From a plasmid: DNA of 64,000 bases. Both the position numbers and the translations under genes were made by a program. The stretch lies in sequence record NZ_CP014093.1. One strand, written 5' to 3'. The notes below the pieces were generated by a model. It did no database searches, had not been told where the DNA came from, and worked only from the letters and a program-made list of their open reading frames with translations. Positions within the stretch are counted from its first letter, which is position 1; the number at the start of each line of letters is the position of its first letter. This document shows, piece after piece, positions 1 to 64,000 of the stretch.

Positions 1-12
1 GAACAATTTGGC

Positions 13-1050
13 GTGGCGTTAGTTGAGCGCGACGACTATGTGTTAACCGTTCGACAACAACACGATGTTGATGTGGAGATTCCGGCTGGTGCCACTTCTT
101 ATGTGGTGCTCGAAGCGTTCTATAAGTTTGGCGTAAAGACAAAACAAGTCGATTTAGCGTCAGACATTGAAGCGTCCGAAATTAAGGTGCTTTCGCAGGA
201 AGCGGTTGAAGATCATCATTTGATATTGTGTCGCGCTACCGTGCCAGATGGCGTTACCCAACTCAAAAGTGAACACCTTAACTTTGATGATCGTGAACAA
301 GGCGGTTATGACCTACAAGGTCACGTTTCACATCCCGATCCACATAAGCAATATGCGATGCGCGCCGAAGCCAATGCGCACTACGCAGACCGTGAAAACC
401 CGCACCATGTAACCAAAGCGCAAGTTGGCCTTAGCTTGGTAAACAACTGGGACGCAACCAGTCAGATAAACGTAGATAACGATCAGCTTTATGCCACTGC
501 GAGAGCCATCAAGTTGGTTCACGACAAAGCTGCTGCTGCATACAACAAGTCGGTTGAACATTGGCCGTACATTGCGTCTGGTGGCGAAACAAAAATCGCA
601 TTGCCTTACGAAGTGCCGGAAGTAGATTCATTGTCTATCCAAGGTATCGTGCAGACCAAAGACAGTGCTTGGCAATTCTTGAAAGACACTAATGAGGTTG
701 AAGTAGCCGAACCACTTGAAACGGGTGATGAAGTGGTGATTACTCTAGGTGTCCCATCTCTAAGCTCAAGCTCTATCATTGCCGAGCTTCAAGAGCATAT
801 CGATAACCTTGAAGCCATCATAAACAGCGGTATCGCTGGCGCGCCTATGGAAGTATTCCATAGCCACTTCGCTAGTACGTCGAATACTTTCACTGTTCCA
901 CCAGTCTTTGAAGAACGCGCGATTAAGCTGGTGTTCCTACAAGGTGTGCAGCAATCAAAAGATATTGCTTACACCATCTCACCGGACGGTGATGTTATCC
1001 AGTTTGTTGACGAAATTGCAGCAGGAACGGAGATCACCTTGGTCGGCTAA
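13..1050 (+). CDS. phage tail-fibre protein, 5'-partial (frame is open to the window edge)
   Basis: Open frame from position 1. Carries the motif 'NPHHVTKAQVGLSLVNNWDATSQ', which recurs in the downstream fibre ORFs. Confidence 0.5.
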   Translation: MALVERDDYVLTVRQQHDVDVEIPAGATSYVVLEAFYKFGVKTKQVDLASDIEASEIKVLSQEAVEDHHLILCRATVPDGVTQLKSEHLNFDDREQGGYDLQGHVSHPDPHKQYAMRAEANAHYADRENPHHVTKAQVGLSLVNNWDATSQINVDNDQLYATARAIKLVHDKAAAAYNKSVEHWPYIASGGETKIALPYEVPEVDSLSIQGIVQTKDSAWQFLKDTNEVEVAEPLETGDEVVITLGVPSLSSSSIIAELQEHIDNLEAIINSGIAGAPMEVFHSHFASTSNTFTVPPVFEERAIKLVFLQGVQQSKDIAYTISPDGDVIQFVDEIAAGTEITLVG

Positions 1051-1120
1051 TCAGTTTTCAAATTCCCTAGCCCTATTCCCCATAAATGCCCTTTTTACTA
1101 ACAACGAAATTGGATTTTTT

Positions 1121-2239
1121 ATGGCTACACAAAACAAATTAACTCGCATCAACCGTCTTGTTTCTGATCTTTCAGCGCAAGACGTTGGTGCATTACCAGC
1201 GGGCGCTCGCGCAACAGACTCATCAAAACTAGAGGGGAAAACCAAGGCACAAGTTGTCAGTGAAGCGCGCTCGAATCTTGTCCCAACTTCTCGCACTATC
1301 AATAACAAACCACTAACGGGCGATGTGACCCTGACTCACTCAGATGTGGGCGCAGCGCCAGCAAGCCACACGCACGACTACATCCCTAACAACAAGAAAG
1401 GCGTTGCAGAGGGTGTGGCTACGCTAGATAGCACAGGTAAGATCCCACAAGGCCAATTGCCAGCTATCGCTATCAAAGAAACGTTCCCTGTTAAGTCAGA
1501 AGCGGAAATGCTTGCTCTTACAGCGCAAGAGGGCGATATGGCAATCCGCTCAGATCTGCGTAAATCGTTCGTTCTTATGCGCCAACCAGCGAGCACACTA
1601 GCGAACTGGCAAGAACTATTAACACCGACTGACGCCGTTTCATCGGTTAATGGTCAGCGCGGTAACGTAGTGCTTGAGGCTACAGACGTTGGCGCTGAAC
1701 CAGCATTTAGCAAAAACACAGCATTTAACAAAAACTTCGGCACTAGCGCTGGCACTGTTATGCAGGGTAACGACTCTCGCGTTGTGAATGCAGTGCCAAA
1801 GACTCGCACCATCAACGGTCACGCGCTAAGCGCAAACGTCGAGCTAACCGCAGAAGACGTGGGCGCACTAGACGCTGGCGCAACTGCCGTTAACGCAGCG
1901 AAGCTTGAGAACACCACTAAGTCGCAAATCATTTCACAAGCGCGTAGCGGTCTAGCTGCTAGCGGCGCGTCATACACCAAAGCGGAATCTGACGGTAAAT
2001 ATGCAACCAAAGATAGTCTAGGCGCTTCCATCAAAGACGCGATCCGAACGGTGGATATTACTGTCGAAGCTGCATCAACTACGGTCACTCTGCCAGCGAG
2101 TACAGTCTCAGCAATCCTTGTTCTAAGCGTGTGCGGCGTAATGCAGAACGCAGCTGTATGGAGTCTATCTGGTAACACAATCACGTTCGGTGAACAGCTA
2201 CAAGCTGGCGACATCGTGACGGTTATCGGCTTCAAGTAA
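1121..2239 (+). CDS. phage tail-fibre protein
   Basis: Met at 1121 inside ORF 908..2239. Repeated 'DVGA(A/L)P/DAGA' units, 'KTKAQV' and 'SHTHDYIP' fibre-type motifs. Ala/Thr/Ser-rich repeat architecture. Confidence 0.5.
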   Translation: MATQNKLTRINRLVSDLSAQDVGALPAGARATDSSKLEGKTKAQVVSEARSNLVPTSRTINNKPLTGDVTLTHSDVGAAPASHTHDYIPNNKKGVAEGVATLDSTGKIPQGQLPAIAIKETFPVKSEAEMLALTAQEGDMAIRSDLRKSFVLMRQPASTLANWQELLTPTDAVSSVNGQRGNVVLEATDVGAEPAFSKNTAFNKNFGTSAGTVMQGNDSRVVNAVPKTRTINGHALSANVELTAEDVGALDAGATAVNAAKLENTTKSQIISQARSGLAASGASYTKAESDGKYATKDSLGASIKDAIRTVDITVEAASTTVTLPASTVSAILVLSVCGVMQNAAVWSLSGNTITFGEQLQAGDIVTVIGFK

Positions 2240-2333
2240 ACATGACCTTTCCTTTCCTACTTCCCCATTAACGATGTGCTCCGGCGCTTTGTCGGAGTTG
2301 CTGGTCATTGAATTGAGAAAGGCATATTTCTGA

Positions 2334-4283
2334 ATGGCATTAAAAAAATTGACTCAAGTTGGTGGTAGTCCAGCTCGAAAATTGCGTGAAGAAATCACAA
2401 CAAAAGTGGATGAACACGCTAGCAATAAAACGAACCCGCACGGAGTCACAAAGGCACAAGTAGGCTTAGGTAACGTACCAAACTATCCGGCCACCAGCTC
2501 GGTAACAGATGCGTCCAACAGCAAACTTGCGACCTCTGGTGCTGTTAAACAAGCATACGACAAAGGCGTTGAGGGTTTAAATCGCGGTAACGCAGCTTAT
2601 GACCGCGCAGAGCAAGCAGAGACAAACGCGAACAAGCACACCGACGAACGTATCAGCACTTTGATTGGTGGTGCGCCAGCAGAAGCGCTCGATACAATCA
2701 AAGAGCTTGGTGACGCGCTCATGGATCAAGAAGATGCGGTAGCAGCGATTACAACCAACATTGCTCAACACAAATCAGACAACTCGAACCCACACAAGGT
2801 TACGAAAGCTCAAGTTGGTCTATCAAACGTGCCTAACTACGCATTCACAGCAGCGGTTAATGATGCTAGCGATGTGAAATTTGCGGCGGCAGGTGCCGTT
2901 AAGAAGGCGTATGACCTTGCAGCCTCAAAGATGACTCAAGCGCAAGCCGATGGTCGCTACCTAAAACAGTCTGGTGGCACACTGACTGGTGGCCTACTCA
3001 TTGATGAGGGCAGTTCCAATGTTTCTCAATTGCACATAGGTCATGCAGGTAAGCGCTTTCATGTTGAAACGAAAACCGATGGCACCTTTGAGGTTGTAGA
3101 AAGTGACGTTTCAAGTCGATTAAAGATCCGCAAAGGTGGTGAGTCAACACTATACGGCTCCCTAAACGCTACAGAGTCGGTATCTTCGAATCGTAGTGTT
3201 GAAGTGCAAGGCACTCGCGCTGGTAATAACGTCCCATCGAGCGAACAAGTTAAGCTGGACGGGTACGGGGTGATTGGTAATCGTCGGGCAGTTTACTTAA
3301 CGAACGGTTCTAATTCGCCGGATGCTTCCGTTCAAATCGCGGTGGGTGGTGCTCATAATGGAGGGCACGCTAAGTTAGACCTAACTCGATCAAAGCTTAT
3401 TTCCAGTGTCCCTATCGAAGTGCAAGGGAATAAAGTCGTTACAGAGGCGTTTAACCGTACTGAGGTTGTGCGCACCTCTTTAGGTAGTGACAACTCTTGG
3501 TGTCAGGTTGCTAACGTAACGATGCCTCAATCAAGCTCTACTGCGGTTATTGAGTTCTTTGGTGGTGCTGGCTTTAACACTGACTTGCACTATCAGTCGT
3601 CACGACATCAAATGATTCTGAGAGCCAGTAACGGAAACCCTAAAGGTCTAAATGGTCAGGTTATTACAGACCATCCTAGCGGCTTGCCATTTAGTGAGTT
3701 TGGTTGGGTAAATACTAGCGGTGACAATTACGCCATCTATGTAAAAACACGTAGTGCCTACAGTACGAACATTCTTATTCGATACATGTGTAGTCACACC
3801 ATTACGCCATACGTTAGCAATAAGGGGGCAAGCCAGCCAGCGGGCATTGTCAAAGGGCGAATGGTCACTAGCTATACGTCTTACAATAAAGACTTAGGGG
3901 CAATTAACTCTGTTGATGGAAAGGGTTTAGAGCTTGATTACTCTACAAAGAAAACTTGGATTGGTTCTCGTAATTCTTCTTGGTGCCACCTCCAAACGGA
4001 AGCGGCGAGTGGTTTCTATTTCTACAATCCCATCGTAGCTTCTTCGGGTCTAAATATAAATTTAAACCAAACCTTGGATTTTGGTGGTAAACAAGGGATT
4101 AGAGCTACAGATGGTTCTTGGTTGCGTATTAATGACTTAGGAAAGTTTACTTCTGGTATCTTTTTCGGTAGCTCATTGGTTCGTACTGATGGTGAGTTTA
4201 CTGCGGGTTCTTGGTCTGCCACTGCAAGAGCGGTTCGTGTTGCGCCTAACTATTACGACAGCACTTGGGGGGTAATGGAGTAG
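2334..4283 (+). CDS. phage tail-fibre protein (N-terminal and central part)
   Basis: Two copies of 'NPH(G/K)VTKAQVGL(G/S)NVPNY' and 'TLIGGAPAEALDTIKELGDAL', typical of long tail fibres. Confidence 0.6.
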   Translation: MALKKLTQVGGSPARKLREEITTKVDEHASNKTNPHGVTKAQVGLGNVPNYPATSSVTDASNSKLATSGAVKQAYDKGVEGLNRGNAAYDRAEQAETNANKHTDERISTLIGGAPAEALDTIKELGDALMDQEDAVAAITTNIAQHKSDNSNPHKVTKAQVGLSNVPNYAFTAAVNDASDVKFAAAGAVKKAYDLAASKMTQAQADGRYLKQSGGTLTGGLLIDEGSSNVSQLHIGHAGKRFHVETKTDGTFEVVESDVSSRLKIRKGGESTLYGSLNATESVSSNRSVEVQGTRAGNNVPSSEQVKLDGYGVIGNRRAVYLTNGSNSPDASVQIAVGGAHNGGHAKLDLTRSKLISSVPIEVQGNKVVTEAFNRTEVVRTSLGSDNSWCQVANVTMPQSSSTAVIEFFGGAGFNTDLHYQSSRHQMILRASNGNPKGLNGQVITDHPSGLPFSEFGWVNTSGDNYAIYVKTRSAYSTNILIRYMCSHTITPYVSNKGASQPAGIVKGRMVTSYTSYNKDLGAINSVDGKGLELDYSTKKTWIGSRNSSWCHLQTEAASGFYFYNPIVASSGLNINLNQTLDFGGKQGIRATDGSWLRINDLGKFTSGIFFGSSLVRTDGEFTAGSWSATARAVRVAPNYYDSTWGVME

Positions 4284-4957
4284 CCGCTTTCAGTGTCAAC
4301 AAGCCTGACAGCTCAGGGGCTCATTGGGCTTTTGCCTCTTACTACGATGGAACCAACATTCGTGCTGGTATTCAGATTCTTACAAACTCTGATGGTCGGA
4401 TTAGATTCTACACTAACCGTAGAAGCAAGCATGTAGAGGTATATAGTGGCAACGTATATGCGGGTGCGCCTCAAAGCTCGGCGGGTCACTCATTAGCGCG
4501 CAAGGATTACGTAGACTCTAAAGTTGCTTCTTTGAACCGTAGCGGTGAGTCTGCTATTGGTAGCGGAGGACAGTTAAGGGCGGGAAATATCACAATTGGC
4601 TCAACCACATGGGAATACAAGGATTGGATAGGCCATTATCTCGATCCGTTTGATTTGGTTGCATACAATACTCCGGTGTCAGGGTTTGATATTCGTGTTG
4701 CAGGTTATTACGACATTCAATGGACTCCGATACGACGACGAAATGCCGTGAATGACTCGATTGTTTACTCAGCCATTACTAAGAACGGCGTTATCATTTC
4801 AGAGTCAGAGAGCTTGTCTAACGACTATTGTGCATCCACGATCACTTGTCGATGGGTTGGGAAGCTAAATCGCGGCGATTTAATTCAGTTCCTAGACAGG
4901 GGCGCGTCAACGGCGGTTAAGGGTTCGCATTTCTCGATCCGCTACATCAAGCCATAA
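4265..4957 (+). CDS. tail-fibre C-terminal part; probably continuous with 2334..4283 across a G6 tract
   Basis: Overlaps the previous ORF by 19 nt exactly at GGGGGG (4264-4269). A 1-nt slip gives '...YYDSTWGGNGVAAF...'. Confidence 0.4.
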   Translation: MGGNGVAAFSVNKPDSSGAHWAFASYYDGTNIRAGIQILTNSDGRIRFYTNRRSKHVEVYSGNVYAGAPQSSAGHSLARKDYVDSKVASLNRSGESAIGSGGQLRAGNITIGSTTWEYKDWIGHYLDPFDLVAYNTPVSGFDIRVAGYYDIQWTPIRRRNAVNDSIVYSAITKNGVIISESESLSNDYCASTITCRWVGKLNRGDLIQFLDRGASTAVKGSHFSIRYIKP

Positions 4958-4995
4958 CCATCAATCTAAGGGACACGATGCTATCCCTTTTTTGC

Positions 4996-5058
4996 AAAGT
5001 TTTCGCATGCGAGAACTTTAAAACATGTCATTCCCTAAAGTTTTCGCATGCGAAAACA
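4996..5058. repeat. 2 copies of the 22-bp palindrome AAGTTTTCGCATGCGA(A/G)AACTT
   Basis: Read directly; the same motif occurs at 14.2-19.3 kb. Confidence 0.9.
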
Positions 5059-5357
5059 TGGGCGCATATTGATGCGAAAGCCAATATTTATATAATCTGC
5101 CTTGTCAAACATCGATTCGACTCGACTATCCTCGTTGTAAGTTTTGTTTGCGTTGCCGCGCAACAAAACGCTTGGACTTGCCTCTCGCCTACCTTTTGGG
5201 TGAGAGGCTTCTTTTTTATATAGGCTCTTGAAATATAAATTTTTTTCCGCAAACCAGCCCTATTTAATACCTATTCAAAAGTAAGTAACGCCCGTCTATT
5301 GAGCAAAAGACATAATTCCGAATACACTCGCCAGGTAACATATAAAAGGGGGATTTA

Positions 5358-5681
5358 ATGCCAGTGTCAGTTGTTGGTGAGAGCTTTGCGATTAGCGTAC
5401 TGGCTCTATCTGTCCTCAGTGGTGTTGGGTCATATCTCCAAGGCATACGCGAGCAACGTTTGGCTGGTGGATTCCTTGATTTTTTAACCGAGCTAACGCT
5501 GGCGTTGGTGGTCGGTTTGATAGTCGCTTACTTGTGTGAAAGCGAGGGGGTGGAGGCTGGTTACACCAGCTCGCTTGTCCTCATTGCGTCGAACAACGGA
5601 GCAGACTCGATCAACTTTATCCGCAAGCTGACTAGCCAAACGTTAGCGAGATTTTTTAATACCGGAGGGCAAAGCAAATGA
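5358..5681 (+). CDS. hypothetical small hydrophobic protein
   Basis: ORF with two hydrophobic segments; no recognised motif. Confidence 0.3.
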   Translation: MPVSVVGESFAISVLALSVLSGVGSYLQGIREQRLAGGFLDFLTELTLALVVGLIVAYLCESEGVEAGYTSSLVLIASNNGADSINFIRKLTSQTLARFFNTGGQSK

Positions 5682-6091
5682 TGGCATTTGCAGTGATTGG
5701 CCTAGCCATTGCTGACCGATTTTTGCTTAAACGAAACGCAGTAAGAATACTGCATGCAAACCAGATGGACGATCCCGATGTGATTCGATTCGTTCTTGGT
5801 TATCAATCTCAGCGAGCCATAACGAGTGGGACTTTAACCTATTCGTTGCGCAGTAAGAAACGACCAAAAGCCGTCATTACTCGCACACGTAAGCTCGACT
5901 TTTCACACGCCAGAAATAACAGCGAATACCTAACGTTCGACCGCAAATTGCTTGAACGTGAAGCAGGGGAAAAGCTACACGGCGAGTGGATTCTGGACGT
6001 GAAGATTGAGCGCTCCTGTTCCCTAATCAATCCGCTATACAAAATCTTCCCTACCTGTACGACATATTCAGAGGAATTTGAAATTGCGTAA
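5678..6091 (+). CDS. hypothetical protein
   Basis: ORF whose start overlaps the upstream stop (ATGA). Confidence 0.3.
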   Translation: MMAFAVIGLAIADRFLLKRNAVRILHANQMDDPDVIRFVLGYQSQRAITSGTLTYSLRSKKRPKAVITRTRKLDFSHARNNSEYLTFDRKLLEREAGEKLHGEWILDVKIERSCSLINPLYKIFPTCTTYSEEFEIA

Positions 6092-6710
6092 CAACAGCAA
6101 GTTTGCACTAGACCAGTCGCACAACTATGTGGTGGTCGATTTTGACAACGTGACCGAACGCGGCCTTAAGAGTCTGATCACTGCGTTAAAACAAGCGGGT
6201 GCGACTGTTACAGACGTAGAAGCCTCGAACAAGAAAACGAGACGAGACGGCGAGACAGTAAAACGCGCCAAACTGTTCTTTGATAATGGCCAGTCCATGA
6301 CGCTGTTTGTGGGTGATGAGGGTGACATTTTCCAAATGACACTGAACAACACGAAACAGCCTATCCCAAGCGTGAAGAACGAGCGCGAGCTTGCGCGTGA
6401 AATGGTTCGCCTAATGGAGCGCAACCAAAGCAAGTTTGACAAGCAAGTGGCTCGCAAAGCGGCACAGGCCGTTAAAGACACCTCAGACATTCAACCAGCC
6501 ACACGTTCTATTGCTAAGCGATTGGAAGAAGCCAAGGCAGCCGAGCAGGTTGCACAATCCAATTACACCAACGCCCTAGCCGCTCGGGACAGTGTTCGCA
6601 CGAAGTTGGAAGAAGACCAACGCCGTGTAGCCGATCTTGAAGCTGCATTAGAGCAAGAGAAGCAAGAAACCAAGGAACTTGAAGCGCAATTAGAGGCGGC
6701 AAAGTCTTGA
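6078..6710 (+). CDS. hypothetical protein with coiled-coil C-terminus
   Basis: Heptad-like 'LEEAKAAEQ...LEAALEQEKQETKELEAQLEAAKS'. The stop directly abuts the IS end. Confidence 0.35.
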   Translation: MKLRNNSKFALDQSHNYVVVDFDNVTERGLKSLITALKQAGATVTDVEASNKKTRRDGETVKRAKLFFDNGQSMTLFVGDEGDIFQMTLNNTKQPIPSVKNERELAREMVRLMERNQSKFDKQVARKAAQAVKDTSDIQPATRSIAKRLEEAKAAEQVAQSNYTNALAARDSVRTKLEEDQRRVADLEAALEQEKQETKELEAQLEAAKS

Positions 6711-6850
6711 CATACTCCCCTAGCTAATTCGCTAGGGGATTCTTAGTTCAACACGCTTTCACTAGATAGCCTCTTTTGAGGCTATCCCCGATCCAGTCGC
6801 TCCCTAAGCTAACCCCGCCAGTCCAGCGGTTTTTATATTCTTCGCTGCGT
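6711..6850 (-). ncRNA. putative omega/reRNA at the tnpB 3' end
   Basis: By family knowledge TnpB elements encode a guide RNA overlapping the tnpB 3' end and right end. Two stable hairpins are present here. Confidence 0.3.
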
Positions 6851-7898
6851 TAATATCACGATCATGGTGCGTATTGCATTCTGGACAAGTCCAGTTTCGG
6901 ATATTAAGCGGCATTGATTCGTGTACGAACCCACAACAGCTACAACGCTTTGAACTAGGGAAGAAGCGTTCTATCTCAACGATAGTTCGTCCAGCCCATT
7001 CTGCTTTGTATTTGAGTTGGCGAACGAACTCGCCCCAACTCGCATCAGCGATGTGTTTTGCTAGTTTTGGATTGCGGAGCATGTTCTTCACTTGTAGCGA
7101 TTCAACACAAACAACTTGGTTTTCGTTTATCAGTTTACGAGACAACTTGTGTAAGTTGTCTAATCGACTATCAGCAATTTTTGCGTGTAGACGGGCTACT
7201 TTCTGGCGCACCTTGTCGCGGTTCTTACTGCCTTTCTTTTTCTTGGCGAGTTTACGCTGTAGGTATGCCAGTTTGTTTTCGTAGCGCTTTGTGTGGCGAG
7301 GATTATCGACTTTCTCACCGCTATCTGTGATGAACAGGTTATTTAAACCCAAATCAATACCGACCGTTTTAGCGGTTACAGGCATTGGTTTAGGCTCAAA
7401 ACGGCATAGCATAGACACAAAGTATCGGCCTGCGGTGTCTTTTGAGATTGTGACTGTGGTTGGTTCGCTAGGTAGTTCACGACTCCAACGGATATTAAGC
7501 GGCTGCTTGGACTTGGCAATAAATAGCTGTCCATCGCGGAACTTAAATGCAGATTTAGTGAACTCAGCAGACTGTTTGTGACGTTTCTTTTTTTCGACAG
7601 GGTATTTTGCTCGACCCTCAAAGAAATTCTTAAAAGCAGCTTGCTGATGACGTAGTGATTGTTGCAAAGGCACACAAGAAACATCATTAAGCCAGCTTAA
7701 CTCCGGATCTTTCTTAAGCTCGGTTAATCGGCTTGATGCTGCGTTGTAGTTCACCTTAATTTTGTCATTACGGTAAGCGTCAGTTCTCCAACGTAGGATT
7801 CTATTGTAAACAGTTCGCACACAACCGAACGTTCTTGCTAGAAGTTCAGCTTGCTCATCAGTTGGATAAAACCGTTGTTTGATTGCGATCTCTTTCAT
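6804..7898 (-). CDS. tnpB: TnpB (OrfB) RNA-guided nuclease-like transposase accessory protein
   Basis: N-terminus 'MKEIAIKQRFYPTDEQAELLARTFGCVRTVYNRIL'. C-terminal zinc finger 'CSCCGFVHESMPLNIRNWTCPECNTHHDRDINAAKNI' (RuvC-III + CxxC..CxxC). Confidence 0.85.
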   Translation of the reverse strand: MKEIAIKQRFYPTDEQAELLARTFGCVRTVYNRILRWRTDAYRNDKIKVNYNAASSRLTELKKDPELSWLNDVSCVPLQQSLRHQQAAFKNFFEGRAKYPVEKKKRHKQSAEFTKSAFKFRDGQLFIAKSKQPLNIRWSRELPSEPTTVTISKDTAGRYFVSMLCRFEPKPMPVTAKTVGIDLGLNNLFITDSGEKVDNPRHTKRYENKLAYLQRKLAKKKKGSKNRDKVRQKVARLHAKIADSRLDNLHKLSRKLINENQVVCVESLQVKNMLRNPKLAKHIADASWGEFVRQLKYKAEWAGRTIVEIERFFPSSKRCSCCGFVHESMPLNIRNWTCPECNTHHDRDINAAKNIKTAGLAGLA

Positions 7899-7966
7899 GT
7901 CTTACAAACGCTTTTGACTTAACTCATTGAGTTAGCCCCGCAATAAACGGGGCTTTCTCTCCCGAT

Positions 7967-8236
7967 TTAACTTGTCTGGAAGTCCATTTTTTCTAGGGCG
8001 CACTCAAAACCCTTAACAAATAAGGTTTGGTAATCTTGGGTAGGGTTATCAGTAAGCGCTCCGCCACAAAGCAGCCAATCTTGAAAATGCTGTTCTGGCG
8101 AGTCGTTCCAATCGACAGGTTGTAAGGCGTTGTAGATCTGACAAAGAAGCTCTACAGGCGCGTTTAGATCTTGGGAGAGGTAGTCTTGCGCAGCTTGAAG
8201 TGCGGCGCACATGTTGATTGTAGAAGTACCAATCAT
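7967..8236 (-). CDS. hypothetical protein
   Basis: ORF ending at the IS left end. Confidence 0.3.
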   Translation of the reverse strand: MIGTSTINMCAALQAAQDYLSQDLNAPVELLCQIYNALQPVDWNDSPEQHFQDWLLCGGALTDNPTQDYQTLFVKGFECALEKMDFQTS

Positions 8237-8705
8237 GATTTTTGTCCTAGTAAGTTGATGTTTAACTCACCAAAACCGAGGTCAATCAGTGGTGGTGAGC
8301 TGATTCGAGATTGACCTTACCGCCTACTAGGAAACGGCGCACCGAAGTGCTCCCAAACCAGCCCACCATAATTAGGATGTGCAGATTTTACGCAATAAAA
8401 AACCAGCAGGATGCTGGCGACTTGCGCCTAGTAAGTTTCGAGAGGTCAATCTCGACACTGGATTTTGCCAGTGCCCAAATAGATTAACTCCGAAAAAATA
8501 GGTTTTGCAAGTCGTTTTTTTTAAATATAATTTTTTATATGCAATCTGGCAAGCATTAAAAACGTTGGTTTTAATGTTGCGTTCGGAATAGAATCAATAA
8601 ACTCTTTCCTCATAATTCCCCTAATCACCACAATAGAATTAACTACAAAGGGCAGCGTTCCTCCCCTCCCTCTTTCGGGAGGGGTATCCACGCTGAAACA
8701 TTTAG

Positions 8706-11700
8706 ATGATGTTTACCAGTCAAAATCAAATCAAGATTGTGGATCGCATCGACCATCTAGCTAAAACGCTAACACCGGAGCAAATCGAAGCGGCACTGCA
8801 AGGTGAAAACGCTGACCAAATCCTAGAAGCACTATCGCTTGAGGATTTGGAAAACACTTACCTATACCAGTGCAAACCAGTGCCTCAAATGATGCTAGAG
8901 GCGTTCAAATCAAAAGCGTCAAAGCTTGAGTTTCGTGCTCAGCAATTTGGTAAGCACTTGGAACGTAAAACGCCTACGCTATCGGTAGAAGCTGTAGAAG
9001 TGGGTAAACCGCGCAAATCTGGTGCGGTCGCTGTTCAAATGGTGAAAATCCCATTCTCGGATGGCCAGAGCATTTCTATTGCGTTCCATGCGCCGGATAA
9101 CGATCCGCTAAAAATCAATCCAGATGACACGCTAATCGCGTTCCGCTTCCTAATGAACTCGCGCGATATTACTCACGTAGTCGCGCCAAAAGGCAACATG
9201 GATTTGTCTCTTAAGGAAGTGACCAACAAGCTAGCGCAGTTGCTTGAAAACAACAGTGAGAAATTTGTCGCTGCTAAGGCCAAGAAAGACGCTGACAAGA
9301 AAGCATTGGAAGAAGCGCAACAAAAGGCACAAGAACTTGATGAACAAGCTGCGCAACTAGGCGAAGAAGCTACCGAATTGGAACAAAAGCTCGATGAGCT
9401 GGCCAAGAAAGAGAAGCGCTTGGAAACTCAGATCGCTACGCAGAACGAAATCCAAGAAGAACTACGCAAACAGCTTGCTGCTATCAAGCCAGCAGCAAAT
9501 ACAGCAACGAAAAATGTAAACGCTGGTGGCAGTTCGTCTCAAGTGATCGAGCAATGGGACGCTTCATGGACTAAGCAAGAGAAGCGCGACTTCATCATTA
9601 ACCGTGCTTTCAATGGCGATCTTGATGCCTTTGTTAAGCAGCTAAGCCAAGAGTTTAAAGACTCATTAGAGTTTGCAGGTGCAGCAAATCAAAACGTTCC
9701 TAGCACTTATTCAGAGTCGTACATCAATGATGTGATTTATGACCTCGATAAAGGTGCTATGACGGTATCAGAGCTTGCCGAGGCTAAAGAATACATCCGT
9801 GATTCAATTGAAAACGATTTTCCTCAGTTGTCAGACGAAGAACGGGAACGAAAAGCAAATATCGAGCGCAAAGAATGGCTATTGGCTCTTATTGGTCGCA
9901 AGACCATTGCTAAGGGCTGGAAGATGGATAAAGGCGAAGATAGCGAGCCGTTTGTCTACTTCGAATCGCCTGACACGAACGACGATGATAGCTTTGGCCA
10001 GTACATGATCCACGCGCGCGATAACCAAACCTTGGCTGTCACTTACGGCGAGGGTTCACCGCTTGCTGGTGGCGACGATCTACAAGGTTGGGAAGCTGTT
10101 AAATCACTTATTCTGGCTGACTACGATCGCGAATCTAAGTTGCTTCAAGATACCGATGACAGCAACGAAGAACCACAACCAATTGAGAACGACGAGCCAA
10201 ACGCGAACGACCAAGACAAAGACGAAACCACGGATAACCTATTCTGGTATGGCCTACGTCTACGCCCTTATGGCTTGGGTACAACGCCGCCACAACATCA
10301 AGTGGCTAAGTACCTCGATCCAGAATCGGCTAAAGAGCAATTCGCTGACGCTGGTAATGGCATTCGCCACGGTGCGATCGCTTATGACCAAAAACTGCCA
10401 CCAGAACTAGTAAGCAACTTTGACCTAGAGCCGCTATTTGGCATGGTTGAGGGCGACCTAGAAGAAGCGGAGCGCATCGCAACCGAAGCGCTAGACCAAT
10501 GGGTTGAGGACAAAGGCGTTGATGAAATTCCTCAGTCTACGCTCGATACCCTAAAACAAGTGGGCTTCAAAGCAGCGTTCGCTAAGCAGCTACGCCAGCA
10601 ACCAGAAATGAAGAACCGCAAGGAAAATCCAAACGCGTACAAGCTATGGAGCGCATCGATTGACCTTGTGACGCCGGACATGATTCAAGAGATTGCCGAA
10701 GACCTAATGCTGGTTCAAAGCGATGCTGAATTACAGCGCCAAGCAGAACACACGCAAGGCCGCATGCGCTTCCAAGAAGCAGCTCTATCCCAACTTAAGG
10801 ATATGCAGTCAGTAAACCCAAGCGATCGCAAACGTCTTGTTATGTTAGCTGACCTAACGCTAGGTACTGGTAAAACACTAAAACGTGGCGAGAAAGTGGA
10901 TGACCAAGCTAAGCGTATTTCAGAACAAGCGCACCTAGTGGAATCACTACAAGGTGAAACCCTAGCGTCACTGGAAGCGCAATTTAAGAACCGCAAAGAG
11001 ATCACTGATTTCCTAACGGCTCATCGCATTCCATTTAACCGCCGTGCGAAACGCGCTGACCTACTGCAAGCTATCTTGAACTACCGTGACGGATTCTTTA
11101 GTGCAACGGCGAAAATGTTCGACCTACGCGCGCTACGTGGCGACCTATACGAGAAGTTTGAGAACGGCGAAGCGTTAGCACTGGATGACGTAGAAAAAGC
11201 GTTTAGCGCGACTACGGTTTACCATGAGGGAGACGTAGCTTACACCAAGGCAAAAGGTGAAACCGTCATTCCAGCAATGGCAGACCAAGGCGAGGACTAC
11301 CAAAAAGTTGAGCGCTTCATTAAGGCGATTGATGACGGTATCTACCCTGACCTATCCGAACTAAGTTCAGATGAGCTCTTTGCTCAGCACTATGCAATGG
11401 CAAGTGTTACCAACCAAGACATCCTGGCAATTCATGGTTTTAGATACTTGGATAACGATGAGCAGATCGACAATGAACAGATGGCGCGCGCTATCCATAA
11501 CTCGGTCATGCCATTGTGGTACACAAAAGCTATCGAAGCGGAATACGAAAGCCGTGGCTTCCCTAGCCTTGCTGCGTTGCCTGACTTGAACCATAAAGGT
11601 CAATTCAAGGCGACACGCGAGAAACGCTACGCACCAGTTGGCACTATTGGCCAATCTGATTTTAGCGTTATCGATACGTACACAGGCAAGGTGCTAGAAA

Positions 11701-13499
11701 CTGGCCTAGAGGGTGCAGCAGCGCAGCAAAAAGCGACTCAACTAAACGACCAAGCAGTGAAAGAAAGCACTATTACAATCTTTAACATGCTTAAGGACGG
11801 CAAAACGCTTGAGCAAATTGCAGAGACGGAATACAGCGCACCACTAGAGCCTGTCAGTCCGGCCATGTTCACCACAATCAACGGCTTTGAATCATTGTAT
11901 TCAACGTTAGCCATTAACGGCTCGGGTTCGCTTCACTCGCGCCCAACACTACGCGAGAACGCCGACAAGCTACTGGCTAAGGTGGACGCTGACGGCAAGA
12001 TTAACGATATTGCGCTAACCGAAGAACAAGAGAACCAAATGGAAAATACATTTGGCTACAGTTTCTTCTCTGCGAAGTCGAACAAGGGTAAAGAGCTACG
12101 CTTTATCGCTAACACCAATTCTCGCAGCTACCTAACGGTTGACGGTGCTAACAAACTGCTTGAGCTATTGGGTGCTAAGAGCGCCGTAGAATCTGACACA
12201 GCAGATGAAATGAGCAAGGGTGCATCCGAGGAAGAAAAACAACTTCTCGCACTAGACCCAACTCAATATTCATTTGGCTCAATCTATGAGAGCGAGGGCA
12301 TTCGAGATACGGGTGAAATCGCTAAGCGAATCCGCGCCTTTATCGCTCAGCTTAAGACAGCTGGCAAGATCAGTAATGACGTTAAAATCTCAGTACGCAA
12401 GCCTCGCTACGGCACACTAGACCTAACGCTGACTGACTTGCCAAGAAACGTCATGCTCTACAATCCAGCTTACCTACAGTTCGAGATTGATAACCCTAAC
12501 TCGCCAGCGCCACACGGTATGAGCCGTTATACCGAAGCAGTAGATCAGCTGATCGAGTTCGTTAACGCTTATGTAGGCCAATACGACTACAACAACAGCG
12601 ACACGATGACCGATTACCACGATCGCAATTTCTTTGGTGGCCGCCTAACCGTGGACTTTGATTTTGGTAAAGAGCGCAAAGTGGTAGAGCTCGCGTCTCT
12701 AACTGAAATGCACCAGCAAGGCGAACAGGCAGAGGATGACGTATTAGACGTTACCTCATTCCGTGAAAGCCTAGATGAAGAAGAAGCGAAAGCACTTGAG
12801 CAGCTAGAAGCCTTTACCAACCTAGAGCTAAAACTTGGTAAGCAGGAAGTGACTTTCCCAACAGGCCGAGTGAAGTCGATTAATGCGAAAGATGAGGACG
12901 GACTAACTTACAGCCTAGACGTTCTATTCGACATTCTAGTGACCGACTTAAGCGAAAAAGCGAAAGCTCAACTTGAGACGATTAAGGACTGGCAATCTGC
13001 GGATGCCTACTACAACGAAAAAGGCGCATTGGTACAACCAAGTGTTGCGGCAGGTATCCACTCAGTAAATGGCTCAGTGCCAGCGAACGTGTACGCTCCG
13101 CTAATCGCCCGTTCATGGTTAAATGAAAGCCACGCTGACATTTATCCGATCGCTAAAGATGGCGAGTACAAGTTCGCGCTATACCAAGGCAACGACTTGA
13201 TCGGTGAATTTGACGATACAGCGGAAATGGAAGCGCTATTAGTGAAAGCGTTCAATCTAAGTAGTGAAGCACCTCAATCTGAAACAGAGGGCAATAACGA
13301 AGAAATGGAACATGTAGAGAAACTAAAGGAAATCCGAGATTTTACTGGTGAACCTACGCCGGAATTGGTTGATGAGTTCCAAACCGCACTAGAACAGGCT
13401 TACGCCCACTTCGAAGCTAACGACCAAATAGCAGAGAACGAAGCGTTGATGGATGCCGCTCTAAGCAACATCACAAGCATGATCCAAGCGCAAATTTAA
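8706..13499 (+). CDS. giant hypothetical protein (1597 aa), coiled-coil N-terminal region and acidic low-complexity stretches
   Basis: Uninterrupted 4.8-kb ORF. 'EEAQQKAQELDEQAAQLGEEATELEQKLDELAKKEKRLE' coiled coil; 'DTDDSNEEPQPIENDEPNANDQDKDE' acidic tract. No catalytic motif recognised. Confidence 0.5.
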   Translation: MMFTSQNQIKIVDRIDHLAKTLTPEQIEAALQGENADQILEALSLEDLENTYLYQCKPVPQMMLEAFKSKASKLEFRAQQFGKHLERKTPTLSVEAVEVGKPRKSGAVAVQMVKIPFSDGQSISIAFHAPDNDPLKINPDDTLIAFRFLMNSRDITHVVAPKGNMDLSLKEVTNKLAQLLENNSEKFVAAKAKKDADKKALEEAQQKAQELDEQAAQLGEEATELEQKLDELAKKEKRLETQIATQNEIQEELRKQLAAIKPAANTATKNVNAGGSSSQVIEQWDASWTKQEKRDFIINRAFNGDLDAFVKQLSQEFKDSLEFAGAANQNVPSTYSESYINDVIYDLDKGAMTVSELAEAKEYIRDSIENDFPQLSDEERERKANIERKEWLLALIGRKTIAKGWKMDKGEDSEPFVYFESPDTNDDDSFGQYMIHARDNQTLAVTYGEGSPLAGGDDLQGWEAVKSLILADYDRESKLLQDTDDSNEEPQPIENDEPNANDQDKDETTDNLFWYGLRLRPYGLGTTPPQHQVAKYLDPESAKEQFADAGNGIRHGAIAYDQKLPPELVSNFDLEPLFGMVEGDLEEAERIATEALDQWVEDKGVDEIPQSTLDTLKQVGFKAAFAKQLRQQPEMKNRKENPNAYKLWSASIDLVTPDMIQEIAEDLMLVQSDAELQRQAEHTQGRMRFQEAALSQLKDMQSVNPSDRKRLVMLADLTLGTGKTLKRGEKVDDQAKRISEQAHLVESLQGETLASLEAQFKNRKEITDFLTAHRIPFNRRAKRADLLQAILNYRDGFFSATAKMFDLRALRGDLYEKFENGEALALDDVEKAFSATTVYHEGDVAYTKAKGETVIPAMADQGEDYQKVERFIKAIDDGIYPDLSELSSDELFAQHYAMASVTNQDILAIHGFRYLDNDEQIDNEQMARAIHNSVMPLWYTKAIEAEYESRGFPSLAALPDLNHKGQFKATREKRYAPVGTIGQSDFSVIDTYTGKVLETGLEGAAAQQKATQLNDQAVKESTITIFNMLKDGKTLEQIAETEYSAPLEPVSPAMFTTINGFESLYSTLAINGSGSLHSRPTLRENADKLLAKVDADGKINDIALTEEQENQMENTFGYSFFSAKSNKGKELRFIANTNSRSYLTVDGANKLLELLGAKSAVESDTADEMSKGASEEEKQLLALDPTQYSFGSIYESEGIRDTGEIAKRIRAFIAQLKTAGKISNDVKISVRKPRYGTLDLTLTDLPRNVMLYNPAYLQFEIDNPNSPAPHGMSRYTEAVDQLIEFVNAYVGQYDYNNSDTMTDYHDRNFFGGRLTVDFDFGKERKVVELASLTEMHQQGEQAEDDVLDVTSFRESLDEEEAKALEQLEAFTNLELKLGKQEVTFPTGRVKSINAKDEDGLTYSLDVLFDILVTDLSEKAKAQLETIKDWQSADAYYNEKGALVQPSVAAGIHSVNGSVPANVYAPLIARSWLNESHADIYPIAKDGEYKFALYQGNDLIGEFDDTAEMEALLVKAFNLSSEAPQSETEGNNEEMEHVEKLKEIRDFTGEPTPELVDEFQTALEQAYAHFEANDQIAENEALMDAALSNITSMIQAQI

Positions 13500-13509
13500 T
13501 CACAACCAA

Positions 13510-13531
13510 GGCCGCCACTTCGGCGGCCTAA
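13510..13531 (+). terminator. GC hairpin GGCCGCC-ACTT-CGGCGGCC after the giant ORF (no U-tract)
   Basis: Inverted repeat read directly; the missing T-run makes intrinsic termination uncertain. Confidence 0.3.
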
Positions 13532-13546
13532 ACCGGAGACAATCAA

Positions 13547-14251
13547 GTGTTAAGCTTAAGAGAAAAAATGACGCTCAACCGCGATGCTGCGGGTTTATTG
13601 AAAGAGCTTAAGAGTGGCCAGCTATCGATTGGTGAACGCATCAAAAAGAACCGTGAGCTGGTGGAAATTCTTAATAAACTGACTGGCGCTAACCAAAAGG
13701 TTGAGCAGGAGCCGGTATCAAGTTCGGATGAGCCAATATCGGTAGAAGAATTTTCCAAGTTAGGCCGCTCCGATAAGATTGAAAAGCTCAATGAAGTGCT
13801 ACTTCTGCCTAACTGGTACGAATACGAAATGGCGTTTTTCCCTAACTACCAAATGGTTGAAAAGGGCGATAACTACGTTGTGTACAAGGATGGCGAAAAC
13901 TTCCAGTTTGGCTACAAAGGGCATATTGCGCGAGGTTTGGACTACTGGAAAAACGATGCGGGCTCAGCCAAGAAAAATGGTGGTTTTGGTAGCTGGTCGC
14001 GCGCTGACCGTAGCAAGGCTATCAAGACCATCACTAAGCACATTGAGCAGAATGAGCGCGACAATGGCGAACGTCCAGTTGAACAAAGCGAACTGGTTGC
14101 GAGATTCCTTGCAGGGGAGTTTAATACAGCCAAGCCATCGTTGTTTGTTGATGTAATGCGAGACGTTCACTCAGAGGGCTTGGAGCTAGATAGCATCAAG
14201 CAAAAAGCGATTGAATGGTTCGAGCACAATCCTGACAAACTGGCCGCTTAA
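13547..14251 (+). CDS. hypothetical protein
   Basis: ORF; no recognised motif. Confidence 0.4.
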   Translation: MLSLREKMTLNRDAAGLLKELKSGQLSIGERIKKNRELVEILNKLTGANQKVEQEPVSSSDEPISVEEFSKLGRSDKIEKLNEVLLLPNWYEYEMAFFPNYQMVEKGDNYVVYKDGENFQFGYKGHIARGLDYWKNDAGSAKKNGGFGSWSRADRSKAIKTITKHIEQNERDNGERPVEQSELVARFLAGEFNTAKPSLFVDVMRDVHSEGLELDSIKQKAIEWFEHNPDKLAA

Positions 14252-14586
14252 GTTTTCGCATGCGAGAACTTTTTTGCATGGAGCGCGAAAGACACGGATG
14301 TTTTCGCATGCGAGAGCTTTAAAACATGACATTCTATATATTTTTCGCATGCGAGAACTTTAAAGAATCTCGTTCGATATAGTTTTCGCATGCGAAAACT
14401 TTTCAGAGAACTTGAGAAAAAACAATGAATGTTTTCACTAAAATCCGAGCAGACTATTACTACAAGCAATCTTTAAACCTTGCACTAGCAGCCAGCGAAC
14501 GTCAAAACTACGCCAAGGCGCTTTTCGCATTGCTTAAGAGCCTTTAATCCGTTTCCCTGTCCCAAAAGTTTTCGCATGCGAAAACT
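14248..14586. repeat. cluster of 5 full copies plus 1 degenerate copy of the 22-bp palindrome, about 20-nt spacers
   Basis: Copies at 14248, 14300, 14341, 14381 and 14564; degenerate copy at 14521. Confidence 0.9.
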
Positions 14587-16021
14587 CGCCACTCCAACCG
14601 GAGCGGTCAAATTGAACCAACTCACATCAATTAGCGCCGAAATCAAAGAGGCGAAAAACATCAATGACCTAGCCGAGATTGTTCAACTGTACGCAACAGA
14701 CAATCCAAAACCCAAGCTAGGACGCACCAGCTACGTTGTGACAGCAAAAGGCGACGAAGTGGAAACAGGCTTTAAAGTCGTGGAAGCCAGCGACCTTATT
14801 CCATCGAACGACTTAGACGGTCGAATCAATCCGAACTTCCCGCAAGAACTGCAACCGCGCGACCGTACTCGCGTATCCTCAAAATTGCAGATCTCAAAGA
14901 TGGCCAACGATTTGCGTCCACAACAATTAACCGATTCTGGACTATCTAGCCACGGCGCACCGATTGTCGGTGCAGACAATGTGGTGGAGTCGGGGAACGG
15001 TCGAACCATCGCTATCATCAAGGCGTATCGAGAGGGTAAGGCTGATAAGTACCGCCAGTTCCTAATCGACAATGCGGAGCGCTTCGACCTATCACCGGAG
15101 AAAGTTGAGAGCATGCGCGAGCCAGTGTTGGTTCGAGAACGTGTTACCCAAGTTAACCGTGCTAAGTTTGCCCGAGATTCCAACCTCTCTGACTTGCAAC
15201 AAATGAGCGCAGCCGAGACAGCTTGGGTTGACGCAGAGCGCATCGATGACCGCATGATTGCTCTATTCCAACCGAGCGAAACAGGCAACCTTTTGGCCAA
15301 GTCTAACCAAGGATTTATAAACAGTTTCTTAACTGAAATTGGGGATAACTCAACCGCCGGACTACTTACTGAAGATGGCCGACCAACCAAGCAACTGATT
15401 GAGCACATGCAAAATGCCGTGTTTGCCAAGGCGTACAAAAACGAGAAGTTGGTGAAGCTGGTAGCCGAGGAAGCCGATCCCGAAATTCGCAACATTTTGA
15501 GCGCGCTAAACGGCGCAGCAAGCGCGTTTGTTGAGATGCAATACCTTAGCGGAGAGGTGCATAAAAACACGTCTGGAACGCTGGCAGAAGCCGTGGAAAT
15601 TAACGCCTCACAACCTGACCTCGCTAAGTCAGCACTTGACTCACTGGTGCAAGCAACCGAGCTAGTAAGACAGGCCAAAGATTCCGGTCAACACATCGAT
15701 GAGCTATTGGCTCAGTCCGGTTTGTTTGGCGACAACGATCCCGAGGCCGAAGCGCTGGCGAGATTCATTGCTGCTAACAACCGAAGCGCAAAACGCATGA
15801 CACTGGCATTTAAGGCAATGGCCGAGGCAATCAATAGTGAATTGCTTCACCAAGGCCAAGCGCTCGGGGATATGTTTGGCGGCGGTGGTGCATCGCTTAT
15901 TGATATTCTTGGGCGTGTAAATCAAGAGCTGGAAAACGAGGGGGTACAAACAGGCTTTATGTTCGAGTCTAGTGTGCAACTGGACGAACTTGCAAACGCT
16001 TCGAGGCATGCTATAAAATAG
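14576..16021 (+). CDS. ParB/Srx-like nuclease-domain protein (start uncertain; TTG at 14612 with GGAGCG Shine-Dalgarno is more plausible than the ATG inside the palindrome)
   Basis: 'ELQPRDRTR...GAPIVGADNVVESGNGRTIAII' matches ParB N-domain boxes (QPR; G-x-x-R-x-x-A). Confidence 0.5.
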   Translation: MRKLATPTGAVKLNQLTSISAEIKEAKNINDLAEIVQLYATDNPKPKLGRTSYVVTAKGDEVETGFKVVEASDLIPSNDLDGRINPNFPQELQPRDRTRVSSKLQISKMANDLRPQQLTDSGLSSHGAPIVGADNVVESGNGRTIAIIKAYREGKADKYRQFLIDNAERFDLSPEKVESMREPVLVRERVTQVNRAKFARDSNLSDLQQMSAAETAWVDAERIDDRMIALFQPSETGNLLAKSNQGFINSFLTEIGDNSTAGLLTEDGRPTKQLIEHMQNAVFAKAYKNEKLVKLVAEEADPEIRNILSALNGAASAFVEMQYLSGEVHKNTSGTLAEAVEINASQPDLAKSALDSLVQATELVRQAKDSGQHIDELLAQSGLFGDNDPEAEALARFIAANNRSAKRMTLAFKAMAEAINSELLHQGQALGDMFGGGGASLIDILGRVNQELENEGVQTGFMFESSVQLDELANASRHAIK

Positions 16022-16078
16022 TTCTTGGCATATATTGCCTATACAACCTTTATAGACACACAAAAACGCCAGATTTAA

Positions 16079-16447
16079 TTGTCAAATCTGGCGTTTTTGC
16101 ATTTGGGAGTAGGGGATGTTTACTATCAGGCATCGTTATCACTACGGGCTAATCGACATAAACGAAGATGGCGTTGCCGATGGCCATTCAGTCGCAGGAA
16201 TGAGATCCCCGCTTTAAGGAAAGATGGCGAGTATATCTACAGACCATTTAAAGGGGCGCTAGATAATATCTATCTACTGCATGTCCAAAAGGTAAAGCTG
16301 GTGAATATCGTCGCTTATTGCGATGACGAACTAGGGCTATTTGGCTGGCAAGACGTGCCGCTCGATCACTATGTGGTTGGTGTCTACCGTGACGGCGGGT
16401 ATTACGTCCTAACGAAAAACGGGCAGCTAATTAGCCACCCGCTTTAA
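16079..16447 (+). CDS. hypothetical protein
   Basis: ORF followed by one palindrome copy (16446-16470). Confidence 0.35.
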   Translation: MSNLAFLHLGVGDVYYQASLSLRANRHKRRWRCRWPFSRRNEIPALRKDGEYIYRPFKGALDNIYLLHVQKVKLVNIVAYCDDELGLFGWQDVPLDHYVVGVYRDGGYYVLTKNGQLISHPL

Positions 16448-16468
16448 AAGTTTTCGCATGCGAGAACT

Positions 16469-17385
16469 TTACACACGATACCCAACTAATTGAGCTTCAC
16501 CAACTGGCACTTGCTCAAGTTCGCCATCATCAAACAGTACCGTTAGCTTGTCGCTATGCTTACCAGATGCGAACACCAAACCATGACGGTCATTAACCAT
16601 GACACAAATACTGGTAGGCTTTTGGTTTGCCGTAGGCTTTTTGCTTACTGGTGTCTTATCGGTCTTTTCTGCTTTCTCTGGTTTGCTAGGTTGAGGTGCA
16701 ACTTCCACCTTGCTATCTAGCTCGCCAGTGCGCAGTTTTACACAATCTTGGCGTGTTAGCTTCTCGCAGCTTTCCAGCGCTTCACGAACGCGCTCAGAGT
16801 TATCGACGGTTGCTTTGCGTAGTTCGTTGATGGACTCTACATCACCAATAATCCCTTTTTGGAATGCTTCCAAAACAAAGTCAGGGCTTTAAGCACATTT
16901 AGGTATTTCGAAATGTAGCCGTCTGATTTGCCAAGGCGCTTAGCCAAGCCACGGTTATCCAGATTGTGCTTTTTCTTTGCTTGGTCAAACGCCTTACCTA
17001 ATTCGATTGGCGTTAAATCTTCTCGCTGAATGTTTTCAATGAGCTGACCAAAAATATCGCCCTTTTCACGGACAATACATTCAACGTGAGTTAGCTTATC
17101 GCTCAACATAGTGGCGCGCCAACGGCGTTCACCCTCTTGGATTTTGTATCCCTTGCCATCAAACGGGTAAACAACGACAGGTTGAATTTGGCCGTTTTCT
17201 TCTAGGCTTTCGCACAACTCAAGTAGTGATTCATCATTAAATTCTTCACGAACTTGCTCGACTGAATACAAAGAGTCTTTAGGGATAGCCAACACTTTCG
17301 CTGCATCGCGGATTTCTACCTCTGATTCATCCAAGAGATTATCTAGGTCGCTAAGCTTGATTCGATCTCTTAAACTTTTGGTCAT
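16469..17385 (-). CDS. parB: ParB partition protein, split by a 1-nt frameshift near 16840-16875
   Basis: N-part 'PVVVYPFDGKGYKIQEGERRWRAT' (GERRxRA box) plus HTH 'LGKSDGYISKYLNVLKAL'. C-part continues in the other frame ('DFVLEAFQKGIIGDV...'). Combined length about 320 aa. The start overlaps the parA stop (ATGA). Confidence 0.7.
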
Positions 17386-18155
17386 GCTGTCACCTCTACC
17401 ATGCGCTTGCAAAGTTCCTCACAAACCGCTGTAAAGCCGAATTTCTCAGCCGCTTTAGGGTTGGTTTCAATCAGTGCTTTGCCTTGGTTTAGAGCTTCAC
17501 TTACGCGCGTTGTTTTAATCAGTTTGTTTTCAAAAACTAGGTTGCCGTACTCTTTACGAAGTTCCGCTTCCTGTTCGCGCTGGTCGTTTGTAATGTTGGC
17601 TTCGATAAGGTTTAGGACAATGCCTAATACTTCCAAGTCAGGGTTCATTCGACGGATTTGGCGCGAGGTCTTAACCAGCTCATTAACGCCTTTGATCGAC
17701 ATTTTTTGTGCTTGGCTAATGATAAGTAGCTTACTGGCCACAAGTAGCGCTGCATGCTGTAGCGCGTTCGCCGCTGGTGGACAGTCGATAAAGATATAGT
17801 CGTAGTCGTCTTTGATAAGGTCGATAGACTCAGCCACGTTTAAGATTTGTGATTGAGTAATGTTACCCATGCGCTTATCGCCGCCAATAACGTGTACGTT
17901 TTCGCTGACTTCGAAAGGTTTAGCCTTTACTGGATTTTCAAAAAGGTTGTAAGCGTTGTGTAGGCAGCTCGCAGATGTGTACTCTGGATTCTCGACCATT
18001 TCCGGTGCGATTGAGCCGCCTAAGTTGTTTTGTGGGTCAAAGTCCAGGAATAGACATTTGTTGCCTTGACTAGCGATGCTAATGCCAAAGTTGTAAGTAC
18101 AAGTTGTTTTACCAACGCCGCCTTTTTGGTTGGCAATCGCCATGATAATGCTCAT
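17382..18155 (-). CDS. parA: ParA/Soj-type partition ATPase
   Basis: Deviant Walker A 'AIANQKGGVGKTT'; typical ParA length. Confidence 0.9.
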   Translation of the reverse strand: MSIIMAIANQKGGVGKTTCTYNFGISIASQGNKCLFLDFDPQNNLGGSIAPEMVENPEYTSASCLHNAYNLFENPVKAKPFEVSENVHVIGGDKRMGNITQSQILNVAESIDLIKDDYDYIFIDCPPAANALQHAALLVASKLLIISQAQKMSIKGVNELVKTSRQIRRMNPDLEVLGIVLNLIEANITNDQREQEAELRKEYGNLVFENKLIKTTRVSEALNQGKALIETNPKAAEKFGFTAVCEELCKRMVEVTA

Positions 18156-18158
18156 TAA

Positions 18159-18398
18159 TTAATTTCCTTTGCTGGTGGAATTTGTTTGCTGTTTTGGTTT
18201 GCTCAGTGCTACCTCAAGATCCTCGATATAGCACTGAACTACGTAATCAGTTGTACCGCCGCCGTGCATTGCTTTGTAAATAGCAGTGTGGCAAGGGCTT
18301 ACACCCTTAACGCCATCAATGAGCTGCTTGGCTTTTCTGGTACTTCCTGCCTTTTGGACTAATTGATTTAATCTTTCGCATCGTTCCTTGGATGCCAT
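18159..18398 (-). CDS. small hypothetical protein, first gene of the par operon
   Basis: 79-aa ORF ending 4 nt before parA. Confidence 0.35.
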   Translation of the reverse strand: MASKERCERLNQLVQKAGSTRKAKQLIDGVKGVSPCHTAIYKAMHGGGTTDYVVQCYIEDLEVALSKPKQQTNSTSKGN

Positions 18399-18498
18399 AT
18401 CAATGCCTCTCGATTGTTGTCACTGGCAACAGGCACACACTATACGTTGCCAGTAGCAACAGCACAAGAAAAAAAAGTAACAAACAGAACCGATTGCA

Positions 18499-18571
18499 CA
18501 AGTTTTCGCATGCGAGAACATTAGATAAATTGTGAGATTGATTCCATGTGTTTTCGCATGCGAAAACTTTT
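18499..18571. repeat. 2 copies of the 22-bp palindrome in the par promoter region
   Basis: 18499-18520 and 18550-18571. Confidence 0.9.
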
Positions 18572-18699
18572 TGACAATTCTATTACTTAACTAGGTTACA
18601 AAGAGCAGCGTCAACAGGCATAAGAAGGGAAAAGCACCTAGTTGCATAATTCATTGTTTTTAATAAAAAAATATTGAAAAACCCGTTGAATATGAAAAT

Positions 18700-18826
18700 T
18701 ATTTCATATAAATTAAATTACAGATAGGCGGCAACAAAACTATTAGGGGTAGGATTGATTGCATCAAAGCTTATCTGTTCAACGTGCAATCCCCGCCATT
18801 TGTTCAGTGGCGGGGTTTATTTTTTC
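18700..18826 (+). ncRNA. candidate small RNA ending at a strong intrinsic terminator
   Basis: Noncoding AT-rich stretch ending in CCCCGCCA-tttgttcag-TGGCGGGG plus TTTATTTTTT (18791-18826). Confidence 0.25.
18790..18826 (+). terminator. rho-independent terminator
   Basis: 8-bp GC stem plus U-tract. Confidence 0.6.
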
Positions 18827-18832
18827 TATCTC

Positions 18833-18856
18833 AAAAGTTTTCGCATGCGAAAACTT
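18833..18856. repeat. 22-bp palindrome copy
   Basis: AAAAGTTTTCGCATGCGAAAACTT. Confidence 0.9.
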
Positions 18857-19292
18857 AACGCATCGATTTGCTGTTAACACTCCACGCTTCGAGATTTACG
18901 TCCTCGATAGAATATTCAAATTCTTCATCATCGACGTAGTAGGTATGTAGGTTTGCTTGCCAGTAGCCTTTATCAACTTGCTCTTGCTGGTACGCCCACG
19001 CAGCACACAACAAAATCGCAGAGTCTTCGAAATTGAAGTGTTGCTCTGTGATCACTTCTGAATCGCTGCCAAGGTCATAACCATGCTTGGCCATGAGCGA
19101 TTTAACCGCCCACCAATAAGCGCCATAGTGACGGTACATGAGCGGATTGGCTTTAAGTGTTTTGTAAATGCCATCTACTTGAGCTTGGATAAATGCTTCT
19201 TTGCTTTGCGCTGTTTCTAGCGCCTCATCGAGTAAGGGCTGTAGATCTTCAACGGTAGGCAATTTCACTTGGGTAATCATTTTTGTCTCCAA
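18855..19292 (-). CDS. acidic hypothetical protein (145 aa) immediately downstream of the DarB-like gene
   Basis: ORF rich in Asp/Glu with aromatic residues. Confidence 0.35.
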   Translation of the reverse strand: METKMITQVKLPTVEDLQPLLDEALETAQSKEAFIQAQVDGIYKTLKANPLMYRHYGAYWWAVKSLMAKHGYDLGSDSEVITEQHFNFEDSAILLCAAWAYQQEQVDKGYWQANLHTYYVDDEEFEYSIEDVNLEAWSVNSKSMR

Positions 19293-19333
19293 AAAGTTTT
19301 CGCATGCGAAAACTTATCGCATGCGAAAATTTG
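19291..19333. repeat. 1.5 copies of the 22-bp palindrome
   Basis: Read directly. Confidence 0.9.
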
Positions 19334-19335
19334 AG

Positions 19336-22300
19336 TTAGGCAGCTTCGGCCATTGTGTTGTGAATGGTTAATAGCGATTTCGCTAGCAATTCCAAATCCG
19401 CTTTAGCAGAGATAAACCACCAGCCGCCATTAAATTCACTGCTTGCGTTTGATGCGAAGTCAGCGCCGTACTCGGCCTTAGCTTCCTTGTCACCAGCGAA
19501 CATCACTTTAAGCGAACCTTTAAGGCCATTGTTGTCCATCAAACCAATGCGCTCGTATGGCTCTACAACAATCTCTTTTCGGTTGCGACCGCGCTTAGGC
19601 TTCCAGCTAATTGGTGAAGTCACCATTTTAACGTCGATGCCAATGCCTGACATTAGTTCGCTAAACTTCTCGATGCTCTCTACGTTAATGGCAGAGATAT
19701 TATCGATTTTCACTTTCTGCGTTTCGGTCACTTTAACCTCGGCCTTTTCCGGCTTATCCGCATTTAGGTACTTCTCGATAAATTCCTCACGCTGTGCGCT
19801 GCGATAAGTGAATAGCGAACCATACGCACCTTTCATGCGATTCAATGACCAGTCATCCGAGAAGATTAGGCCATCACCGGATAGGAACTCACGTTCGCCA
19901 ATAGCGTGTAGGTCAGCGCATACCTTAAGCATGGTTTCTTGTGAGTTTTCGCCGTAAATCGCATCGACCTTTTTCAGCAAGTGAGTATCGGTCGTTGGCT
20001 TGTATTGCGTCATCCAGCACGCGATCTGTGATAGACGTTTTGCACGGTCAGGGTCGTTGGCCACCAGCTTAGTGAAGTCAGCGAATAGCTTATCTTCCAA
20101 CTCTGTGCGGTATTCGCTCGAACGTTCGGTCAGAATATCGGTGTAACGAGTGTACTCACGAGCCGATAGGCGGCGCGCTTCGTGTGCGTTGGTGTAACCT
20201 GTCCATTTCAAATTGCTTAGATGGTTATCTAGCTCTTTGAGGAACGTGATAGACGTTTTGTAAATCGTCTCCGCTTTGAGTAGTGCCTCTTGATAAAGCT
20301 CAGGGTATTTTTCCTCGAATGCTTTGATCTCAAGTGTCACCAGTTCAACGACTTCCTGTTCGCTCACTTGGTTGCCGTTTTCCATCGCCTGTTTGTCCCA
20401 ATCGCTACCGATAAAGAAACTTAGAATGTCGTGTTCCAACATCACGCGACCTTTATCTTCCAATTGCTTGGTCACTTGGTCGAGTAGGGCTTTCGCGGTC
20501 GCTTTATCGCTCGCATCTGGATAAATCAGCGTTTGGTCTGGTTCAACATCCAATCCCCACGGAGTAGAGAATGAGCCGTCAGCATTACGCACCAAACAAC
20601 GGCGGCTATTACCGTAGGCTTTCATTTTCTTCTCTGCGACCAGTTCAAAGAACGTCTCACGGTCAAACGTATGAGCGACTTCACTTAGTGGTACACCTTG
20701 GAGCGCTTTTGCTTCTAGTGCTGCTCTATCCTGATTCACTGGCGCAATTTCAATGATGCGCTCAACAGGTAGATCGACATAGTTGCGTGACGCTGGTTCG
20801 CCGTCCATTTCAGTAATAAAGCCGTCCACCGTGCCAGATTTACGGTCGAAGTTGGTGATCATGATTGTTGCTTTTGAGTCGTACTCGGCGCTCCAAGAAC
20901 GGCTCTTAACTTCGGCTTTGTAGGTGTAGCCATTACGAACAATCACACCGTTGCGAACAATGTATAACTCTGGATGAGTTAGGAAGTCAGGGTAATCCTT
21001 TAACACACCGTCATTGATGGCCAGCTCCATTGCTGGTTTCAATTTCTTGATGGTATCGCTCGCTTTGTCGCGGTTTTTGATCGCTGCCTCATAGGTTTTG
21101 ATTTGGCTTTCTAGCGCAAACAGTCTGCCTTTGGTGCGTTGGTAGTTTTTGTGCTGCCAACTGCCGCGCTTCTCGCCCTCTGCACGTAGGCGATCTTCTT
21201 CCACCTCTTTGCGTAGTGGCTCTAACTTCTCGCGTAGTTCGGCCAGCTCGCCCTCAACCGCACTCACATCCAAAGCAAGCATTTGGGTGGCTTTGATGTA
21301 CTTGCTAACGTTAATACTTGCTAGTCGGCGTTCCTCTAATTTGCGCTTGCGCTCAGCTTGACGCTTAGCCGCTTCGATACGGGCTTTCGCTTCTTCTGGA
21401 TTTGCTGCCAGCATGATTGCAGTTTCGTCGGCTGCGTCTGCATCGGCGTTCGCAATGTACTTTTCATCACCTTTGAACATTGTCTCAATCCAAGTGGCTT
21501 TGCGTTGGATTGTGGCCAAGCGGAAATCATCGAATGAGCCTTTCGACGTGTAGTAGTGAACGTTCACGCTGTTTTGTTTAGAGCCAACACGCGCGCCACG
21601 GCCATTACGCTGTGTGATACTCATTGGAGTCCAAGGTAGCGTTAAGTGGTGAATATCGGTTGTGCCATGATGCAAGTTGATGCCGACTTCGCCTTTTTTA
21701 TTGAGGATCATGAATTTGTATTTCGAGGTGTTGTAAGCATTGGCCATTGCTTCCAAACCCGCTTCCTCATCGTCCTCAGTCGCTTTAGAGCCTTTCTTAC
21801 CCGCAACGGTATCGCTGTTCAAAATACCGATTTCAGACAGCTTACAACCAACAAAATCCGCAATGATTCGCGCGACTTTCTTGTGCTGTGTTTTTTCTTC
21901 GGTAAAGACAAGCTGCTTACCGCCAGCCAGATAAATCTCGCGCGCGTTTTCAAGGAACTTGGCGTACTTAGGGGAGACAGGGTGCGTAAATTTCAACTTG
22001 GCCTTGTCACAAATGTTTGTGAATCGGTCATCAAGTTGCTGGTGGAGCTGAACCACGCAGTGATCGCCCTCGACCTTAACGCTCTTATCAACCTTAACTT
22101 GGATTTTGCTTAGCTTAACCGTGCCGTCTGGTGCCACATCCTCAAAAGCGACCGTGACGGTATTTGGTAGCTTAGATACTGCCGCCTCTACCTCTTTCTT
22201 GCTGTCCTTGGCGAATCGGTAGGTAACACGCTCATAGTACAAATCAAGGTCTGTACTTACCTTGTCCATTTTACGGATTAGGCCGAAAACCGTGTCGTTA

Positions 22301-25300
22301 GGGTATTGCTCGACAATCTCTTGGTTTTCGTCTTTGTCTGGATTACTGATTGCGTCAGCGCGCTGGCGTAGTTCCTCATATAGCGCTTCCTGTTCGCTAT
22401 TCATTTGGACAACGCTTTGCTGGCTAATCAGGTCAGGAATGTGAACGTTGGCACCAACGGATTTAGCATCCTCGATCGTCATGTAGCGGTTAACGATGTT
22501 TCGAAGTGCGTCTAGGTTTTGGAATCCGAGTAGGGCTTCACGCTGTTCAACTTCGCCCGAAATCTTAGTAACCAGCGCTTCGCCAGTCTTACCAAACATG
22601 CGGATAAAGTCGTCGCTGTCAAAAATCCCCATCTTGGCAAACGTGTCTGCCGGAATGATGTGGGACAGCATATTGAACATATCAACAGGGCTGTTTACGG
22701 TTGGCGTAGCTGTTAGGAAGTAAACGCCTCGACCGTCATTGCGAGCCTTAATGACGTTGTTCTTAAGCTGCATATCGATAGCGCGATCGGCTTGCGCTTG
22801 GCTAGGCAAGAATGCCAGATTGTTTCGGTATGAGCCGCCCTTGTACGAGTTACGGAAATCATGCGCCTCATCGACCATAACCGAATCGAATAGCAAGTCC
22901 TCAAAGTACGGTAGTTCTTCGTTTTTGGCCGTACCATCGTCAGCATATTTCGCTTCAAAGCGCGCGTTCTTCGCTTGCTCTGTGTGGCTTTCCGCTTCCT
23001 TAACTAGCTTGCTTGAACCAGCAATCAAACCAGCATCGCGCATTTCAAGCACGTTGGCCGAAATCGTGTCCGGCTTCAATGGAATGCGGTTGTACACGTC
23101 TTTTGTCATTACCACGATGCGAGCGGTTGACTGTGTAAGCTGGTGGAGCTGTTCTGCTACGCGCTTGCCGTTTGTGTCTACGGTCAGTTTGGCGCGCAAG
23201 ATAGGATCGCCTTTCTTGTCTAACTTCGGTTCGCCCGTTTCATCTAATACCGGTTCCCGAATGATTTTTCCTTCATCGTCTTTGTGAACTTCAAGGCCGA
23301 TAAATACCTTGTCAGATAGATTGCTTTCACCAAAGAACAGGTCGGACTCATAGAACCAGTTCTCTAACACGGATTTAGGAACAACGATGGCCACACGGTT
23401 AGCGCGTTTGGTTTCTAGGTTGTGCTGCACGAGGCCAAGGCCAGTGAGCGTTTTACCCAAGCCAGTACCAAAGGCAATAATGCCGTTACCGTCTGCACTG
23501 TGACGGCGAATCGTTGAGTTTTGGTAAGGTAGGAACTCAATCGCACCAGATACGCCATTTAGCGTTAGTGGTGAGTCATCAAACTCCGGCTTAATCCAAC
23601 CGTTAAACGTATTGTTGTAAACCTGTTCCAAGTATTCTGAATGGTCAGATGATGCAATCCATGTAGAAAACTCATCATCGAGGCGGCGCATTTGTTCACG
23701 GATAAGTGATTTATCTTCGTTCTTACTACCGCCACGAACCGCACCATAGTTGATGTACGATTCAATTTGACGCTCAAATCGCTCATCGCTGTTCGCTGCT
23801 TTACCTTTCACGCCATTACGAGTTAGGCCATCAATCCATTCGCCATCACGCCAACGGTAGCCAGTAAGGTATTGGCCGGATTCGCTTTGTACGAAATCCT
23901 CAAAGCCGTCCTTATCCTCGGTAAAGTCGCCCAAGATAAATTCCGTGTAGCCACGGTCATGCAGGAACTCAAGCATGATGTTTTTAGGAATCCACTTATC
24001 GGTAAGCTTCATCTTCACATCGGCAATCGAGATCTTGTTTCGCTTAGATTCGATGGCTTGAATTTGGCGCATGATGTTAGCTTTCACGGTATCGCTGGTG
24101 GTCGATACTAATTGTGCGGTCAGCTGATCCATGCGCTTACCGACTAGGCCAGTCGTCGCTTTATGGAATGCCGTCACCGTGCCGTCAGGGTTTACGGCTA
24201 CCTCATCCATGTTCGCTAGATAATCAAGCAACTGCTCATCGCTCATCGCATCGATACCGCTTGCGGTGTAATACTTGCGAACGTCATCCAGTGTCAGTGT
24301 GGTTATGCCTAGTTCACGGTCGCATAGATGGAACACGTCACCAATGCGAGACGAACTGTATTGAACGGTCAGCTCACGCTTAAGGTCGCCTTTGAGTAGG
24401 TCAGATAGTTTGCCCTTAGAATCGATCGATGAGTGGTAGTAATTCCATGCAGAGACGTACTTCTCGCTTAAGTTGCTTAGCGCTTTCTTCGATACCTTAG
24501 AACCGCCCATTAATGTGTTCAGCTCTAACACTTCGCCGCTTAACTTCACGCGATATTGTTCGGTCTGGAAGTCCTCCGCGCCCATTGCCATGTTTATCAA
24601 GTCGCTATTGGATGTAGTTCGGCTACCAGCAACCAGCGTTGCAAGTGTTTGAACTTTCATGCCAAGTAGAATGCCTTTGTAAGCGTGTTCTTGGCTCGCT
24701 TTTGGCAGCTTGGCAATCTCGCGCATTAGGGCTTTAAAGTCGTCATGACACAAGTAACCGTAATCTTCGAAAAGCTTGAGCGCTTGGCTGGCCGATAGCT
24801 TAAGCATCGATTCAGTAGAGTAGGTGATAGAACCGATCTCATCGGTGTTATCTACGCCATAGGTCGCCTTACTGATAACGCCTGTTTTCGCATTGCTTTC
24901 AGATAGCTCCCATTCGCCATCAATCATTTCGTACTGCTGGCCATTGCGGAAAATCGTGTCTCCATCGGAGTATTTCGCGCTCACTGGCTCACTAACCGCT
25001 TCATCGAGTAACATCCAGTCAATGCGACTGTCAAAGCGGCGCATTAGCGACTCTTTAATATCATCGTTAGAACGGTTGCCACGCTTCACGACTTTGCGCG
25101 CAAACTTACCTACGCCCTCAACAGTCTGTTCGCCGTTGATGAATTTCTTACCCTCGCGCTCGAACCACTTACCTTTGAGCCAAGTGTCCCAAAGTACGTT
25201 AGATTCAATCAGCGTGTCGCGGTCGGCGCTATCAATCAGTGCTTTCGCTTGGTCGCTGTGTTTGCGCCAGATAACAAGGTCAGTCACTACGCCCGTATCA

Positions 25301-26055
25301 GAGAACGTGCCCGTTGGTAGTCGGTGCGCGCCCAAAAACTCCGCTTTAAGCGCGAGTTGTGTACGCCACTTCTCAAGGTTTTTCGCATCACAAATACGAG
25401 TTGGCAGCACTAGGGCAATCAAGCCACCAGCTTTCGCTTTATCGATAGAACGAGAAACGAAATACTGATCAGCGTACTTAATGTCTTTGTACGCTTTGTC
25501 TTTCATCGCGCTAGCGTCTCGAACACCATAAGGCGGGTTGCCGATCACTAGGTCAAAGTCGCCAATGCCAGGATTAGTTGCTACCGCTTCGAATGCAGAT
25601 TGGATTACATGGTCTTCGGGGTGAAGAATTTGGTTAATGGCCGCCGAGGTCTGATCCATTTCTACGGATGTAGTCAGGGTGCCTTTAGGTTTGGTTTCGC
25701 TAAATACTCCCACACCCGAACTTGGTTCAAGTACGCTACCGCCAGTAAAACCATAGGAACGAACTGCATCCCAAGTCGCGCTCGCCAGCCATTTAGGCGT
25801 GTAGTATTCGTTGGTAGAGCCACCGATACCGCCAAAACCTGTGTAGTCGCGCAGAGCTGCCTTATCTTCGGGTGAAACGTTGGAGTAGTCGCCGTTGTAC
25901 TTGGCGAGAATATCTTTGGCTAGTTGGTTAGCCTTAAGGCGCTGGTGGCCTTTTGGAGTGTCGCTAATATCGACAGCGAGCAAGGCTTCAAACTGGCGTA
26001 CCAGTTCATCGATTGTTGTCGCCTGTTCAATACTGCGGGTTAAATCAGTGTTCAT
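19336..26055 (-). CDS. giant methyltransferase-helicase fusion (2239 aa), DarB-like anti-restriction candidate
   Basis: N-terminal AdoMet motif 'VLEPSSGVGVF' and 'LVIGNPPYG' (N6-adenine methyltransferase motif IV). Central 'IIAFGTGLGKTLTG' Walker A and 'MVDEAHDFRN' DEAH box (SNF2/DEAD helicase). Confidence 0.8.
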   Translation of the reverse strand: MNTDLTRSIEQATTIDELVRQFEALLAVDISDTPKGHQRLKANQLAKDILAKYNGDYSNVSPEDKAALRDYTGFGGIGGSTNEYYTPKWLASATWDAVRSYGFTGGSVLEPSSGVGVFSETKPKGTLTTSVEMDQTSAAINQILHPEDHVIQSAFEAVATNPGIGDFDLVIGNPPYGVRDASAMKDKAYKDIKYADQYFVSRSIDKAKAGGLIALVLPTRICDAKNLEKWRTQLALKAEFLGAHRLPTGTFSDTGVVTDLVIWRKHSDQAKALIDSADRDTLIESNVLWDTWLKGKWFEREGKKFINGEQTVEGVGKFARKVVKRGNRSNDDIKESLMRRFDSRIDWMLLDEAVSEPVSAKYSDGDTIFRNGQQYEMIDGEWELSESNAKTGVISKATYGVDNTDEIGSITYSTESMLKLSASQALKLFEDYGYLCHDDFKALMREIAKLPKASQEHAYKGILLGMKVQTLATLVAGSRTTSNSDLINMAMGAEDFQTEQYRVKLSGEVLELNTLMGGSKVSKKALSNLSEKYVSAWNYYHSSIDSKGKLSDLLKGDLKRELTVQYSSSRIGDVFHLCDRELGITTLTLDDVRKYYTASGIDAMSDEQLLDYLANMDEVAVNPDGTVTAFHKATTGLVGKRMDQLTAQLVSTTSDTVKANIMRQIQAIESKRNKISIADVKMKLTDKWIPKNIMLEFLHDRGYTEFILGDFTEDKDGFEDFVQSESGQYLTGYRWRDGEWIDGLTRNGVKGKAANSDERFERQIESYINYGAVRGGSKNEDKSLIREQMRRLDDEFSTWIASSDHSEYLEQVYNNTFNGWIKPEFDDSPLTLNGVSGAIEFLPYQNSTIRRHSADGNGIIAFGTGLGKTLTGLGLVQHNLETKRANRVAIVVPKSVLENWFYESDLFFGESNLSDKVFIGLEVHKDDEGKIIREPVLDETGEPKLDKKGDPILRAKLTVDTNGKRVAEQLHQLTQSTARIVVMTKDVYNRIPLKPDTISANVLEMRDAGLIAGSSKLVKEAESHTEQAKNARFEAKYADDGTAKNEELPYFEDLLFDSVMVDEAHDFRNSYKGGSYRNNLAFLPSQAQADRAIDMQLKNNVIKARNDGRGVYFLTATPTVNSPVDMFNMLSHIIPADTFAKMGIFDSDDFIRMFGKTGEALVTKISGEVEQREALLGFQNLDALRNIVNRYMTIEDAKSVGANVHIPDLISQQSVVQMNSEQEALYEELRQRADAISNPDKDENQEIVEQYPNDTVFGLIRKMDKVSTDLDLYYERVTYRFAKDSKKEVEAAVSKLPNTVTVAFEDVAPDGTVKLSKIQVKVDKSVKVEGDHCVVQLHQQLDDRFTNICDKAKLKFTHPVSPKYAKFLENAREIYLAGGKQLVFTEEKTQHKKVARIIADFVGCKLSEIGILNSDTVAGKKGSKATEDDEEAGLEAMANAYNTSKYKFMILNKKGEVGINLHHGTTDIHHLTLPWTPMSITQRNGRGARVGSKQNSVNVHYYTSKGSFDDFRLATIQRKATWIETMFKGDEKYIANADADAADETAIMLAANPEEAKARIEAAKRQAERKRKLEERRLASINVSKYIKATQMLALDVSAVEGELAELREKLEPLRKEVEEDRLRAEGEKRGSWQHKNYQRTKGRLFALESQIKTYEAAIKNRDKASDTIKKLKPAMELAINDGVLKDYPDFLTHPELYIVRNGVIVRNGYTYKAEVKSRSWSAEYDSKATIMITNFDRKSGTVDGFITEMDGEPASRNYVDLPVERIIEIAPVNQDRAALEAKALQGVPLSEVAHTFDRETFFELVAEKKMKAYGNSRRCLVRNADGSFSTPWGLDVEPDQTLIYPDASDKATAKALLDQVTKQLEDKGRVMLEHDILSFFIGSDWDKQAMENGNQVSEQEVVELVTLEIKAFEEKYPELYQEALLKAETIYKTSITFLKELDNHLSNLKWTGYTNAHEARRLSAREYTRYTDILTERSSEYRTELEDKLFADFTKLVANDPDRAKRLSQIACWMTQYKPTTDTHLLKKVDAIYGENSQETMLKVCADLHAIGEREFLSGDGLIFSDDWSLNRMKGAYGSLFTYRSAQREEFIEKYLNADKPEKAEVKVTETQKVKIDNISAINVESIEKFSELMSGIGIDVKMVTSPISWKPKRGRNRKEIVVEPYERIGLMDNNGLKGSLKVMFAGDKEAKAEYGADFASNASSEFNGGWWFISAKADLELLAKSLLTIHNTMAEAA

Positions 26056-26095
26056 TGAACGTGCCTTTTATTCTTTGGATAAAAGCCAAAAAAAA

Positions 26096-26125
26096 AGTCG
26101 AGCTTTCGCCCGACTTTTTCCTTTC
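26096..26125. terminator. A-run, hairpin, T-run (bidirectional terminator-like)
   Basis: AAAAAAAAA-GTCGAGC-tttc-GCCCGAC-TTTTT. Confidence 0.35.
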
Positions 26126-26436
26126 CTATTCCCCATCCCAAAAAAACGCCACTATCAATATCAATTTAAGTTAATGAATAATCTAAAATATCTAAGGAAG
26201 TAGATTTTTAGGGACGAGATAATTATTCCGAACACGTAAGTTGTCATCAAGAATAAAAATTAGTGTTTTTGGTGAGTAACCAAGATTCAAAGGCAAGCAA
26301 TTGAACTTTGACTAAAAAAATTTAACGCATAGAAAATCAATCATTTATTAGCGTATTGGTCACATTGACGCGATGCGCTATCATCCAAGATCATCCCCAT
26401 CCCTGTAGAAAGCGCCTCAACTAACCGAGGTCGCAC

Positions 26437-28110
26437 ATGTCGCAAAACAAGGCATCAATTGGGCTAGCGACAGCTTTAAAACAAGCGTTCCCTTTCTTTA
26501 ACGAGAATGACGATAAAGAGAGCGGGATCAGTTTTGAATCTGGCGCTGGATATACGGGATCGCCATTCCACGATCGCGAAAACCAATTAGATGAAAGCAA
26601 CGGCGCTCTGACCAATGACGGTCGAAAAAGCTCAGACCGCTTTTTTCTGCACAAACTGCCGAAAGATCGCTTCATGCTATATCCGATACTCAAGGAAATG
26701 GCCGAGGACAGCACGATTGATGCCGCGCTCAATCTGCACCTTGGTCACGCTCTTTCGGTATCAAACGACAATGGCATGGCTGTGTATCTTTATCCAACCG
26801 ATGAGAAGTACGCCGAGTACGTAGGCCGTCTTAACCGAGAGCTGCTAACTCCAATCAACGAAAACCTAATGAACTGGACGTATTCAACGCTGGTTTATGG
26901 GGTTAACTATGTTCGCCCATACACGAAAGAGGGCGTGGGTATTACTCACTTTGAGGCCAACTACTACACGTTGCCAAACCAAATTCGTGAGTACGAACGT
27001 TCGGGCGAGCTAGCGGGATTTACTGCGGAATATCTACAAACCCGAGCGAACGGCGAACAGGTACGCCTTGCCGAGCCTTGGGCGCTTATCCCACTAAAAA
27101 TGCCAATCTGGCGACCAGATATGGATATACCGCCAGTTAACTACACTGGCCAGCGCTACTCACTTTATGACGATGCGTATTCACGCATGCCAATCGAGAC
27201 GCAGAACTACGGCACATCCATTCTTCTTACCTGTTTTGAGGCTTGGTCGATGCTTCGCCAGTCCATTGCAGCGCTCGGCGCAAGTCGTGTAAATGCTTCA
27301 CTTATCGACCGCATGGTAGCGGTAAACACTGACGGCTTAGATGCTGCGGGAGCTGCGGAATACATCAACATGGTCGCTGACCAGATGAAGCAAGACCGTC
27401 AAGAGGTGGTAGACCGTTCCCGTAAGCTAGGTTTCATTCCAACAGTCATCAACACGCTATTGCCCTTTATGGGTGGTGCTAAAGGTGGCTTACAGATCGA
27501 TACCTTTACCACTGACCCAAATATCTCCCACATCGAAGACATTATGTTTCACCTTAAACGCTTAGCCGGAACGCTTGGCGTAGACCCATCCATGCTTGGG
27601 TTTGGTGATCTTCTTTCTGGTGGGCTAGGCGAGGGCGGTTTCTTCCGCACTTCTATTCAATCAGCACTACGCGCCAACCAAATCCGCGCAGCCGTGGTGG
27701 CGTTCGTTAAGCGCGCTATCGACATTCACACCATCTATCGAGACGGCAAGGTGTGGAACGACAACGATATGCCATTCGAGATCCGATTTAACTCTCTCAA
27801 TACTGCTATCGAGCAAGAGAAGTCGGCGGCAATGGAGTCGCAAGCGAACTATGCAACCATGCTGACTACTGTGCTTGACCTTATCGAGCAATCCCCAATC
27901 AGCAAGTCTCCGAAACTCAAAAACCATCTTTATACGTCCGTTGTTGGCCTCGATTCCGAGCTGGCCAATGAAGTCATTTCCGAGCTCGCGGCTCAAGTGG
28001 CCAAGAACGACAAGATGATGGAATCCATTGGCATGACTAACCAAAGCGAAGCGGAACGATTCGTTAGAGACGTAGTTCTCGACCTACTAACCGAAATCCA
28101 AAGCCATTAA
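26437..28110 (+). CDS. hypothetical phage protein (557 aa; possibly portal or structural)
   Basis: Long ORF followed at a short distance by a second ORF. No diagnostic motif; the portal guess rests only on size and context. Confidence 0.3.
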   Translation: MSQNKASIGLATALKQAFPFFNENDDKESGISFESGAGYTGSPFHDRENQLDESNGALTNDGRKSSDRFFLHKLPKDRFMLYPILKEMAEDSTIDAALNLHLGHALSVSNDNGMAVYLYPTDEKYAEYVGRLNRELLTPINENLMNWTYSTLVYGVNYVRPYTKEGVGITHFEANYYTLPNQIREYERSGELAGFTAEYLQTRANGEQVRLAEPWALIPLKMPIWRPDMDIPPVNYTGQRYSLYDDAYSRMPIETQNYGTSILLTCFEAWSMLRQSIAALGASRVNASLIDRMVAVNTDGLDAAGAAEYINMVADQMKQDRQEVVDRSRKLGFIPTVINTLLPFMGGAKGGLQIDTFTTDPNISHIEDIMFHLKRLAGTLGVDPSMLGFGDLLSGGLGEGGFFRTSIQSALRANQIRAAVVAFVKRAIDIHTIYRDGKVWNDNDMPFEIRFNSLNTAIEQEKSAAMESQANYATMLTTVLDLIEQSPISKSPKLKNHLYTSVVGLDSELANEVISELAAQVAKNDKMMESIGMTNQSEAERFVRDVVLDLLTEIQSH

Positions 28111-28123
28111 TGGAGAAAAGAAA

Positions 28124-29077
28124 GTGACAGCAAAAGCACTTAAACAAGTATCCGACCGTTTCAGCCTATTCAATGACGGTCGAAAACTTAGCGCCAACAA
28201 GCGCAATTACATCATCAAAGCCGTGCAAGCGATGATCAACAGCCCACGAACTAAAGAGCTACTGCGACTAGGTGAGGCGTATGGTTACTATGGCCATCAA
28301 TCCCGCCAACGCGCCAATAAGCTCTCAATCGGTGAAACTGAGGTGATCATGATTAATGGTCGTCCGGTTGTGGTAGAAAACGTGCCATCTAACCGCACAG
28401 TCTCTATCACCTGTTCAGATGACGGTATTGTTGAACACACTCAAGAGTTTTTAGATACCGACACAGGCCGTATTGCTTTAGGTTTGCACAATAGTCGTGC
28501 TGGTGGTTGGAGCTGGGCGACTGGTGGCCAAGATACACGCGAGGCATCGATCACTACTTCATATCACGGTATGGACTACGTATTGCAGCCGAACTATATC
28601 AGCCTAGACCATCCGGCCATGATGATGGAAAGTGCGAACAGCGAGCAAATGATCCTCGAATCGCTACAGGAACAAGGTTTTGATGAGGAATCCGCGCGTA
28701 ATATCTACGCGAACATGACTCAACAGACCAATGTTGAGCTTGTCGGTGATCTTACTAACCAGCTTATGTACCTAGAAAGCGTGAACACAGATTTGCGTGA
28801 AAAGGTAGAGCAAAACGCTAAGGCAACCTCGATGCTGCTTGATGTTGTGGACTCTTTACCTATCTATGTGACCGATGCGCAGCGCAAAGCGATCGCCAAC
28901 ATGGCCAGCAAGGAAGATCATCAAGTGGTGCGAGCTATGTTTGAGTCGCTATGTTCCCGAAAAATGGCGACTTTACCGACAAATAGCTATGTTCCAGTAG
29001 AGCAAAAAGTGAGTGTTGCGCCTCAAATTAAACAGCAGTTCGTCAACTTCGGATCTTCGGCACGAAAATTCCAATAA
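28124..29077 (+). CDS. hypothetical phage protein
   Basis: ORF directly downstream of the previous one. Confidence 0.3.
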   Translation: MTAKALKQVSDRFSLFNDGRKLSANKRNYIIKAVQAMINSPRTKELLRLGEAYGYYGHQSRQRANKLSIGETEVIMINGRPVVVENVPSNRTVSITCSDDGIVEHTQEFLDTDTGRIALGLHNSRAGGWSWATGGQDTREASITTSYHGMDYVLQPNYISLDHPAMMMESANSEQMILESLQEQGFDEESARNIYANMTQQTNVELVGDLTNQLMYLESVNTDLREKVEQNAKATSMLLDVVDSLPIYVTDAQRKAIANMASKEDHQVVRAMFESLCSRKMATLPTNSYVPVEQKVSVAPQIKQQFVNFGSSARKFQ

Positions 29078-29168
29078 GCTGATCAATCAAAAAGCGCCAC
29101 CAGCGATTAGCAATCAAGTACAAAAAACAGTCAATTTAATCGAAAATTCTGGTGGCCAATTCGGAATC

Positions 29169-29537
29169 TTATAAATCACTAGGAGCGACAGGACGCAAGT
29201 AGAGTTTATCTTTCTTAAAGTGCGTAGGTCGCCAGTCCCAACCAGCGATAGATACGCTATCTCGCGCGCCAGCAATATACGACACTGAGCGCAAAACATT
29301 GATACCCTTATCAAAGTTAATCGCCTTGTCGGCCTTTAGAACGAGTCTACCGTCTTTTTGGCTATGCAAACCAAAGGTGCAACCGGAGATTGTTACTAAC
29401 AAATCCAACGGTAGCACTGGTGCGTTCTTTTTCGGGAACTGTCGGCGCTTAAACTGTTGTTTTAATTGGTCAACTTGAGTTTCTAATTGCTGTTCAGCAC
29501 TTGGTGGGGGAGTAAATTTCATCACAGAGTTATCCAC
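29169..29537 (-). CDS. hypothetical protein
   Basis: ORF; a GTGTTCGGAAT motif lies 11 nt upstream of its start. Confidence 0.3.
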   Translation of the reverse strand: MDNSVMKFTPPPSAEQQLETQVDQLKQQFKRRQFPKKNAPVLPLDLLVTISGCTFGLHSQKDGRLVLKADKAINFDKGINVLRSVSYIAGARDSVSIAGWDWRPTHFKKDKLYLRPVAPSDL

Positions 29538-29762
29538 AAAATTTAGCGTGTTCGGAATGCTAACACGCCTAAAAGGAGTTTAAATAGATAAAATTTTTGG
29601 TAAACTCTAGCGCCAGATGGTAACGCCCTTGTTCGGAATTGCTTTGATATGGAGACTTGTTTGATCAACCATTTACGATCAATAATAGGGGAGTTTTTCT
29701 GTAATTAGATCATGGCGATGCCGTGATAGAGAGAAAGTGATTCGATTTCGGGCAACAGAAAA

Positions 29763-29796
29763 TAAAAAAGCCCGCTTTGGCGAGCGGGCTTTCTTA
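29763..29796. terminator. bidirectional rho-independent terminator
   Basis: AAAAAA-AGCCCGC-tttggcga-GCGGGCT-TTCTT. Confidence 0.6.
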
Positions 29797-30072
29797 CTAA
29801 AATCGAGCTTTAAGCGGCAAACTTAAAGCGTCACGACAAACGAACTTAAGGAAAGTCATTATGCCGTAATGAATTAGACCGAAGCCTAATCAACTGAGAC
29901 ATTTTAGTTTGGCGACTAATGCCTCAAATAGTTAGTAATTAATTTAACAACTTAGATTGTTTTAAGCACCAATCTTAGCGAGCGTTAAAATTACACAACA
30001 CAAGACAGGTGTAATTATAACGTTCAAAGAGATCGGTGGCAAATTTTTGCGCCTTTTTTTTGAGCAAATTTT

Positions 30073-30992
30073 ATGCAAATTACACCACTTTTGCTGAATC
30101 CTCGTTACTGGAAGTCAGGATTCAGAACACAAGCTTCCAATATCAAAGCCAATAAACCATTGGCACAACGTAAGCTTGCTTGCCTACTAGAAACTATCTC
30201 AAGCTTTATCCTTAAGCATGGTCACACTTGCTTTGCTTCAAGCGATACCTTAGCGCGCACCTACAACGAGAACTGTCACCGTTACGGTTGTAAGCCAATC
30301 ATAAAGCGCACTATTGATAATTACATCAAAATAGCTAAAGAACTTGGCCTGATCGCTTATGGACAGCCAAAGCGGAACGATCACACAGGTCAGAATCAAC
30401 GTCACATCACTCTATGCGTTGATGGCATCCAAAACATGTTCACTGGTGCATACAAATACGCGCTACAAGCGGCAGAGAAGTTTTGTAATAGACAAAAATT
30501 GCATTTAGGGGGGCTTCTGTGGAAAAACCTCTTGAGGCCAGTTCTGACAAGGCTTGCGAGCAATCAGACAAAAACAAAAATTGCAGCATAAATACAAAAG
30601 ATCTCTCTACAGAGAGTAAAAATAAAATTAATAACGGTATCCCATCAGATTCTTGGTTTTTGAAAATCTTCAAACGTGACGCAGATGAAGTAAAACAACT
30701 TCAATTAGCTGCTAAGCAAGGCCGCCTATCAGCTAGTGGAGCTCGTCGTGTTATCAAGCTGTACAACAAGCACCAACAGCCTTTAGCGCCTAAGTTCGTG
30801 TCATACCTTAAGTTTGTGATTGCTAGCTGGCACAACAAGGCTGCAAGCGCCGTGAAAGCTAGCGTGAACAAGGTTCGTGATACAGCTACCATACTAGCAG
30901 AGTACATGAACACCATTTCCGAGAAAGAGTCTCAAGGCTTGGTTGAATACTATCGTGACGCAGTAGGGCGAGTACAAATCAGGTATCTGTAA
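30073..30992 (+). CDS. hypothetical protein (two ORFs joined across a G6 tract at 30506-30511)
   Basis: ORFs 30073..30591 and 30519..30992 overlap exactly at GGGGGG. Confidence 0.35.
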
Positions 30993-31027
30993 TCACTGCT
31001 TGATGTGAGTATTTCTATACATGCGCG

Positions 31028-31060
31028 ACCTAAAATGTGTCATAATTACCTAAATCTTGT
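31028..31060. repeat. 1-2 iteron copies in the rep promoter
   Basis: 'ACCTAAAATGTGTCA' and 'ACCTAAATCTTGT'. Confidence 0.5.
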
Positions 31061-31081
31061 TATTTATGGATATGCATTTGC

Positions 31082-32158
31082 ATGAGTGATGAAGAATATT
31101 TCTACCCTGCGGTAAGCGATAACCTCCCGAAACATATCAAAAAAGGCCATCAACTGGTCTTTAGTCGTCAAGATCTATCCGCTAGGGAAGCTGATATGTT
31201 TGCGTTGATGATTGCACATATGAAACCAAGTGATTGGGAGAAGAAAACACCACACTATGAATTTACTTCACATCAATTATCAGAGTGGTTAGGTGTTGAG
31301 TCTAAACATATCGGTAGCAACTTAAGTCCAGTAGCGAACCGCCTAGCTAGTCGAAAAATCGGGATAAAGGTGGAAACCCCGAAAGGTGATATTGAATTCG
31401 ACTATAGACCTCTTTTTAAACATATCGCTTATAAACACGGCATACTTACGATGGTTCCTAACGATATGCTCAAACCTGAGTATATTGAATATAATCAAGG
31501 ATTTGCTCTGATTAATACTCGCAATTTCTTTGAGGTGAAAAAGGAGTATTCTAAGCGCTTGTACGAACTGCTTAGTCGCTTCAAAGACAAGGGCTTTGAA
31601 ATGCATGCGCAAAAGCTTAGTGAACTGAAAGGAATATTTGGGCTTTTGGACGAATCAGGGAAGCTGAAGAAAGATAAAAGTTCCTTCAAAAACAACAGCG
31701 TATTTATGAAACGTTGTATCAGGGAAAGTATTAAAGAACTTTCTGAACACCCTCAGATTAGCAAAGAGCTTTTATTTTTAGAAAGTAGCCAAGGTGATAA
31801 GGGGTTTGAGGTTGTAAAGAAAGGTAGAACCATTACTGGAATCAAGTTTCTCTTCCGGTGGGTTAAACTAGGTTCAATTGATGAGTTAAATCAACACGAT
31901 GCTCTTAAGACAATTAGACAACTTGAATTGAAAAGGCTTCAAAACCAAGTCAGACTCACCGAGTCTGAACTAGAATCACTTGCCATCGCGTACCGCTATG
32001 TGGGTAAAGAAGACCACGCTCTTAAAGTTGAAGATAGCTTGTCAAAACGATACTCAGAAAAAGAGCAACAAAAGCATGATGATGGAATACATGAACTAGA
32101 GTCGTTAATGGAAAAGATAGATACCCTTTCAGAACTAACCGATACTCACGATTACTGA
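31082..32158 (+). CDS. replication initiator (Rep) of an iteron-type replicon
   Basis: 358-aa ORF flanked on both sides by direct repeats with the ACCTAAAATATGT core. The role is assigned from context; no sequence family was recognised. Confidence 0.5.
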   Translation: MSDEEYFYPAVSDNLPKHIKKGHQLVFSRQDLSAREADMFALMIAHMKPSDWEKKTPHYEFTSHQLSEWLGVESKHIGSNLSPVANRLASRKIGIKVETPKGDIEFDYRPLFKHIAYKHGILTMVPNDMLKPEYIEYNQGFALINTRNFFEVKKEYSKRLYELLSRFKDKGFEMHAQKLSELKGIFGLLDESGKLKKDKSSFKNNSVFMKRCIRESIKELSEHPQISKELLFLESSQGDKGFEVVKKGRTITGIKFLFRWVKLGSIDELNQHDALKTIRQLELKRLQNQVRLTESELESLAIAYRYVGKEDHALKVEDSLSKRYSEKEQQKHDDGIHELESLMEKIDTLSELTDTHDY

Positions 32159-32167
32159 TAGCTAACA

Positions 32168-32470
32168 AGTTTTAGGTCATGGGCGCTATAGATGACATTT
32201 TTTAGGTTGAAATGAGCTATGTGACACATTTTAGGTATATAAGCGAGAATCCGGCGTGATCATTGACTCGAAAGTAAAAAAAACCGGGCAAGACTTCTAT
32301 GCAAGCATCTCACACACCTAAAATATGTCACTCAAGAACATAAACACCTAAAATATGTTATCCAACCACCTGATATATGATCACTTTCACCTAGATTATG
32401 TCGCATTAAAGCCTGTAAGAAGATCACAAACACCTAATAAATGATCAATTAAACCTAGATCTTGTTACTT
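32168..32470. repeat. iteron array, about 8 copies of the ACCTAAAATATGT core (3 in one orientation, 5 in the other)
   Basis: Copies at 32168, 32194, 32223, 32313, 32343, 32386, 32431 and 32451. Confidence 0.7.
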
Positions 32471-32587
32471 AAAGACCTAAAAAAAGATCTTTAAACGAAT
32501 CAAACTTCTTTAATATCAATGACCTATGAGAACTATAGATCTTATAGATCTATAGTTCTCATAGATTAATATAGTTAAATATAGATC
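32379..32587. promoter_or_regulatory. GATC (Dam-site) cluster, 8 sites in about 210 bp, including the 15-bp inverted repeat GAGAACTATAGATCT-tat-AGATCTATAGTTCTC
   Basis: GATC at 32379, 32422, 32443, 32458, 32486, 32538, 32547 and 32584. Confidence 0.7.
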
Positions 32588-32598
32588 TTTATAGCGTA

Positions 32599-32607
32599 TG
32601 TGGATAA
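32599..32607. promoter_or_regulatory. perfect DnaA box (TGTGGATAA = TTATCCACA)
   Basis: Exact consensus 9-mer next to the GATC cluster. Confidence 0.6.
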
Positions 32608-33122
32608 CTGGAAAATCAAAGATTTACACAGTTTCCCACATACACAACAAGTTTTTGTTGTTTAGATGAGTGAATGATCCTGGCTATAGACAACTGCGTG
32701 TTATAACTAATAGTGGTAGGTCAATTTTCAATCTAACTGATAGATGGACGATGAAAGGTAAATTTGGCAGGCAGAACCGAATTGCGATCGTATTTGTGTG
32801 AGTTCTTGACAAAAACACGAATTGACAGGAAATATTAATTACTGGATAGTTGTAAGTGTGCTCTAGAAGCAACAATGTACTTCTAGAGCGACAACGTTGT
32901 CTAGCCGAATAGTGCTTGCACTATGGCTGTGACTAACTTGATTAAAGCAATCAAGAGATCAACTAACTTGACCATATCTACCTCTCCAAAGGCTTATGGT
33001 TAAAGACAACGCACAAGGGTTTTTTAATGGCGGCCACCATTGATTGCCCGTATGCACGAAGTGAAGCTTTCTAGCTGCTTCGAGCTTGGTTGGTGATTAC
33101 ATAATTACCTCCAAATTAATTA

Positions 33123-33160
33123 AAGGTTGGGTTCTTCGAATCCAGCCTTTTTTTATATTC
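33123..33160 (+). terminator. rho-independent terminator inside the 1.7-kb noncoding origin region
   Basis: AGGTTGG-gttcttcgaat-CCAGCCT-TTTTTTAT. Confidence 0.45.
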
Positions 33161-33895
33161 ATCACACGATCAAGGTTATGAGGGAACGTTTTGTTCGAAG
33201 CCTTGTTGCGCCTAGTATTTCAGACTCTTAGCTAATTTTGCAAACACCCAAATGGTCTGACTTTCTGTTTAAGGTTTAGGGCATGAAGATTCATAAGTTC
33301 TTGAGCTCTTATTTTTATCAGATAAATCTAACTACTCAAGAAACAGTTTGATATATCAGCGAAAACTATGAGCCTATTCCAATCGTTTTATTAGTATTAC
33401 TCTTCAAGGAATTGGATAATCTTATCCCGTTCAAAATTAAAATGCTTCTCCGAACAACTTATTTTTATTAAATGTATAGGTTTTTTGCGCAATTTGATCT
33501 CAATTCACAAAAAGCCTAAGTGTTGACCACATTAAACTCGACTAATTGACGTTAATTTCAGACGAATGCTCCGGTGTTTCCTCTGAAATTGGCGTCTGTT
33601 TCACTATACCTTTTCCTAATTTTGTCTCCTAGAAAACTGAGAATTTAGGACTAGGTTTCTTACTGTGTCACTTTCTTTTTTTGTTAAAAATGCGACAGCT
33701 GTATAATATTTTTTTCTTTTTTATTGAAGTTTATACCAAGTTTATATCATTCAGAACGGCTAATGCTTAATTTCAAGTGTTGCAGTTTTTCGTATCCTTA
33801 ATAGTTTAGTGTTCGGATTAAATATTAAGGCGAAAAAAGCTTCGAGTTTCCCGAAGCTTTCCATTACTTTTATCCCGATAGCTAAACGTATCCGT

Positions 33896-34129
33896 TTATG
33901 CGTAGTGGGTTTTATCATCATCCACTTTGAAAAGAGAAGTATTTAACTTGATCAGTAGCTTATATACTAGGATTCTCCACTTTTTACACAAGTCATTTAG
34001 GTTGTTCTGACCGCTCTTAATTGCATTGGCCAAAGCGAAGTCTAAGACGCCGTTCGAGGTGTTGGTCATGTACTCCTTAACGTCTGCTCGGATTTGGTCG
34101 TGAACTTTTTTACTGTTGTTCTCTGACAT
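33896..34129 (-). CDS. hypothetical small protein
   Basis: 77-aa ORF. Confidence 0.3.
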   Translation of the reverse strand: MSENNSKKVHDQIRADVKEYMTNTSNGVLDFALANAIKSGQNNLNDLCKKWRILVYKLLIKLNTSLFKVDDDKTHYA

Positions 34130-34268
34130 TTTCTGATTCCTTATATGATTCCGTTTGCCTATTTACTGAGATAAAAATACATCGTTTCGGTTTTTGTATT
34201 AGAGCTTTTTGAATTGTTTTTTAATCGGGTTTATACTGCATTAAAAATATACTTGTTCGGAATTATTA

Positions 34269-34700
34269 ATGGGTGAGAGGATTTCTGAAATTAAGCGATC
34301 TCAACTGGAACACCGGCAAAGAGAGCGAGACGAAAGCTCACCATCAATCCTGGATACATTCGAGGGCATAGAGCCTACGGACGAACGCGAAGCTCTGGCG
34401 AACCGGTTACAAGATGCCGATGTGACATTGGACGACAAACCGGATCGCTGCCCGACTTGCAATGGCACAGGTTACACCAAGTCGTTATTTAGCAAGTGGG
34501 AGTGCTGTAGCTGTTTTGGGACTGGTTACGACCTTTCCGATCCGGTTGCCGTTATCAAGTGGCAAAAGCTCTGCCTCGATTGGTCAAAGAATCGGTTATA
34601 TGAATATCGCGTTGCATTGATTAAGGGGACTACAACCGAGGAAGAACGACTAGCAAGTGAAGTGGAGAGCTTCTATGAAAATGCGAGACGCAAAGACTAA
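34269..34700 (+). CDS. hypothetical protein with Cys4 zinc-ribbon
   Basis: 'CPTCNGTGYT...CCSCFGTGYD'. A GTGTTCGGAAT motif lies 5 nt upstream of the ATG. Confidence 0.35.
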   Translation: MGERISEIKRSQLEHRQRERDESSPSILDTFEGIEPTDEREALANRLQDADVTLDDKPDRCPTCNGTGYTKSLFSKWECCSCFGTGYDLSDPVAVIKWQKLCLDWSKNRLYEYRVALIKGTTTEEERLASEVESFYENARRKD

Positions 34701-34977
34701 ACAGGCCGCTCGAATCCAATCGCTTGAGTATCGACAGCAACGTGCAGCGCGAATCAAGCGAGCGAGACGGCATGCAGATTTAACCATACTCGAAATGAGC
34801 AGGTTAATCGGGTTATCACCAGACACTTATCGAAAAATCGAGAATGGCGAAGTGAACCCAAGGGTGCAAAACCTTGAACTGATAGCGGTCTACACAAGTA
34901 CAGACGTGGGTTATTTGTTCTTTGGTGATGCGATTTCTAACAGAGACGAAGCGGTAAAGAGAGATACCGGAGAATAA
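34657..34977 (+). CDS. XRE-family helix-turn-helix regulator
   Basis: 'LTILEMSRLIGLSPDTYRKIENGEVNP'. Confidence 0.5.
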   Translation: MKWRASMKMRDAKTKQAARIQSLEYRQQRAARIKRARRHADLTILEMSRLIGLSPDTYRKIENGEVNPRVQNLELIAVYTSTDVGYLFFGDAISNRDEAVKRDTGE

Positions 34978-34980
34978 CGA

Positions 34981-35469
34981 ATGGCTTCAAGAGGCATTAA
35001 CAAGGTCATTCTGGTTGGTAACTTGGGGTCAGATCCCGAAATCCGATACCTGCCAAATGCGGCGCAGTAGCGAATATCACGATCGCTACATCCGAAACTT
35101 GGCGCGATAAAGCGACAGGGAGAACCGAGAAAAAACCGAGTGGCATCGAGTGGTGTTGTTCGGCAAGTTGGCCGAAGTAGCGGGGAGTTCCTACGCAAAG
35201 GGTCACAAGTTTACATCGAGGGTCAATTGCAGACTCGCAAATGGAAAGACAAGCAAGGCCAAGACCGTTACAGCACAGAGGTAGTAGTTCAAGGCTTTAA
35301 TGGCGTGATGCAAATGCTTGGCAATAACCGAGCTGGTGGCCAGCAACAACAAGGCGGTTGGGATCAATCTCAACAGCAATACGGCGAGCCACCAATGGAT
35401 TTTGACGATGAAATACCGTTCCAGAACGAGTTTCGTCATTACAAGATGCTGAGTTACGTGGCGGCTTGA
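34981..35469 (+). pseudogene. ssb: single-stranded DNA-binding protein gene with three 1-nt frameshifts
   Basis: '[28 protein letters not shown]' then stop. Frame +1 gives '[20 protein letters not shown]', a further shift gives '[16 protein letters not shown]', and the original frame resumes at '[20 protein letters not shown]...[11 protein letters not shown]'. Confidence 0.8.
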
Positions 35470-35472
35470 ACG

Positions 35473-35772
35473 GTGAGTAAGCAAAATTTAGCGTTAGCAA
35501 CTCAAGACGACTTACTGATTGTATTGCGTCGAATGACCACTAAAGCGCTTATGGAAATGCGCGAGGCGACAGGCGAAACGGATTTTACGGACACACCAAG
35601 TGCTTTTTATTTCAGTAACCGTGCAATCGCGGCAGAAGTAAACGGGTGTTCGGGTCATGTGGCCGAACTAATCCAAGACAGCTACCTCGACTACGTTCAC
35701 AAAGGTAGCGAAATACTGGTTTGGCTGGATGACTTAGAAGAACGCCTAGAGCGCTTTGCTAACCAAGAATAA
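35473..35772 (+). CDS. hypothetical protein
   Basis: ORF. Confidence 0.3.
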   Translation: MSKQNLALATQDDLLIVLRRMTTKALMEMREATGETDFTDTPSAFYFSNRAIAAEVNGCSGHVAELIQDSYLDYVHKGSEILVWLDDLEERLERFANQE

Positions 35773-35897
35773 AACACTTTAACCCTATTCCCTTATCCCA
35801 ATTTTTGAGTAGTAGAGAAATTGCCCGATGAGCGATGTTTTTACTGTAGAGCTTCCTTGGTGCGCCAGCTATCCAAGATGACTCAACCTATTGGGAC

Positions 35898-36242
35898 GTG
35901 CTTGGAACCTTATGGAAAGCGCAAGGCTCGCACCAACATCAATATGTGTGGTCGTCCCTGTTTACGTGCCCGAGACGCAACAAGCACAAGGTTATGAAGT
36001 CGTCAGAGCGCAAGGCGTTCGCCAAGCTACCCAAGGTGATCACTGCCTACCGCGCTATCAATGACGAATCCGAAATCGAAACTGCACTTTGTTGGACGCT
36101 ATCTGAGGACATTGCTAAGCGTGTTTTCTCTCAAGGAGGCCGCCGCAAGGTGGTATCTAAGCAATTCACCAAGGACGAGGTGTTTGCCTACTTCAACCAC
36201 CGTAAGGAGCAAGAGATTTTAGTTGTACAAGGGCTTATCTAG
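35898..36242 (+). CDS. hypothetical protein
   Basis: ORF. Confidence 0.3.
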   Translation: MLGTLWKAQGSHQHQYVWSSLFTCPRRNKHKVMKSSERKAFAKLPKVITAYRAINDESEIETALCWTLSEDIAKRVFSQGGRRKVVSKQFTKDEVFAYFNHRKEQEILVVQGLI

Positions 36243-36244
36243 TT

Positions 36245-36964
36245 ATGGCCAGAGCACCACGATTCGATCACTCTTTTCTCGCAAACCAAGTTGCTAAGCG
36301 CAAGAAGTGGAAAAGCAAAGGCGTGAAAGCTGGCCACGGCGGCGATTTCAATATCGATGCAGCACTTAACGAGATTAACCGTTCTGTTAATCACATCATC
36401 AATCCGGTATCGATAAACGTCCCAAATACTGCGCTGGTGGACAAGTCAGAGCTACCAGCCTGGCTCATTCGTATTCTTGAGAAAGACATTGACGTTGCGC
36501 GCGCTGCGACACAGAAGAAAGTGGAACTGGATTCACCACACAAAACGCGCCTTGCACAAGGGATTAAGCGCCCGAAAGAGTTTAACGACACGAAGCTGGC
36601 AGAACACTGGTTACAGGTGCGTTTGTTCTACACGTTAGAGACGCAGTACAAGGACATTTACCCGCTGGTTTTCTCAATCCCTAATGGTGGCTACCGAACA
36701 CCTAAAGCGGCTTCGATGATGAGCTATGAGGGACAAAAGAAAGGTGTGCCAGATATATTTTTTCCTATCCCGAGAGGGGTGTATCACGGGTTCTTTTTGG
36801 AGGTGAAAACGGAAAAAGGTCGCCCAAGTAAGGAACAACAGGAAAAGATAAAAATTTTCCAAAATCTAGGGTATTACGTGGTTGTGGCCAAGGGTTTGAT
36901 GAGTGCATTTGTCAAATTAATAGCTATCTCCAATTGCCAACATTTGATAACAAAACTAGACTAG
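36245..36964 (+). CDS. VRR-NUC domain nuclease
   Basis: 'GVPDIFFPIPRGVYHGFFLEVKTEKGRPSKEQQEKIKIFQNLGYYVVVAKG' (PD-(D/E)xK, VRR-NUC signature). Confidence 0.55.
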   Translation: MARAPRFDHSFLANQVAKRKKWKSKGVKAGHGGDFNIDAALNEINRSVNHIINPVSINVPNTALVDKSELPAWLIRILEKDIDVARAATQKKVELDSPHKTRLAQGIKRPKEFNDTKLAEHWLQVRLFYTLETQYKDIYPLVFSIPNGGYRTPKAASMMSYEGQKKGVPDIFFPIPRGVYHGFFLEVKTEKGRPSKEQQEKIKIFQNLGYYVVVAKGLMSAFVKLIAISNCQHLITKLD

Positions 36965-36998
36965 CCGCATAAGTATATAAAAAGGGCTTAGTTATCTC

Positions 36999-37697
36999 AT
37001 GTTAGCGAGTGAATATCACAGCATTGGCCAAAAGCCAGTTGATTTAGACGTGTTAGAAGCAACAAAGGTAGTCCGTAACTTCCTATGCGATTACCTTTAC
37101 TATGACAAGTTGTTGCTAAGCTATGCTCCCGCAGGGGAATTTGGTAGCGCTCAAGCGTATCGCTGGCTTACTGGTGGTCATATTTGTGACTACGATGCTA
37201 CTGGCGACACAATTGCACCAAGAGAGAAGATCAACTATCGAGTCATTAGAATGCTATTCGATGCTGGTCTAATCAAAGTAAAAACCAACATCCGAACGCC
37301 ACATACTCGCTGCGTTATCTTTGAATGGGTTCGAGACATTAAGAAATATCGTCGTGAAATCCTCCGTACTAAAATCTTTGGCGAGAATGTTTACCTCACT
37401 AGCGCAATGATTGATGCTACAGCGGCGCAATATGGTCTGACCGTGACGTTTGTCGGTGCGAGAGGTGTCTTTGAGATATTGGATGGTAATGGCAACTCAA
37501 TCCCGAACGGCCAAGCCAAGAACACCTACATATTCATGAATAGTGTTGGTGAGCCAGTAGGCCGACTACGTGATATGTCCTATTGGGAATGGGAACAATA
37601 CTTATACGACACAGCGACACGCGCCAAGCTGCGCAAAACGCCTCTCAAAGTTCGTGATGGCATGCGCAGCCACTTTTCGGAGTTCAAACGAGCTTAA
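36999..37697 (+). CDS. hypothetical protein
   Basis: ORF. Confidence 0.35.
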   Translation: MLASEYHSIGQKPVDLDVLEATKVVRNFLCDYLYYDKLLLSYAPAGEFGSAQAYRWLTGGHICDYDATGDTIAPREKINYRVIRMLFDAGLIKVKTNIRTPHTRCVIFEWVRDIKKYRREILRTKIFGENVYLTSAMIDATAAQYGLTVTFVGARGVFEILDGNGNSIPNGQAKNTYIFMNSVGEPVGRLRDMSYWEWEQYLYDTATRAKLRKTPLKVRDGMRSHFSEFKRA

Positions 37698-37770
37698 CGC
37701 CAATCCTTGATCATCTTTCCACAAATGCCGCCTATATGGGCGGTATTTTTTTGTATTAAAAACAGAAATC

Positions 37771-37816
37771 GTGTTCGGAATATTTACGGCGTGTTCGGAA
37801 TGGTTATAATCGTCTC
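37771..37816 (+). promoter_or_regulatory. tandem GTGTTCGGAAT motifs followed by TATAAT, 9 nt before the ATG
   Basis: cGTGTTCGGAATatttacggcGTGTTCGGAATggtTATAATcgtctcATG. Confidence 0.5.
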
Positions 37817-38086
37817 ATGGCAGGACGTAAACCCAAGAAAAACGCCTTAACCCCTCAGCAGCGCTGGAATCGTCATCTTGCCAAGATGGCTAGGTTTGAC
37901 ATTAAACGTCAATACTATCGCGCCAGCGCGACACAACGAGAGCAAATTAGGCGACTCCAAATAGAACTTGGCTGTAGCAGTCGAGAAGAACTGGTTCTTT
38001 ATGCCATCAATCTTCTAGGCCAACAGCACGGAATTTATCTGAAAGATATTCAAGAGGACTTAGCGTGTCTAAACAAAAAGCCGTAG
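37817..38086 (+). CDS. hypothetical protein
   Basis: ORF. Confidence 0.35.
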   Translation: MAGRKPKKNALTPQQRWNRHLAKMARFDIKRQYYRASATQREQIRRLQIELGCSSREELVLYAINLLGQQHGIYLKDIQEDLACLNKKP

Positions 38087-38388
38087 GTAAGCACGAACTG
38101 ATCTCAGCAATGAAGAAAGAAACGGGCGCATTACGTGAAGAATGCGAGCTGGTTTTTGATGCCTTTATCGAAGAAATCTCAACTCAAACCATGATTGAGG
38201 GCAATGCTGTATTGCTTAGTGGTTTCGGTACGTTCGCACCTCGCCTTAAGAAAGCGCGAGCTGGCCGTAATCCAAAAACGGGAGCACCAGCGATTGTGGC
38301 TGCGCGAGACAAGCTGACTTTTAGTGCATCGGATGTATTCCGCGATGAGCTGGCAAGCAAGGTAAACGAGATCAAGGGGGCACATTAA
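38065..38388 (+). CDS. HU/IHF-family DNA-binding protein
   Basis: 'GFGTFAPRLKKARAGRNPKTGAPAIVAARDKLTF'. Confidence 0.65.
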   Translation: MSKQKAVGKHELISAMKKETGALREECELVFDAFIEEISTQTMIEGNAVLLSGFGTFAPRLKKARAGRNPKTGAPAIVAARDKLTFSASDVFRDELASKVNEIKGAH

Positions 38389-38684
38389 TGAGCACACGCT
38401 TAAACCGAACTGACATTGAAAGAAACATTTCTAAACGCCTTGGCTTAAAGCTTACTGGTGATGATGCAGAGCTGGTGGGCGATTGTCTGGATGCAATGAT
38501 CAATCACATTCTGGTTGAGATTGCGAAAGGTCGTGAGGTGCAAATTCGAGGCTTTGGCCGTTTCCGTCACATAGAGCGTGAACGCACAACCATTAATCCG
38601 GCGACGAAAGAGCTCTTAGGTGTCAAAACCGAGCACAGCGTATTGTTCTCTGCTTACAAGGGCATGGTACGCGTCCATGAATGA
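38388..38684 (+). CDS. HU/IHF-family DNA-binding protein (second subunit)
   Basis: 'IRGFGRFRHIERERTTINPATKELLGVKTEHSVLF'. Confidence 0.6.
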   Translation: MSTRLNRTDIERNISKRLGLKLTGDDAELVGDCLDAMINHILVEIAKGREVQIRGFGRFRHIERERTTINPATKELLGVKTEHSVLFSAYKGMVRVHE

Positions 38685-38919
38685 TAGCAAGGCAATTGGG
38701 CTACGTGTCTTTATCGGCTCCGTTCGGCTACTGGCTATAACTATTGTGTTAGCGCTGGTGGCTGTTGTCGGTATTGGCACATACAGCTTTTATGGATTGG
38801 TGGTCTATCCAAAGATAGAGCGAGTGAAGATTGATTTGGACGCAGAGCGCATCGAGCGCATTACGGTAGCGGCCAAGAGTGGGGAGAAGTCAGAGAATGG
38901 CGCACCTAGTCAAAAGTAA
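38677..38919 (+). CDS. small hydrophobic hypothetical protein
   Basis: Internal Met of ORF 38620..38919, followed by a transmembrane-like segment. Confidence 0.25.
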   Translation: MNDSKAIGLRVFIGSVRLLAITIVLALVAVVGIGTYSFYGLVVYPKIERVKIDLDAERIERITVAAKSGEKSENGAPSQK

Positions 38920-39535
38920 GACCGTCGAGGGCGCAAAGAATAAATGGGCGACTCGTTGGGACTGCTTCTTTGATGCTCAATTCCTCTTTCGACGTGATAC
39001 CGGAAAAGAGTTTGTTTTAGACGTGGCCGCCGAGCCACAAACCGCCAAGGTGAACCGCTTCTATGTGGCTCCTGACTGGATTAACGAACAGCCGAGCGGA
39101 TTCCCAAGCCTTAAGCCAAAACACAAGGCCGCTCAGCTCCTAAACCCTGTTTGTGTTGGGTTCGATGGCCTACAAGGCGAATGGGAAGATGGCTGGTGGT
39201 GCAATCCTCCGTTCGACCTTAAGTTTGAGTTTCTGGAAAAGGCGCTAGAACAAGCCAGGAAAGGTCGTGACGGCATGATGCTGTTACCACATGAAGAACT
39301 CACAACGTGGTGGCTGGACTTGGTTGAGGGCTACGCCACGATGATTTACAAGCCGGATGGTCGTTACCCGTTCTATGAGACAGATGGACACACCAAAAAG
39401 CAAGGTGTGAACTTCGGCAGTGCATTAGTGCTCTTTACCGAGAAAGGTCTACAAACACCATCCATGCGCTTTAACCGTAAGGTAGGCAGAACGCACCTTA
39501 CTGATATCTATGAGCAAATCGCTAAAGTGGCTTAA
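38879..39535 (+). CDS. phage Dam-family N6-adenine DNA methyltransferase
   Basis: 'GWWCNPPFDLKFEFLEKA' (NPPF motif of small phage N6-adenine methyltransferases). Confidence 0.6.
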   Translation: MGRSQRMAHLVKSKTVEGAKNKWATRWDCFFDAQFLFRRDTGKEFVLDVAAEPQTAKVNRFYVAPDWINEQPSGFPSLKPKHKAAQLLNPVCVGFDGLQGEWEDGWWCNPPFDLKFEFLEKALEQARKGRDGMMLLPHEELTTWWLDLVEGYATMIYKPDGRYPFYETDGHTKKQGVNFGSALVLFTEKGLQTPSMRFNRKVGRTHLTDIYEQIAKVA

Positions 39536-39549
39536 GGGAGTGAGCTACT

Positions 39550-40035
39550 ATGAGTGTTCAATATCAGGGTCAATCGATGAGCGTGTACCGTCTCGCTCAG
39601 TTAACTGGCTATCCAATGACTTCCCTTTATCGCGCGTATCACAAAGGACTACGAACCGGAGAGGAACTACTGGCCGAGGCTACCAAGCACCTTGTGACCT
39701 ACCAAGGCAAGGTAATGACCGCAAGACAGCTATGCGCCGCTACCGATACCAGTTACCGCCGAGTGCTAAGACGCCTTAAGGCTGGTGTACCCGCTGAAAA
39801 GGCCGTAAAGGACAACGTAGACCGCCGAGGAACGAACTGCGCATCCAAGCTATCCCCTAGCGAAGTTCTACGCATCTACGAGCTCTTATTCACTAAGCAG
39901 GTATGCCAACACACGTTAGCCGAGGAATACGGGGTGCACCAGTCCACGATTAGCGACATATGGCGACATAAACGTTGGGGATGGCTTACTGCTCCGCTTC
40001 GATACCAGTTAGAGGGGAAAGCAAGCTATGAGTAA
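39550..40035 (+). CDS. hypothetical DNA-binding protein
   Basis: ORF; 'VHQSTISDIWRHKRW' HTH-like segment. Confidence 0.35.
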   Translation: MSVQYQGQSMSVYRLAQLTGYPMTSLYRAYHKGLRTGEELLAEATKHLVTYQGKVMTARQLCAATDTSYRRVLRRLKAGVPAEKAVKDNVDRRGTNCASKLSPSEVLRIYELLFTKQVCQHTLAEEYGVHQSTISDIWRHKRWGWLTAPLRYQLEGKASYE

Positions 40036-40288
40036 ACCAAGGGTCTATGTATTCACGCTTAAGGTGAAGAAAACGCGCCTAGTGACGGTACTTAGATTCA
40101 AACACCAATGGTTAGCCTACATGGCCATTAAGCATCTGAAAAAGCGATTCTGGTTTGCTGACCTACAGTTTAGGCAAATCACGCCTCTTAATGCGCTCTG
40201 GTACTTCTTTTTGATAAAGATTGGCTACTACGAAACACTCAAGAAAGCCACCAGCAAAAAGCGACAGAAACAATCTTTAAATTGGTAA
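40028..40288 (+). CDS. hypothetical protein
   Basis: ORF. Confidence 0.3.
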   Translation: MSKPRVYVFTLKVKKTRLVTVLRFKHQWLAYMAIKHLKKRFWFADLQFRQITPLNALWYFFLIKIGYYETLKKATSKKRQKQSLNW

Positions 40289-40339
40289 AAATCACAAAAT
40301 GAAATGCAAACTAATATTGTGATATGTTCGGAATGAGTT

Positions 40340-40500
40340 TAGTATTATCCCCATAGGACAGTGACGGATACGACTTCCTATACGGTGCGCTTGTTTAATA
40401 AGGTTGTGCAAGCGTTGTAGGGTAAAAACCTACAGGCTCCCAAAGAGGGCAAAGGGTTGATCTTCGAAAGAGGGTTAGCCCTTTGTTCTATCTATCCCCT
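40340..40500 (+). ncRNA. candidate small RNA downstream of a GTGTTCGGAAT-containing promoter
   Basis: ATGTTCGGAATgagtttagTATTAT..., then noncoding structured sequence, then hairpin CAAAGGG..CCCTTTG + TTCTATCT (40452-40495). Confidence 0.2.
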
Positions 40501-40529
40501 ACCAAAGAGCGTCTATATGAGTAGGCACT

Positions 40530-40694
40530 ATGAGAAAAGTCCACGAACTATTCTGGCATCGCAAACACGACCGCATCCTTAAGCGAGAACTGGCCAAGGA
40601 TAAGCTGTACACCAAAGAGCTGGATAACTCCCTACGCAAGATGATTCACGAGATAAACAATCACCTTAAGCAAACTGAAAGTAGTGTTGGCTAG
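40530..40694 (+). CDS. small basic ORF (54 aa) not in the supplied track
   Basis: ATG at 40530, stop TAG at 40692-40694. Confidence 0.2.
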   Translation: MRKVHELFWHRKHDRILKRELAKDKLYTKELDNSLRKMIHEINNHLKQTESSVG

Positions 40695-40776
40695 GTGGTT
40701 ATAACAAAGTTGACACTTTGAGTCAAAGGTATACAATATTATTGTTATAACATCGTACTAACATGAGAGGTGGATT
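40690..40776 (+). promoter_or_regulatory. pemIK promoter with two GTTATAAC operator-like palindromes
   Basis: gGTTATAACaaagTTGACActttgagtcaaaggTATACAATattattGTTATAAC, then AGAGGTGGATTATG. Confidence 0.5.
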
Positions 40777-41031
40777 ATGCGTACTCAAGTGCGAAAAATA
40801 GGGAATAGCCTCGGTAACATCATCCCTGCTGCCTTTATCAAGCAATTAGGGCTAGCGGAGGGGGCGGATATTGAGGTTAAAACTGATGGTGGCAAGATAA
40901 TCATTGAGCCAATCAAGCGCCCAAAAAAAAGCTTTCCATTTAGCGAAAAAGAACTATTGAAAGGTTTAGATGCACATACGGCACACGCCGATGAGCTGGC
41001 AATAGTTTCAGGCAAGGAGTTAGGTGAATAA
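40777..41031 (+). CDS. pemI: PemI/MazE-type antitoxin
   Basis: 'MRTQVRKIGNSLGNIIPAAFIKQLGLAEGADIEV' (AbrB/MazE fold). Confidence 0.75.
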   Translation: MRTQVRKIGNSLGNIIPAAFIKQLGLAEGADIEVKTDGGKIIIEPIKRPKKSFPFSEKELLKGLDAHTAHADELAIVSGKELGE

Positions 41032-41384
41032 TGGCGCAGTTTATTCCTAAACGAAACGATATTATCTGGCTCGACTTTGAGCCAACAAAGGGAAAGGAAA
41101 TTGGCAAGTACCGTCCTGCGCTAGTGCTTTCCAGCAAAGAATATAACCAACAAACAGGATTACTCATTTGCTGCCCTATTAGCACCAGTATTCGCGGCCA
41201 AGCAACGGAAGTTCCCGTAAATAACCTAGATAAACCTTGTGTGGTTGCTTCTAGCTTAATCCAAACCCTGTCTTGGAAAGATCGCAAAGCCAAGAAGATT
41301 GCCACCGCTGAAAGTGGGGTTATGGAGGATGTTTTACTTCGCCTTATACCGCTAATCGGTGCAGACTCCTTGTTTGATGGATAA
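41031..41384 (+). CDS. pemK: PemK/MazF-type toxin endoribonuclease
   Basis: 'PKRNDIIWLDFEPTKGKEIGKYRPALVLS...ICCPISTS'. Confidence 0.8.
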   Translation: MAQFIPKRNDIIWLDFEPTKGKEIGKYRPALVLSSKEYNQQTGLLICCPISTSIRGQATEVPVNNLDKPCVVASSLIQTLSWKDRKAKKIATAESGVMEDVLLRLIPLIGADSLFDG

Positions 41385-41521
41385 CGTGTGCTTTGACTAG
41401 TGCTGATGGATAAAAAAACACTTGAACTACGCATTCCGAACGGATAAATTTATTTATACGCGAGTTACATAGTTGCCATTGTGACGACCGTGTTTCCTTT
41501 AAAATCTTAGACAACTGTGCT

Positions 41522-41558
41522 CAAGCGCCTTTGGTTATTCCATTGGCGCTTTTTTCTT
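41522..41558 (+). terminator. rho-independent terminator
   Basis: AAGCGCC-tttggttattccatt-GGCGCTT-TTTTCTT. Confidence 0.55.
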
Positions 41559-41858
41559 GATTTTTCAGAGTAAGTATCAATATAATTGCCCTGTTTCGTG
41601 TTGAAGTGTAAAGCTTCGACAAGTGATTCAAAGTAGGTTTGCAAAAGAGAGTTAAAGAGCTGGTAGAAATACTGGCTCTTTTTTATGTGTCGCGTTTCAA
41701 CCTATTGAAAAGGCGTTTTTGGTGTCCTATATTTACCTCGCTCGCAAGAAAATGGACGTGGATACTCCAAAATATAGATGGCCAATTGATTGGTTATTGA
41801 ATTACCTGTTATTGACAACTCCTCAAAATCAAAAGGCCACGGTAAACGTGGCCTTTTC

Positions 41859-42395
41859 TTATGTTAAAAACGTCATTTTTAACAAGTCTATTCGGAATAA
41901 CAAAGGCCGTAAAAAGCCAACTAAAATACATGCTACCGAGAAAATGAATACGCATGTGGTTCGCTGGTGGCTCCCCGAAGCGAATAGATTCAAACAGTAC
42001 TTATCAAATGGGGTAAAAATCGGTACTGGCTGGCGGTTTAGCACATCCCCAAGCCAATGCGAGATACAACCGCATCCAAATCCACACAGAATTGCACCTA
42101 GAATCGTGCTGGTGGCTTTTAACGCCTCAATGAGTACGAATGTATCCCCTATTGCCAAATGATAGCCATAAGCCGTTACAGCGAGCCATAACGAAAGGGT
42201 ATGGGTGTAAGTTCGGTGCGGGATTCTGTCAAATTCAAGCCAGTCTGGTGCGCCCGAACCGCTTAAGCAACCAAGAAATGCCAGGATTGAATGCAATGGT
42301 GTTGTGTCTGCCATTAAGGCGAGAGGAACGGGCGCAAAGCACAGTGCTCCCCACGCGTGTCCGGTTCGGTTCATTCTTCCTCGCAATGAACACAA
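41859..42395 (-). CDS. hypothetical polytopic membrane protein, His-rich
   Basis: Multiple hydrophobic segments. Overlaps plus-strand ORF 41719..42162, which looks less protein-like. Confidence 0.35.
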   Translation of the reverse strand: MCSLRGRMNRTGHAWGALCFAPVPLALMADTTPLHSILAFLGCLSGSGAPDWLEFDRIPHRTYTHTLSLWLAVTAYGYHLAIGDTFVLIEALKATSTILGAILCGFGCGCISHWLGDVLNRQPVPIFTPFDKYCLNLFASGSHQRTTCVFIFSVACILVGFLRPLLFRIDLLKMTFLT

Positions 42396-42784
42396 TACGC
42401 ATAGACGATGGCACTCATCGCTATGGTTCGATTGCGGTAGTTGGTGGCCAATTCCTCGAACGTCTTTGCCACTTCGGGATCAATCCAAGGGCTAATTTGG
42501 CGTGTTCCTACAAGGTCGCCCTCTGTCACCTCGGGGTGCTTTTCTGGTAGCTGGTTCGGGTCAGTGTTGTTGATGGCCAATTGATATAGGTCAGTCAGGG
42601 TAATGCCGTTCTGTTCGCATTGTTCGCATGCTTTGGCGTGAGCAAGGCGTGAGATACGCGCTTGCAGTAGTGCTAAACCCTTTTCCCGCTGGCGAGTTCT
42701 AAACGTGGCTTGTCGCGCTTTGGTTTTGGCTTTGTGTCTGAATTTGATGCGCTCGGGTGCTTTCAAGGGTATTCCTTTCATCAC
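42371..42784 (-). CDS. hypothetical protein
   Basis: ORF. Confidence 0.35.
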   Translation of the reverse strand: MMKGIPLKAPERIKFRHKAKTKARQATFRTRQREKGLALLQARISRLAHAKACEQCEQNGITLTDLYQLAINNTDPNQLPEKHPEVTEGDLVGTRQISPWIDPEVAKTFEELATNYRNRTIAMSAIVYAYCVHCEEE

Positions 42785-43073
42785 GTAGCGCGTTGTCTTG
42801 GGTATGGGGGAAAGGTGGCTAGTGAGATAACGCAGCCAATTACTATATTGTGCCGCAGAATCAATTGTACATAAGTAGCGTTACTCACTAGCTGGCCATG
42901 ATTATATGCAGAAAATCGTTACTGTAAATACTATTTAATGTCGCGTTATTAAATTTTGTCTTTAAAGTCTCATTGACAATCAAATGGTTGTTTCATCTGG
43001 CTTCATCCTTGTTGTGATTGGCTCGATAAACTCTGTATTATTCCGAACGTAACGAAATAAGTGGGGTTTAACC

Positions 43074-44468
43074 GTGTCCGGCAAGATTGACTATCAGGCT
43101 CACCAACAGCAGTTTTGGGAGCAGTTAGAGAAGCAGCCGACTTTGACGCTGGCCGAGTATTGCGAAGCCAACGGACTAAAGTACGGCACCGCTAAGCGAT
43201 ATATAAAACGGCCAGCCAAAACGGGCGGCAAGTTCCAACCGTCCGTTATGCCAAAAATCAAAGCGAAAAAGACCAGTCAGGGCAATGACTGGCATTCCCT
43301 TTTGAAAGAATTTCTCGTGCGTGGCGCTCAAAACCCAACGCTCACGATGGCCGCTTTTGCGAAAGATAAAGGGGTGAACGGTGCGACATTGCGCCGCCAG
43401 TTTAATTCCATGCGATCGCTGCCCGAGTTTGATCGATTATTTGATCTTTACGATGAGCAATTAGCGAAATTTCAAGAAGCGAAAAACGACAAGAAGAAAA
43501 AAAGGGCTGATAAATCAAAGTCCAAAGAAGCGGGGGCAACTGCGCAAGCGCAAAGTGCGCAAGGCGATCGCGCGAAAACAGGAGGTATTGGATCACTGCG
43601 CAAGCCGCGATCAGTTGAGGGACTTTCGCAGTATTCCAGTGCTCAAGTGGGTCGCCCTGTTGTGCATGGTGGTTATGCCCGTAGTGCGGGTATTACTGGC
43701 GAAATCATGGATATTCTCATGGATACCGATCCGCTTTCGGTTTGCAACGAACTGATTATTGCCCGTTCGCAGTATTACCGAATGAATGAGACGTTAGCTA
43801 AACGCCTTAAAGAGATCGATGAAATGGAAGAAAGCGGAGACATTCCGCTCAATGACGAAAACCAGCCAGTAGACATAAACGCCATGCGTGACCGTCTCAT
43901 CTTTGGCTATGGCACCAGATTGCGTGAACTGGAATTGAGTATTTCCACGATGGCCAAACAAGAGGCCAAGCGCTACATCGATTTGCGTAAACAGGAATAC
44001 GCTGAATTGATGATGCCACACTTACTGCCAGCGGAAGAAACCAGCCTAGTAATAGAAATGCTTTCTCTGCGCACTAAGAACAACTGGACAGCCTTAGAGA
44101 CGTGTCAGCAAATCGAGAAGTTAGGTGCACGTCCACCAGCAACGCTATTGCATGAAGCTAAGGTAGAGCTAGCGAACCTAGAACCAGAAGTAGAAGACAC
44201 TGGTATCAGTGAGCAAGAGCTGGATGAGCTGTTTGATGACTACACGTTAGAGCAGATTGAGCAGCAAGATAACTGGCTACCTGCGCGCAAAGAAGAAGTA
44301 AACCGACGAATCAAAGAAGCCGAAGACCTAGAGAACGGCGTAGAACCTACCCTATCCCCATCCCAAATACAAAACGAAGCCGCTAAAGAGCAAGCCTATG
44401 ATGACCTCGATAACGAGGGAGTGTCGGGGTTTGACGATGTAGACAGCTTCGAGGTACTTGGTGGCTAG
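43074..44468 (+). CDS. terminase small-subunit-like protein (HTH N-terminus, acidic C-terminus)
   Basis: Lies directly upstream of, and in frame with, the large-subunit ORF. 'TLTLAEYCEANGLKYGTAKRYIK' HTH. Confidence 0.4.
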   Translation: MSGKIDYQAHQQQFWEQLEKQPTLTLAEYCEANGLKYGTAKRYIKRPAKTGGKFQPSVMPKIKAKKTSQGNDWHSLLKEFLVRGAQNPTLTMAAFAKDKGVNGATLRRQFNSMRSLPEFDRLFDLYDEQLAKFQEAKNDKKKKRADKSKSKEAGATAQAQSAQGDRAKTGGIGSLRKPRSVEGLSQYSSAQVGRPVVHGGYARSAGITGEIMDILMDTDPLSVCNELIIARSQYYRMNETLAKRLKEIDEMEESGDIPLNDENQPVDINAMRDRLIFGYGTRLRELELSISTMAKQEAKRYIDLRKQEYAELMMPHLLPAEETSLVIEMLSLRTKNNWTALETCQQIEKLGARPPATLLHEAKVELANLEPEVEDTGISEQELDELFDDYTLEQIEQQDNWLPARKEEVNRRIKEAEDLENGVEPTLSPSQIQNEAAKEQAYDDLDNEGVSGFDDVDSFEVLGG

Positions 44469-45854
44469 ACGAATAAAGAGCGTAACACAAGATCCCGTTA
44501 CCCTGCCCTAGTTAAGCGGTATCGCTATGACTGGAAACGCCTCGCTGTTGAGCTAGTCGGTAAGAAGCCGAGCTGGCAGCAGCGCAAAATCATTGATAGT
44601 GCTCAGCGTATTGGTGCGCGAACGACTGTCAGCTCTGGCCACGGTACAGGCAAGTCAGACATGACCAGTATCATGATCATTGCTTTCATGCTCTGTTTCC
44701 CCAATGCGCGTGTTGTGCTGGTGGCGAACAACGCGAGACAGGTACAAATCGGTGTATGGAAGTACCTAAAATCCAACTGGAACACGCTCTTACAAAAGCA
44801 TGGTTGGTTACAGCAATACTTCACCATTACCGAGACAGCCTTTTTTGAAAACTCAGCAAAAGGTATCTGGCAAACCAGTGCTAAATCGTGCCGTATTGGT
44901 AACGAGGAAGCGCTAGCGGGTGAACACGCTAAACACTTGTTTGTTATTGTCGATGAGGCGTCAGGCGTCTCTGACAAGGCTTTTGGTGTGTTAGCGGGTG
45001 CATTGACCGAGAAAGATAACCGAATGCTGTTATTGAGCCAGCCAACGCGCCCTAGCGGCTATTTCTACGATACGCATCACCGATTAGCCGAGCCTAGTGG
45101 TCGATGGCGAGCCATCCGGCTTAACTCCGAGGAATCGCCGTTCGTAACCGTGGAATTTATCCTCGATAAGCGATTGGAGTATGGCGGTCGAGAGGCACCG
45201 GAATACCTGATTAAAGTACGTGGGGAGTTCCCAAGTTCCATTGCTGGCATGCTGCTTAGTCGGGATGCACTGGACAAAAGCGCAAGGCTCAACCTCGATA
45301 TGCCCGATGGTTGGGGTTGGGCTGCGCTGGTGGACGTGGGTAATGGTCGTGACCGCTCGATACTCAATATCTGCAAGGTTTGGGGTCAACGCATGGAGCG
45401 CATCGTTAAGAGCGTGAAATTGCTTGAACAACCAAGCACGGTCGATCCGGTTCGGTTCGCTGACATTATCCATGCAGAGTGTAGTGAGGACTTGTACCCA
45501 AACATCACGATAGCAGTGGATAGTGACGGTGTAGGTTATGACACGGCGACTTGCTTAGAACGCTACGGACGGCGCGTACAGCGCATTCGTTGGGGTAAGA
45601 AGATGCACTCCACCAGCGATAAGCAGCGTTTCTTTAACCAGCGTGCGTATGCCAATGTTATGGCTCGGGATGCGATAAACCAAGGCCGCATGCAGATAGA
45701 TAAGAACGTCAAGACGGCAGAACAAGGCAGTAAAATACCTTGTGCAATCAACGAGTCAGGCCAATGGGTAATGATGCCAAAACCGATGATGAAAGAGAAA
45801 ATGAACATCCATCACCTGACCGTTGGGATACATACTGTTTTTCTCAATTGGTAG
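44469..45854 (+). CDS. terminase large subunit (ATPase-nuclease), no canonical start codon
   Basis: Walker A 'VSSGHGTGKS' lies upstream of the first ATG (44661). The frame is open from the codon after the TAG at 44466-44468. Confidence 0.7.
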   Translation, partial: TNKERNTRSRYPALVKRYRYDWKRLAVELVGKKPSWQQRKIIDSAQRIGARTTVSSGHGTGKSDMTSIMIIAFMLCFPNARVVLVANNARQVQIGVWKYLKSNWNTLLQKHGWLQQYFTITETAFFENSAKGIWQTSAKSCRIGNEEALAGEHAKHLFVIVDEASGVSDKAFGVLAGALTEKDNRMLLLSQPTRPSGYFYDTHHRLAEPSGRWRAIRLNSEESPFVTVEFILDKRLEYGGREAPEYLIKVRGEFPSSIAGMLLSRDALDKSARLNLDMPDGWGWAALVDVGNGRDRSILNICKVWGQRMERIVKSVKLLEQPSTVDPVRFADIIHAECSEDLYPNITIAVDSDGVGYDTATCLERYGRRVQRIRWGKKMHSTSDKQRFFNQRAYANVMARDAINQGRMQIDKNVKTAEQGSKIPCAINESGQWVMMPKPMMKEKMNIHHLTVGIHTVFLNW

Positions 45855-46063
45855 ATTATGTGCCGCACGAAATGGAAGTAACAGAGAGCATGCTAGAGTC
45901 TCGCAGTTCCGTAGAACAATGGGTACTGGAAGCGCTTGAATCGGACGATGCTTAATTCCGTTGGTGCCAACATATAAAAGTAATATGAAAAGGTGGCGAT
46001 ACCGTTAAATATCGCCACCAAATCACCAATCAAAGCGGAACAACAATAATATAGCTTAAAACC

Positions 46064-46969
46064 TTAGTTCACTAATCCATCGAACTGCGAACGTGCTTTG
46101 CTTTCGTTCTTGCTTCTAAGCTCTTTTCTGGCTTCACGAATAGCGTCAACTTCGCTTTCTATATACATATTAGCGTTAGGGTACAGTACCGACTTAAAAG
46201 CATTCGCTTCATCGAATATCGAACGTCCCTCAGTGGTATTGTTCGTGATTAGCACATCGTGATCTTTACAAGAGCGATGCCTAATTAGAACAAGGCCACC
46301 AGCGTTAACGTGAACCTTTTTAGCTACGCGAGAAATGCCACCATTGTTGCCATCATAGGTATGGATGATAGCTACAATGTCATTGTGTTCTTGACCGCGC
46401 TTTCTAAACTCAACGTCTGCATTGTCTTTGAAGTATTTCAATTCATTCAATGCAGTGTTTTTATTGTTAGTGAGCTGCTCTTTCTCATCTTCTGGAAGAT
46501 CGTAGGAGAGTTTACGGTCGAGGTCGCGTAGGTATGCTTCAAGTCTTTTGGCTAGACGTGCGCCAGTGACTTTCTGGCTGCTAGCTGCTTTATTAATTGT
46601 GATGTTAACGCGACGGACGTTCTCAATTACGGTCGTCTCTTTAAATGAGTTAGATGAGCTGTTGAAGTATTGAGGTGCGCGCTCTAAAAGCTCTTTATTG
46701 GCTGATTTCGCGGCCTCAATATACTCAAGTAAACGAGTGGTCGGATTACCACGTTTTACTACAGCTACGATGCGTTCATTGAATAGTCCACTATCTTCCT
46801 TGCCATCTATTTGTTCGGAAAAAGTCGCGCGGTGCTTCAAGGCACGTTTTAGGCGCGCATCTGCCGTTTGTTTGTTTGCAAGTAATTGATTAAGTGTTTC
46901 TATATCAATAGCTTTTAAATCTTTAATTTCAGTATTTTTTTTATTAATCATGGTGAACGGTTGCTCCAA
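46064..46969 (-). CDS. hypothetical protein (301 aa) in AT-rich island
   Basis: ORF; no motif recognised. Confidence 0.4.
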   Translation of the reverse strand: MEQPFTMINKKNTEIKDLKAIDIETLNQLLANKQTADARLKRALKHRATFSEQIDGKEDSGLFNERIVAVVKRGNPTTRLLEYIEAAKSANKELLERAPQYFNSSSNSFKETTVIENVRRVNITINKAASSQKVTGARLAKRLEAYLRDLDRKLSYDLPEDEKEQLTNNKNTALNELKYFKDNADVEFRKRGQEHNDIVAIIHTYDGNNGGISRVAKKVHVNAGGLVLIRHRSCKDHDVLITNNTTEGRSIFDEANAFKSVLYPNANMYIESEVDAIREARKELRSKNESKARSQFDGLVN

Positions 46970-47995
46970 ATTACATTGGAGGATAAAGGTTACACTCCAT
47001 CCCTGAGCGTATGCGAGTAACGAAAAACCCTACCTTTATCCTTGATGCGTAGCATACCGTTTTTGTGTTCGGAATTAAATAAAAAACGAACAGAAGAACG
47101 TTATAAGTGTTGCTTTTTAAGCGGAGAAGTGATCTCGAACGAAGTTTAATACGTCATCACGATTAATAGATGAATTGCATAGTGCGTTCGGATGCGATTG
47201 GATAAGATGCATCATGCAAATGTCGGTCGCGTCATCGAGGAACGAGCTGCTAAATACATCTAGGGACAGGTCACATTTATCTAGTATTTCGATTGGAATT
47301 AATTGATTCAACGTGCAGTGCATATCTATATCTCTTAAGCCAATTGACTGGATAGCCAATACGTATATAGCTCTGATTTGGAAAGAGTTTAGGGGATTCT
47401 CGCCAGCCGAGCTTATGTTCGCGGAGTATTATGAGACTGTGATCTTTGATTGTCTAGATATGCAAAATAATGCAAACATATCGTTACTAGCAGTTAGGTT
47501 TTGAGAACGTGACCTATACCGCATAATAATTGAGGATATGTATATTTGTTCGTGTCACGTGACGACGTAACACCGTGATTATATTTCAAAATACGGGTAA
47601 TTGTCGTGGCGAGTTTCAAAAAACCTATTTTAGTTTCAGTTCTATACAGAACTGAAACTAAATTATTCAATGTTTTGTCGCTGGTCATTTCCTCTTAAAT
47701 ACAAAAAATATAATAAAAACAATAACTTATACATTGTGTGGGGTTGTTTTCTAATCCTGGCGCTTTGTGTGAAAAAACCTAAATATTCCATAGGAATATT
47801 GATAAAAAATGGCTTCTTGCTGGTGGAGTTTTGAGCACTGTTGCGTTGTTTGTCAAAGGTTGATTAATCGGTCACTTTTGGAACTCTTTGTACTTTCAAT
47901 GGAATCATTCCGAACAGAGTTGAAAAGGATATTCCTTTAGAATATATTATATTCCGAGCAAACACTGGAATTTTACTAAAAAAGGATCAGCAAAA

Positions 47996-48454
47996 ATGTT
48001 TAAAAAAAATGAATTGGTGTCGCTTTCGGATGAGTGGTCGAGCAAACGCAGTGCCATCCAAGAGCGCCACCACGACCTTATTTTTATCTCTTTGGATGAG
48101 CTAATTAATGAATGTGGAGGCCAAGAACAAGCCGCCGCCGTCATTCGCAATTTCTACGGCTTCCCTTGTGTGCAAGGCACGATCAGCAAGGCTCGAAAAG
48201 GTAATAATGCGCTAAAGATTCGCTCTCAACTTCGCTTTGCCATAAACACAATTAAAGAAGCTCAAAGCATCCAAGCACAAACCAAGATGATCAACCACTT
48301 TGGCCGCTTACCTGTTCACCACGACTTCGTGCGTGTCGATGGCGAACTAGGCTTATTCTTGGGATTTGGCTTGTTATCCCGAACCCTACAAATTCAAGTG
48401 TTCGTTGGTGGCGAGTTTAAAACGGTTAATGCTAATCACGTGGAGTTGATCTAA
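47996..48454 (+). CDS. hypothetical protein, possibly an integrase N-terminal domain
   Basis: Ends exactly where the integrase catalytic domain begins (ATG overlapping TAA). Confidence 0.3.
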   Translation: MFKKNELVSLSDEWSSKRSAIQERHHDLIFISLDELINECGGQEQAAAVIRNFYGFPCVQGTISKARKGNNALKIRSQLRFAINTIKEAQSIQAQTKMINHFGRLPVHHDFVRVDGELGLFLGFGLLSRTLQIQVFVGGEFKTVNANHVELI

Positions 48455-49082
48455 TGGCTGCTTTCCCTGCGCGTGACTTAGACGAGTTGGAAAAAATAAT
48501 CCGTTTAATGGATGACATTAACCCGCTTATCTCTATGATGATTGAAATGGAGGTTCGTACAGGTTTACGTTATTGCGACATTTCGAAGCTAAAATTCAGC
48601 GATGTGATGATAAATGGCGTGATCCGGTCGTCATTTAGCATTGTTCAATCAAAAGGTTTAAAGGCCGTATGACCCGAGGTAAGAGCGAAAAAGCCGCTAA
48701 AGAGGCCGCTCGAATCACCATTCACGTTAATGCCGAACTGGAAGAACTGATTAAACGTATCTACTTACACAATGGGCATAATGAGTTGATGTTTCAATCT
48801 AATCACCACTTGGCCAAAAAGGGCAATGCGATCAGCATCCAGTATATCAACCGAGCGTATAAGCGCATAGCAATGGAGTTGAGATTGCCATATCAGCTAT
48901 CAACACATTCGATGCGAAAAATGTACGCCATGCTCCTGCTTGAAAAGAAAGCCTCTTTGAAAGTGATTAAGGACGCGCTTGGTCACTCTAGTGTTGCCGT
49001 GACTGACCACTACTTAAGAACGTTCCACGACGAAGCGAAAGAGTACACAACAGGCATTTCATTAAAACCAAAGGCAGAATAG
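48454..49082 (+). pseudogene. tyrosine recombinase/integrase catalytic domain split over two frames
   Basis: 'EMEVRTGLRYCDISKLKFSDV' (Arg box). 'HSMRKMYAMLLLE...LGHSSVAVTDHYLRT' (H-x-x-R...Y catalytic motifs). Frameshift near 48660. Confidence 0.55.
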
Positions 49083-49096
49083 AGGGAGGGGAAATT

Positions 49097-49297
49097 ATGT
49101 GTAAGGCTCTAATGAACGCGAACTTACGAGTAAACGAATTTAAACTTCGACAACAGGAACTTTCCCGAACCTCAATTCCGAATGACCTTAAACCAAAGGT
49201 AAGAGAATTAATGAAAAAAGGGTTCAGCAAAAAGGCAATCAAGCTGGTGCTTGGTTGCAGTTATGACGACCTAAAGACTATCAATCTGTCGCATTAA
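49097..49297 (+). CDS. hypothetical small protein
   Basis: ORF. Confidence 0.25.
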   Translation: MCKALMNANLRVNEFKLRQQELSRTSIPNDLKPKVRELMKKGFSKKAIKLVLGCSYDDLKTINLSH

Positions 49298-49392
49298 TTA
49301 GGAATATAAGAAAACATAGTTACACTGTAACGTTATCCATTTGGCCAAGAAAGGGCAACAATGGCCAGCCAAATCCAACCGAAAGGAATTAC

Positions 49393-49913
49393 ATGTTTTG
49401 TTTATTTGAGGGTTATAGAGTGTCAGAGTGTCGTAACGCTTATGCTTATTTCGTATCTAACACAGGCTATCGATTCATCACCAAGAAAAAGACCTGTTAT
49501 GCCGTTAGTGTGCCTAAGCCGGAAGGGGGCTATATTCGTCGCTCTGTCGGGTTTGTTCGCATTGGTGAAAAGAAAGGTCTACGCAAGGCAACCAAAATAC
49601 GCAACCAAATCGGCAAGGAACTATGGGGCGTTGTTGGGATCGCGTTCGTAAGCAATTCAACTTGCTGGCGCGCTTGCCGAAAAGTCTTGAACCACGGTTA
49701 ACTACCATCGATGGTAAGCAATACTACGTAGCGCGGTACACCAAGTACGATGAGAACAACCAGAAGCATGAGCATTCCATTAAGGTAAGTGTGAACGCTT
49801 ATGGGAAATTGGCGGCATGGACGATTGCTAAGAGAAAGTTACTCAAGGCTCACAGCGATGTAATGGACGTATTGTTACACATTGAAAAAGTTAGTAGTGT
49901 ACGGTTAAAGTAA
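49393..49913 (+). CDS. hypothetical protein (two overlapping frames, probably frameshifted)
   Basis: ORFs 49393..49701 and 49623..49913. Confidence 0.3.
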
Positions 49914-50170
49914 TATTCTATTCATTTATAATAATTCCGAACACTAGTTCCTAATATACTAATATTCATTAGTTAGTGACAATGCGATGAGGGGGCCCAT
50001 AGAGACATATATGAAAGTACGTATTCTCGGTCAAATGTTTGCGGCTACTGTAATTGTGCAACTTAGGCTTTATAAGTCCAATTTCATAAGAAGTTAAACA
50101 TCTTCAATGGTAACGGGTATCACGATTTGTGAAAACAGTGTAAATTATTAATCTGTTGTGTTTTTTGTAT

Positions 50171-51541
50171 TTAGAATTGGCCCATTAAGTATTCTAAAAT
50201 GGTCCTCTTTCCGGTTATTATGTCAACTGATGTTGTCATTCCTGGAATGATTGGTAGATCTTTATCACCGAGATCAGTTTTATCAGTACGTATACGTACT
50301 ACATAAAAGTCGTTACCTTCTTCATCCTGGATTGTGTCTGCACTAATATGTTCTAACTCCCCTTTTAAACCACCGTACTTACTAAAATCATAAGCGGTAA
50401 GCTTGACAATAACAGGTAGCTCAGGACGTAAAAATGCAATATCTTTTGGTGCTATTTTTGCCTCTATCAGTAGAGCGTCTTCGGTTGGCACAATTTCAAC
50501 GATATCCATACCTGGTTGAATAACTCCACCAACTGTATTTATGCTCAACGTTTTAATTTTTCCCGTTACTGGTGAGTAAACCACGGTTCTATTGACTTTA
50601 TCTTCTAAGTTAACTGTAGACTTTACCAAAGAAGATAGTTGATCTTGGGTGCTATTAAGTTTTTCTTGTTGTTCAGATCGGAATTGTAGCGCGACCTCTA
50701 TTCGTTTAAGCATGAACTCTTGAATTAATGACTCTAATACGGGAATTTTAAGCTTGCTAGATGTCATTTCACGCCTGCTATCATTGGCTTGTCGTTGTAA
50801 TTTAAGTAATTCAATGCGTGGAACTATACCTTCGTCAGCTAGAGGTTTGGTAATATCCAGTTCCTTTTTTGCATATTGATAACTCCTACGTAAGTTTTCT
50901 ACTCGTGCTTTTATTTCAATCAAATCCTGTTGTTTCTGTATGACTTGCTGATCAATCACTGATAGCTGGTTGCGTATATTATTTAAGTTTTCTAGATACT
51001 CAGCTTTTTGACGTAGGATTAGTTCAGGTTGAGTTTCTTCTAAAAATGATGGGAACATTAGCTGGTCATAGTTTAGTGTGACATTTTGTCGCCAATCTTT
51101 AATGTCAAAGTCATTGTTAACTTGAACGCTATTTATCGAGGCTGTCAATTGTAATACAGATGCACTCAAGTTAGCGACTTGTTGTTCATGCTCACGAAAA
51201 TCTGAACGAAAGAGCGTGTCATCGATGAGAATTAATGGTTGACCTTTTTCGACTAATTGACCTTCTTTTACTAAAATTTCTTTAATTAACCCACCTTCCA
51301 AGTTTTGTATAACTTGAACCTGTGAGGAAGGAATGACTTTCCCTAAACCGACAATGACTTTATCTATCTCAGAAAAAGATGCCCAACCAACCATCACAAT
51401 TGAAAGACTCACCATTATCCAGAGCAACAAACGAGCACTCCTAGGACTTGTTAGGAGTAAGGCTGCGACCTTGTCATTAACAAACTCTAATTCTTCATCG
51501 TTAAGTTTGTTGTAGTTCTTTTGTTTCATGTTTGCGCTCAT
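50171..51541 (-). CDS. HlyD-family type I secretion membrane-fusion protein (orphan)
   Basis: N-terminal transmembrane segment, long coiled coil, C-terminal 'IIPGMTTSVDIITGKRTILEYLMGQF' HlyD signature. Confidence 0.75.
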   Translation of the reverse strand: MSANMKQKNYNKLNDEELEFVNDKVAALLLTSPRSARLLLWIMVSLSIVMVGWASFSEIDKVIVGLGKVIPSSQVQVIQNLEGGLIKEILVKEGQLVEKGQPLILIDDTLFRSDFREHEQQVANLSASVLQLTASINSVQVNNDFDIKDWRQNVTLNYDQLMFPSFLEETQPELILRQKAEYLENLNNIRNQLSVIDQQVIQKQQDLIEIKARVENLRRSYQYAKKELDITKPLADEGIVPRIELLKLQRQANDSRREMTSSKLKIPVLESLIQEFMLKRIEVALQFRSEQQEKLNSTQDQLSSLVKSTVNLEDKVNRTVVYSPVTGKIKTLSINTVGGVIQPGMDIVEIVPTEDALLIEAKIAPKDIAFLRPELPVIVKLTAYDFSKYGGLKGELEHISADTIQDEEGNDFYVVRIRTDKTDLGDKDLPIIPGMTTSVDIITGKRTILEYLMGQF

Positions 51542-51834
51542 TTATAATAATTTAGTTTTAGTATACCAACTTTAACACCTTGAAGACTGAAACGACCTAA
51601 TATGAAAAAATCAGTACGATAGACCGAGTACAGAAAACGGCCTTTTAACTCATATAGGTTGCTCTATGATTATAGTAGGATGAGAAGGAACAATGCTCCT
51701 CTTGGGTGTCAAAATGTTGCTTAAAGCATTCTATAGCGGCTCATATGGCGCGCTTTCGGGTCTGTAACGTGCATTATTAGTATAAAAATAGAAAATAAAG
51801 CTATCTTTAATTTTTGAAACGTGTATAGTTGATT

Positions 51835-51992
51835 TTGCTCTGACGAAGAGTTGTTTGAAGATAAAAAATATAAAGTAAGTTTTCCAGTGTCATCCCTAGC
51901 AAGTTTTTCTCTGTATCTCCCTTAATTCTATATCCTTAAAATAATACTTATGTTCAGTGCACCTTAATTTTAATTTATATAAGGGGCATAAT
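51835..51992 (+). promoter_or_regulatory. long csp 5' leader, copy 1
   Basis: About 160-nt leader upstream of cspA; repeated at 52259-52397. Confidence 0.5.
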
Positions 51993-52202
51993 ATGTCTAA
52001 TCAAGTAATTGGTACAGTAAAGTGGTTTAATGAAGCTAAAGGCTTCGGTTTCATTTCTCAAAATAACGGCGACGACCTATTCGTTCACTTCCGCAACATC
52101 GTTGGGGATGGATTTAAAAAACTTATTGAAGGCGACAAGGTTTCTTTTACCGTAGGTAAAGGTCCTAAAGGGCTTCAAGCAGAAAATGTAACGACGTTGT
52201 AA
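51993..52202 (+). CDS. cspA: CspA-family cold-shock protein
   Basis: '[33 protein letters not shown]...[18 protein letters not shown]'. Confidence 0.85.
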
Positions 52203-52258
52203 TAGTCTTACAAAACTTAGCTTCCTTATCGCTTGTAATCCAGTGGTAAGGAAGTAGT

Positions 52259-52397
52259 AGCTCTGATCAATAGTTGTTTCAGATAAAAAAGTATAAAGTC
52301 AGTTTTCCCAGCGTCATCCTTAATAAGTTTCTCTGTAAGCTCCCTTCATTCTATATCATAAAATAACGCATGTTCAGTACACCCTAATCATTAAGTA
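52259..52397 (+). repeat. duplicated csp leader, copy 2 (about 85% identical)
   Basis: Aligned by eye to 51835-51992. Confidence 0.7.
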
Positions 52398-52547
52398 AGG
52401 GGCATTGTATGTCTAATAAAATCATTGATTTAATAAATGTATCTAATAATAAAAAAATCAGTAAAAAGAAAAAATCAAATAGTCAAAAATCAAAACTTGA
52501 CCTACTTCAAAGAATAACAAGTGGCCAAAGTGGTGTGGTTTTGGAGG
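52398..52547 (+). CDS. Lys-rich 49-aa ORF behind the duplicated csp leader (degenerate csp N-terminus 'MSNKII')
   Basis: ATG at 52398 in the same position relative to the leader as the cspA start. Confidence 0.25.
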
Positions 52548-53165
52548 TTTTATTTTGAAGAATAATGGTAGAAAGAAAATTTGGTTTAAATTAAGAAATA
52601 AAAATAAAATTTTTGAAAGCCAAACTCATAATTAATTTTTCTTAACGTATTTTATCTTATCAATAGTAACTATTGACTCTGGAGTGGTACGTTAACGAAC
52701 ATCGCCAGTTTTTGAGCCATTTGCTCATCAACAAGACTATTCTAATAGCTCAATCCAAACACCATTGAAAGGCGAAATAGCTCGGTGAAGTAGTCTGCTA
52801 CCTCACTACATTAACCAAATGTCAGGTAACGGATTAAGCTTTACCCGTAGTGCCTTGTGGACACCGGTAAAGAACACAGTAAAACGTTGATAATAACTGA
52901 CTCATTATCCGACTAATCCTAATCTTCTTGAGCAGTTTATTCCATTTCTTGGACGAGACTGAACTTGTCCATTACTTTCTCTAAACGCTCTGTCGAAAAC
53001 CTTGCTCAGATCATCAATCTTGTCGCGCCGTTTTTTCTTGTAGGCGATGTCGCAGCCGGTAATTGGCGGGTTAGTTTCTGTTCTGTAAGAAGTGAAACTA
53101 AATTGACTAGATTCCTGACGAGGCACTATTTCAGTAACTCGGCCCAACCGAACTACTGGAATAAG

Positions 53166-53654
53166 TTATTTAATGTTGATACCTAATCGAACTGATATGC
53201 CTAGAACGTTGGCCAGCCCGATAAGTGACGATAAAGAAGGGTTGTCGCGCGGGTGTAAGGTGTTATCCATACCTTTGGCCTTGGTAACGGTAGCTAAGGC
53301 TTCTGCAATGATCTCGGGCTCGCCAGTGCTTGCCGCTTCATCAATATAGGCTTGGATAGTCTGTTGGTTGGTTAAGTATTCGGATGGCTCTAACTCTTTT
53401 AATTGAGAGGTCACATGATCACTCTCTTTCACAATAAGACCACTCACCTGATTAACTTGCTGTATCGCGGTTTGAACGGCTTCGCCGTATGAGTCAGTTT
53501 CTCGGTCGAAATCGATACGAATATCGCTGCCAGATGCAGATACGGTGCAATCATTGGCACCAACCCCAACGAGCGCATTAGATAGCTCGCAAAGCGTGTC
53601 TGCGTTCATGTCGCCTTGGAACCTGGCCATCAGTGCAAAATCAAACTCTTTCAA
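53166..53654 (-). CDS. HTH antidote-like DNA-binding protein (HigA/addiction-module antidote-like C-terminus)
   Basis: 'HPRDNPSLSSLIGLANVLGISVRLGI'. Confidence 0.5.
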   Translation of the reverse strand: MKEFDFALMARFQGDMNADTLCELSNALVGVGANDCTVSASGSDIRIDFDRETDSYGEAVQTAIQQVNQVSGLIVKESDHVTSQLKELEPSEYLTNQQTIQAYIDEAASTGEPEIIAEALATVTKAKGMDNTLHPRDNPSLSSLIGLANVLGISVRLGINIK

Positions 53655-53727
53655 TCATCAATCCTCTCTTTAAGCAATTAGTGGCATTTTAGCCTTAACC
53701 ATAAGCCACCGTGCTGGTGGCTTATGG

Positions 53728-54462
53728 TTAGCTTCGTAACTCGTTTTCTCGATATTGCTCTATTGATTGCTCCAAATGCTCTGCGTTCTTGGGTGAGCTC
53801 ATCAAGTGATCAGTTTCCGATAGGATTTCTTCCCAATCCGGTTCTTCCAACGTTGGCCACAACATCAAATCATCGATGTCAACGTCCTTAAAACCAATCT
53901 TTGAGTAGTAGCCTTTAAGCGTCTCTACGCTTTCCTCGGAGCGATCTTCTAACGGGAACGCCTTTAGACCAATAATGTCGTAAATCGACGTGAATCGCGC
54001 AATAAAGTCCTCAATTAAGGCTTTAGAATACTTGTTGCCTCGATGCTCTTTCTTCACTTTCAGTTCGTGGATGACAATAAGGCGATCTGGTTCTGGACAG
54101 ACTCCCCAACGCATTTCTACGTTGCGTTCTTCAATGCTTGCTTTTAGCAAATAATTATCACCAAGGACTTGAACAAAGTGATAGATGCTACCGTCCACAT
54201 CCAGTAAATCGTGACAGTTTGTAATGTTTGATGCTCTGGCCAAGTCCACGATGTAGAAATCACAAGTAGCAACTTCGGTTTCAGCTCCACTCTCTTTATC
54301 AAGAGCAAACATGCTTGCCGTCATAACGTTGATACATGACTCAACATCATCTGAATAAGGCGCGGTACTTAAGGCGTAGTTAATGATCATTGTTCTGTTC
54401 CTTATCTGGTGCTGGTGGCTTAATGAGGGTCGATGGCAATTGAAGAGAACTGGCCACACCAT
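53728..54462 (-). CDS. GNAT-family acetyltransferase with acidic C-terminal tail (alternative start at 54390)
   Basis: 'VIHELKVKKEHRGNKYSKALIEDFIARF' (acetyl-CoA motif A). Confidence 0.55.
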   Translation of the reverse strand: MVWPVLFNCHRPSLSHQHQIRNRTMIINYALSTAPYSDDVESCINVMTASMFALDKESGAETEVATCDFYIVDLARASNITNCHDLLDVDGSIYHFVQVLGDNYLLKASIEERNVEMRWGVCPEPDRLIVIHELKVKKEHRGNKYSKALIEDFIARFTSIYDIIGLKAFPLEDRSEESVETLKGYYSKIGFKDVDIDDLMLWPTLEEPDWEEILSETDHLMSSPKNAEHLEQSIEQYRENELRS

Positions 54463-54468
54463 CCTTTG

Positions 54469-56244
54469 TCAAGACGAACCGGACACCCCTGACTTTAACT
54501 CCAAATTACCGCCAAGCCGCTCATGAATTGAGGATATTTTAGATGCGAGCTCAGTTAAAACTCCTAATTTAGCCCCGTAAGGTAATCTTTCTCTTTCATT
54601 CTCGATGCACTCACAAAGCAGGGCTAGAGCGTCAAGCTCTTCCGAAAGAAAATCCTCAATATTGCTAAAGTCATAACGTCGATACATGAAACTAGAAAAA
54701 TCATAAAGCTCCCCGCTTGACCAATTTGTTAACATCTGATCAAAATCTTTCTTCTGGAGGTGTTGTAGGAAAGGTTTGGAGCCGTACTTTTGTTCAGTAG
54801 CTTCGACACAGCTGTGCCAAGACTGCACTAACTGCTCTTTGTAGACTGCCATTTCACTCGCCTGCATACCAGTAGCTTTATCGCATAAAAATTCAGATAT
54901 TACGTTTAGCAAACGACTGTTTTGTACATAGTACCCTATATCTCTACCAAGCATATTCACATACGCTGCTGACTCAAATATGAATTTATCAAAAATTTTC
55001 TTGATATTAGAAACAAACTCGTCGAAATCATATTCTATATATCTGTGTTCTATCATAAAAGAATAGGCACTACAGGCTCTGCACCAATTGACAAAATCCG
55101 TTGGTTTTGGGTTGTCTATGTATTGCTTAAATCTTGACAACCGCTCTGACAACCACAAGTCGTCATGTCTACGAAACTGATAATCCAATATTTCTTGAAT
55201 GTCATCAGTTGCTACAGGCAACTTCATCTCGGTTTCTAAATCTTTAAACCTGTTATCATAGGCTGCTATATATCTTACGTGGCTATCGGTGGTGTGAGGC
55301 CTAAGAGGATGGATTAAACTTCTGAGCAACTCTATCCTTTTATCTTGTTCAGTTTCCCCCTTTGTTTTCCTATGGATGAGTGGATTTTCATGTAGGGCTT
55401 GCAAGACCTCGTCCAAGGAAAATTCATGATGGAAGATAGCGAAGCATGTCGCTAGTGATGTAATAAGATTGTGTTCATCGATTTGTCTGTAGTCCAATTC
55501 ATCCTTTCGAATAAATAGATTACTTATGGCATAAAAACGATCTACAGCGCGCCTAATTATGCGAATATTATCTACCTCATACTTGCGAAGCATGTCTTCA
55601 ATAATTTGCTTCGCCTCATTTGATAAGGTCTTTTCTTCAATATAGATTTGATCGATAACTGACATTAAATCGGTAGGAGTTCGACTTAAGTGCACTATGT
55701 CACTAAACACTTTTTCGATGTCTGCCTTCTTCTCTATCTTTCCCTGATTTCCAATGACAACGATTTTTATATTCTTATTTTCACATAGATTTAGGCATTC
55801 GCCCAATATCTCTGACTTTACATTCTCGTTAGAAAGGCGCTCTAGATCGTCAATGAATAATACTCGATCATTCAACTGATTAAAGTAATGTTGCTTTACA
55901 ATTGAACCAACATTACCAAGCGCTTTCCCTACTCCTCTAGTTCCCTCTAGTGTTTGCATGGCAAAATCGCCTACACCACTATAGCGCTTTGCGAACCACC
56001 CTGTTTGTTCATTACGACTGTACACAAGAGAAAGCAGCCGAGTTTTAAAATCATCCAGATCCGAAACACCGTATAAAGAGAGGTAATGCCCCTTATGTGT
56101 GGCTTTGTACTTATGCGTCAAATAGGGCATCAAGGTCTGCTTTACAAAATACGTTTTACCAACTCCCCAGTGCCCATCTAACAAAACTATGCTTGGAAAG
56201 CTAGATTCTTGGAGCAACTTATAAATACGTTCCTCAATTTTCAT
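54469..56244 (-). CDS. KAP-family P-loop NTPase
   Basis: 'IVLLDGHWGVGKTYFVKQ' (GxWGxGKT KAP Walker A). Start is the Met at 56244 with AAGG Shine-Dalgarno. Confidence 0.7.
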   Translation of the reverse strand: MKIEERIYKLLQESSFPSIVLLDGHWGVGKTYFVKQTLMPYLTHKYKATHKGHYLSLYGVSDLDDFKTRLLSLVYSRNEQTGWFAKRYSGVGDFAMQTLEGTRGVGKALGNVGSIVKQHYFNQLNDRVLFIDDLERLSNENVKSEILGECLNLCENKNIKIVVIGNQGKIEKKADIEKVFSDIVHLSRTPTDLMSVIDQIYIEEKTLSNEAKQIIEDMLRKYEVDNIRIIRRAVDRFYAISNLFIRKDELDYRQIDEHNLITSLATCFAIFHHEFSLDEVLQALHENPLIHRKTKGETEQDKRIELLRSLIHPLRPHTTDSHVRYIAAYDNRFKDLETEMKLPVATDDIQEILDYQFRRHDDLWLSERLSRFKQYIDNPKPTDFVNWCRACSAYSFMIEHRYIEYDFDEFVSNIKKIFDKFIFESAAYVNMLGRDIGYYVQNSRLLNVISEFLCDKATGMQASEMAVYKEQLVQSWHSCVEATEQKYGSKPFLQHLQKKDFDQMLTNWSSGELYDFSSFMYRRYDFSNIEDFLSEELDALALLCECIENERERLPYGAKLGVLTELASKISSIHERLGGNLELKSGVSGSS

Positions 56245-56323
56245 TATCAACCTTGTAAAATTAGAGCTATTCGTAGATCTAACCACAGATAGATAATTCT
56301 AGATATGCAGTTGATAACATTTA

Positions 56324-56674
56324 TCAACTAAATTTCATAATAGATAGAATCGAGCCACCAACATCGTGGGTTTCTTGCGTTTGGCCGCTATCCAAAATCA
56401 AAGAGTGAATAAGCACATCCCAATCAATGCCCTCTTTCTCGATCAAGTAAACCGTATCAGCTAGATAAGTTAAAAATTGATATTGGGAATCAATATCTGT
56501 GTAGCTTTCTTTGGCTTTGTAAGTAATCTCATCAAAATAAGCACAGAGTGAACCCCAAAACTTAACACTGCTACTTGCTGTCGCTTTCATCTCATAAATA
56601 TGATCAACACGTAGCTTGATGTCAGTGAAAAATCGCTTTATCTGGTGGGCGTATGTGCCTCTCTGCATTAGCAC
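56324..56674 (-). CDS. hypothetical protein, first gene of the KAP operon
   Basis: ORF 37 nt upstream of the KAP gene. Confidence 0.35.
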   Translation of the reverse strand: MLMQRGTYAHQIKRFFTDIKLRVDHIYEMKATASSSVKFWGSLCAYFDEITYKAKESYTDIDSQYQFLTYLADTVYLIEKEGIDWDVLIHSLILDSGQTQETHDVGGSILSIMKFS

Positions 56675-56920
56675 TATACCAGGGTTAATTAATGGGTTTT
56701 ACCGAAAAATCCATGAATTAAATTCATTTCTTAAATGGCTCCGATTGAGCGTAATCTAATCCTACCCCAGGATTATGGTAATCCTTTTTATTCCGAACAT
56801 GTAAATTTATATCAATGTATGTTTTTTTGATATTAAGGGCTAAATTAGTTATTGCATATGTTATTTTTGATATGGTAGTCTCACCACCCCATTCCGAACA
56901 CACTTAATTCTTTGTAGAAA

Positions 56921-57626
56921 ATGACCATAAAAACGTTCAATACCAGCAAAGGCACTATTGCCCTGTCTAACCACGGAGCAACAGTATCGATGGCCATTAA
57001 CCGCAACACTGGCGCGGTAGCGAACGTGTGTGTGAGTTGGGTGTTAGGGAGTGCAGATGAGGCGAAAGCCTTTATTGAGGGCGCAGACGAAAAAGCGATA
57101 CGAAATGAAATGCCTCGCTTTTCCATGTGCGCTGATGTGGTTAAACAACTAGACAAGGCGCTGGCCAATGGCAATTCCAAAAAACCAGTTGAGCCTACTC
57201 ATAGAGCTTATGGAAGCTCTACCGCTAGATGGAACGGTCTACGAAATGCCACTACAAGTAGAGTTTATCCCGCACGATGAAATCTACATCGGCTATTTCG
57301 ATACGACCGTCATTGACCGCATGCAAGGGCTAGGAATTATCACGTTACTTGGGGTGCATGATGATGAGCGACAAGCTATCAAACTCAATGAGCGTGACGA
57401 TTTTCTAGCAAGCTGGTCGGCGGGAGTGAGTGAGGCTCGCAATGGCTCAGATCTGCATTATGCAGACTACAACAACAACCAATATGCGTTTACTGCCGGA
57501 TACGAGCACTGGCATAACCGCAACAAAAAGGCGTTAAAGGGAAGACTTACGCATTACTCAACAAGTAGAGAGTATCTATGTCATGGATTTATTGACGAGG
57601 ATACGGGTGAAATTTGGCATCAATAA
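56921..57626 (+). CDS. hypothetical protein (two ORFs joined across an A6 tract at 57179-57184)
   Basis: ORFs 56921..57280 and 57168..57626. Confidence 0.3.
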
Positions 57627-57642
57627 CAAAAGGTAACTAACT

Positions 57643-58176
57643 ATGACTTTGGGTAATCTACTTCTAGCAATTCTTGAGCAGAGAACACAAACAGGCTATG
57701 ACCTAACAAACCGAACAATGCCTGAATCTGGCGCATGGCAAGCCAGCCACCAGCAAGTGTACCGCGAACTTGGTCGCATGACGGAAAAGGGTTTAGTGTC
57801 ACACGAAATTGAAGCGCAAGACGGTAAACCAGACCGCAAGAATTACAGCTTAACTCAAGACGGCGAGCATGTTCTTAACCTTTTACGCAACGAATCTACA
57901 TGCGATGGCCTGTCTATCATTCGTAGTCCTGCATCGGTGATGCTGGAAATCGGCAGCGAGGTTTACTTCAAGTCGTACATTGAAAAACTCAATCAAGAAA
58001 TAACGCAACTTAAAGAGAAGCTGAACGCGCACCAGAAAGAGAAAGGTGTGTTCTGTGACAACTTCACACTGCATGTAGAGCGCGACATTGATATGCGCAA
58101 AGCAGAGCTTAAGTTTGCCGAACGTTCACTATTTATGATCACTTCCTCAAACATTGCTACGGAGAATGCTGCGTGA
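57643..58176 (+). CDS. PadR-family transcriptional regulator
   Basis: 'LGNLLLAILEQRTQTGYDL...QQVYRELGRMTEKGLV...KPDRKNYSLTQDGE'. Confidence 0.6.
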   Translation: MTLGNLLLAILEQRTQTGYDLTNRTMPESGAWQASHQQVYRELGRMTEKGLVSHEIEAQDGKPDRKNYSLTQDGEHVLNLLRNESTCDGLSIIRSPASVMLEIGSEVYFKSYIEKLNQEITQLKEKLNAHQKEKGVFCDNFTLHVERDIDMRKAELKFAERSLFMITSSNIATENAA

Positions 58177-58361
58177 AACCTCGCAAAGCCGTTTATCTTT
58201 TAGTTGGCTCGCCAGCGCTTAAACGAGCCAAAGAGTGTTTAACTCGAAATCAGCCTTGGGACTACGAGGGCAAGCTCATGAAGATCGTCAGTTTGGGGCA
58301 ACGTATGCGTAACGATGACGGCAAGCCATGCCATCGAGTTTTAATTGAGAGTTACTTCTGA
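58173..58361 (+). CDS. hypothetical small protein
   Basis: ORF overlapping the padR stop. Confidence 0.3.
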   Translation: MKPRKAVYLLVGSPALKRAKECLTRNQPWDYEGKLMKIVSLGQRMRNDDGKPCHRVLIESYF

Positions 58362-58369
58362 TAGGTACA

Positions 58370-58399
58370 AAAAAACCGCGAATAAACGCGGTTTTTTTG
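58370..58399. terminator. rho-independent terminator (bidirectional)
   Basis: AAAAAA-CCGCG-aataaa-CGCGG-TTTTTTTG. Confidence 0.55.
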
Positions 58400-58496
58400 C
58401 GGCTGGCCTTAGCAAACAGTTCGAATCAGCAAATTCGAGTTACCAGCCTTTTCATGTTCCACCAGCAAATGTGAAACAAGAGCAAGCAAATAGTAG

Positions 58497-59171
58497 GTGT
58501 TTTTAATGGCTTTGACAATAGCAGAGAAACTTCAAAGACAACGAGAGAAGCAAAAACAATCAATGGAACGGGCGCGAGCAAAGCAAATCGCCAAAATGAA
58601 CGATCCCGAGGAACGGCAGAAACGCTTCAAAAAGCAATTACAGCAGCAAGAGCGTCAGCGCCAGCGACAAATCGAGCGCTTAAATGATCCCGAATACCAG
58701 AAAAAGCAGCGTGACAAACAGCAACAGCGCATCGAGCGCCAAAAAGCGAAGCCTGTAGCGAAGAAACCGACCAAAAAGATCGCCAGTAAGGGATTGAAAG
58801 GCCGAACGCCCACGGCAGAGGAAAGGCGCATCATGGATGCCATTGGCCGCTTACCATGTATTGCGTGTTGGCTGCATGGCCGAGAGAATCCGGTGATTTC
58901 CTTGCATCATGTGTTTGGTCGTGTTGGAGAACGGGCGCATGCGTATGTATTACCCTTGTGTTGTTATCACCACGACACGCTACTAGAAGCGGAGAAGCGC
59001 GCTCAGTATCCCGATATGATACCTATCCACGCAAAAGGGAAGTACGGCGGGAAAGCGCAATGGAAGATCCACAACGGTACAGAGATAGAGCTGTTGTTTA
59101 AGGTCTATAATCTGGCGGGATTGCCACTTGAATTGCTCGAAAACATTTACCCTCAACATTCCGAACATTAA
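58497..59171 (+). CDS. HNH-type endonuclease-like protein with Gln/Arg-rich N-terminus
   Basis: 'CIACWLHGR...SLHHVFGRVG...AHAYVLPLCCYHHD'. Confidence 0.45.
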   Translation: MFLMALTIAEKLQRQREKQKQSMERARAKQIAKMNDPEERQKRFKKQLQQQERQRQRQIERLNDPEYQKKQRDKQQQRIERQKAKPVAKKPTKKIASKGLKGRTPTAEERRIMDAIGRLPCIACWLHGRENPVISLHHVFGRVGERAHAYVLPLCCYHHDTLLEAEKRAQYPDMIPIHAKGKYGGKAQWKIHNGTEIELLFKVYNLAGLPLELLENIYPQHSEH

Positions 59172-59268
59172 TTAATATAAACACCATTAACAGGGCTGAA
59201 AAGCTTGGTTAATAGTGTTAAACTGACCAAGACTCCCCATCTTAAAAAGCGCGCTTAGAGGTCACAAC

Positions 59269-59901
59269 ATGGCACGAACGCGCATAGCTGTACTTACTCT
59301 ATCATCTGGCCAGCCACGACTTATGCTTGCTGGTGTAGATGATGGTCAACTCCATATCATCGAATGCCAACAATTAGAGCGCTCATTGATGAGCCTTAAG
59401 CTGACTTTGCCCGAGAAGTTAGAAAAGCTCAAAAAAGGCGGTTTTATTGTGCTGGTGGACGAGGTTACGCCCTACTTTTCGAAGTATGGGCGCGCCGTTC
59501 GCCTGTCCGAACTGGACGCAAAAGGCAGACCGATCATTGTGTCGGCAATGGAAGCCTATAACTATCTCACATCCCTAAGTGCTATCACCTACCCGCCTAA
59601 CGCTGGTGGCCGCTTCGAAGTGTCGCCGTCCATCGTAGAAGAAGTTCGGGGAACGGATGGTAAACCAACGTACAACATTGACTGGTCAGAACTGCGCCCT
59701 GATACCTACGCGCTCATGTTTGTGGTCTATGCAGCTACACAAGACAGTATCGGCGACACGGTAACGCTTAAGAGCTTGTTTGGCCTGTTACGTAAGCCCA
59801 AGAAAGAGCCAGGAATGGCCTCGCGCGCAATGGGATTGTTCAAGGCAAAAACGGGGCTAATCGCAGACGGTAAGTATCGTATGGGGGGTGATCATGAGTA
59901 A
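59269..59901 (+). CDS. hypothetical protein
   Basis: ORF. Confidence 0.35.
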   Translation: MARTRIAVLTLSSGQPRLMLAGVDDGQLHIIECQQLERSLMSLKLTLPEKLEKLKKGGFIVLVDEVTPYFSKYGRAVRLSELDAKGRPIIVSAMEAYNYLTSLSAITYPPNAGGRFEVSPSIVEEVRGTDGKPTYNIDWSELRPDTYALMFVVYAATQDSIGDTVTLKSLFGLLRKPKKEPGMASRAMGLFKAKTGLIADGKYRMGGDHE

Positions 59902-60217
59902 GTTATCCCGCCTCTCAGCAGAGAACATCGAGGACGATATTCTACGGGCGCATTTCTTTGCCATCGTCATGGAATACGTCAACCGTTCGGGCAATACCGA
60001 TCTGTTTGAGTACACCATTCGACTTGATGAGGTTTATCGTGCGGATCTTGTCTCTTACAGAGCTTACGCCACGGTTGAGCTTGATTGGCTGGTAAGTCTG
60101 GTCTGTGACGTAGACGACCCAATGAATCCGCTACCTGTTGGCGAAACCATCAAACTGCCACCAGCATCTTGGGTGCGTCGTTCCATGCGTCAATTCATGG
60201 ACGAAATGGGGCTGTAA
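59888..60217 (+). CDS. hypothetical protein
   Basis: ORF. Confidence 0.3.
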   Translation: MIMSKLSRLSAENIEDDILRAHFFAIVMEYVNRSGNTDLFEYTIRLDEVYRADLVSYRAYATVELDWLVSLVCDVDDPMNPLPVGETIKLPPASWVRRSMRQFMDEMGL

Positions 60218-60220
60218 CTT

Positions 60221-61372
60221 ATGCCGAAGAAGTTTGAAGCGGAGAAACGGGATAACGGCTCATTTGCCAGCCTTGGCCTCAATGAGAGACAGTTCAACCA
60301 GCTATTCAACAAGATTGAACGGGCGCAAAAGAAAAACCGCCGCAATGCCAAGCGAACGCTGACCGCCTCAACGCTGGCCAAGCCAACTAATAAGGCATTA
60401 AAAGCGCTAGGCGAAAAGGCTAAAGGGCAACGGTTTACCAAAGAAGACCTGATCAAGTTCGACAAGGCTCGCCAGCGACACAAAGAGGTCTATGACAGTA
60501 AGACAGCGGGTATCACCTACGCCTTTTTGGTGAAGAACTCGCGTCAAATTGACATAGACCGCGCTAACAACCGTGTCGATGACGGTACGGGTATTCACAA
60601 GGCCACGTTGATCGGCATTAAGAACAATATCGTGCTTATTCGTGTCCGAGCCTCAAGCGTGTCTAGACATGAAGAACACCGAGTAAAAGTGCGTCTTGAG
60701 CAGTGGGATGAACTACTACACGAATCGCCTAATGGGGATTACAACCAAGCGGTGCAACTGGCGTGTGCTGGCCGTATTTCCTTTGATTGCGACTGCGGAC
60801 GTCACCAGTATTGGTATCGATACTTGGCCACTATGGGTAACTACTGTATAGCGCCACCTAAAGAGTTTGCATTCCCGAAAATCCGAAACCCTGAATTGTC
60901 CGGTGTGGCATGTAAACACGTCCTTAAGGCAACAACCATGCTGCAATCACTGGCATGGCAACGCATCTTGGCCAACCAAATGAAACAGCAAGCGCGCCGT
61001 GTTGGTTTTGGCTCAGATAACAAAACGTACTTGCTCAACGAGAAAGAGAAGAAAGCCGCCGCTCGCAACCGTAAAACAATGGTGGATAAGGCCGCAGCTA
61101 CGCGCGAACACGCGAAATATCTACGTGCTCAGAACGCAATGGAAAAACAGATCGCCAAACAGAAACGGGAAAGCGAAACTATTAAGCGCCAAGCGCGCAA
61201 ACTGCGTCAGGAGTCCAACGAGAAGAAAGGTTATATCGATATGATTAAGGTCGGCTTCCAGAACTTCCATGACGGCTACAAGCTGCAAGGAAAGACTAAG
61301 AGTGAAGCTCTGACCAACTTCGCAAAATTGATGAACGTAACACCAAGCAGATTAGAGAGAATCATCAAATGA
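60221..61372 (+). CDS. hypothetical protein with SWIM-type zinc finger
   Basis: 'FDCDCGRHQYWYRY...GVACKHVLKA' (CxCx(n)CxH). Confidence 0.4.
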   Translation: MPKKFEAEKRDNGSFASLGLNERQFNQLFNKIERAQKKNRRNAKRTLTASTLAKPTNKALKALGEKAKGQRFTKEDLIKFDKARQRHKEVYDSKTAGITYAFLVKNSRQIDIDRANNRVDDGTGIHKATLIGIKNNIVLIRVRASSVSRHEEHRVKVRLEQWDELLHESPNGDYNQAVQLACAGRISFDCDCGRHQYWYRYLATMGNYCIAPPKEFAFPKIRNPELSGVACKHVLKATTMLQSLAWQRILANQMKQQARRVGFGSDNKTYLLNEKEKKAAARNRKTMVDKAAATREHAKYLRAQNAMEKQIAKQKRESETIKRQARKLRQESNEKKGYIDMIKVGFQNFHDGYKLQGKTKSEALTNFAKLMNVTPSRLERIIK

Positions 61373-61881
61373 GTGACGCAGTTAAACCTGTAGTAAGAAA
61401 GGCTCGATACCAAGGCCATGTGCCCTTTAACCGTGTTTTAAGGGATGATTGGATTAAGGCCATCAAACTATCACCTGATCACTTTGAAGCGTCCCTTTAT
61501 CGCCCTGCGGATCCAGAACTGGAACCAACGGATGATAATTACCAAAGCGAGTCAGTGTTAGAGCTAGAAACCAACCAAGACACGCTTACTTATCGTGAGC
61601 CAGAGCTGGTGGCTTTATTAGCTTGTCCAGATGAGCAAGAGAACTTTTTCATGATGGACGATGGCGACGAAAACCTTGGCGAGTCCTTAGAACCGCTAAT
61701 GCTGCGTATTGCTTCGCACCATGTTCCTATTGGTAGTGTACTGGAATGGGATGAAGAAAACGCCGAGGGATTACGAACCGTGTGGTGGTACGTACATAAA
61801 GCCGTTGGCTATGGCACAGCGAATGTGGGCGTGATTTATATCTGCATACCAATGCGTGATTTTAACAAATTACTTAAGTAG
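61369..61881 (+). CDS. hypothetical acidic protein
   Basis: ORF. Confidence 0.3.
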   Translation: MSDAVKPVVRKARYQGHVPFNRVLRDDWIKAIKLSPDHFEASLYRPADPELEPTDDNYQSESVLELETNQDTLTYREPELVALLACPDEQENFFMMDDGDENLGESLEPLMLRIASHHVPIGSVLEWDEENAEGLRTVWWYVHKAVGYGTANVGVIYICIPMRDFNKLLK

Positions 61882-61961
61882 AAAATTCACCACATAATGC
61901 AGCACCACCTTTAATGGCTAGGGTGCTCCCTGCAAAAGAGCAGAGAGGGGAATACAACATC

Positions 61962-63469
61962 TTAATATATAACATTTGCGATGTTATTTAATTTTCTATC
62001 CAATAAAGCAATGGGGATTGGACGACTTAAATAGAACCCTTGAACTAGCTCACAATCTAACTCTTCTAGAACACACAACTGTTCAAGGGTCTCTACCCCT
62101 TCAGCAACGACTTGAATACCAAATCCCTTTGCGATGTTGACGATGCCGGAAGTGATCGCTCTTGAGCGATAATCAATAGCGATGTTTTTAATGAAGCTTC
62201 GATCTATTTTTATTTCATCGACATCCAACTTGTTGAATATTGCAAATGAGGTATAGCCAACACCGAAGTCATCAATAGAGAACTTTACACCAGATTTCTT
62301 GAGTTCTCTGACTAGACTTGCGCATTGATCAACATCGTTTAACGTTGCTGTCTCTGTGATTTCCAAGCAGAGGTATTGTGCAAAATCAAGATCTTTTTTT
62401 AAGTAATTTTCGATACGATGCATATCTTCAATGCTATTTAGCTCAGTAGCAGAAAGGTTCACTGATACCTCTTGAATGGCTCGTCCTAGAAGCTGAGTTT
62501 CTCTAAGTTGCTTTGATGCTTGCTTGAGGACTAGTTCTGTTAGAGCGCTGCAGAGATTGTTCTCTTCTGCCAGTGTGATAAATACTGCAGGAGATATATC
62601 TCCATATTCGGGGTGTTTCCATCGAGAGAGCACTTCAACTCCAGCGACTCTCTTATCTTTAAGGCAATACTTTGGTTGAAAAACAATCTGTATTTGGTTT
62701 TCTCGTATTGCGTTACGTAAGTCTGAAGTCATCTGCTGTCTCTGGAGCTCATGTTTAGCGAGCTCTTTGTCGTGGTAGCAGACAGTATTTTTCGTGATTT
62801 TTGCTTGAGCAAGTGCATATTTAGCTGACGACATGAGCTGTTTTACACTTTCCCCATCAAATGGATAAAGCGCAACACCAATGGAGCATGTCAAATCAAT
62901 ACCATGACGTTTTGAGTTCTGCTTAAACTGCCTTTGAATAAGTGCTAAGTGCATATCAACTTGACTTTCGCTTTCCATACGAATCAAACAAGCAAATCCA
63001 TCAGAATGCACCCTTGAAGAGAAAAGTGGAGAAACGGTAGAAGAGTTAATCGATTGTGCGATATCTTTTAGAAACAGATTACTCTTTACAAAACCGATTC
63101 GGTCGGAAACGGGCTTAAAATTGTCTATATCGAGAAGAAATAAAACATAATGTTCATCCTTTTTTGTATTACGAAACTTTTGTTCCAAATAGCGAAAAAA
63201 GACGTAGGGGCTATGTAAACCGGTTACATAGTCAATGTCATTGGCTCGTTCAATATACCTGTTGTTCTTTTTTATCAGCCCCATAGCAAGAAAGAGGTGA
63301 TCACAACAAATAGCATTCCTTTTAGTGACTGAACCGAGGTGTATACTTGTTGATTGTTAGATAGGAGCTCTACCGCTTTGTCTGAGAACAATACCCACAT
63401 TGACGCGAATGCAAAGTAGGACAAAACGATCTTAGCGGAGCTGAGAAAGTTTTTTTTCATATAAACCAC
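61962..63469 (-). CDS. membrane-anchored GGDEF(degenerate)-EAL protein, candidate c-di-GMP phosphodiesterase; frameshift at a T6 tract near 63270
   Basis: EAL motifs 'GVEVLSRW' and 'DDFGVGYTS'. GGDEF domain start 'DYVTGL' with degenerate 'HSDGFA'. N-terminal transmembrane segment in the separate ORF 63275..63469. Confidence 0.6.
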
Positions 63470-64000
63470 AAAATACTCGTGTACTGCCCAAGGTTAAGAG
63501 CATACTTAAATAAGTAAACTATCACCACATTGCATATCAAGCTAGCAATATATCAATTAGATTTTCAAAACAACATATTAAACACATGCTTTTACGGATT
63601 AAGTTGACGTTTCGTCGTAACAAGAACCTCTAATTGCCCCCATCCTAATATTGTTCAGGTCTAGAGCTTAGTTGCTGTATGTTTACCATCTATGTTGCTT
63701 ATATGAGTTTCAAGAAATATATAAGCTAATAAGGAAGTTGCATATCAAACATGGCTGAACTGTCAAATCTGTTCAAACTGGATTTAATCGATTTACAGTT
63801 ACGAGTAGAATCACTTTTAATAGACCAATGGATGACTTAATTTATGGAATACCTGGGTGAATCAAAGCGGCTGAGAGATAAGTTAAATTTAAGACAACTG
63901 ATACTATTTTTAAGCATCTTTAGTATGATGGTCACCCTTCTAAACGCTTTTTACTCCATATATCATGTTCAACGTGAACTAACTGTCACTAACACCATTG

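Follow-up and report, generated by a model that had tools for sequence, protein, structure and literature searches.

Thirteen dispersed palindromes around parAB of a P1-like Vibrio phage-plasmid as predicted binding sites of a KorB-like ParB

The window analyzed here, a stretch of plasmid DNA 64 kb in length, is a P1-like phage-plasmid of Vibrio alginolyticus and carries thirteen related palindromes that are very probably parS sites, counterparts of the OB operators of KorB, to which the element's own ParB binds specifically. That protein belongs to the ParB-CTPase family and resembles KorB; its gene lies amid the site cluster, beside the gene of a small Walker-type ParA. The assignment, made by comparing sequences, is favored because the palindrome tracks ParB from replicon to replicon, because its core is that of the parS of plasmid NAH7, and because the other readings fail. 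A dispersed ParB centromere, its sites perhaps doubling as operators on the model of N15, had been the original prediction, and the separate dimeric repressor offered there as an alternative is not needed. The palindrome set would add a further case to an arrangement known from NAH7, RK2 and phage N15.

Copies and placement of the palindrome

A scan of the 64-kb window with the 22-mer AAGTTTTCGCATGCGAAAACTT at up to 3 mismatches returned 13 matches spanning 4997-19332, in line with the thirteen copies first counted around parAB, and none in the rest of the window; 100 dinucleotide-preserving shuffles yielded no match at all. All 13 copies share the 10-bp core TCGCATGCGA without mismatch, and one-mismatch cores elsewhere in the 64 kb stay at chance level (two against 2.45 expected). 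Several details of the earlier description needed revision. Only two copies (18835 and 19294) are perfect 22-mers, and six of the 13 hold the perfect 16-mer TTTTCGCATGCGAAAA. About half had been credited with the variant CGAGAAC; an A>G change is indeed found in six of 13, always on the same strand, but some of these read CGAGAGC. Coordinates moved by 1-3 nt, five copies rather than six lie at 14.25-14.59 kb, and the supposed half copy at 19316 is a full copy that overlaps its neighbor by 5 bp. The sites and adjoining features follow, with a dot for features that have no strand.

4997..5018,., predicted ParB site 1, G variant; upstream half of a 41-bp-spaced pair in the gap between a tail-fibre gene and lydA
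5038..5059,., predicted ParB site 2, perfect 16-mer; ends 9 nt ahead of the -35 of a predicted sigma-70 promoter
5069..5096, +, predicted promoter TTGATG-16-TATAAT, 10/12 matches; directly downstream of site pair 1/2
5180-5208, terminator-like hairpin between that promoter and lydA (5358)
14250..14271,., predicted ParB site 3; opens a four-site phased array with steps of 48, 41 and 41 bp, overlapping the stop codon of the DdrA-like gene
14298..14319,., predicted ParB site 4; array member
14339..14360,., predicted ParB site 5; array member
14380..14401,., predicted ParB site 6, perfect 16-mer; array member, 24 bp ahead of a conserved 40-aa ORF
14425-14547, conserved 40-aa ORF downstream of site 6
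14566..14587,., predicted ParB site 7; single, ~25 bp upstream of the ddrB-like gene
16448..16469,., predicted ParB site 8; occupies the entire gap between a convergent 122-aa gene and parB
18500..18521,., predicted ParB site 9, G variant; ~32 bp ahead of the inferred -35 region of the par promoter
18548..18569,., predicted ParB site 10, perfect 16-mer; 48 bp from site 9
18835..18856,., predicted ParB site 11, perfect 22-mer; shares bases with the stop codon of the Ulx-like gene
19294..19315,., predicted ParB site 12, perfect 22-mer; 12 bp upstream of the ATG of the Ulx-like gene
19311..19332,., predicted ParB site 13, 16-mer with 1 mismatch; 3 bp after the darB stop codon, offset by 17 bp from site 12

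The ATG at 14576 in the ORF list, a candidate start codon for the ddrB-like gene, was rejected; it is the center of the site 7 palindrome. Among relatives, 27 site pairs are spaced by exactly 41 bp and 11 pairs by 48 bp, the spacer sequence varying while the spacing stays exact. A module of ~85 bp with two sites and part of the flank (GAAAGACACGGATG) is found again at several loci, which suggests duplication. In the 41-bp pairs, TAnAGT hexamers adjoin the downstream site.

Backbone and gene order are those of P1 (lydA-lydB-darA-ddrA-ddrB, ulx-darB, portal-pro). Judged by the PGAP annotation of NZ_CP119337, a plasmid 98% identical, all sites are intergenic, as first claimed. In this relative, intergenic DNA accounts for ~8% of the 12-kb stretch reaching from lydA to the 3' end of darB, at least one site lies in five of the seven gaps, and the gap separating parB from the convergent gene, 21 bp long, is palindrome throughout. 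All 14 sites of the complete 93-kb plasmid fall within a single 21-kb arc, and no palindrome is found in the 70 kb of the relative with head, tail and packaging genes.

Because stop codons adjoin many sites (14250, 16448, 18835, 19311), the palindromes could instead be RNA or DNA structure elements at gene ends, such as bidirectional terminators, attenuators or mRNA-stabilizing hairpins, alike by duplication. Three sites were flagged as terminator-like, a hairpin is present between darB and ulx in P1 and in sister clades, and pairing in the G variant is preserved as G-U on the + strand alone. However, the hairpin is weak (-7.7 kcal/mol; an AU-rich stem of 9 bp, not the 7 bp given earlier) and most copies have no U tract, which upholds the earlier view that a terminator role is unlikely. 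True terminators stand beside some sites (5180-5208, 18791-18815), and in CP082309 one lies upstream of the palindrome. Exact 41-bp tandem arrays and sites upstream of parA would be senseless as terminators, and the terminators of one genome normally differ in sequence. Structure elements are an improbable account of the set, though at a few junctions the sites may serve secondarily as hairpins.

The par locus and the company the palindrome keeps

The genes surrounded by the predicted ParB sites, with the rep gene, are as follows.

16469..17412, -, parB; ParB_N, HTH_ParB and KorB domains with GERRWRA and ENIQREDL motifs
17382..18155, -, parA; 257-aa deviant Walker-A ATPase (KGGVGKT) without an N-terminal HTH
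18159..18398, -, first gene of the par operon; 79-aa protein, phrog_18848
18416..18460,., two copies of GTTGY-N5-RCAAC (18416-18430, 18446-18460) flanking a minus-strand TATAGT -10-like box
31082-32158, rep gene (Rep3), 12 kb from the palindromes

The KorB domain of ParB (PF08535) is matched at E=5e-12, and structure matches are to Spo0J, Noc and KorB. The GERRxRA N-domain recognized earlier is present, but the parB of the window carries a 1-nt deletion near 16885/16886 that splits it into ORFs 16837-17412 and 16469-16873; in relatives the gene is intact (305 aa). Since the tail-protein gene of the window is also frameshifted, the deletion is probably an assembly error; if real, it would leave the palindromes orphaned in this isolate. 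The GTTGY-N5-RCAAC pair, separate from the ParB palindrome, may serve the par promoter as a local operator; that promoter was not called in a consensus promoter scan. The 79-aa protein is kept in L151, a divergent P1-like relative (61% identity), and was not found on conjugative plasmids or on elements with other par systems.

In sequence comparisons the palindrome follows the ParB lineage and not the phage, and the site shifts as ParB diverges. Unrelated conjugative Vibrio plasmids encode ParB homologues of 51-56% identity, and the same 16-mer adjoins their parAB. In those with Rep3, TraI_2 and a ParB of 53-56% identity, 20 kb contain two TTTTCGCATGCGAAAA sites and no more: the first is close upstream of parA, the second 2-5 bp past the parB stop. 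L152 (51%) has one upstream site. The sites past parB on the conjugative plasmids lengthen to 28-30-bp perfect palindromes, a feature that would also suit structure elements. In three loci of other Proteobacteria found by the 16-mer (L061, L109, L052), ParA and ParB again adjoin it. A 44% ParB homologue is accompanied by seven copies of ATTTTGCATGCAAAAT, all intergenic and one upstream of parA, and a 32% homologue by four copies of TTTGGCACGTGCCAAA. Where the site has the TTTCGCATGCGAAA core, in four Vibrio ParBs of 53-100% identity, the recognition-helix region reads GK[SPT][DE]x[YF][IV]SK[YH]L, and the ParB of the variant site has GISTSKVSAYL. When all 377 ORFs of the phage-plasmid were compared with the palindrome-bearing non-phage loci, matches came from ParA, ParB and Rep3 alone, and no protein but ParA and ParB matched every palindrome-bearing locus.

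Among P1-like elements, L151 (ParB 57%) keeps six sites at equal relative positions, including those matching sites 8 and 11 and the double site after darB. The TCGCATGCGA palindrome is missing altogether, the homologous region included, from a P1-like relative whose par system is type Ia and which has a 43-bp repeat array; a sister Vibrio P1-like plasmid has a genuine array with six complete 43-bp repeats. Nine PLSDB records hold the array, and nine hold a ParB of at least 95% identity.

Sister P1-like elements without the KorB-like ParB carry two copies of a related palindrome, AGTTTGGCATGCCAAACT, placed exactly as sites 4997/5038 and 19294/19311, and at these two syntenic junctions the palindrome may have another, ParB-independent function. 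Together with several HTH/PadR regulators encoded elsewhere on the element, they speak for operators of another dimeric regulator (a master repressor or Dar-island regulator), with ParB using some other centromere. Yet no other repeated palindrome fit to be parS lies near parAB, the conjugative plasmids that share the site with the phage-plasmid have only ParA, ParB and Rep3 in common with it and not the 79-aa par-operon protein, the site alters as ParB diverges, and the ParB of NAH7 binds the same core. Such a regulator is a distinctly improbable owner of the sites.

A selfish or host-wide repeat (REP/MITE-like), or a set of Rep3 iterons, is very improbable. The recurrent ~85-bp module and the Rep3 shared with conjugative plasmids would fit, but in a scan of 185,579 species genomes singletons make up nearly all of the matches listed (at least 120 loci) and the sole Vibrio match among them is the same phage-plasmid; by our own arithmetic ~139 matches are expected by chance over that whole collection. 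Among the matches listed, the REP-like check proposed earlier is negative. As for iterons, the sites are palindromes and not direct repeats, 12 kb separate them from the rep gene, and the site-bearing loci L029, L061, L109, L052 and L154 have no Rep3 homologue.

Related partition systems and the proposed role of the sites

The reading of the palindromes as ParB sites has a homologous precedent in NAH7 (IncP-9), whose parS, TTTCTCGCATGCGAGAAA, occurs in six dispersed intergenic copies (Kishida et al., mBio 2025, PMC12421886); this ParB/parS pair is backed by EMSA, plasmid stability assays and a transcriptional effect (PMC12421886). The core is the same, TTTCTCGCATGCGAGAAA in NAH7 and TTTTCGCATGCGA[A/G]AA in the window, and the G-variant half-site of the window, TGCGAGAA, equals the NAH7 half-site. 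Both have several sites dispersed in backbone intergenic regions, a ParA of 257 aa and a ParB of ~305 aa. The ParB proteins are distant, with 28% identity over 179 aa (E=1e-16). NAH7, a conjugative catabolic plasmid and not a phage, has six single sites and no 41-bp arrays, and its operon continues with ParR (KorA-like) and ParC, whereas in the window the 79-aa protein precedes parA. NAH7 ParB activates transcription.

KorB of RK2/RP4 (IncP-1; also IncU RA3) is a ParB-family CTPase with the same KorB DNA-binding domain (PF08535), and its 12 dispersed palindromic sites serve partition and global transcriptional control. The RK2 OB operator, TTTAGCSGCTAAA, differs from the window palindrome, the C-terminal part of KorB is longer, no KorA-like partner of the clamp-locking KorA/TrbA kind was found in the window's element, and the targets here would be lysis and anti-restriction genes instead of replication or transfer. 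Sites of RK2 KorB are promoter-proximal (4-10 bp) or distal (PMC11790492), and site 5038, 9 nt ahead of its predicted promoter, is inside the proximal range.

Phage N15, a temperate phage kept as a plasmid, has a centromere of single palindromes scattered over its genome (PMC7205306). It shares the combination of phage-plasmid and dispersed palindromic sites but uses SopB/SopA of type Ia, another ParB branch, and only four IR sites with the palindrome GTGCGACCnnGGTCGCAC, which are genome-wide and not within ~14-21 kb around parAB. In sopC of plasmid F, tandem 43-bp repeats have one SopB palindrome each, as the tandem units of fixed length in the window (41 or 48 bp) do; the window arrays are short (2-4 units), are joined by single dispersed sites and belong to another protein family.

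P1 itself, with the same phage backbone and gene order, has a type-Ia ParAB and one complex parS with an IHF site; its ParB reportedly silences genes flanking parS (Rodionov, Lobocka and Yarmolinsky 1999). The repeated 9-bp palindromes of P1 are late-promoter boxes (AAGTnACTT plus a -10 element), inverted repeats at -22 bound by Lpa in 11 promoters. Activator boxes of this kind are likewise very improbable in the window: the element is P1-like, the LPdar position of P1, upstream of lydA, is taken by a site pair, AAGT...ACTT at the outer ends is similar to the P1 box and TAnAGT hexamers stand nearby, but the distribution of sites contradicts it, with no copy between darB and the portal gene (the P1 LPpro position), in 26-64 kb of the window or among the relative's head, tail and packaging genes, no enrichment of the P1 consensus, copies beside parAB on non-phage plasmids, and sites at gene 3' ends and between convergent genes.

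With the palindromes taken as ParB sites, homology allows a mechanism to be proposed, and we infer binding, clamp loading, centromere activity and regulation. ParB dimers would bind the TTTCGCATGCGAAA core with each HTH on one half-site; as clamps closed in a CTP-dependent way, they would then slide to the DNA on either side. The ~14 kb from lydA to the 3' end of darB would form a single large partition complex, by which ParA would segregate the low-copy plasmid prophage, and the arrays phased at exactly 41 bp would be miniature sopC-like loading clusters. Bound or sliding, ParB may autoregulate parAB and may silence or activate neighboring operons, as KorB does in RK2 and ParB in NAH7. Judged by site positions, such a second, regulatory role in the lydAB-darA-ddrAB-ulx-darB island is plausible, because sites lie in most of its gaps and some stand beside promoter-like sequences.

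Palindromes around the par operon of a Vibrio phage-plasmid

The open reading frames surrounding the sites encode a LydA holin, LydB, DarA_N and DarA, a DdrA-like protein, a DdrB-ParB-domain protein, a Ulx-like protein and a DarB-like protein of 2239 aa, after which come portal and head-processing genes; this order is that of phage P1. Megablast of the window against a phage collection gave no match, and nine plasmids of V. alginolyticus or Vibrio sp., 93-217 kb in size, are 95-98% identical to it. The P1 gene order and these nine near-identical plasmids identify the element as a P1-like phage-plasmid of Vibrio, belonging to a family whose hosts are V. alginolyticus, V. parahaemolyticus and V. 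diabolicus.

A search with AAGTTTTCGCATGCGAAAACTT allowing up to 3 mismatches returned 13 matches in the window and none in any of 100 dinucleotide-preserving shuffles of it. All 13 sites contain the exact 10-bp core TCGCATGCGA and fall within 14.3 kb around parAB, against an expectation of 0, while the other 45 kb of the window hold only two one-mismatch cores, which is chance level. The copies listed in the original prediction are thus present, with coordinates that shift by 1-3 nt. Its "perfect 22-bp palindrome" applies to two of the 13 copies, six being perfect over 16 bp, and its estimate that about half are variants agrees with an A>G change in six copies (CGAGAAC or CGAGAGC), on the same strand each time. 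Five copies rather than the predicted six were counted at 14.25-14.59 kb, and the supposed half copy at the end of the series is a full one that overlaps its neighbour.

Palindrome sites by start coordinate in the window, with layout
4997/5038: phased array, spacing 41 bp
14250/14298/14339/14380: phased array, spacings 48, 41 and 41 bp
14566: single site
16448: single site
18500/18548: phased array, spacing 48 bp
18835: single site
19294/19311: overlapping pair, 17-bp offset

Neighbouring pairs among relatives are exactly 41 bp apart in 27 instances and exactly 48 bp apart in 11, and the middle of the spacer between phased sites varies. This fixed distance points to a constraint on spacing like that of the 43-bp units of F sopC. 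As a possible -10 hexamer at every site, TAnAGT abuts only the downstream members of 41-bp pairs; since the flanking TA is symmetric on the other side too, it may be just part of a longer palindrome.

Relatives carry the palindrome as well. The complete 93-kb plasmid NZ_CP119337 has 14 copies inside a single 21-kb arc; the remaining 70 kb, with the genes for head, tail, packaging and replication, have none. In this plasmid about 8% of the DNA from lydA to the 3' end of darB is intergenic, and at least one site is found in five of the seven gaps. Five relatives from IMG/VR have 12-21 sites each. In the window, a 40-aa ORF at 14425-14547 follows the four-site array; it is among the annotated genes of NZ_CP119337 and has a 50-aa counterpart with 45% identity in L151, a divergent P1-like element.

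The par operon lies on the minus strand and begins with the gene of a 79-aa protein, followed by those of a Walker-type ParA of 257 aa (17382-18155; Pfam AAA_31/CbiA/ParA) and of ParB. Pfam recognizes ParB_N and HTH_ParB in the latter, as well as KorB (PF08535, E=5e-12, residues 141-203) in the intact protein of a relative, and PDB matches comprise Spo0J, Noc, ParB and KorB (KorB structures 8qa8 and 1r71). The motifs of CTP-binding ParB proteins, GERRWRA and ENIQREDL, are readable in the translation aligned with its homologues, bearing out the predicted GERRxRA-type ParB. Compared with the 305-aa gene of NZ_CP119337 (WP_206954275), parB of the window (16469-17412) has a 1-nt deletion near 16885/16886 that leaves two ORFs, one of 191 aa and an overlapping one of 134 aa; it is intact in all relatives examined. 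A second frameshift, at about 4270, affects a tail-protein gene, where ORFs 2334-4283 and 4265-4957 correspond to consecutive parts (15-663 and 664-892) of one family (phrog_11029) and to one 875-aa gene in NZ_CP119337, making assembly indels the likeliest cause of the parB split. The 79-aa protein has no Pfam match, belongs to a PHROG without functional annotation and has close homologues in two clusters only; nothing in the PDB matched its AlphaFold model (pLDDT 73, four helices) at better than E=4.

Association with ParB and competing readings

When ParB homologues were collected and their genomic contexts fetched and scanned for palindromes, the sites were found to travel with ParB. Two kinds of conjugative Vibrio plasmids with a Rep3 initiator and a TraI_2 relaxase, unrelated to P1, encode ParB proteins 53-56% identical to that of the window. 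On them TTTTCGCATGCGAAAA is found exactly twice in 20 kb, first directly upstream of parA and again 2-5 bp past the parB stop codon. (The 122-aa gene convergent with parB in the window is unrelated to the 121-aa gene 3' of parB on these plasmids.) At greater distance, the palindrome changes along with the protein: on a V. europaeus plasmid with 44% ParB identity a different palindrome, ATTTTGCATGCAAAAT, recurs seven times, always between genes and once upstream of parA, and a marine metagenomic conjugative plasmid with 32% identity has four copies of TTTGGCACGTGCCAAA around parAB. L151, with 57% identity in ParB, 43% in Ulx and 46% in the DdrA-like protein, carries six ATTTCGCATGCGAAAT sites at the same relative places as those of the window.

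Site positions in L151
darB-ulx junction: double site
after ulx: one site
upstream of the par operon: one site
after parB: one site
upstream of ddrB: one site

The converse case is provided by NZ_CP082309, another P1-like plasmid of Vibrio. It shares the lydA-darA...ulx-darB backbone, has a type-Ia ParA/ParB system with a sopC-like array of 43-bp repeats, and carries no copy of TCGCATGCGA. Of all 377 ORFs on the phage-plasmid, those for ParA, ParB and Rep3 alone had a match at any palindrome-bearing locus, and those for ParA and ParB alone had one at every such locus. The presumed recognition helix is conserved in four Vibrio ParB proteins, 53-100% identical, that have the TTTCGCATGCGAAA core in their sites, and differs in a ParB with a variant site. 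By sequence comparison, then, the palindrome accompanies ParB orthologues on unrelated replicons and changes as they change.

A precedent comes from the IncP-9 plasmid NAH7. A literature search for the exact TTCGCATGCGAA yielded only an unrelated eukaryotic NRF1 paper, and the shorter CGCATGCG combined with parS led to NAH7; in papers on RA3 the string appears only within a primer. The 18-bp parS of NAH7, TTTCTCGCATGCGAGAAA, is dispersed in six copies through the intergenic backbone, and ParB binding (EMSA), a role in partition (stability assays) and a transcriptional effect have been demonstrated (PMC12421886). Its core is identical to that of the window palindrome, and the G variant of the window has the NAH7 half-site. 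ParB and ParA of NAH7 match those of the window element in size and are homologous to them, with 28% and 26% identity, respectively, and it is for this homologous NAH7 pair only that specific ParB-site binding and stabilization in cis are known (PMC12421886). Dispersed sites also have functional parallels in the 12 OB sites of RK2 KorB, a CTP-dependent sliding clamp whose sites are promoter-proximal or distal (PMC11790492), and, as the original prediction proposed, in the four dispersed IR sites of N15 SopB (PMC7205306).

Among the competing readings, intrinsic terminators should have a stem rich in G+C with a U tract behind it, and should stand where transcription units end. Only three of the 13 sites carry a terminator-like flag, the palindrome hairpin is weak (-7.7 kcal/mol), its stem is AU-rich, the U tract is usually missing, and some sites form tandem arrays or precede genes. 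The palindromes are thus unlikely to be terminators, as had been argued from the same AU-rich stem, which measures 9 bp and not 7. A host repeat of the REP type, the alternative that a genome-wide motif count was meant to address, is not supported either. A 16-mer scan of one genome per species yielded at least 120 loci, near the chance expectation of about 139 in the whole collection; nearly all of the matches listed are singletons, and the only Vibrio record among them is the contig of the same phage-plasmid in V. diabolicus. Several listed loci from other Proteobacteria have ParA and ParB beside the site.

Late-promoter boxes of the Lpa-dependent P1 type would stand ahead of every late operon, in the form of a 9-bp inverted repeat centred at -22 with a -10 hexamer 4 bp further on. 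The consensus of the six boxes annotated in AF234172 is not enriched in the window, and no palindrome lies upstream of the portal gene, in the window from 26 to 64 kb, or in the 70 kb of NZ_CP119337 with the structural genes, which excludes this reading. Rep3 iterons are likewise excluded: the sites are palindromes rather than direct repeats, lie 12 kb from rep (31082-32158) and occur in loci that have no Rep3. Separate iteron-like direct repeats are seen beside rep in L151 and NZ_CP082309.

The co-variation with ParB, the restriction of common genes to ParA and ParB and the shared NAH7 core together uphold the predicted ParB centromere or operator and support the palindromes as putative sites of the parS/OB type for a KorB-like ParB on a Vibrio P1-like phage-plasmid, some of them dispersed and others in arrays. 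The most conspicuous repeat of a widespread Vibrio phage-plasmid family would thereby gain a cis-acting function, and the dispersed centromere-operator of the NAH7/KorB type would be extended to a P1-like phage. The specificity series of this ParB branch, TTTCGCATGCGAAA, TTTTGCATGCAAAA, TTTGGCACGTGCCAAA and TTTCTCGCATGCGAGAAA, is a possible guide to ParB-parS recognition and to the incompatibility of co-resident Vibrio replicons.

Possible regulation and the edges of the island

Site positions fit autoregulation of parAB and perhaps a wider regulation. Sites are located upstream of the par operon (18500 and 18548), ddrB, ulx and the 40-aa ORF, and on the conjugative plasmids a site is 17 bp ahead of the parA start codon. 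Few promoters were called by consensus scan. Site 5038 ends 9 nt short of a predicted promoter, TTGATG-16-TATAAT, which is followed by a strong terminator and lydA. The par operon also has a candidate local operator distinct from the ParB palindrome: at 18416-18460 two copies of GTTGY-N5-RCAAC flank its TATAGT -10-like box, with no other intergenic copy and one intragenic copy elsewhere. L151 has a different palindrome, GTTTCCATTGGAAAC, at this place. As a KorA/TrbA-like clamp-locking partner, the 79-aa protein was rejected for want of a domain or PDB match and because the candidate operator is confined to the par promoter; a KorA/TrfB domain was not found among the ORFs near the sites.

Two predicted promoter-plus-terminator units, at 5097-5215 and 18703-18822, would give structured transcripts of about 110-120 nt with fold z-scores of about -4.5. 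Neither matches an Rfam family, and each adjoins a pair of ParB sites. The position of the first, directly upstream of the holin gene lydA, suggests terminator/antiterminator control.

In two sister lineages of Vibrio P1-like elements with other par systems, represented by NZ_CP082309 and by two contigs from IMG/VR, AGTTTGGCATGCCAAACT occurs exactly twice per element (NZ_CP082309 at L155:19861 and L155:37133; contigs L160/L174 and L162/L180): once in the gap from the tail-fibre terminator to lydA, and once in the gap that separates the darB stop from ulx. In the window, the same two junctions form the outer edges of the site-bearing region. As to what might bind the sister palindrome GTTTGGCATGCCAAAC, neither a KorB-like ParB nor a homologue of the 79-aa protein was found in the sister elements, and it does not resemble the 43-bp centromere repeats. 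In P1 itself, the darB-ulx junction carries a GC-rich hairpin. Related palindromes in elements that have no KorB-like ParB, together with the P1 hairpin, make it seem that a palindrome at the lydA-upstream and darB-ulx junctions is retained independently of this ParB, and the edge palindromes may have an older, ParB-independent role.

Combined with a KorB-style sliding-clamp regulator, this leads to a tentative scheme that we consider improbable as a whole: ParB would regulate phage functions, and the palindromes at the edges of the lysis and anti-restriction island would keep their older role. ParB would load at 13-21 sites, one in almost each intergenic gap, and keep the holin/antiholin and Dar anti-restriction genes (lydAB, darA, ddrAB, ulx and the darB 3' end) silenced or tuned in the plasmid lysogen, thereby coupling plasmid copy and partition status to the expression of lysis and anti-restriction genes. 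If true, such control, which is suggested by site positions, would tie plasmid partition to the control of phage genes in a new way.

Other modules and cargo

NZ_CP082309 contains six full tandem 43-bp repeats and a degenerate seventh unit at L155:27682-27913, and an extra copy of the repeat core at L155:30760, about 40 bp past the 3' end of its type-Ia parB; together they probably form a sopC-like centromere. Its RepB gene is surrounded by the iteron-like repeats GGTGTAGTCTA. That a sister element has its own par and rep modules indicates that elements of this phage family can exchange their par/rep module.

At the sites themselves ARAGORN found no tRNA, and the only Rfam matches above the gathering threshold, cspA, isrK and C4, all lie elsewhere. 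Two of them are in an insertion of about 2 kb (6711-8705) between the DarA_N gene and the 1597-aa DarA gene, missing in NZ_CP119337.

Features of the insertion, and the cspA match
6804-7898, minus strand: IS605-family TnpB, in the insertion
7967-8236, minus strand: 89-aa ORF, in the insertion
8288-8373, minus strand: C4 antisense RNA (Rfam), in the insertion
8397-8474, minus strand: isrK (Rfam), in the insertion
51850-52254, plus strand: cspA thermoregulator (Rfam, 78.5 bits against a gathering score of 78)

The C4 and isrK matches mean that a P1 immI-like RNA module adjoins the TnpB gene. The cspA match indicates that a predicted cold-shock protein gene is carried as cargo of the phage-plasmid.

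What the first reader, a model, noticed from the sequence alone, without database searches (positions are those of the whole stretch)
19336..26055. 6.7-kb methyltransferase-helicase fusion (DarB-like). Probable virion-delivered anti-restriction protein.
A single 2239-aa ORF carries N6-adenine methyltransferase motifs I and IV (EPSSGVGVF, NPPYG) followed by helicase motifs I and II (GTGLGKT, DEAH). By established knowledge of phage P1, DarB has this architecture and comparable size, is packaged in the capsid and protects injected DNA from type I restriction. Finding it next to par and rep genes supports a phage-plasmid lifestyle. It is the largest intact gene in the window although smaller genes nearby carry frameshifts.
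Basis: partly seen in the sequence, partly recalled or inferred. Interest (0 to 1): 0.7.

Follow-up and report, generated by a model that had tools for sequence, protein, structure and literature searches.

The report
DarB anti-restriction gene, Vibrio P1-like plasmid
The 6.7-kb gene is a full-length relative of phage P1's DarB, a capsid-packaged protein that shields injected phage DNA from type I restriction enzymes, and it sits with the rest of the P1 Dar system in a P1-like phage-plasmid of Vibrio alginolyticus, so it is a well-supported but ordinary new member of a known family.

Summary
A 2239-aa ORF lies at 19336-26055 (-) and carries all four quoted motifs.

- The protein aligns with P1 DarB along its whole length (35% identity, 1023 bits).
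- All methyltransferase and SNF2-helicase catalytic motifs are intact.
- It keeps P1's local gene order, pro<-prt | darB->ulx.

The window also encodes the rest of the Dar system: lydA, lydB, hdf, darA, a ddrA-like gene and ddrB. A sister plasmid carries the P1-type capsid, sheath and baseplate genes. The element is therefore a distant P1-like phage-plasmid of Vibrio alginolyticus.

Such Vibrio elements, with DarA and DarB noted, were already described (pVv01, 2014). Virion packaging and anti-restriction activity are inferred by orthology, not shown here.

The nearby frameshifts are 1-bp deletions in G/C homopolymers, probably sequencing errors. darB has only four such runs, so its intactness says little.

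New details:
- Vibrio DarBs carry a canonical NPPY motif where P1 has NVPF.
- An intrinsic terminator in the darB leader is conserved in six Vibrionaceae lineages.
- A TnpB insertion element splits hdf from darA.
- DarA is very large (1597 aa) and DdrB is short (481 aa).

Verdict: new member of a known kind. Interest is low to moderate.

The parts
19336..26055 (-). darB: 2239-aa DarB orthologue (methyltransferase-SNF2 helicase fusion)
   Evidence: ORF confirmed. 35% identity to P1 DarB over aa 35-1916 plus the C-terminal end. phrog_1685 match of 1476 bits. pN/pS = 0.10 against the copy in NZ_CP135970.1.
25951..26055 (-). N-terminal 35 residues, the candidate capsid-targeting segment
   Evidence: In P1 the first 30 residues suffice for capsid targeting (PMC9024508). 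Here BLAST finds no match, but the multiple alignment shows a shared helix-like pattern, (S/T)(I/V)x(E)(L/I)(V/L). This is an inference only.
25216..25947 (-). N6-adenine methyltransferase domain (aa 37-280), with motif I at 25702-25728 and motif IV NPPY at 25525-25539
   Evidence: Pfam Eco57I methylase. Motif I is invariant in 6 orthologues. Motif IV is NPPY in the three Vibrio lineages and NVPF in P1, D6 and Spartinivicinus. Coordinates.
23551..25203 (-). Middle region (aa 285-835), family-specific, function unknown
   Evidence: AlphaFold2 model with pLDDT 82. No Foldseek match in the PDB at E <= 0.001.
21451..23550 (-). SNF2-type helicase/translocase core (aa 836-1535): motif I 23449-23469, II 22861-22872, III 22702-22716, VI 21583-21612
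   Evidence: Pfam SNF2-rel_dom, ResIII and Helicase_C. Motifs I, II, III and VI are invariant in 6 orthologues. Coordinates.
19339..21378 (-). C-terminal third (aa 1560-2239): long coiled-coil hairpin, small beta domain, helical domains and a terminal alpha/beta domain with a conserved F-G-x-W-W end
   Evidence: AlphaFold2 model with pLDDT 91.8. Only coiled-coil matches in the PDB. Only 29 of 1.84 billion cluster representatives match, most of them DarB-sized proteins matched at their C-terminal ends and the rest shorter proteins that look like fragments.
18855..19280 (-). ulx homologue (141 aa from the ATG at 19280), the partner that aids DarB localisation in P1
   Evidence: 27% identity to P1 Ulx, E = 2e-16. 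Ulx-like PHROG at 2.6e-43. The same position after darB is seen in every locus fetched. Start codon read.
26088..26123 (-). Intrinsic-terminator-like hairpin with a U-run in the darB 5' leader, about 33 nt upstream of the ATG
   Evidence: Found. An equivalent hairpin lies 21-100 nt upstream of darB in all 6 Vibrionaceae lineages examined, with different stem sequences. The leader folds with z = -4.2.
26219..26250 (-). Promoter-like site for darB whose -10 region overlaps a TGTTCGGAAT motif (26222-26234)
   Evidence: Sigma-70-like match. The motif occurs 16 times in the window against 2.1 expected. Its role as an operator is inferred.
26437..28110 (+). Portal protein (P1 Prt homologue), divergent from darB
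   Evidence: 40% identity to P1 Prt, E = 4e-142.
28124..29077 (+). Head-processing protein (P1 Pro homologue)
   Evidence: 40% identity to P1 Pro, E = 6e-86.
5358..6091 (+). lydA (5358-5681) and lydB (5678-6091), the first genes of the dar operon as in P1
   Evidence: Pfam LydA holin and LydB. PHROG holin and lysis-determining protein. tblastn against P7.
6078..6710 (+). hdf homologue
   Evidence: 37% identity to P7 Hdf, E = 4e-28. Hdf-like PHROG at 1.4e-61. Pfam DarA_N domain.
6711..8705 (-). IS200/IS605-type insertion carrying tnpB (6804-7898), placed exactly between the hdf stop and the darA start
   Evidence: Absent from NZ_CP135970.1. Pfam OrfB_IS605, Cas12f1-like TNB and HTH_OrfB. The same unit sits elsewhere in two sister plasmids. 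Rfam isrK and C4 RNA matches at 8288-8474.
8706..13499 (+). darA homologue, unusually large (1597 aa against 639 aa in P1)
   Evidence: 31% identity to the DarA N-terminus, E = 6e-27. Pfam DarA_N, plus DarA_C at 26.5 bits, just under its 27-bit cutoff. phrog_1926 over the full length. NCBIfam anti_RE_DarA partial match.
13547..14251 (+). ddrA-like gene
   Evidence: DdrA-like PHROG at 6.7e-8. Weak tblastn hit, E = 0.018, at the syntenic position.
14576..16021 (+). ddrB homologue, N-terminal ParB-like half only (481 aa); the metallopeptidase half of P1 DdrB is missing
   Evidence: 59% identity to DdrB aa 2-442. Pfam ddrB-ParB at 2.2e-41.
16469..18155 (-). parB (split by a 1-bp homopolymer deletion at 16887) and parA
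   Evidence: ORFs. ParA/ParB annotation in the sister plasmid. Deletion located.

Best explanation
The ORF is the DarB orthologue of a distant P1-like phage-plasmid of Vibrio alginolyticus.

Shown here:
- It is collinear with P1 DarB over the full length.
- Its N6-adenine methyltransferase and SNF2 ATPase motifs are intact.
- It shows purifying selection.
- It has the P1 gene order pro<-prt | darB->ulx.
- The other five Dar genes (hdf, darA, ddrA-like, ddrB, ulx) are present, and a sister plasmid carries a complete P1-type myovirus structural module.

Inferred from P1 genetics and virion proteomics:
- During lytic growth Hdf and DarA enter the procapsid first.
- DdrA, DdrB, DarB and Ulx follow, with DarB recruited through its N-terminal segment in tens of copies.
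- The proteins are ejected with the DNA and act in cis to protect the incoming genome from type I restriction-modification enzymes of the new host.

The biochemical step is not known even for P1. The most likely model (Iyer et al. 2017) is that the SNF2 motor translocates along the entering duplex while the fused methylase modifies adenines, or that the complex blocks the translocating type I enzymes.

In this lineage, expression probably starts from a promoter overlapped by a repeated TGTTCGGAAT site, a putative prophage-repressor operator. Transcription must then read through a conserved leader terminator. This would keep the 250-kDa protein off in the plasmid state. That regulatory step is also inferred.
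For: Homology:
- 35% identity and 1023 bits over aa 35-1916, plus the C-terminal end.
- phrog_1685, 1476 bits.
- motifs I, IV and helicase I, II, III, VI are invariant across 6 orthologues.

Synteny:
-.
- The darB-ulx pair is conserved in 10 independent loci.

Dar system in the window:
- Hdf 37%, DarA N-terminus 31%, DdrB 59%.
- Searches confirm the domain and PHROG assignments.

Phage-plasmid identity:
- eight V. alginolyticus plasmids at 98.5-99.4%, all typed non-mobilizable.
- ParAB, Rep, PacB, Ssb, Ref, Mat, gp25, gp26.
- homologues of the gp23 capsid protein, gp22 sheath, tube, baseplate and Sit.

Selection: one search gives pN/pS = 0.10.

Literature:
- PMC9024508: DarB, Ulx, Hdf, DarA, DdrA and DdrB were detected in P1 virions; the first 30 residues of DarB are a capsid-targeting signal; about 40 copies per virion.
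- PMC12810830: the order of packaging.
- PMC4132613: pVv01, an inducible P1-like Vibrio myovirus-plasmid with DarA and DarB.

Regulation.
Against: - No experiment on this element exists. Virion packaging and anti-restriction are transferred from P1 across about 35% identity.
- The N-terminal 35 residues, the targeting signal in P1, do not align by BLAST and show only a loose shared pattern.
- In this copy a 2-kb TnpB element separates hdf from darA. It could be polar on darA, which P1 needs in order to load DarB.
- DdrB lacks the metallopeptidase half.
- No Lpa homologue was found in the window, and the P1 late-promoter box is not enriched there.
- pacB, parB and other genes are frameshifted in this sequence. 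If those frameshifts are real, the prophage is defective.
- The mechanism of DarB itself is undefined (PMC11109961).
Confidence: 0.85

Rival explanations
1. The gene is a DarB orthologue, but this particular element is a decaying, non-inducible prophage-plasmid. DarB would then no longer be packaged or used, making it a relic rather than a working anti-restriction protein.
For: - A TnpB insertion sits between hdf and darA.
- There are frameshifts in parB, pacB, the 30073-30992 gene and others relative to NZ_CP135970.1.
- The related plasmid p0908 was judged defective by its authors (PMC4132613).
Against: - The frameshifts are nearly all -1 errors in G/C homopolymers (10 of 69 such runs). That is the signature of sequencing or assembly error, not of decay.
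- Sister plasmids have the genes intact.
- darB shows pN/pS = 0.10, and 426 near-identical sequences form one cluster.
- The insertion leaves both the hdf and darA reading frames intact.
Confidence: 0.1
2. It is a host-protective defence enzyme carried as plasmid cargo, either a DISARM/Dpd-like SNF2 plus methylase module or a type IIG/ISP restriction-modification enzyme, rather than a phage counter-defence protein.
For: - Weak domain-level hits to DrmD, DpdE, ZorD and type II methylases (48 bits; 43 bits or less).
- The Pfam name of the methylase domain is Eco57I.
Against: - The scores are far below the curated cutoffs (48 against 610 bits for DrmD). They cover only generic helicase or methylase cores.
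- No nuclease domain is detected.
- No DrmA/B/C or Dpd neighbours are present.
- The whole-length match is to DarB.
- The gene is locked between ulx and the portal gene in every lineage examined.
Confidence: 0.02
3. It is a packaged DarB orthologue, but its main role is something other than blocking type I restriction. Possibilities are countering other defences (BREX or DISARM-type methylation-dependent systems), remodelling or condensing DNA in the head, or assisting ejection.
For: - The mechanism of P1 DarB is undefined, and plasmid assays for it were confounded by restriction alleviation (PMC11109961).
- DarA and Hdf have structural roles in head morphogenesis (PMC12810830).
- Two thirds of the protein (middle and C-terminal regions) have confident but unmatched folds.
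Against: - P1 darB mutants are specifically sensitive to EcoB/EcoK (cited).
- The catalytic motifs of both enzymatic domains are invariant over about 30% sequence identity. That argues for an enzymatic rather than a purely structural role.
Confidence: 0.1

Closest known systems
DarB of Escherichia phage P1 (P1_gp011, 2255 aa) and of P7/D6 (genus Punavirus and relatives)
   Same: - Same size: 2239 against 2255 aa.
- Same domain order: N-terminal segment, N6A-methylase, family-specific middle region, SNF2 helicase, coiled coil, C-terminal region ending in F-G-x-W-W.
- 33-35% identity along the whole length.
- Followed by ulx and placed next to prt-pro.
- Accompanied by hdf, darA, ddrA and ddrB behind lydA-lydB.
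   Different: - Methylase motif IV is the canonical NPPY, where P1 and D6 have NVPF.
- The N-terminal 35 residues have diverged.
- The 381-bp leader carries a conserved terminator, while P1 has a 75-bp intergenic region with none.
- The P1 late-promoter box is not enriched in the window.
- The partner DarA is 2.5 times larger, and DdrB lacks the peptidase half.
- The host is Vibrio.
P1-like plasmid prophages of Vibrio: pVv01 (V. vulnificus, HG803186) and p0908 (NC_010113)
   Same: - Marine Vibrio plasmids with P1-like virion, lysis, replication and partition genes, and with DarA and DarB noted by the authors.
- pVv01 is inducible and makes myovirus particles (PMC4132613).
- p0908 carries darB followed by a Ulx homologue and the portal gene (Ulx 33% identity, E = 2e-20).
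   Different: - p0908 DarB is only 32% identical and has an N-terminal extension of about 300 aa.
- Its darB, ulx and portal genes are collinear rather than divergent, and it has no leader terminator.
- The window therefore belongs to a separate lineage, as far from p0908 as from P1.
DarB-like methylase-helicase modules in polyvalent virion proteins of Bcep22-like and other podoviruses (phrog_10089; Iyer et al. 2017, PMC5512222)
   Same: The same adenine-methylase plus SWI2/SNF2 dyad in a protein delivered with the DNA.
   Different: Those proteins are 4000 aa or more, with extra domains such as lytic transglycosylase and peptidases. They match only the two enzymatic cores at 24-28% identity over about a third of the query. 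No ulx, hdf or darA partners are known for them.

Membership tests
DarB (P1 defence-against-restriction protein B) | Full-length, collinear sequence homology to P1 DarB | tested here: met
   BLASTP gives 35% identity over aa 35-1916 (1023 bits), plus aa 2168-2221 against P1 aa 2192-2244. phrog_1685 covers aa 37-2224.
DarB (P1 defence-against-restriction protein B) | N6-adenine methyltransferase plus SNF2 helicase in one polypeptide of about 2200-2300 aa, with catalytic motifs present | tested here: met
   Pfam domains. Motifs located. Motifs invariant in 6 orthologues.
DarB (P1 defence-against-restriction protein B) | Encoded with ulx immediately downstream and beside the portal and head-protease genes of a P1-type phage | tested here: met
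   The same arrangement is seen in other lineages.
DarB (P1 defence-against-restriction protein B) | Co-occurrence of the loading factors Hdf, DarA, DdrA and DdrB | tested here: met
   Caveats: a TnpB insertion lies between hdf and darA, DdrB is only the N-terminal half, and DdrA similarity is weak.
DarB (P1 defence-against-restriction protein B) | N-terminal capsid-targeting sequence (first 30 residues in P1) | tested here: inconclusive
   There is no BLAST alignment of aa 1-34. The multiple alignment shows only a loosely conserved helix-like pattern. The P1 signal itself has no defined consensus (PMC9024508).
DarB (P1 defence-against-restriction protein B) | Physically present in the virion head and ejected with the DNA | not testable with these tools
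   This needs virion proteomics of an induced lysogen.
DarB (P1 defence-against-restriction protein B) | Protects incoming DNA in cis from type I restriction (EcoB/EcoK class) | not testable with these tools
   This needs plating-efficiency assays of a darB mutant on hosts with and without type I R-M.
P1-like phage-plasmid | Plasmid maintenance genes (rep, parAB) together with P1-type virion, lysis and packaging genes on one non-conjugative replicon | tested here: met
   About 25 P1/P7 homologues were found across the window and the sister plasmid.
DISARM (DrmD SNF2 helicase plus DrmMI methylase) or Dpd defence systems | Score above the curated family cutoff, and the presence of the partner genes (DrmA/B/C or DpdA-K) | tested here: not met
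   DrmD scores 48 bits against a cutoff of 610, and DpdE 39.5 against 500. PADLOC scores are 43 bits or less. No partner genes are among the neighbours.
Type IIG / Eco57I-like restriction-modification enzyme | Endonuclease domain and target-recognition domain fused to the methylase | tested here: not met
   Only the methylase core matches Eco57I (aa 145-237). No nuclease family was detected. The structure models show none.

The most novel reading that the evidence does not exclude
In the Vibrionaceae branch of P1-like phage-plasmids, darB-ulx is gated by a dedicated leader terminator. A promoter carrying the putative prophage-repressor site (TGTTCGGAAT) is followed by a structurally conserved, sequence-variable intrinsic terminator 21-100 nt before the start codon. 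DarB would then be made only when a phage-encoded antiterminator, or some other read-through mechanism, acts late in infection. This is a control layer not described for P1, whose late genes use the Lpa activator. Together with the canonical NPPY motif, it would make these Vibrio elements a cleaner system than P1 for finding out what DarB does biochemically.
Probability: 0.3. Interest if true: 0.4.

Novelty: new member of a known kind. Interest (0 to 1): 0.2.

Why it matters
The finding extends the complete six-protein Dar counter-restriction system, so far studied only in coliphage P1, to an abundant family of Vibrio alginolyticus phage-plasmids. One cluster alone holds 426 near-identical DarB sequences.

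More than 120 clusters of about 2200-aa orthologues occur across Vibrionaceae, Aeromonas, Pseudoalteromonas, Xenorhabdus and Enterobacteriaceae. Public annotation calls these proteins only 'SNF2-related protein'. NCBIfam returned only generic SNF2-helicase hits, all far below their cutoffs. Correct naming would therefore improve anti-defence annotation.

For biology, the value lies in comparison:
- The invariant catalytic motifs argue that both enzymatic activities matter.
- The large, confidently folded regions with no known structural relatives mark where the unknown mechanism may reside.

It does not change what is known about how such systems work.

Tried and rejected
- Megablast of the gene against 50,697 phage records found nothing. 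The relationship to P1 is visible only at protein level.
- The P1 late-promoter -22 box (CAAGTKACTT, taken from the P7 annotation) is not enriched: 8 matches against 10 expected. No Lpa homologue appeared among window ORFs.
- The ORF at 46064-46969, which sits where c1 sits in P1, has no detectable similarity to C1 and no PHROG match.
- The search for homologous proteins with the C-terminal 680 aa returned no hit, probably because coiled-coil words swamped the word index. The exhaustive HMMER search and the full-length query did work.
- Fold searches of both AlphaFold models were uninformative. The middle region had nothing at E <= 0.001. The C-terminal region matched only coiled-coil hairpins and a marginal SH3/KOW-like hit.
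- The afdb50 library was unavailable.
- No DarB relative has a solved structure.
- The pVv01 record (HG803186) and Piya et al. 2017 (PMC6011833) are not held.
- The GGGATGGGGA repeat in the darB-prt spacer is not enriched window-wide: 3 matches against 1.35 expected.
- I considered that an intact darB among frameshifted neighbours signals selection. I rejected this after counting homopolymer runs.
- I considered defence-system and R-M readings and rejected them.

Full report
**Observation.** The window holds an uninterrupted ATG-to-TAA reading frame of 2239 codons at 19336-26055 on the minus strand.
- EPSSGVGVF at aa 110-118
- NPPYG at aa 173-177
- GTGLGKT at aa 863-869
- DEAH at aa 1062-1065

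They fall inside Pfam domains: an Eco57I-type N6-adenine methylase, an SNF2-related domain, ResIII and Helicase_C.

**Homology to DarB.** A nucleotide search of phage records finds nothing. At protein level the best phage matches are the DarB proteins of P1, P7, D6 and their relatives, at about 34-35% identity over 84% of the query.
- Direct BLASTP against P1 DarB (2255 aa) gives 35% identity over aa 35-1916 (1023 bits). A second collinear match joins aa 2168-2221 to P1 aa 2192-2244.
- The PHROG family containing DarB matches aa 37-2224 with 1476 bits.
- I aligned six orthologues: this protein, two other Vibrio lineages at 69% and 50% identity, Spartinivicinus, D6 and P1.
- In that alignment methylase motif I and helicase motifs I, II, III and VI are invariant, and the extreme C-terminus keeps an F-G-x-W-W signature.
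- Motif IV is the canonical NPPY in the three Vibrio lineages and NVPF in P1, D6 and Spartinivicinus.

**Context.** The neighbours reproduce P1's map, which is pro<-prt | darB->ulx.
- The gene after darB (18855-19280, -) is a Ulx homologue (27% identity, E = 2e-16; Ulx-like PHROG at 2.6e-43).
- The divergent genes upstream are homologues of the portal Prt and of Pro, each 40% identical.
- The second Dar locus is also in the window, in P1 order:
  - lydA and lydB
  - hdf (37% identity)
  - darA (DarA_N above its Pfam cutoff and DarA_C just below it, but 1597 aa instead of 639)
  - a ddrA-like gene
  - ddrB (59% identity, but only the N-terminal ParB-like half, 481 aa instead of 995)
- All six known Dar proteins therefore have counterparts here.
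- The darB-ulx pair recurs in every related locus I fetched.

**The element.**
- The gene is 98.5-99.4% identical to genes on eight Vibrio plasmids of 93-217 kb (seven V. alginolyticus, one Vibrio sp.), all typed non-mobilizable.
- The window further encodes ParA/ParB, a replication initiator, Ssb, both terminase subunits (the large one a PacB homologue), Ref, Mat, gp25 and gp26 homologues.
- The remainder of a 93-kb sister plasmid encodes homologues of the P1 major capsid protein gp23, the sheath protein gp22, tube, baseplate and Sit proteins.
- This is a distant P1-like phage-plasmid.
- Such elements are known in Vibrio. pVv01 of V. vulnificus is inducible, forms myovirus particles and was reported to encode DarA and DarB (PMC4132613).
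- The present lineage is distinct from that one. The DarB of the closely related p0908 is only 32% identical.

**Intactness and frameshifts.**
- Relative to NZ_CP135970.1, the window differs by a 1995-bp insertion and by many single-base deletions.
- The deletions sit almost exclusively in G/C homopolymers. Of 69 such runs of 4 bases or more, 10 are shortened by one base. This is typical of sequencing error.
- darB has four such runs and darA none, so their intactness needs no special explanation.
- Independent evidence for constraint comes from substitutions: 28 synonymous against 10 non-synonymous differences, giving pN/pS = 0.10.

**Distribution.**
- 738 plasmid records carry a match at E <= 1e-30, mostly E. 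coli and Salmonella P1-like plasmids, with 22 from Vibrio.
- The large protein collection holds more than 120 clusters of about 2200-aa orthologues on 80-100-kb contigs. They come from Vibrio, Photobacterium, Pseudoalteromonas, Aeromonas, Xenorhabdus, Pantoea and Enterobacteriaceae. Sources name them only 'SNF2-related protein' or 'N-6 DNA methylase'.
- The C-terminal 680 residues match only 29 of 1.84 billion cluster representatives, most of them DarB-sized proteins matched at their C-terminal ends and the rest shorter proteins that look like fragments.

**Structure.**
- No relative has a solved structure.
- AlphaFold2 with a 58-sequence alignment gives confident models of the C-terminal third (pLDDT 91.8) and of the middle region (pLDDT 82).
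- The C-terminal third consists of a long coiled-coil hairpin, a small beta domain, helical domains and a terminal alpha/beta domain.
- Neither model has an informative match in the PDB. The hits are only coiled coils and a marginal SH3/KOW-like match.
- About two thirds of the protein is therefore folded, conserved within the family and of unknown function.

**Regulation.** This part is inference.
- The 381-bp spacer between darB and the portal gene contains a sigma-70-like promoter on the darB strand. Its -10 region overlaps TGTTCGGAAT.
- That 10-mer occurs 16 times in the window against 2.1 expected, is asymmetric and is mostly intergenic. This recalls the dispersed C1 operators of P1.
- About 33 nt before the darB start codon lies a canonical terminator: an A-tract, a GC-rich hairpin and a U-tract.
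- An equivalent hairpin sits 21-100 nt before darB in all six Vibrionaceae lineages that have the divergent prt|darB layout, and the stem sequences differ between lineages.
- It is absent from P1, D6, p0908 and Spartinivicinus.
- No co-directional gene lies upstream, so the hairpin is in the leader.
- I read this as a gate that keeps darB-ulx silent in the plasmid state. It has not been tested.

**Mechanism.** The following comes from P1 work.
- Hdf and DarA enter the head first, followed by DdrA, DdrB, DarB and Ulx (PMC12810830).
- DarB is present at roughly 40 copies per virion and is directed by its first 30 residues (PMC9024508).
- The proteins leave with the DNA and protect it in cis from EcoB/EcoK-type restriction.
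- How DarB achieves this is undefined (PMC11109961).
- The favoured model couples SNF2 translocation with adenine methylation of the entering DNA (PMC5512222).
- I adopt that model for this orthologue. The invariant catalytic motifs support an enzymatic role, and the divergent N-terminus leaves the packaging signal unverified.

**Rivals.**
- A defence-system or restriction-enzyme reading fails. DrmD and DpdE scores are an order of magnitude below the curated cutoffs, no nuclease domain exists and no partner genes are present.
- A 'relic in a dead prophage' reading is possible for this particular copy, because of the TnpB insertion between hdf and darA. The frameshifts look artefactual, however, and the gene is under purifying selection.

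**Verdict.** The finding is a new member of a known family, in a known kind of element. Interest is about 0.2. The leader terminator, the NPPY motif and the altered DarA and DdrB partners are the only points that go beyond the P1 picture.

Noticed in passing
window 6711-8705: A 1995-bp IS200/IS605-type element is inserted exactly at the hdf-stop/darA-start overlap. It carries tnpB (6804-7898, -) and subterminal hairpins at both ends. Upstream of tnpB on the same strand, Rfam finds an isrK-like RNA (8397-8474) and a C4 antisense-like RNA (8288-8373). The same unit occurs at a different position in two sister plasmids, so it is mobile. It may be polar on darA.
   Followed up: partly
window 5001-19328 (13 sites: 5001, 5042, 14254, 14302, 14343, 14384, 14570, 16452, 18504, 18552, 18839, 19298, 19315): The 16-bp palindrome TTTTCGCATGCGA(A/G)AA occurs 13 times against 0.5 expected. 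All copies are intergenic and clustered within about 13 kb of parAB, including an array of four between ddrA and ddrB and two between darB and ulx. Among the fetched loci it is found only in the sister plasmid with the same ParAB. Probably parS sites or an operator.
   Followed up: partly
window, 16 sites, e.g. 26222-26234, 34254-34266, 37772-37804, 43037-43049, 47066-47078, 56787-56799: The asymmetric 10-mer TGTTCGGAAT is strongly over-represented (16 sites against 2.1 expected) and mostly sits in front of genes. It resembles the dispersed C1 operators of P1. The repressor was not identified: ORF 46064-46969 occupies the c1 position but shows no similarity to C1.
   Followed up: partly
window 26088-26123 (-); also L005, L006, L013, L014, L015: An intrinsic terminator in the darB leader is conserved in structure, but not in sequence, across six Vibrionaceae lineages. 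It is absent from P1, D6, p0908 and Spartinivicinus.
   Followed up: yes
window 8706-13499 and 14576-16021: The DarA homologue is 1597 aa (P1: 639 aa), with about 1000 residues of unassigned sequence after the DarA_C domain. The DdrB homologue is 481 aa (P1: 995 aa), lacks the C-terminal metallopeptidase half, and is the best-conserved Dar protein (59% identity).
   Followed up: no
window 16199, 16887, 29629, 30514, 35060, 35121, 35186, 36895, 42770, 44497, 45811 and others: Single-base deletions in G/C homopolymers relative to NZ_CP135970.1 split parB, pacB, the 30073-30992 gene and others. The pattern (10 of 69 G/C runs of 4 or more shortened, AT runs almost untouched) points to sequencing or assembly error rather than pseudogenes.
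   Followed up: yes
window 19313-19329: A 17-bp tandem duplication (CTTATCGCATGCGAAAA), absent from the sister plasmid, creates the second palindrome copy between the darB stop and the ulx start.
   Followed up: no
window 51850-52254 (+): An Rfam cspA thermoregulator match just reaches the gathering score (78.5 against 78 bits), suggesting a cold-shock protein gene with its 5' UTR thermosensor carried as plasmid cargo.
   Followed up: no
window 32000-34300: An AT-rich stretch (GC 0.35) downstream of the rep gene has no long ORF and many small indels relative to the sister plasmid. It is likely the origin or iteron region.
   Followed up: no
L012 21515-21946 (NZ_CP082321.1 69514-69945): A small protein annotated as an RNA polymerase alpha C-terminal domain protein is encoded between the capsid and sheath gene homologues of the sister plasmid. 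It is a possible phage transcription factor, relevant to late-gene control.
   Followed up: no

Follow-up and report, generated by a model that had tools for sequence, protein, structure and literature searches.

The closest described counterparts of the terminase locus analysed here are the pacase genes of the phages P1, P7 and D6. In P1 and D6 the pacA and pacB genes are separate and overlap by 1 nt, with an ATG as the start codon of P1 pacB. The locus lies in a 64-kb stretch of plasmid DNA (sequence record NZ_CP014093.1, hereafter the window), and tblastn with its large-subunit protein gave matches to the pacB genes of all three phages with 57% identity over 94-97% of the length and E-values of about 1e-170 to 1e-180, for example 57.0% over residues 2-485 in the complete D6 genome (E 3e-180) and 56.9% over residues 6-471 in P1 (E 2e-169). 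Sequence elements conserved in P1 and D6 PacB include the N-terminus, the P-loop (SGHGTGKSDMTS; the Walker A sequence SGHGTGKS is identical in the alignment) and the C-terminal motif SPD(R/H)WDTYCF; the window translation also contains a Walker B-like segment (LFVIVDEAS). As in P1, the small-subunit gene comes before the large-subunit gene, and the stop of the first overlaps the start of the second; downstream are a c1-type repressor gene on the opposite strand and, at a greater distance, a gene for a tyrosine recombinase. Unlike in P1, the host is Vibrio and the replicon measures 90-140 kb, pacB starts with GTG and shares 8 nt with pacA, the small subunit has only distant similarity to P1 PacA and is longer (464 vs 397 amino acids), and the large-subunit gene of the window carries two 1-nt deletions.

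The original prediction that two open reading frames encode the small and large terminase subunits was borne out. The small-subunit gene, which starts with GTG, encodes a protein assigned to PHROGs family phrog_370, annotated as terminase small subunit (E 1.8e-69, residues 3-405 covered), with weak similarity to P1 PacA in a direct comparison (E 4e-6). The large subunit belongs to phrog_2, TerL (E 3.9e-37). PHROGs and the tblastn matches in P1 and D6 are the basis of the identification, since neither protein reached the threshold of any Pfam or NCBIfam model and a sequence search of the PDB with PacB gave no match; megablast of the DNA against a phage collection found no nucleotide-level match. 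The large subunit thus shows full-length PacB homology, ATPase motifs and an adjoining upstream gene for a PacA-like small subunit, as expected for a PacB-type TerL, but its gene is spread over three frames of the window by the two 1-nt deletions instead of forming an uninterrupted reading frame.

Close relatives of the whole region are found among phage-plasmids of 90-140 kb from Vibrio alginolyticus (pMBL128 of ATCC 33787, S10 with accession NZ_CP135970.1, and others; PLSDB rep_cluster_803). These are 96.7-99.9% identical to the window over positions 43000-46000 and collinear with most of it, and their pacA and pacB genes are identical to those of the window apart from two missing Cs; what sets the window apart from all of these plasmids is a number of G/C runs that are one base shorter in it alone. 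For the comparisons we used eight near-identical Vibrio plasmids, five IMG/VR contigs and contigs with the identical PacA allele, together with the more distant plasmid THAF191c.

Taken at face value, the window presents both subunits in a single frame. As originally described, the small-subunit reading frame closes with a TAG at 44466-44468, the same frame is open again from 44469 to a stop at 45852-45854, coding for TNKERNTRSRYPALVKRY...GHGTGKS, and the first in-frame ATG, GTG or TTG after the TAG is the ATG at 44661, 64 codons downstream. The further statement that no start codon precedes the Walker A motif of the large subunit does not hold. A GTG at 44461-44463, preceded by a GAGG Shine-Dalgarno sequence, opens the +1 frame relative to pacA, giving an overlap of 8 nt between the two genes (GTGGCTAG); the short open stretch at 44461..44511 in this frame (VARRIKSVTQDP...) was missed when neither of the other frames was considered open. 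The N-terminus encoded in the +1 frame aligns from residue 2 with the PacB proteins of P1 and D6 (MAGGRKIKCVTSDPRW in D6), whereas the corresponding residues in the pacA frame (TNKERNTRS) do not align to either. At the other end, position 45854 had been taken as the end of the gene, but the final 49 codons lie beyond a second frameshift, in the third frame, and extend to 45955. Features and positions are collected in Table 1.

Table 1. Features of the pacA-pacB locus and positions of other one-base differences in the window
Feature	Position	Strand	Basis
Intact pacA-like gene for the terminase small subunit (464 aa)	43074..44468	+	ORF list, PHROGs
GAGG (Shine-Dalgarno) 6 nt ahead of the pacB GTG	44451..44454	+	read from the sequence; identical in 8/8 near-identical plasmids
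True 5' end of pacB: GTG and first 12 codons (M/V-ARRIKSVTQDP)	44461..44496	+	annotated start in 9 related plasmids
Frameshift site 1: CCC here, CCCC in every relative	44494..44496	+	pairwise and multiple comparisons
Body of pacB in the pacA frame: GHGTGKS, LFVIVDEAS, nuclease domain to ...KEKMNI	44496..45808	+	translation, tblastn
Frameshift site 2: CC here, CCC in relatives; false stop 45852-45854	45809..45810	+	sequence comparisons
Real 3' part of pacB, third frame (SPDRWDTYCFSQLVDYVPHE...DDA), TAA 45953-45955	45811..45955	+	ORF 45740..45955
Other private one-base sites	about 1067, 16196, 16883, 29628, 30507, 33849, 35058, 35117, 35181, 36891, 42766, 48656, 49624, 50183, 63282		

The locus is an ordinary P1-type pacase operon on a phage-plasmid of the V. 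alginolyticus type, with a pacA-like gene and, behind it, a separate pacB-like gene. Absence of a C from the CCCC run at site 1 brings pacB into the pacA frame from codon 13 onward, and it is because this C is missing that the two subunits appear in one frame with a TAG between them and no start; absence of a C from the CCC run at site 2 creates the false stop and cuts off the real C-terminus. With one C restored at each site, the corrected model comprises pacA at 43074..44468 and pacB at 44461..45955 (498 codons), and the encoded 498-amino acid protein is 100% identical to the S10 protein WP_017634087.1. The position and nature of the two lesions, the true start and this gene model can be regarded as practically certain. 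The N-terminus of PacB predicted by the model is (M)ARRIKSVTQDPRYPALVK.

Comparison with the relatives supports the assignment of both sites. Over window positions 43000-46000 the nearest plasmid, S10, shows a single substitution and no other difference except two 1-nt gaps, each in a C run of pacB; L019, a contig with the identical PacA allele, shows no substitutions at all against positions 43058-46477, the two missing Cs being the sole differences. Site 1 reads CCCC in 8/8 near-identical plasmids. An exact-pattern scan of IMG/VR found the CCCC version in five contigs and the CCC version in none, and the CCC version was absent from the GTDB representative genomes scanned in the same way; a look-up of the truncated 397-amino acid product was also negative. 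Site 2 reads CCC in the six plasmids from which the site was recovered, and a multiple alignment of all eight marks the deletion as private to the window; the relatives with CCC are S10, SCSIO 43009, Isc15A, GS_MYPK1, pMBL128, 2014V-1011, L019 and L020. All eight near-identical plasmids carry an annotated gene of 1497 nt that begins with the GTG 8 nt before the pacA stop, and pacA is annotated with the same length in seven of them, while in Isc15A it is represented by two CDSs. The exact PacA allele of the window occurs in at least 24 contigs, and in the two that were examined an intact gene for a 498-amino acid protein comes next. Plasmid THAF191c (77% nucleotide identity) is organized likewise: its pacB starts with GTG, the overlap is 17 nt and the N-terminus reads VARKIKSITQDARY. 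Homologues whose large subunit starts at a conserved codon, mutated here, had been named as grounds for refuting the original observation; in essence this applies, except that the conserved start is intact in the window and the frame is broken behind it.

One-base losses of this kind are not restricted to pacB. When the 64-kb window was compared with relatives (S10 alone for several of the sites located beyond 13-22 kb and 30-50 kb), 13 of the 111 G/C runs of at least 4 nt were shortened by one base and none was lengthened, whereas of 632 A/T runs of that length 6 were shortened and 4 lengthened; shortening per run was about 12 times more common in G/C than in A/T. None of the A/T runs of length 6 and 8 was shortened and 2/18 of those of length 7 were, while short GG and CCC runs were affected. 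Relative to S10, about a dozen conserved genes (about ten besides pacB) contain 1-nt frameshift deletions: parB, ssb (three times), VRR-NUC, the tyrosine recombinase gene, hlyD, a DGC/PDE gene, three hypothetical genes and pacB (twice). For parB, ssb, VRR-NUC and two of the hypothetical genes, the deletions are private to the window in comparisons with two to four further contigs each. Coding sequence is not avoided, with 13/17 of such deletions lying within it. The losses are unevenly spread, with none in the 6.7-kb SNF2 gene or in a gene of 4.8 kb. A multiple alignment covering 6.7 kb of core region shows 4 deletions of 1 nt and 14 substitutions that are private to the window; the values for six relatives are 0-1 private deletions and 3-73 substitutions, and those for the much more divergent 2439-01 are 5 and 429.

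The missing Cs are very probably not biological. A lesion that is private, deletion-only and specific for G/C runs recurs across the window in unrelated conserved genes, and for this reason we interpret the two gaps in pacB as probable homopolymer under-calls of sequencing or assembly, of the type found in uncorrected long-read data. Both lesions lie in homopolymers and are private to this assembly among the plasmids, IMG/VR contigs and Logan/NCBI contigs examined, and the directional and base-specific bias of the error type is maintained through coding sequence. Systematic PacBio errors are described as losses of a single G or C, mostly from runs of 4-6 bases, that affect only a minority of runs, can occur several times in one gene and survive high coverage; a published example is a gyrase gene truncated at three points by long-read errors (PMC8574707). 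The window resembles errors of the PacBio RS II type in its single G/C deletions, in the minority of runs affected and in the three lesions of ssb, but differs in that some losses occur in runs of only 2-3 bases. The sparing of the SNF2 gene and the 4.8-kb gene is unexplained if the losses are artefacts, although the published long-read errors likewise leave most runs untouched, and a mismatch-repair-deficient lineage could in principle also produce homopolymer frameshifts. Among the explanations originally offered, a base-call error was right in kind but wrong in place: it was sought at the TAG, while the first missing C is located 28 nt downstream and the second at 45809-45810. Judged from these comparisons, the single-frame arrangement is in all likelihood a frameshift artefact in an ordinary P1-like terminase gene and not a real feature. 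It would then have little biological importance, and the value of the analysis is practical, consisting of the corrected pacA/pacB gene model. The whole window should be treated as carrying uncorrected G/C-homopolymer deletions, and other calls of a frameshift, a split gene or a missing start in it (parB, ssb, VRR-NUC, the tyrosine recombinase gene, hlyD and the DGC/PDE gene) need comparison with relatives first.

Alternatively, the missing Cs and the other losses could be real mutations in a phage-plasmid copy that is decaying, for instance because the host is a mutator or because the lytic cycle is no longer selected for, in which case pacB would be a genuine pseudogene and packaging would not take place. 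Defective P1-like elements are known (PMC7969092), and the lesions stand in the sequence as given, with an uneven distribution that is not obviously the product of a uniform error process. Nevertheless, this explanation is unlikely. A pseudogene under relaxed constraint should accumulate substitutions alongside its lesions, but pacB shows none against S10 or L019 next to its two frameshifts, very unlike natural divergence as seen in the six close relatives of the core region. Two of the plasmid's maintenance genes, parB and ssb, would also be broken. Homopolymer frameshifts are a typical product of replication slippage, which would count in favour of real mutations; slippage should, however, climb steeply with run length and strike long A/T runs, whereas GG and CCC were struck here, and neither the occurrence of deletions without insertions in G/C runs nor the G/C excess per run agrees with real mutations. 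A burst of real G/C-run frameshifts, for example in a mutator background, that inactivated the pacase, parB, ssb and the recombinase while the plasmid persisted is likewise quite improbable; if true, it would provide a snapshot of a phage-plasmid becoming a plain plasmid.

Recoding had been proposed as amber read-through or suppression, which would yield a PacA-PacB fusion, or as non-canonical initiation of PacB after the TAG; programmed frameshifting would be another route to a fusion. The in-frame TAG followed by 64 sense codons without a start invites such a reading and gives the locus a superficial likeness to read-through or fused terminase systems, which have an in-frame stop between two functional modules, but it appears in this one sequence only. 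None of the relatives examined has the in-frame arrangement, and the frame downstream of the TAG is not conserved as read-through would require; the relatives keep two genes in different frames with the 8-nt overlap, and pacB has its own conserved GTG and Shine-Dalgarno sequence in the +1 frame, which makes non-canonical initiation unnecessary. The nine codons that follow the TAG are not conserved as protein, while the +1 frame is conserved to P1 and D6. ARAGORN detected no tRNA gene, suppressors included, in the 64-kb window. Neither CCC nor CC is a slippery site, and the second frameshift would still truncate the product before the conserved SPDRWDTYCF. We consider recoding in any of these forms exceedingly improbable.

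Another of the initial suggestions, a once fused gene for both subunits that acquired the TAG by a recent nonsense mutation, has a practically negligible likelihood: nothing speaks for it beyond the shared frame in the window, while the TAG and its surroundings (GGTGGCTAGACG) are identical in 8/8 close relatives, where it is annotated as the pacA stop at the same place and pacB lies in a different frame, and P1, D6 and THAF191c all have two separate genes. Phase variation was dismissed because it would need longer runs than the 2-4 bases present here and because the relatives do not share the arrangement. The coincidence of the shifted frame with that of pacA has no significance, being the outcome in one of three cases for any single frameshift.

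PHROGs profile searches identified the upstream protein as a terminase small subunit (phrog_370, E 1.8e-69) and the downstream protein as a terminase large subunit (phrog_5902 and phrog_2, E 1e-113 and 3.9e-37); Pfam, NCBIfam and PDB sequence searches gave nothing informative for either protein. A tblastn comparison with phage genomes showed 57% identity of the large subunit to PacB of P1, P7 and D6 over 94-97% of its length. By sequence it is thus homologous to PacB, which in phage P1 forms the large pacase subunit. The similarity of the small subunit to P1 PacA is no more than distant.

As the original prediction stated, the sequence and the ORF list contain a 464-codon ORF running from a GTG at 43074 to a TAG at 44466-44468. 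Past this codon its frame is open from 44469 until the next stop, at 45852-45854, and the first in-frame ATG, GTG or TTG after the TAG is the ATG at 44661, 3' of the P-loop GHGTGKS. The large subunit had also been described as having no start codon 5' of its Walker A, and this does not hold: an overlooked GTG at 44461-44463, with a GAGG six bases 5' of it (44451-44454), opens the +1 frame (VARRIKSVTQDP VTLP*). Equally overlooked was a third-frame ORF of 71 codons (45740..45955), which encodes ...SPDRWDTYCFSQLVDYVPHE... and resembles the missing end of the large-subunit protein.

A megablast search with 43000-46000 recovered 8-9 Vibrio plasmids at 96.7-99.9% identity, each annotating a 1497-nt gene that starts at the GTG corresponding to 44461. 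In the close plasmids this gene overlaps the 1395-nt gene 5' of it by 8 nt, so that the two are in different frames; in the more distant plasmid THAF191c the arrangement is alike, with an overlap of 17 nt. Over the 3-kb region only three differences separate the window from the closest plasmid, S10 (NZ_CP135970.1): one substitution and two gaps of one base, each a C missing from pacB in the window (sites 1 and 2, see table). CCCC is present at site 1 in all eight close plasmids and CCC at site 2 in the six recovered by anchor search, and a multiple alignment of all eight showed the site 2 deletion to be private to the window. In IMG/VR an exact-pattern scan matched the CCCC version of site 1 in five more contigs and the CCC version nowhere. 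At least 24 public contigs share the exact PacA allele of the window, and in both of the two contigs examined it is followed by an intact 498-aa gene. One of these two, from a short-read archive assembly, shows no substitutions relative to 43058-46477 and differs there only in the two Cs. When both Cs are put back into the window, the protein is 100% identical to WP_017634087.1. The +1-frame N-terminus, (M)ARRIKSVTQDPRYPALVKRYRYDW, can be aligned with P1 and D6 PacB, whereas TNKERNTRS, the originally predicted N-terminus, gives no alignment with either.

These comparisons identify the 'in-frame TAG' as the pacA stop, and the 'missing start' as a GTG that is present but separated from its reading frame by a deletion 33 nt 3' of it. 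That the shifted frame matches the pacA frame is chance, a 1-in-3 outcome. The TAG-split terminase is true of the sequence as text but not a biological feature; a base-call error, one of the options originally offered, was the right kind of explanation at the wrong position.

When the whole window was compared with S10, about a dozen conserved genes were found to carry one-base frameshift deletions, with the contractions in genes mostly in G/C runs. Coding sequence holds 13 of the 17 one-base deletions, so genes are not avoided; the spread is uneven, with none in the 6.7-kb SNF2/DarB-like gene. For parB, ssb, the VRR-NUC gene and two hypothetical genes, the run is longer and the gene intact in every added contig (2-4 independent contigs each); for ssb the runs are longer in all four other contigs examined. 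The three ssb deletions combined restore the frame, with some 42 codons scrambled.

Features and one-base losses (window positions)
Feature	Position	Strand	Remark
pacA	43074..44468
GATC sites in pacA	43414, 43431, 43443; 43566, 43591, 43609		gap of ~120 nt between the groups
pacB, corrected model	44461..45955		two one-base deletions
Site 1	44494-44496		window CCC, S10 CCCC
Site 2	45809-45810		window CC, S10 CCC
ssb	34981-35469		private G-run deletions ~35058, 35117, 35181, within 127 nt
parB	~16883		private single-base contraction
VRR-NUC gene	~36891		private single-base contraction
Tyrosine recombinase	~48656		single-base contraction
hlyD	~50183		single-base contraction
Diguanylate cyclase/phosphodiesterase gene	~63282		single-base contraction
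Contractions listed without gene name	~16196, ~30507, ~49624		three hypothetical genes are frameshifted
Non-coding contractions	~1067, 29628, 33849, 42766
c1-like gene, directly after pacB	46064..46969	minus	PF27008, weak
Small tyrosine recombinase	48454..49082
DarA-like gene	8706-13499		1597 aa
SNF2/Eco57I-methylase protein	19336-26055		2239 aa, P1 DarB style
Ref family gene	58506-59171
Dam methylase, element's own	38897-39535
Rep3-type replication gene	31082-32158

Among reference homopolymers of at least 4 bases, 13 of 111 G/C runs are shortened by one and none lengthened; the corresponding numbers for 632 A/T runs are 6 and 4, with none shortened at lengths 6 and 8 and 2 of 18 at length 7. 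Even GG and CCC are affected. Private one-base deletions and private substitutions were counted in a 6.7-kb core region common to nine sequences: 4 and 14 in the window, 0-1 and 3-73 in six relatives, and 5 and 429 in 2439-01, which is far more divergent. In published systematic long-read (PacBio RS II) errors, one G or C is lost, usually from a run of 4-6; a fraction of runs only is hit, several errors sometimes lie in one gene, and they survive high coverage (PMC8574707). The losses in the window fit this pattern, and the lesions are very probably a sequencing or assembly artefact, because a G/C-biased, deletion-only pattern matches the published long-read errors and not slippage or decay. 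Genuine frameshift mutations in a decaying or mutator-hit element are unlikely: replication slippage would prefer long runs and produce gains as well as losses, and gene decay would bring substitutions along, neither of which is seen. Any recoding at the TAG junction has a negligible chance of being correct. The terminase locus itself brings nothing new; its use lies in the corrected gene model and in the warning of homopolymer errors throughout the window, where any gene-level oddity should first be suspected of being an assembly error.

In the relative from Vibrio alginolyticus Isc15A (NZ_CP099958.1, 9048-10441), an A7 run of pacA, corresponding to ~43497, has lost one base; the loss is private to this plasmid and leaves the gene annotated as two CDSs. 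This is a probable second case of homopolymer error in the plasmid family.

In P1 and D6, pacA and pacB are separate genes with a one-base overlap, followed by the c1 repressor gene on the other strand, a layout matched in the window. Further P1-like phage-plasmid genes in the window and its relatives include Ref, Dam, HU and the DarA-like and DarB-like giant genes, and ParA/ParB, a Rep3 replication protein and a portal protein are also encoded; the element is a P1-like Vibrio phage-plasmid. By homology with P1, PacA and PacB would be two proteins of one late operon, in which the overlap GTGGCTAG and the GAGG site probably couple pacB translation to pacA termination. The two proteins would jointly recognise a pac site, cleave it and drive headful packaging. 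Similar to the Dam-regulated pac site inside P1 pacA, six GATC sites lie inside pacA in a stretch of ~200 nt (43411-43612), the second densest such cluster of the window. This cluster is a candidate pac site, offered as a lead; a Dam methylase gene is also present on the element. The plasmid origin is probably the densest cluster (32371-32620, 8 sites in 250 nt), which lies in a non-coding stretch just 3' of the Rep3-type replication gene.

Two regions, 53516-56363 and 6710-8706, are without counterpart in S10 and are probably variable cargo regions. Relative to S10, a 17-nt insertion at ~19313-19329, between the SNF2/DarB-like gene and the next ORF, is a direct duplication (CATGCGAAAACTTATCG CATGCGAAAA).

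Follow-up and report, generated by a model that had tools for sequence, protein, structure and literature searches.

A single-gene KAP NTPase as a candidate anti-phage protein in the probable cargo bay of a phage-plasmid from Vibrio alginolyticus

Introduction

Addiction modules, such as phd-doc of P1, are common on low-copy phage-plasmids. P1-like and other phage-plasmids also have hotspots for accessory and defence genes (PMC7969092, PMC10879196). Single-gene KAP proteins with uncharacterised C-terminal regions protect Enterococcus faecalis in a Walker B-dependent manner (EF_KAP, PMC12632615). Among antitoxins, residues 41-81 of YefM wrap around YoeB (PMC7544224).

Here we analyse a 64,000-nucleotide stretch of plasmid NZ_CP014093.1 (the window), in which an earlier note had proposed that four neighbouring genes, coding for a 116-aa protein (gene 1), a KAP NTPase, a GNAT acetyltransferase and an antidote-like protein (gene 4), form one undescribed defence or addiction system. 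The region at 53.1-56.7 kb is instead likely to be the variable cargo bay of a tailed V. alginolyticus phage-plasmid (PLSDB rep_cluster_803 family), a mosaic of independently exchanged cassettes of which the single-gene KAP is one. No description of this Vibrio family and its hotspot was found in the literature searched.

Results

Nine PLSDB plasmids of V. alginolyticus or Vibrio sp. (93-217 kb, all non-mobilizable) match this region in its flanks only, and the three examined in detail are all typed as rep_cluster_803. Between these conserved flanks each sister plasmid has different genes, which bears out the claim that a mobile element carries the four genes as accessory cargo, at a hotspot of variable content. 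On the plasmid, the PadR/Ref/tail-gene side flanks the bay at one end and the cold-shock/HlyD side at the other; genes for tail and baseplate proteins, for a Ref nuclease and for a C1-like repressor are close by. It had been described as an AT-rich island with integrase remnants. There is indeed an integrase fragment (48669-49082), but the setting is a phage-plasmid and not a chromosomal island, and the low GC content holds for gene 1 and KAP (37-38%) but not for GNAT and gene 4 (41-46%).

The four minus-strand reading frames are real (Table 1), but their very tight packing is not: the reported gaps of 37 and 6 nt arise because the longest ORFs were used. With the starts that homologues (MKIEERI..., MIINYAL...) and the 54423/54424 cassette junction support, the gaps become 76 nt between gene 1 and KAP and 78 nt between KAP and GNAT. 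Of the two motifs noted upstream, the one at 56891 is an exact GTGTTCGGAAT, whereas the one at 56790 is ATGTTCGGAAT. Across the window there are 16 copies of the 9-mer common to both, GTTCGGAAT, where 0.55 would be expected; they are mostly between genes and oriented like the genes downstream, so the motif is not peculiar to this operon. A sigma-70-like excess was looked for and not found. The bay would be read leftward from the control region that bears these plasmid-wide copies.

Table 1. Coordinates of the features of the cargo bay (positions in the window)
Feature	Position	Strand	Description
Control region	56675..56920	-	divergent, upstream of cargo operon; two copies of plasmid-wide GTTCGGAAT
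GTTCGGAAT copies	56790-56798; 56891-56899		second is 56891-56901 as 11-mer GTGTTCGGAAT
Gene 1	56324-56674	-	116 aa
KAP, longest ORF	54469-56286	-	605 aa; 592 aa from ATG 56247
KAP NTPase	54469..56247	-	soluble P-loop NTPase, 592 aa; NTPase ~residues 1-190, all-alpha ~190-592
KAP cassette	54424..56362	-	the one segment that variant-B sister plasmids lack (blastn)
GCCACCAGC	54411..54419	-	contains complement of Chi octamer; at KAP/GNAT cassette junction
GNAT, longest ORF	53728-54462	-	244 aa; 220 aa from ATG 54390
GNAT-fold protein	53728..54390	-	divergent, acidic (pI 4.5), 220 aa; degenerate acetyl-CoA loop RGNKYS; motif B YYSKIGF retained
GNAT C-terminal tail	53728..53826	-	~residues 189-220; resembles YoeB-binding C-terminal domain of YefM/Phd
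Hairpin	53697..53729	-	15-bp stem AACCATAAGCCACC AGCAC GGTGGCTTATGGTT; overlaps GNAT stop codon
Gene 4	53166..53654	-	162 aa; two ancestral 82-aa genes fused in frame
A	53430-53654	-	small domain like PDC-M06B N-terminus
B	53166-53414	-	short relative of dnstrm_HI1420 antidote proteins

The cassettes are separable. By blastn, the variant-B sister plasmids L084 and L087 match the window only at 52000-54423 and 56363-58300 (95-99.5% identity); the segment in between, which holds KAP and the final 13 codons of gene 1, is replaced by four unrelated small genes, one of them DUF4262, while GNAT (99.5% identical) and gene 4 are kept. The variant-B homology starts immediately 5′ of TAAGCCACCAGCAC. The border between the GNAT and A-B cassettes is a hairpin (RNA fold -37.4 kcal/mol, z = -6.08), with homology breakpoints at 53703/53704; it contains a Chi octamer and has no T-tract. 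At the equivalent position, sister plasmids have a GCCACCAGC..GCTGGTGGC hairpin and then a T-run. Both junctions of the GNAT cassette fall on Chi-containing GCCACCAGC elements and, judging from these two junctions, cassettes are probably exchanged by homologous recombination at short common sequences.

By sequence comparison, gene 1 is a backbone leader gene of the hotspot that has lost its original C-terminus to a deletion or junction at 56362/56363. Its residues 1-104 are common to all sister plasmids at 77-96% identity, whatever the cargo downstream, and its last 12-13 residues differ from theirs, the truncation corresponding to a deletion of roughly 306 bp. In plasmid T9 (L097) a full-length gene 1 is followed by a 65-aa gene and a hairpin, and then by KAP. 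Gene 1 has no match in Pfam, PADLOC, NCBIfam or PHROG.

Gene 4 is also a product of rearrangement, as DNA alignment and translations place a 22-bp deletion at ~53429/53430. In L089, L082, and L097 its two parts, A and B, still stand as genes of their own; L091 has an independent fusion made by a 7-bp deletion (167 aa), and P0047 a third A-B junction (164 aa). A is an acidic domain in common with PDC-M06B (E = 1.4e-5) and matches phrog_2620 (E = 9e-7). The B half is antidote-like, as the earlier note had it, with matches to TIGR02684 (E = 2e-9, below cut-off) and to the phage repressor PHROG phrog_4268 (E = 7e-15). However, the similarity covers the first half of the family profile only: of the roughly 90 positions of dnstrm_HI1420, those from 2 to 48 align with residues 85-131 of gene 4, at scores under both curated cut-offs, and the remaining half is unaligned.

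In favour of a single integrated system, the four genes lie on one strand with short gaps, the block is unchanged in V. alginolyticus contigs numbering at least about 13, and each of the four component types is known from defence or toxin-antitoxin contexts. However, these contigs are 97-100% identical and therefore represent one lineage, within which KAP is precisely swapped out; moreover, a truncated backbone gene opens the block, a deletion fusion closes it, and a strong hairpin separates GNAT from gene 4. Outside this lineage, KAP has relatives at 24-55% identity, and the 23 full-length ones in other genera have variable neighbours, none of them a homologue of gene 1, GNAT, or gene 4. The relatives at 49-55% identity lack such homologues as well. 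The earlier note had held that its proposal would fail if the four genes did not co-occur elsewhere: tblastn gave no match to genes 1, 3, or 4 in L092-L096 or in the surroundings of KAP relatives (80 loci), and co-occurrence of the four is confined to one plasmid lineage. A single four-gene system is thus extremely improbable. KAP and GNAT adjoin in two plasmid arrangements, that of the window and that of T9 (KAP, GNAT, a 179-aa gene, then separate A and B); the two are not independent, because they have a 96.6% identical block in common. A functional link between the two genes within this plasmid lineage is unlikely, though conceivable.

The GNAT protein has a true but divergent GNAT fold. 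The tRNA-acetylating toxins are no closer to it than generic GNATs are, and it is acidic, both of which argue against the AtaT/TacT type suggested earlier; the acidic tail reported with it does exist. One reading makes GNAT the toxin and A-B the antitoxin of an addiction pair stabilising the phage-plasmid, with KAP as an unrelated upstream insertion. This would suit the habit of low-copy phage-plasmids of carrying such modules, GNAT and gene 4 are together in variants A and B, and B is in an antidote-type family. Yet GNAT stands without a partner at a V. parahaemolyticus chromosomal locus, and its 188-aa form represents 500 sequences clustered at 90% identity. GNAT has no adjoining gene 4 in L081, L082, L097, and L098, other genes lying between GNAT and A-B in L082 and L097 and no A-B following in L098 (a short contig), while A-B occurs without GNAT or KAP in L089, L090, and L091. 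No DUF1778/RHH antitoxin lies near GNAT, its acetyl-CoA loop is degenerate, and tRNA-binding toxins would be expected to be basic rather than to have a pI of 4.5. Such a pair is therefore very improbable, and GNAT and A-B would most likely be accessory or regulatory cargo unrelated to KAP.

The tail offers another role, in counter-defence. Four independent libraries give it a match to YefM/Phd, in the segment that wraps the toxin: Pfam PhdYeFM_antitox (E = 0.003), NCBIfam YefM (E = 0.015), phrog_10078 (E = 2.8e-5), and S. aureus YefM residues 41-71 (E = 0.03, ETDHLMSSPKNAEHLEQSI against ETLYLQQNPNNAEHLAQSI). It is present only in mobile-element copies and absent from the chromosomal V. parahaemolyticus homologues P0040-P0042. 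GNAT might thus be an antitoxin mimic whose tail neutralises a putative host YoeB-type toxin, or, in the manner of AcrVA5, it might acetylate a defence protein of the host; on either reading the bay would carry cargo of both kinds, defence and anti-defence. No yoeB or doc gene adjoins GNAT and no YoeB-like gene was found in the window with a YoeB query, so any target of the tail would be encoded elsewhere. On the other hand, the matches are weak (E 3e-5 to 0.03) and cover ~30 residues, the tail structure is predicted with low confidence, the host target is putative, and a GNAT-YefM chimera is without experimental precedent. We consider this role improbable.

The KAP assignment itself is firm (Pfam KAP_NTPase, 33.7 bits against a cut-off of 20; Walker A GHWGVGKT, Walker B FIDDLER). 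No transmembrane helices were found in the protein, and neither Pfam nor structural matching recognised an effector domain in its C-terminal half. All three PADLOC PDC-S49 profiles hit it (E = 1.6e-31), with residues 34-294 aligned to positions 27-286 of 624, that is, to the N-terminal half only. One 55%-identical relative adjoins Septu PtuA/PtuB (E = 2.7e-128 and 8.9e-74) and a PDC-S20/PifA-like KAP. Of the 10 neighbours of KAP relatives that were tested, 5 were without a PADLOC match, and therefore a defence-island context applies to some loci and not to the whole KAP family. Together with the Enterococcus precedent (PMC12632615), these data support the proposal that KAP is an anti-phage candidate.

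Alternatively, none of the cargo concerns defence, KAP serving the element in partition, replication control, or complex assembly and the rest being neutral hitch-hikers. The closest structural matches of KAP are the initiator and transposition AAA+ proteins TnsC, Cdc6/ORC, MuB, and DnaA, half of the tested neighbours of its relatives are non-defence genes, and PDC families are computational candidates. However, the structural similarity is confined to the generic NTPase core, KAP is dispensable for the plasmid family, being absent from 9 of 9 PLSDB relatives, and it sits in a cargo hotspot, as its relatives sit at variable chromosomal spots, one of them beside Septu. A role restricted to the element is unlikely. 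KAP alone would then be, by analogy, the defence-type element of the bay.

Discussion

By analogy with described proteins, the KAP of the window is a credible stand-alone anti-phage candidate of a kind already known. Like single-gene KAP defence proteins and STAND NTPases, it could work as a switch powered by NTP, in which the helical C-terminal domain (400 residues) senses a phage cue, executes the response, or does both.

The other cargo resembles known modules in part. The B half recalls HI1419/HI1420-type (HigB/HigA-like) modules in its match to the dnstrm_HI1420 antidote family, but it lacks ~14 positions (76 residues against the 90 positions of phrog_4268), which we take to be the site of the helix-turn-helix in the family consensus, and the upstream gene A is no RelE/HigB-type toxin. 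The GNAT tail has a short and weak match to helices alpha3-alpha4 of the domain with which YefM/Phd proteins wrap YoeB, and GNAT lacks the N-terminal DNA-binding domain of these proteins. With AtaT-AtaR, TacT-TacA, and KacT (PMC9177977), GNAT shares its fold and a plasmid site beside an antitoxin-like gene; it differs from these GNAT/DUF1778 pairs in being acidic, in occurring without a partner gene, and in having no RHH/DUF1778 partner, the putative one lying downstream, behind a hairpin.

The closest counterparts of KAP are single-gene proteins. PDC-S49, a computational candidate of which no mention was found in the literature searched, is likewise a KAP-type protein of ~600 aa, and the KAP of the window also behaves as a single-gene cassette; the NTPase half alone aligns, and the C-terminal domains differ. 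The Enterococcus and gut-metagenome KAPs (PMC12632615), PifA, Tmn, and QatA likewise have a KAP NTPase followed by ~300-400 residues without a known domain, and the EF_KAP group, PifA, Tmn, and QatA are likewise on mobile elements. EF_KAP and Tmn have transmembrane helices, unlike the KAP of the window, to which the Enterococcus plasmid KAPs are ~26% identical in the P-loop region only; the defence-profile search gave no PifA or QatA match at E <= 1. As for the bay, it follows the plan of the accessory and defence hotspots of P1-like and other phage-plasmids (PMC7969092, PMC10879196): the phage backbone is conserved, and the cargo varies at a fixed position by recombinational exchange.

Gene Order and Co-occurrence

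The cargo bay consists of four consecutive ORFs, all on the minus strand according to both the ORF listing and the reverse-strand sequence, as the earlier note had described (see table). Homologs of the KAP protein begin with MKIEERI and all homologs of the GNAT-like protein with MIINYAL, which places the starts of both genes at the codons given in the table. Measured from these homolog-supported starts, the genes are separated by 76, 78, and 73 nt, the first two values replacing the 37 and 6 nt reported previously. The GC content is 37-38% in gene 1 and KAP and 41-46% in GNAT and gene 4, and a hairpin with a 15-bp stem (-37.4 kcal/mol, z = -6.1) covers the GNAT stop codon. A scan for sigma-70 promoters and intrinsic terminators between 52.8 and 57.3 kb returned fewer sites than shuffled sequence and so neither supports nor opposes a single transcript.

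The four genes had been proposed to form an undescribed system, a proposal that predicts their co-occurrence elsewhere. When the 80 loci that surround KAP relatives were searched by tblastn with genes 1, 3, and 4, there were 0 matches (E <= 0.01), and a conserved four-gene system is therefore rejected. The genome-wide scan for KAP relatives found 23 full-length proteins (24-39% identity) in Vibrio, Pseudoalteromonas, Shewanella, Colwellia, Psychromonas, Marinomonas, Polaribacter, and others, and the family is mainly limited to marine Gammaproteobacteria. The neighbors of these 23 are variable and include no homolog of gene 1, 3, or 4. Closer KAP relatives (49-55% identity) likewise lack such homologs, and neighbors also vary at the five loci that carry them. 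The KAP relative of V. campbellii adjoins Septu PtuA/PtuB and a PDC-S20/PifA-like KAP, and at another locus the neighbor is a PDC-S06-like ATPase (PDC-S20 and PDC-S06 being PADLOC phage-defense candidate profiles); five other tested neighbors of KAP relatives have no defense match. The V. campbellii locus (L092) is a chromosomal defense island that groups the KAP relative and the second, PifA/PDC-S20-like KAP with the PtuA/PtuB pair and part of a recombinase gene. The island is situated at a glutaredoxin/YgjP-like locus, where another Vibrio (L093) has only KAP.

Positions of the features discussed (window coordinates unless a locus is named)
Feature	Position	Strand	Remark
Gene 1	56324-56674	-	116 aa
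KAP gene	54469-56286 (longest ORF)	-	592 aa from ATG 56247
GNAT-like gene (gene 3)	53728-54462 (longest ORF)	-	220 aa from ATG 54390
Gene 4 (A-B)	53166-53654	-	162 aa, TTG start
Hairpin over GNAT stop codon	53697-53729
Perfect palindrome over gene 1 stop codon	56311-56327		TTGATAA-ATG-TTATCAA
Segment differing between variants A and B	54424-56362
22-bp deletion joining A to B	53429/53430
Chi octamer, e.g.	53713, 54411
GTTCGGAAT	8581, 26225, 29550, 29631, 34255, 37773, 37793, 40326, 41433, 43040, 47067, 47907, 49934, 56790, 56891, 59158		probable promoter or operator element
AAGTTTTCGCATGCGAAAACTT, e.g.	14257, 14305, 14346, 14387, 18507, 18555, 19301		likely operator; all copies within 5004-19318
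Very large ORF	8706-13499		1597 aa
Very large ORF	19336-26055		2239 aa
Tyrosine recombinase ORF	48669-49082		137 aa
HlyD-type secretion adaptor	50171-51541
GGDEF-EAL protein	61962-63284
A-B fusion, locus L091	3105-3608		167 aa
179-aa gene, locus L089	4292-4831		upstream of A-B
179-aa gene, locus L082	7322-7861		upstream of A-B
179-aa gene, locus L097	7989-8528		upstream of A-B
Defense island, locus L092	2326-3912 and 8741-10678

Cassette Exchange in the Phage-Plasmids

Nine Vibrio plasmids of 93-217 kb match the flanks of the bay but not its center. All nine are non-mobilizable, and the three examined in detail belong to rep_cluster_803. By the annotation of these plasmids and PHROG matches in the window, one flank contains tail and baseplate genes, a Ref nuclease, and PadR; the other contains a cold-shock gene and HlyD together with an integrase fragment and a C1-like repressor. 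Gene content between these conserved flanks differs from plasmid to plasmid. By its conserved flanks, its variable contents, and the phage structural genes of the replicons, the bay is a phage-plasmid cargo hotspot. The similarity of the window's 137-aa ORF to tyrosine recombinases is confined to their C-terminal catalytic part, and the ORF is shorter or truncated here, since sister contigs have 209 aa. The phage-plasmid also contains, next to the HlyD-type adaptor, a GGDEF-EAL protein and two very large ORFs.

The look-up of identical GNAT proteins returned two locus variants. In variant A a 114-aa gene and KAP precede GNAT and a 162-aa gene. In variant B the latter two are preceded instead by four genes, of 125, 147, 180 (DUF4262), and 139 aa. 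The blastn matches of variant B to the window (up to 99.5% identity) span 52000-54423 and 56363-58300, so that the two differ by exactly the KAP gene and the final 13 codons of gene 1. Gene 1, which has no match in Pfam, PADLOC, NCBIfam, or PHROG, keeps residues 1-104 in every plasmid regardless of cargo. In Vibrio sp. T9, whose KAP is 95% identical, gene 1 is complete, and a 65-aa gene and a hairpin separate it from KAP; the short gap between gene 1 and KAP in the window was therefore made by a deletion of ~306 bp. A 179-aa gene separates GNAT from distinct A and B genes (the two halves of gene 4) in T9. GNAT occurs without KAP at four loci (L082, L098, and the variant B sisters L084 and L087), and A-B without GNAT in three sister plasmids (L089, L090, and L091). 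Genes closely spaced on one strand of a mobile element had been taken for a system; what the sister plasmids show is exchange cassette by cassette.

The KAP NTPase

That the 592-aa protein is a KAP P-loop NTPase is borne out by Pfam KAP_NTPase (PF07693), which with 33.7 bits over residues 17-187 (E = 3e-8) exceeds its gathering threshold of 20, and by a Walker A motif (GHWGVGKT, residues 25-32) and a Walker B motif (FIDDLER, 131-137) that are both invariant in 20 homologs. In typical members of the family, such as Tmn, the NTPase domain is interrupted by transmembrane helices. None are found in this protein (top 19-residue Kyte-Doolittle mean 0.97), where there is a polar insert of low pLDDT at residues 79-105. 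Some prokaryotic KAPs are known to lack the inserted helices, so that a soluble protein may still be a member. The AF2 model, built from 20 homologs, is good (pLDDT 84.1); behind its P-loop core, an all-alpha region starts near residue 190 and extends to the C-terminus.

The PADLOC candidate profile PDC-S49 matches with E = 1.6e-31, its best stretch aligning residues 34-294 with positions 27-286 of 624; the alignment is confined to the NTPase half. A literature search for PDC-S49 found nothing. Phrog_4740 aligns over the full length of the protein. In a phage collection, the bay region has no match at the DNA level and only distant matches, to the N-terminal P-loop, at the protein level; PLSDB plasmids contain no full KAP gene.

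The GNAT Protein and Its Tail

The family to which this GNAT belongs is tiny (20 representatives among 1.8 billion proteins). The protein in the window is acidic (pI 4.5) and scores under the Pfam cut-offs; it has the GNAT fold in its N-terminal 188 residues, and distant members of the family exceed the cut-offs of Acetyltransf_1/7. Motif B (YYxxxGF) is kept. The acetyl-CoA loop of motif A reads RGNKYS, against RGxG[LY][GA] in distant relatives, and does not match the expected R/Q-x-x-G-x-G/A; because this loop is degenerate, catalytic competence is uncertain.

A GNAT toxin paired with its antidote is one way to read genes 3 and 4. Type II systems of the AtaT/TacT type have an upstream antitoxin gene of the RHH/DUF1778 kind, whereas this GNAT has none: no library scan gave a DUF1778 match near it, and the gene upstream is KAP here, a 139-aa or DUF4262 gene in the variants, and a 38-aa ORF at locus L081. 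Nor is there specific sequence or structural similarity to the tRNA-acetylating toxins AtaT and TacT, and in a V. parahaemolyticus chromosome the GNAT gene is entirely alone. GNAT and A-B are separate cargo, and such a pair is unlikely.

Residues 189-220 are missing from the V. parahaemolyticus homologs. This tail resembles YefM's C-terminal domain in four libraries, weakly but concordantly (E = 0.003 in Pfam, 0.015 in NCBIfam, 0.03 in PDB, and 2.8e-5 in PHROG), a region that wraps around YoeB (PMC7544224). Phd/YefM proteins have an N-terminal dimerization and DNA-binding domain, and the window protein has the GNAT fold there instead. A tblastn search of the window with an E. coli YoeB query found no YoeB-like ORF, and downstream of GNAT come the hairpin and then A-B. 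An ancestral GNAT-YoeB pair is rejected: the other tail-bearing GNAT (P0039) has no toxin gene downstream, and at locus L098 the downstream gene is an EF-hand gene.

It is a long shot that GNAT with its YefM-like tail would be a new chimeric phage-plasmid protein, its antitoxin-derived peptide docking on a host YoeB-family toxin or a related RelE-fold defense effector and neutralizing or acetylating it. A weaker variant has KAP and GNAT beginning to work together in this lineage. A counter-defense role for the chimera is possible but weakly supported; if true, it would be an anti-toxin-antitoxin factor beside a defense gene in the same cargo bay.

Repeated Fusion of A and B

Gene 4 had been described as a protein with a HigA/antidote-type HTH. 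Its similarity to antidote profiles stands for the B half, at scores below the curated cut-offs and over the first half of the profile only. Residues 85-131 resemble the first half of the dnstrm_HI1420 profile (TIGR02684, 37.5 bits against a cut-off of 53.7; PF21716, 25.4 against 27). In Pfam and NCBIfam, B aligns only with profile positions 2-48 (alignments end at 47-48); with phrog_4268, 76 of its residues align on 90 positions. The missing segment is what we take, from the family consensus, to be the helix-turn-helix core, and by that consensus and the profile coverage B would have lost the HTH. Residues 1-70 resemble phrog_2620 and the N-terminus of PDC-M06B, another PADLOC candidate profile. 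A search of solved structures with the gene 4 sequence gave nothing meaningful. Antidotes of the HI1420 type have an upstream killer gene of the RelE/HigB kind (HI1419 type); the gene upstream of B is A, 82 aa in split forms, which has no RelE/ParE match and is not such a killer.

By DNA alignment, L089 and L082 have 22 bp, among them the stop codon of the 82-aa A, that the window lacks, and this deletion fuses A and the 82-aa B into one reading frame. A separate 7-bp deletion produced the 167-aa fusion of L091, and a 164-aa protein (P0047) has a third junction. That A and B were fused in frame on at least three separate occasions suggests joint action, their products working as one unit; it also makes the "162-aa HTH protein" a form specific to its lineage. 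The 179-aa protein encoded just upstream of A-B in L089, L082, and T9 (L097) contains a paralog of domain A within its N-terminus; it is a full-length match to PDC-M06B in L089 (E = 8e-25), and on that showing so is its T9 counterpart.

Repeats and Motifs

Chi of the E. coli type (GCTGGTGG / CCACCAGC) outnumbers every other 8-mer of the window, with 38 copies for ~1.4 expected, 26 reading GCTGGTGG on the plus strand and 12 on the minus strand. GCCACCAGC is found at both junctions flanking the GNAT cassette. The abundance of Chi may reflect RecBCD-related protection and recombination hotspots of the phage-plasmid. GTTCGGAAT has 16 copies for 0.55 expected, usually after G/T-G in AT-rich intergenic DNA and mostly oriented with the genes that follow; the phage-plasmid probably uses it as a promoter or operator element. 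A palindrome of ~22 bp, AAGTTTTCGCATGCGAAAACTT, has 13 intergenic copies and is a likely operator for a dimeric regulator. The perfect palindrome over the gene 1 stop lies just upstream of KAP and has a near-identical copy in T9 (one mismatch, TTAATAA for TTGATAA); it could be an operator of the KAP cassette.

Discussion

The earlier observation is partly confirmed. The defense-cargo setting and the KAP candidate both stand; the reading as a new four-gene system fails on co-occurrence. The setting is now a defined cargo hotspot in a family of Vibrio alginolyticus phage-plasmids, which can be mined for more defense and anti-defense genes. The YefM-like tail of GNAT and the repeated, independent in-frame fusions of one gene pair are smaller curiosities. 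The KAP protein, a soluble STAND-like NTPase with a well-predicted C-terminal all-alpha domain, is a single-gene phage-defense candidate.

On the best-supported reading, this protein works on its own as an NTP-driven, STAND-like switch, a type listed as PDC-S49. It behaves as a single gene, as PDC-S49 does: the cassette swap takes KAP alone, and relatives have no conserved partner. In Enterococcus, single-gene KAPs with uncharacterized C-terminal regions have recently been validated, and their protection depends on Walker B (PMC12632615). The KAP of the window is like these in being a single gene and unlike them in being soluble and having its own C-terminal domain.
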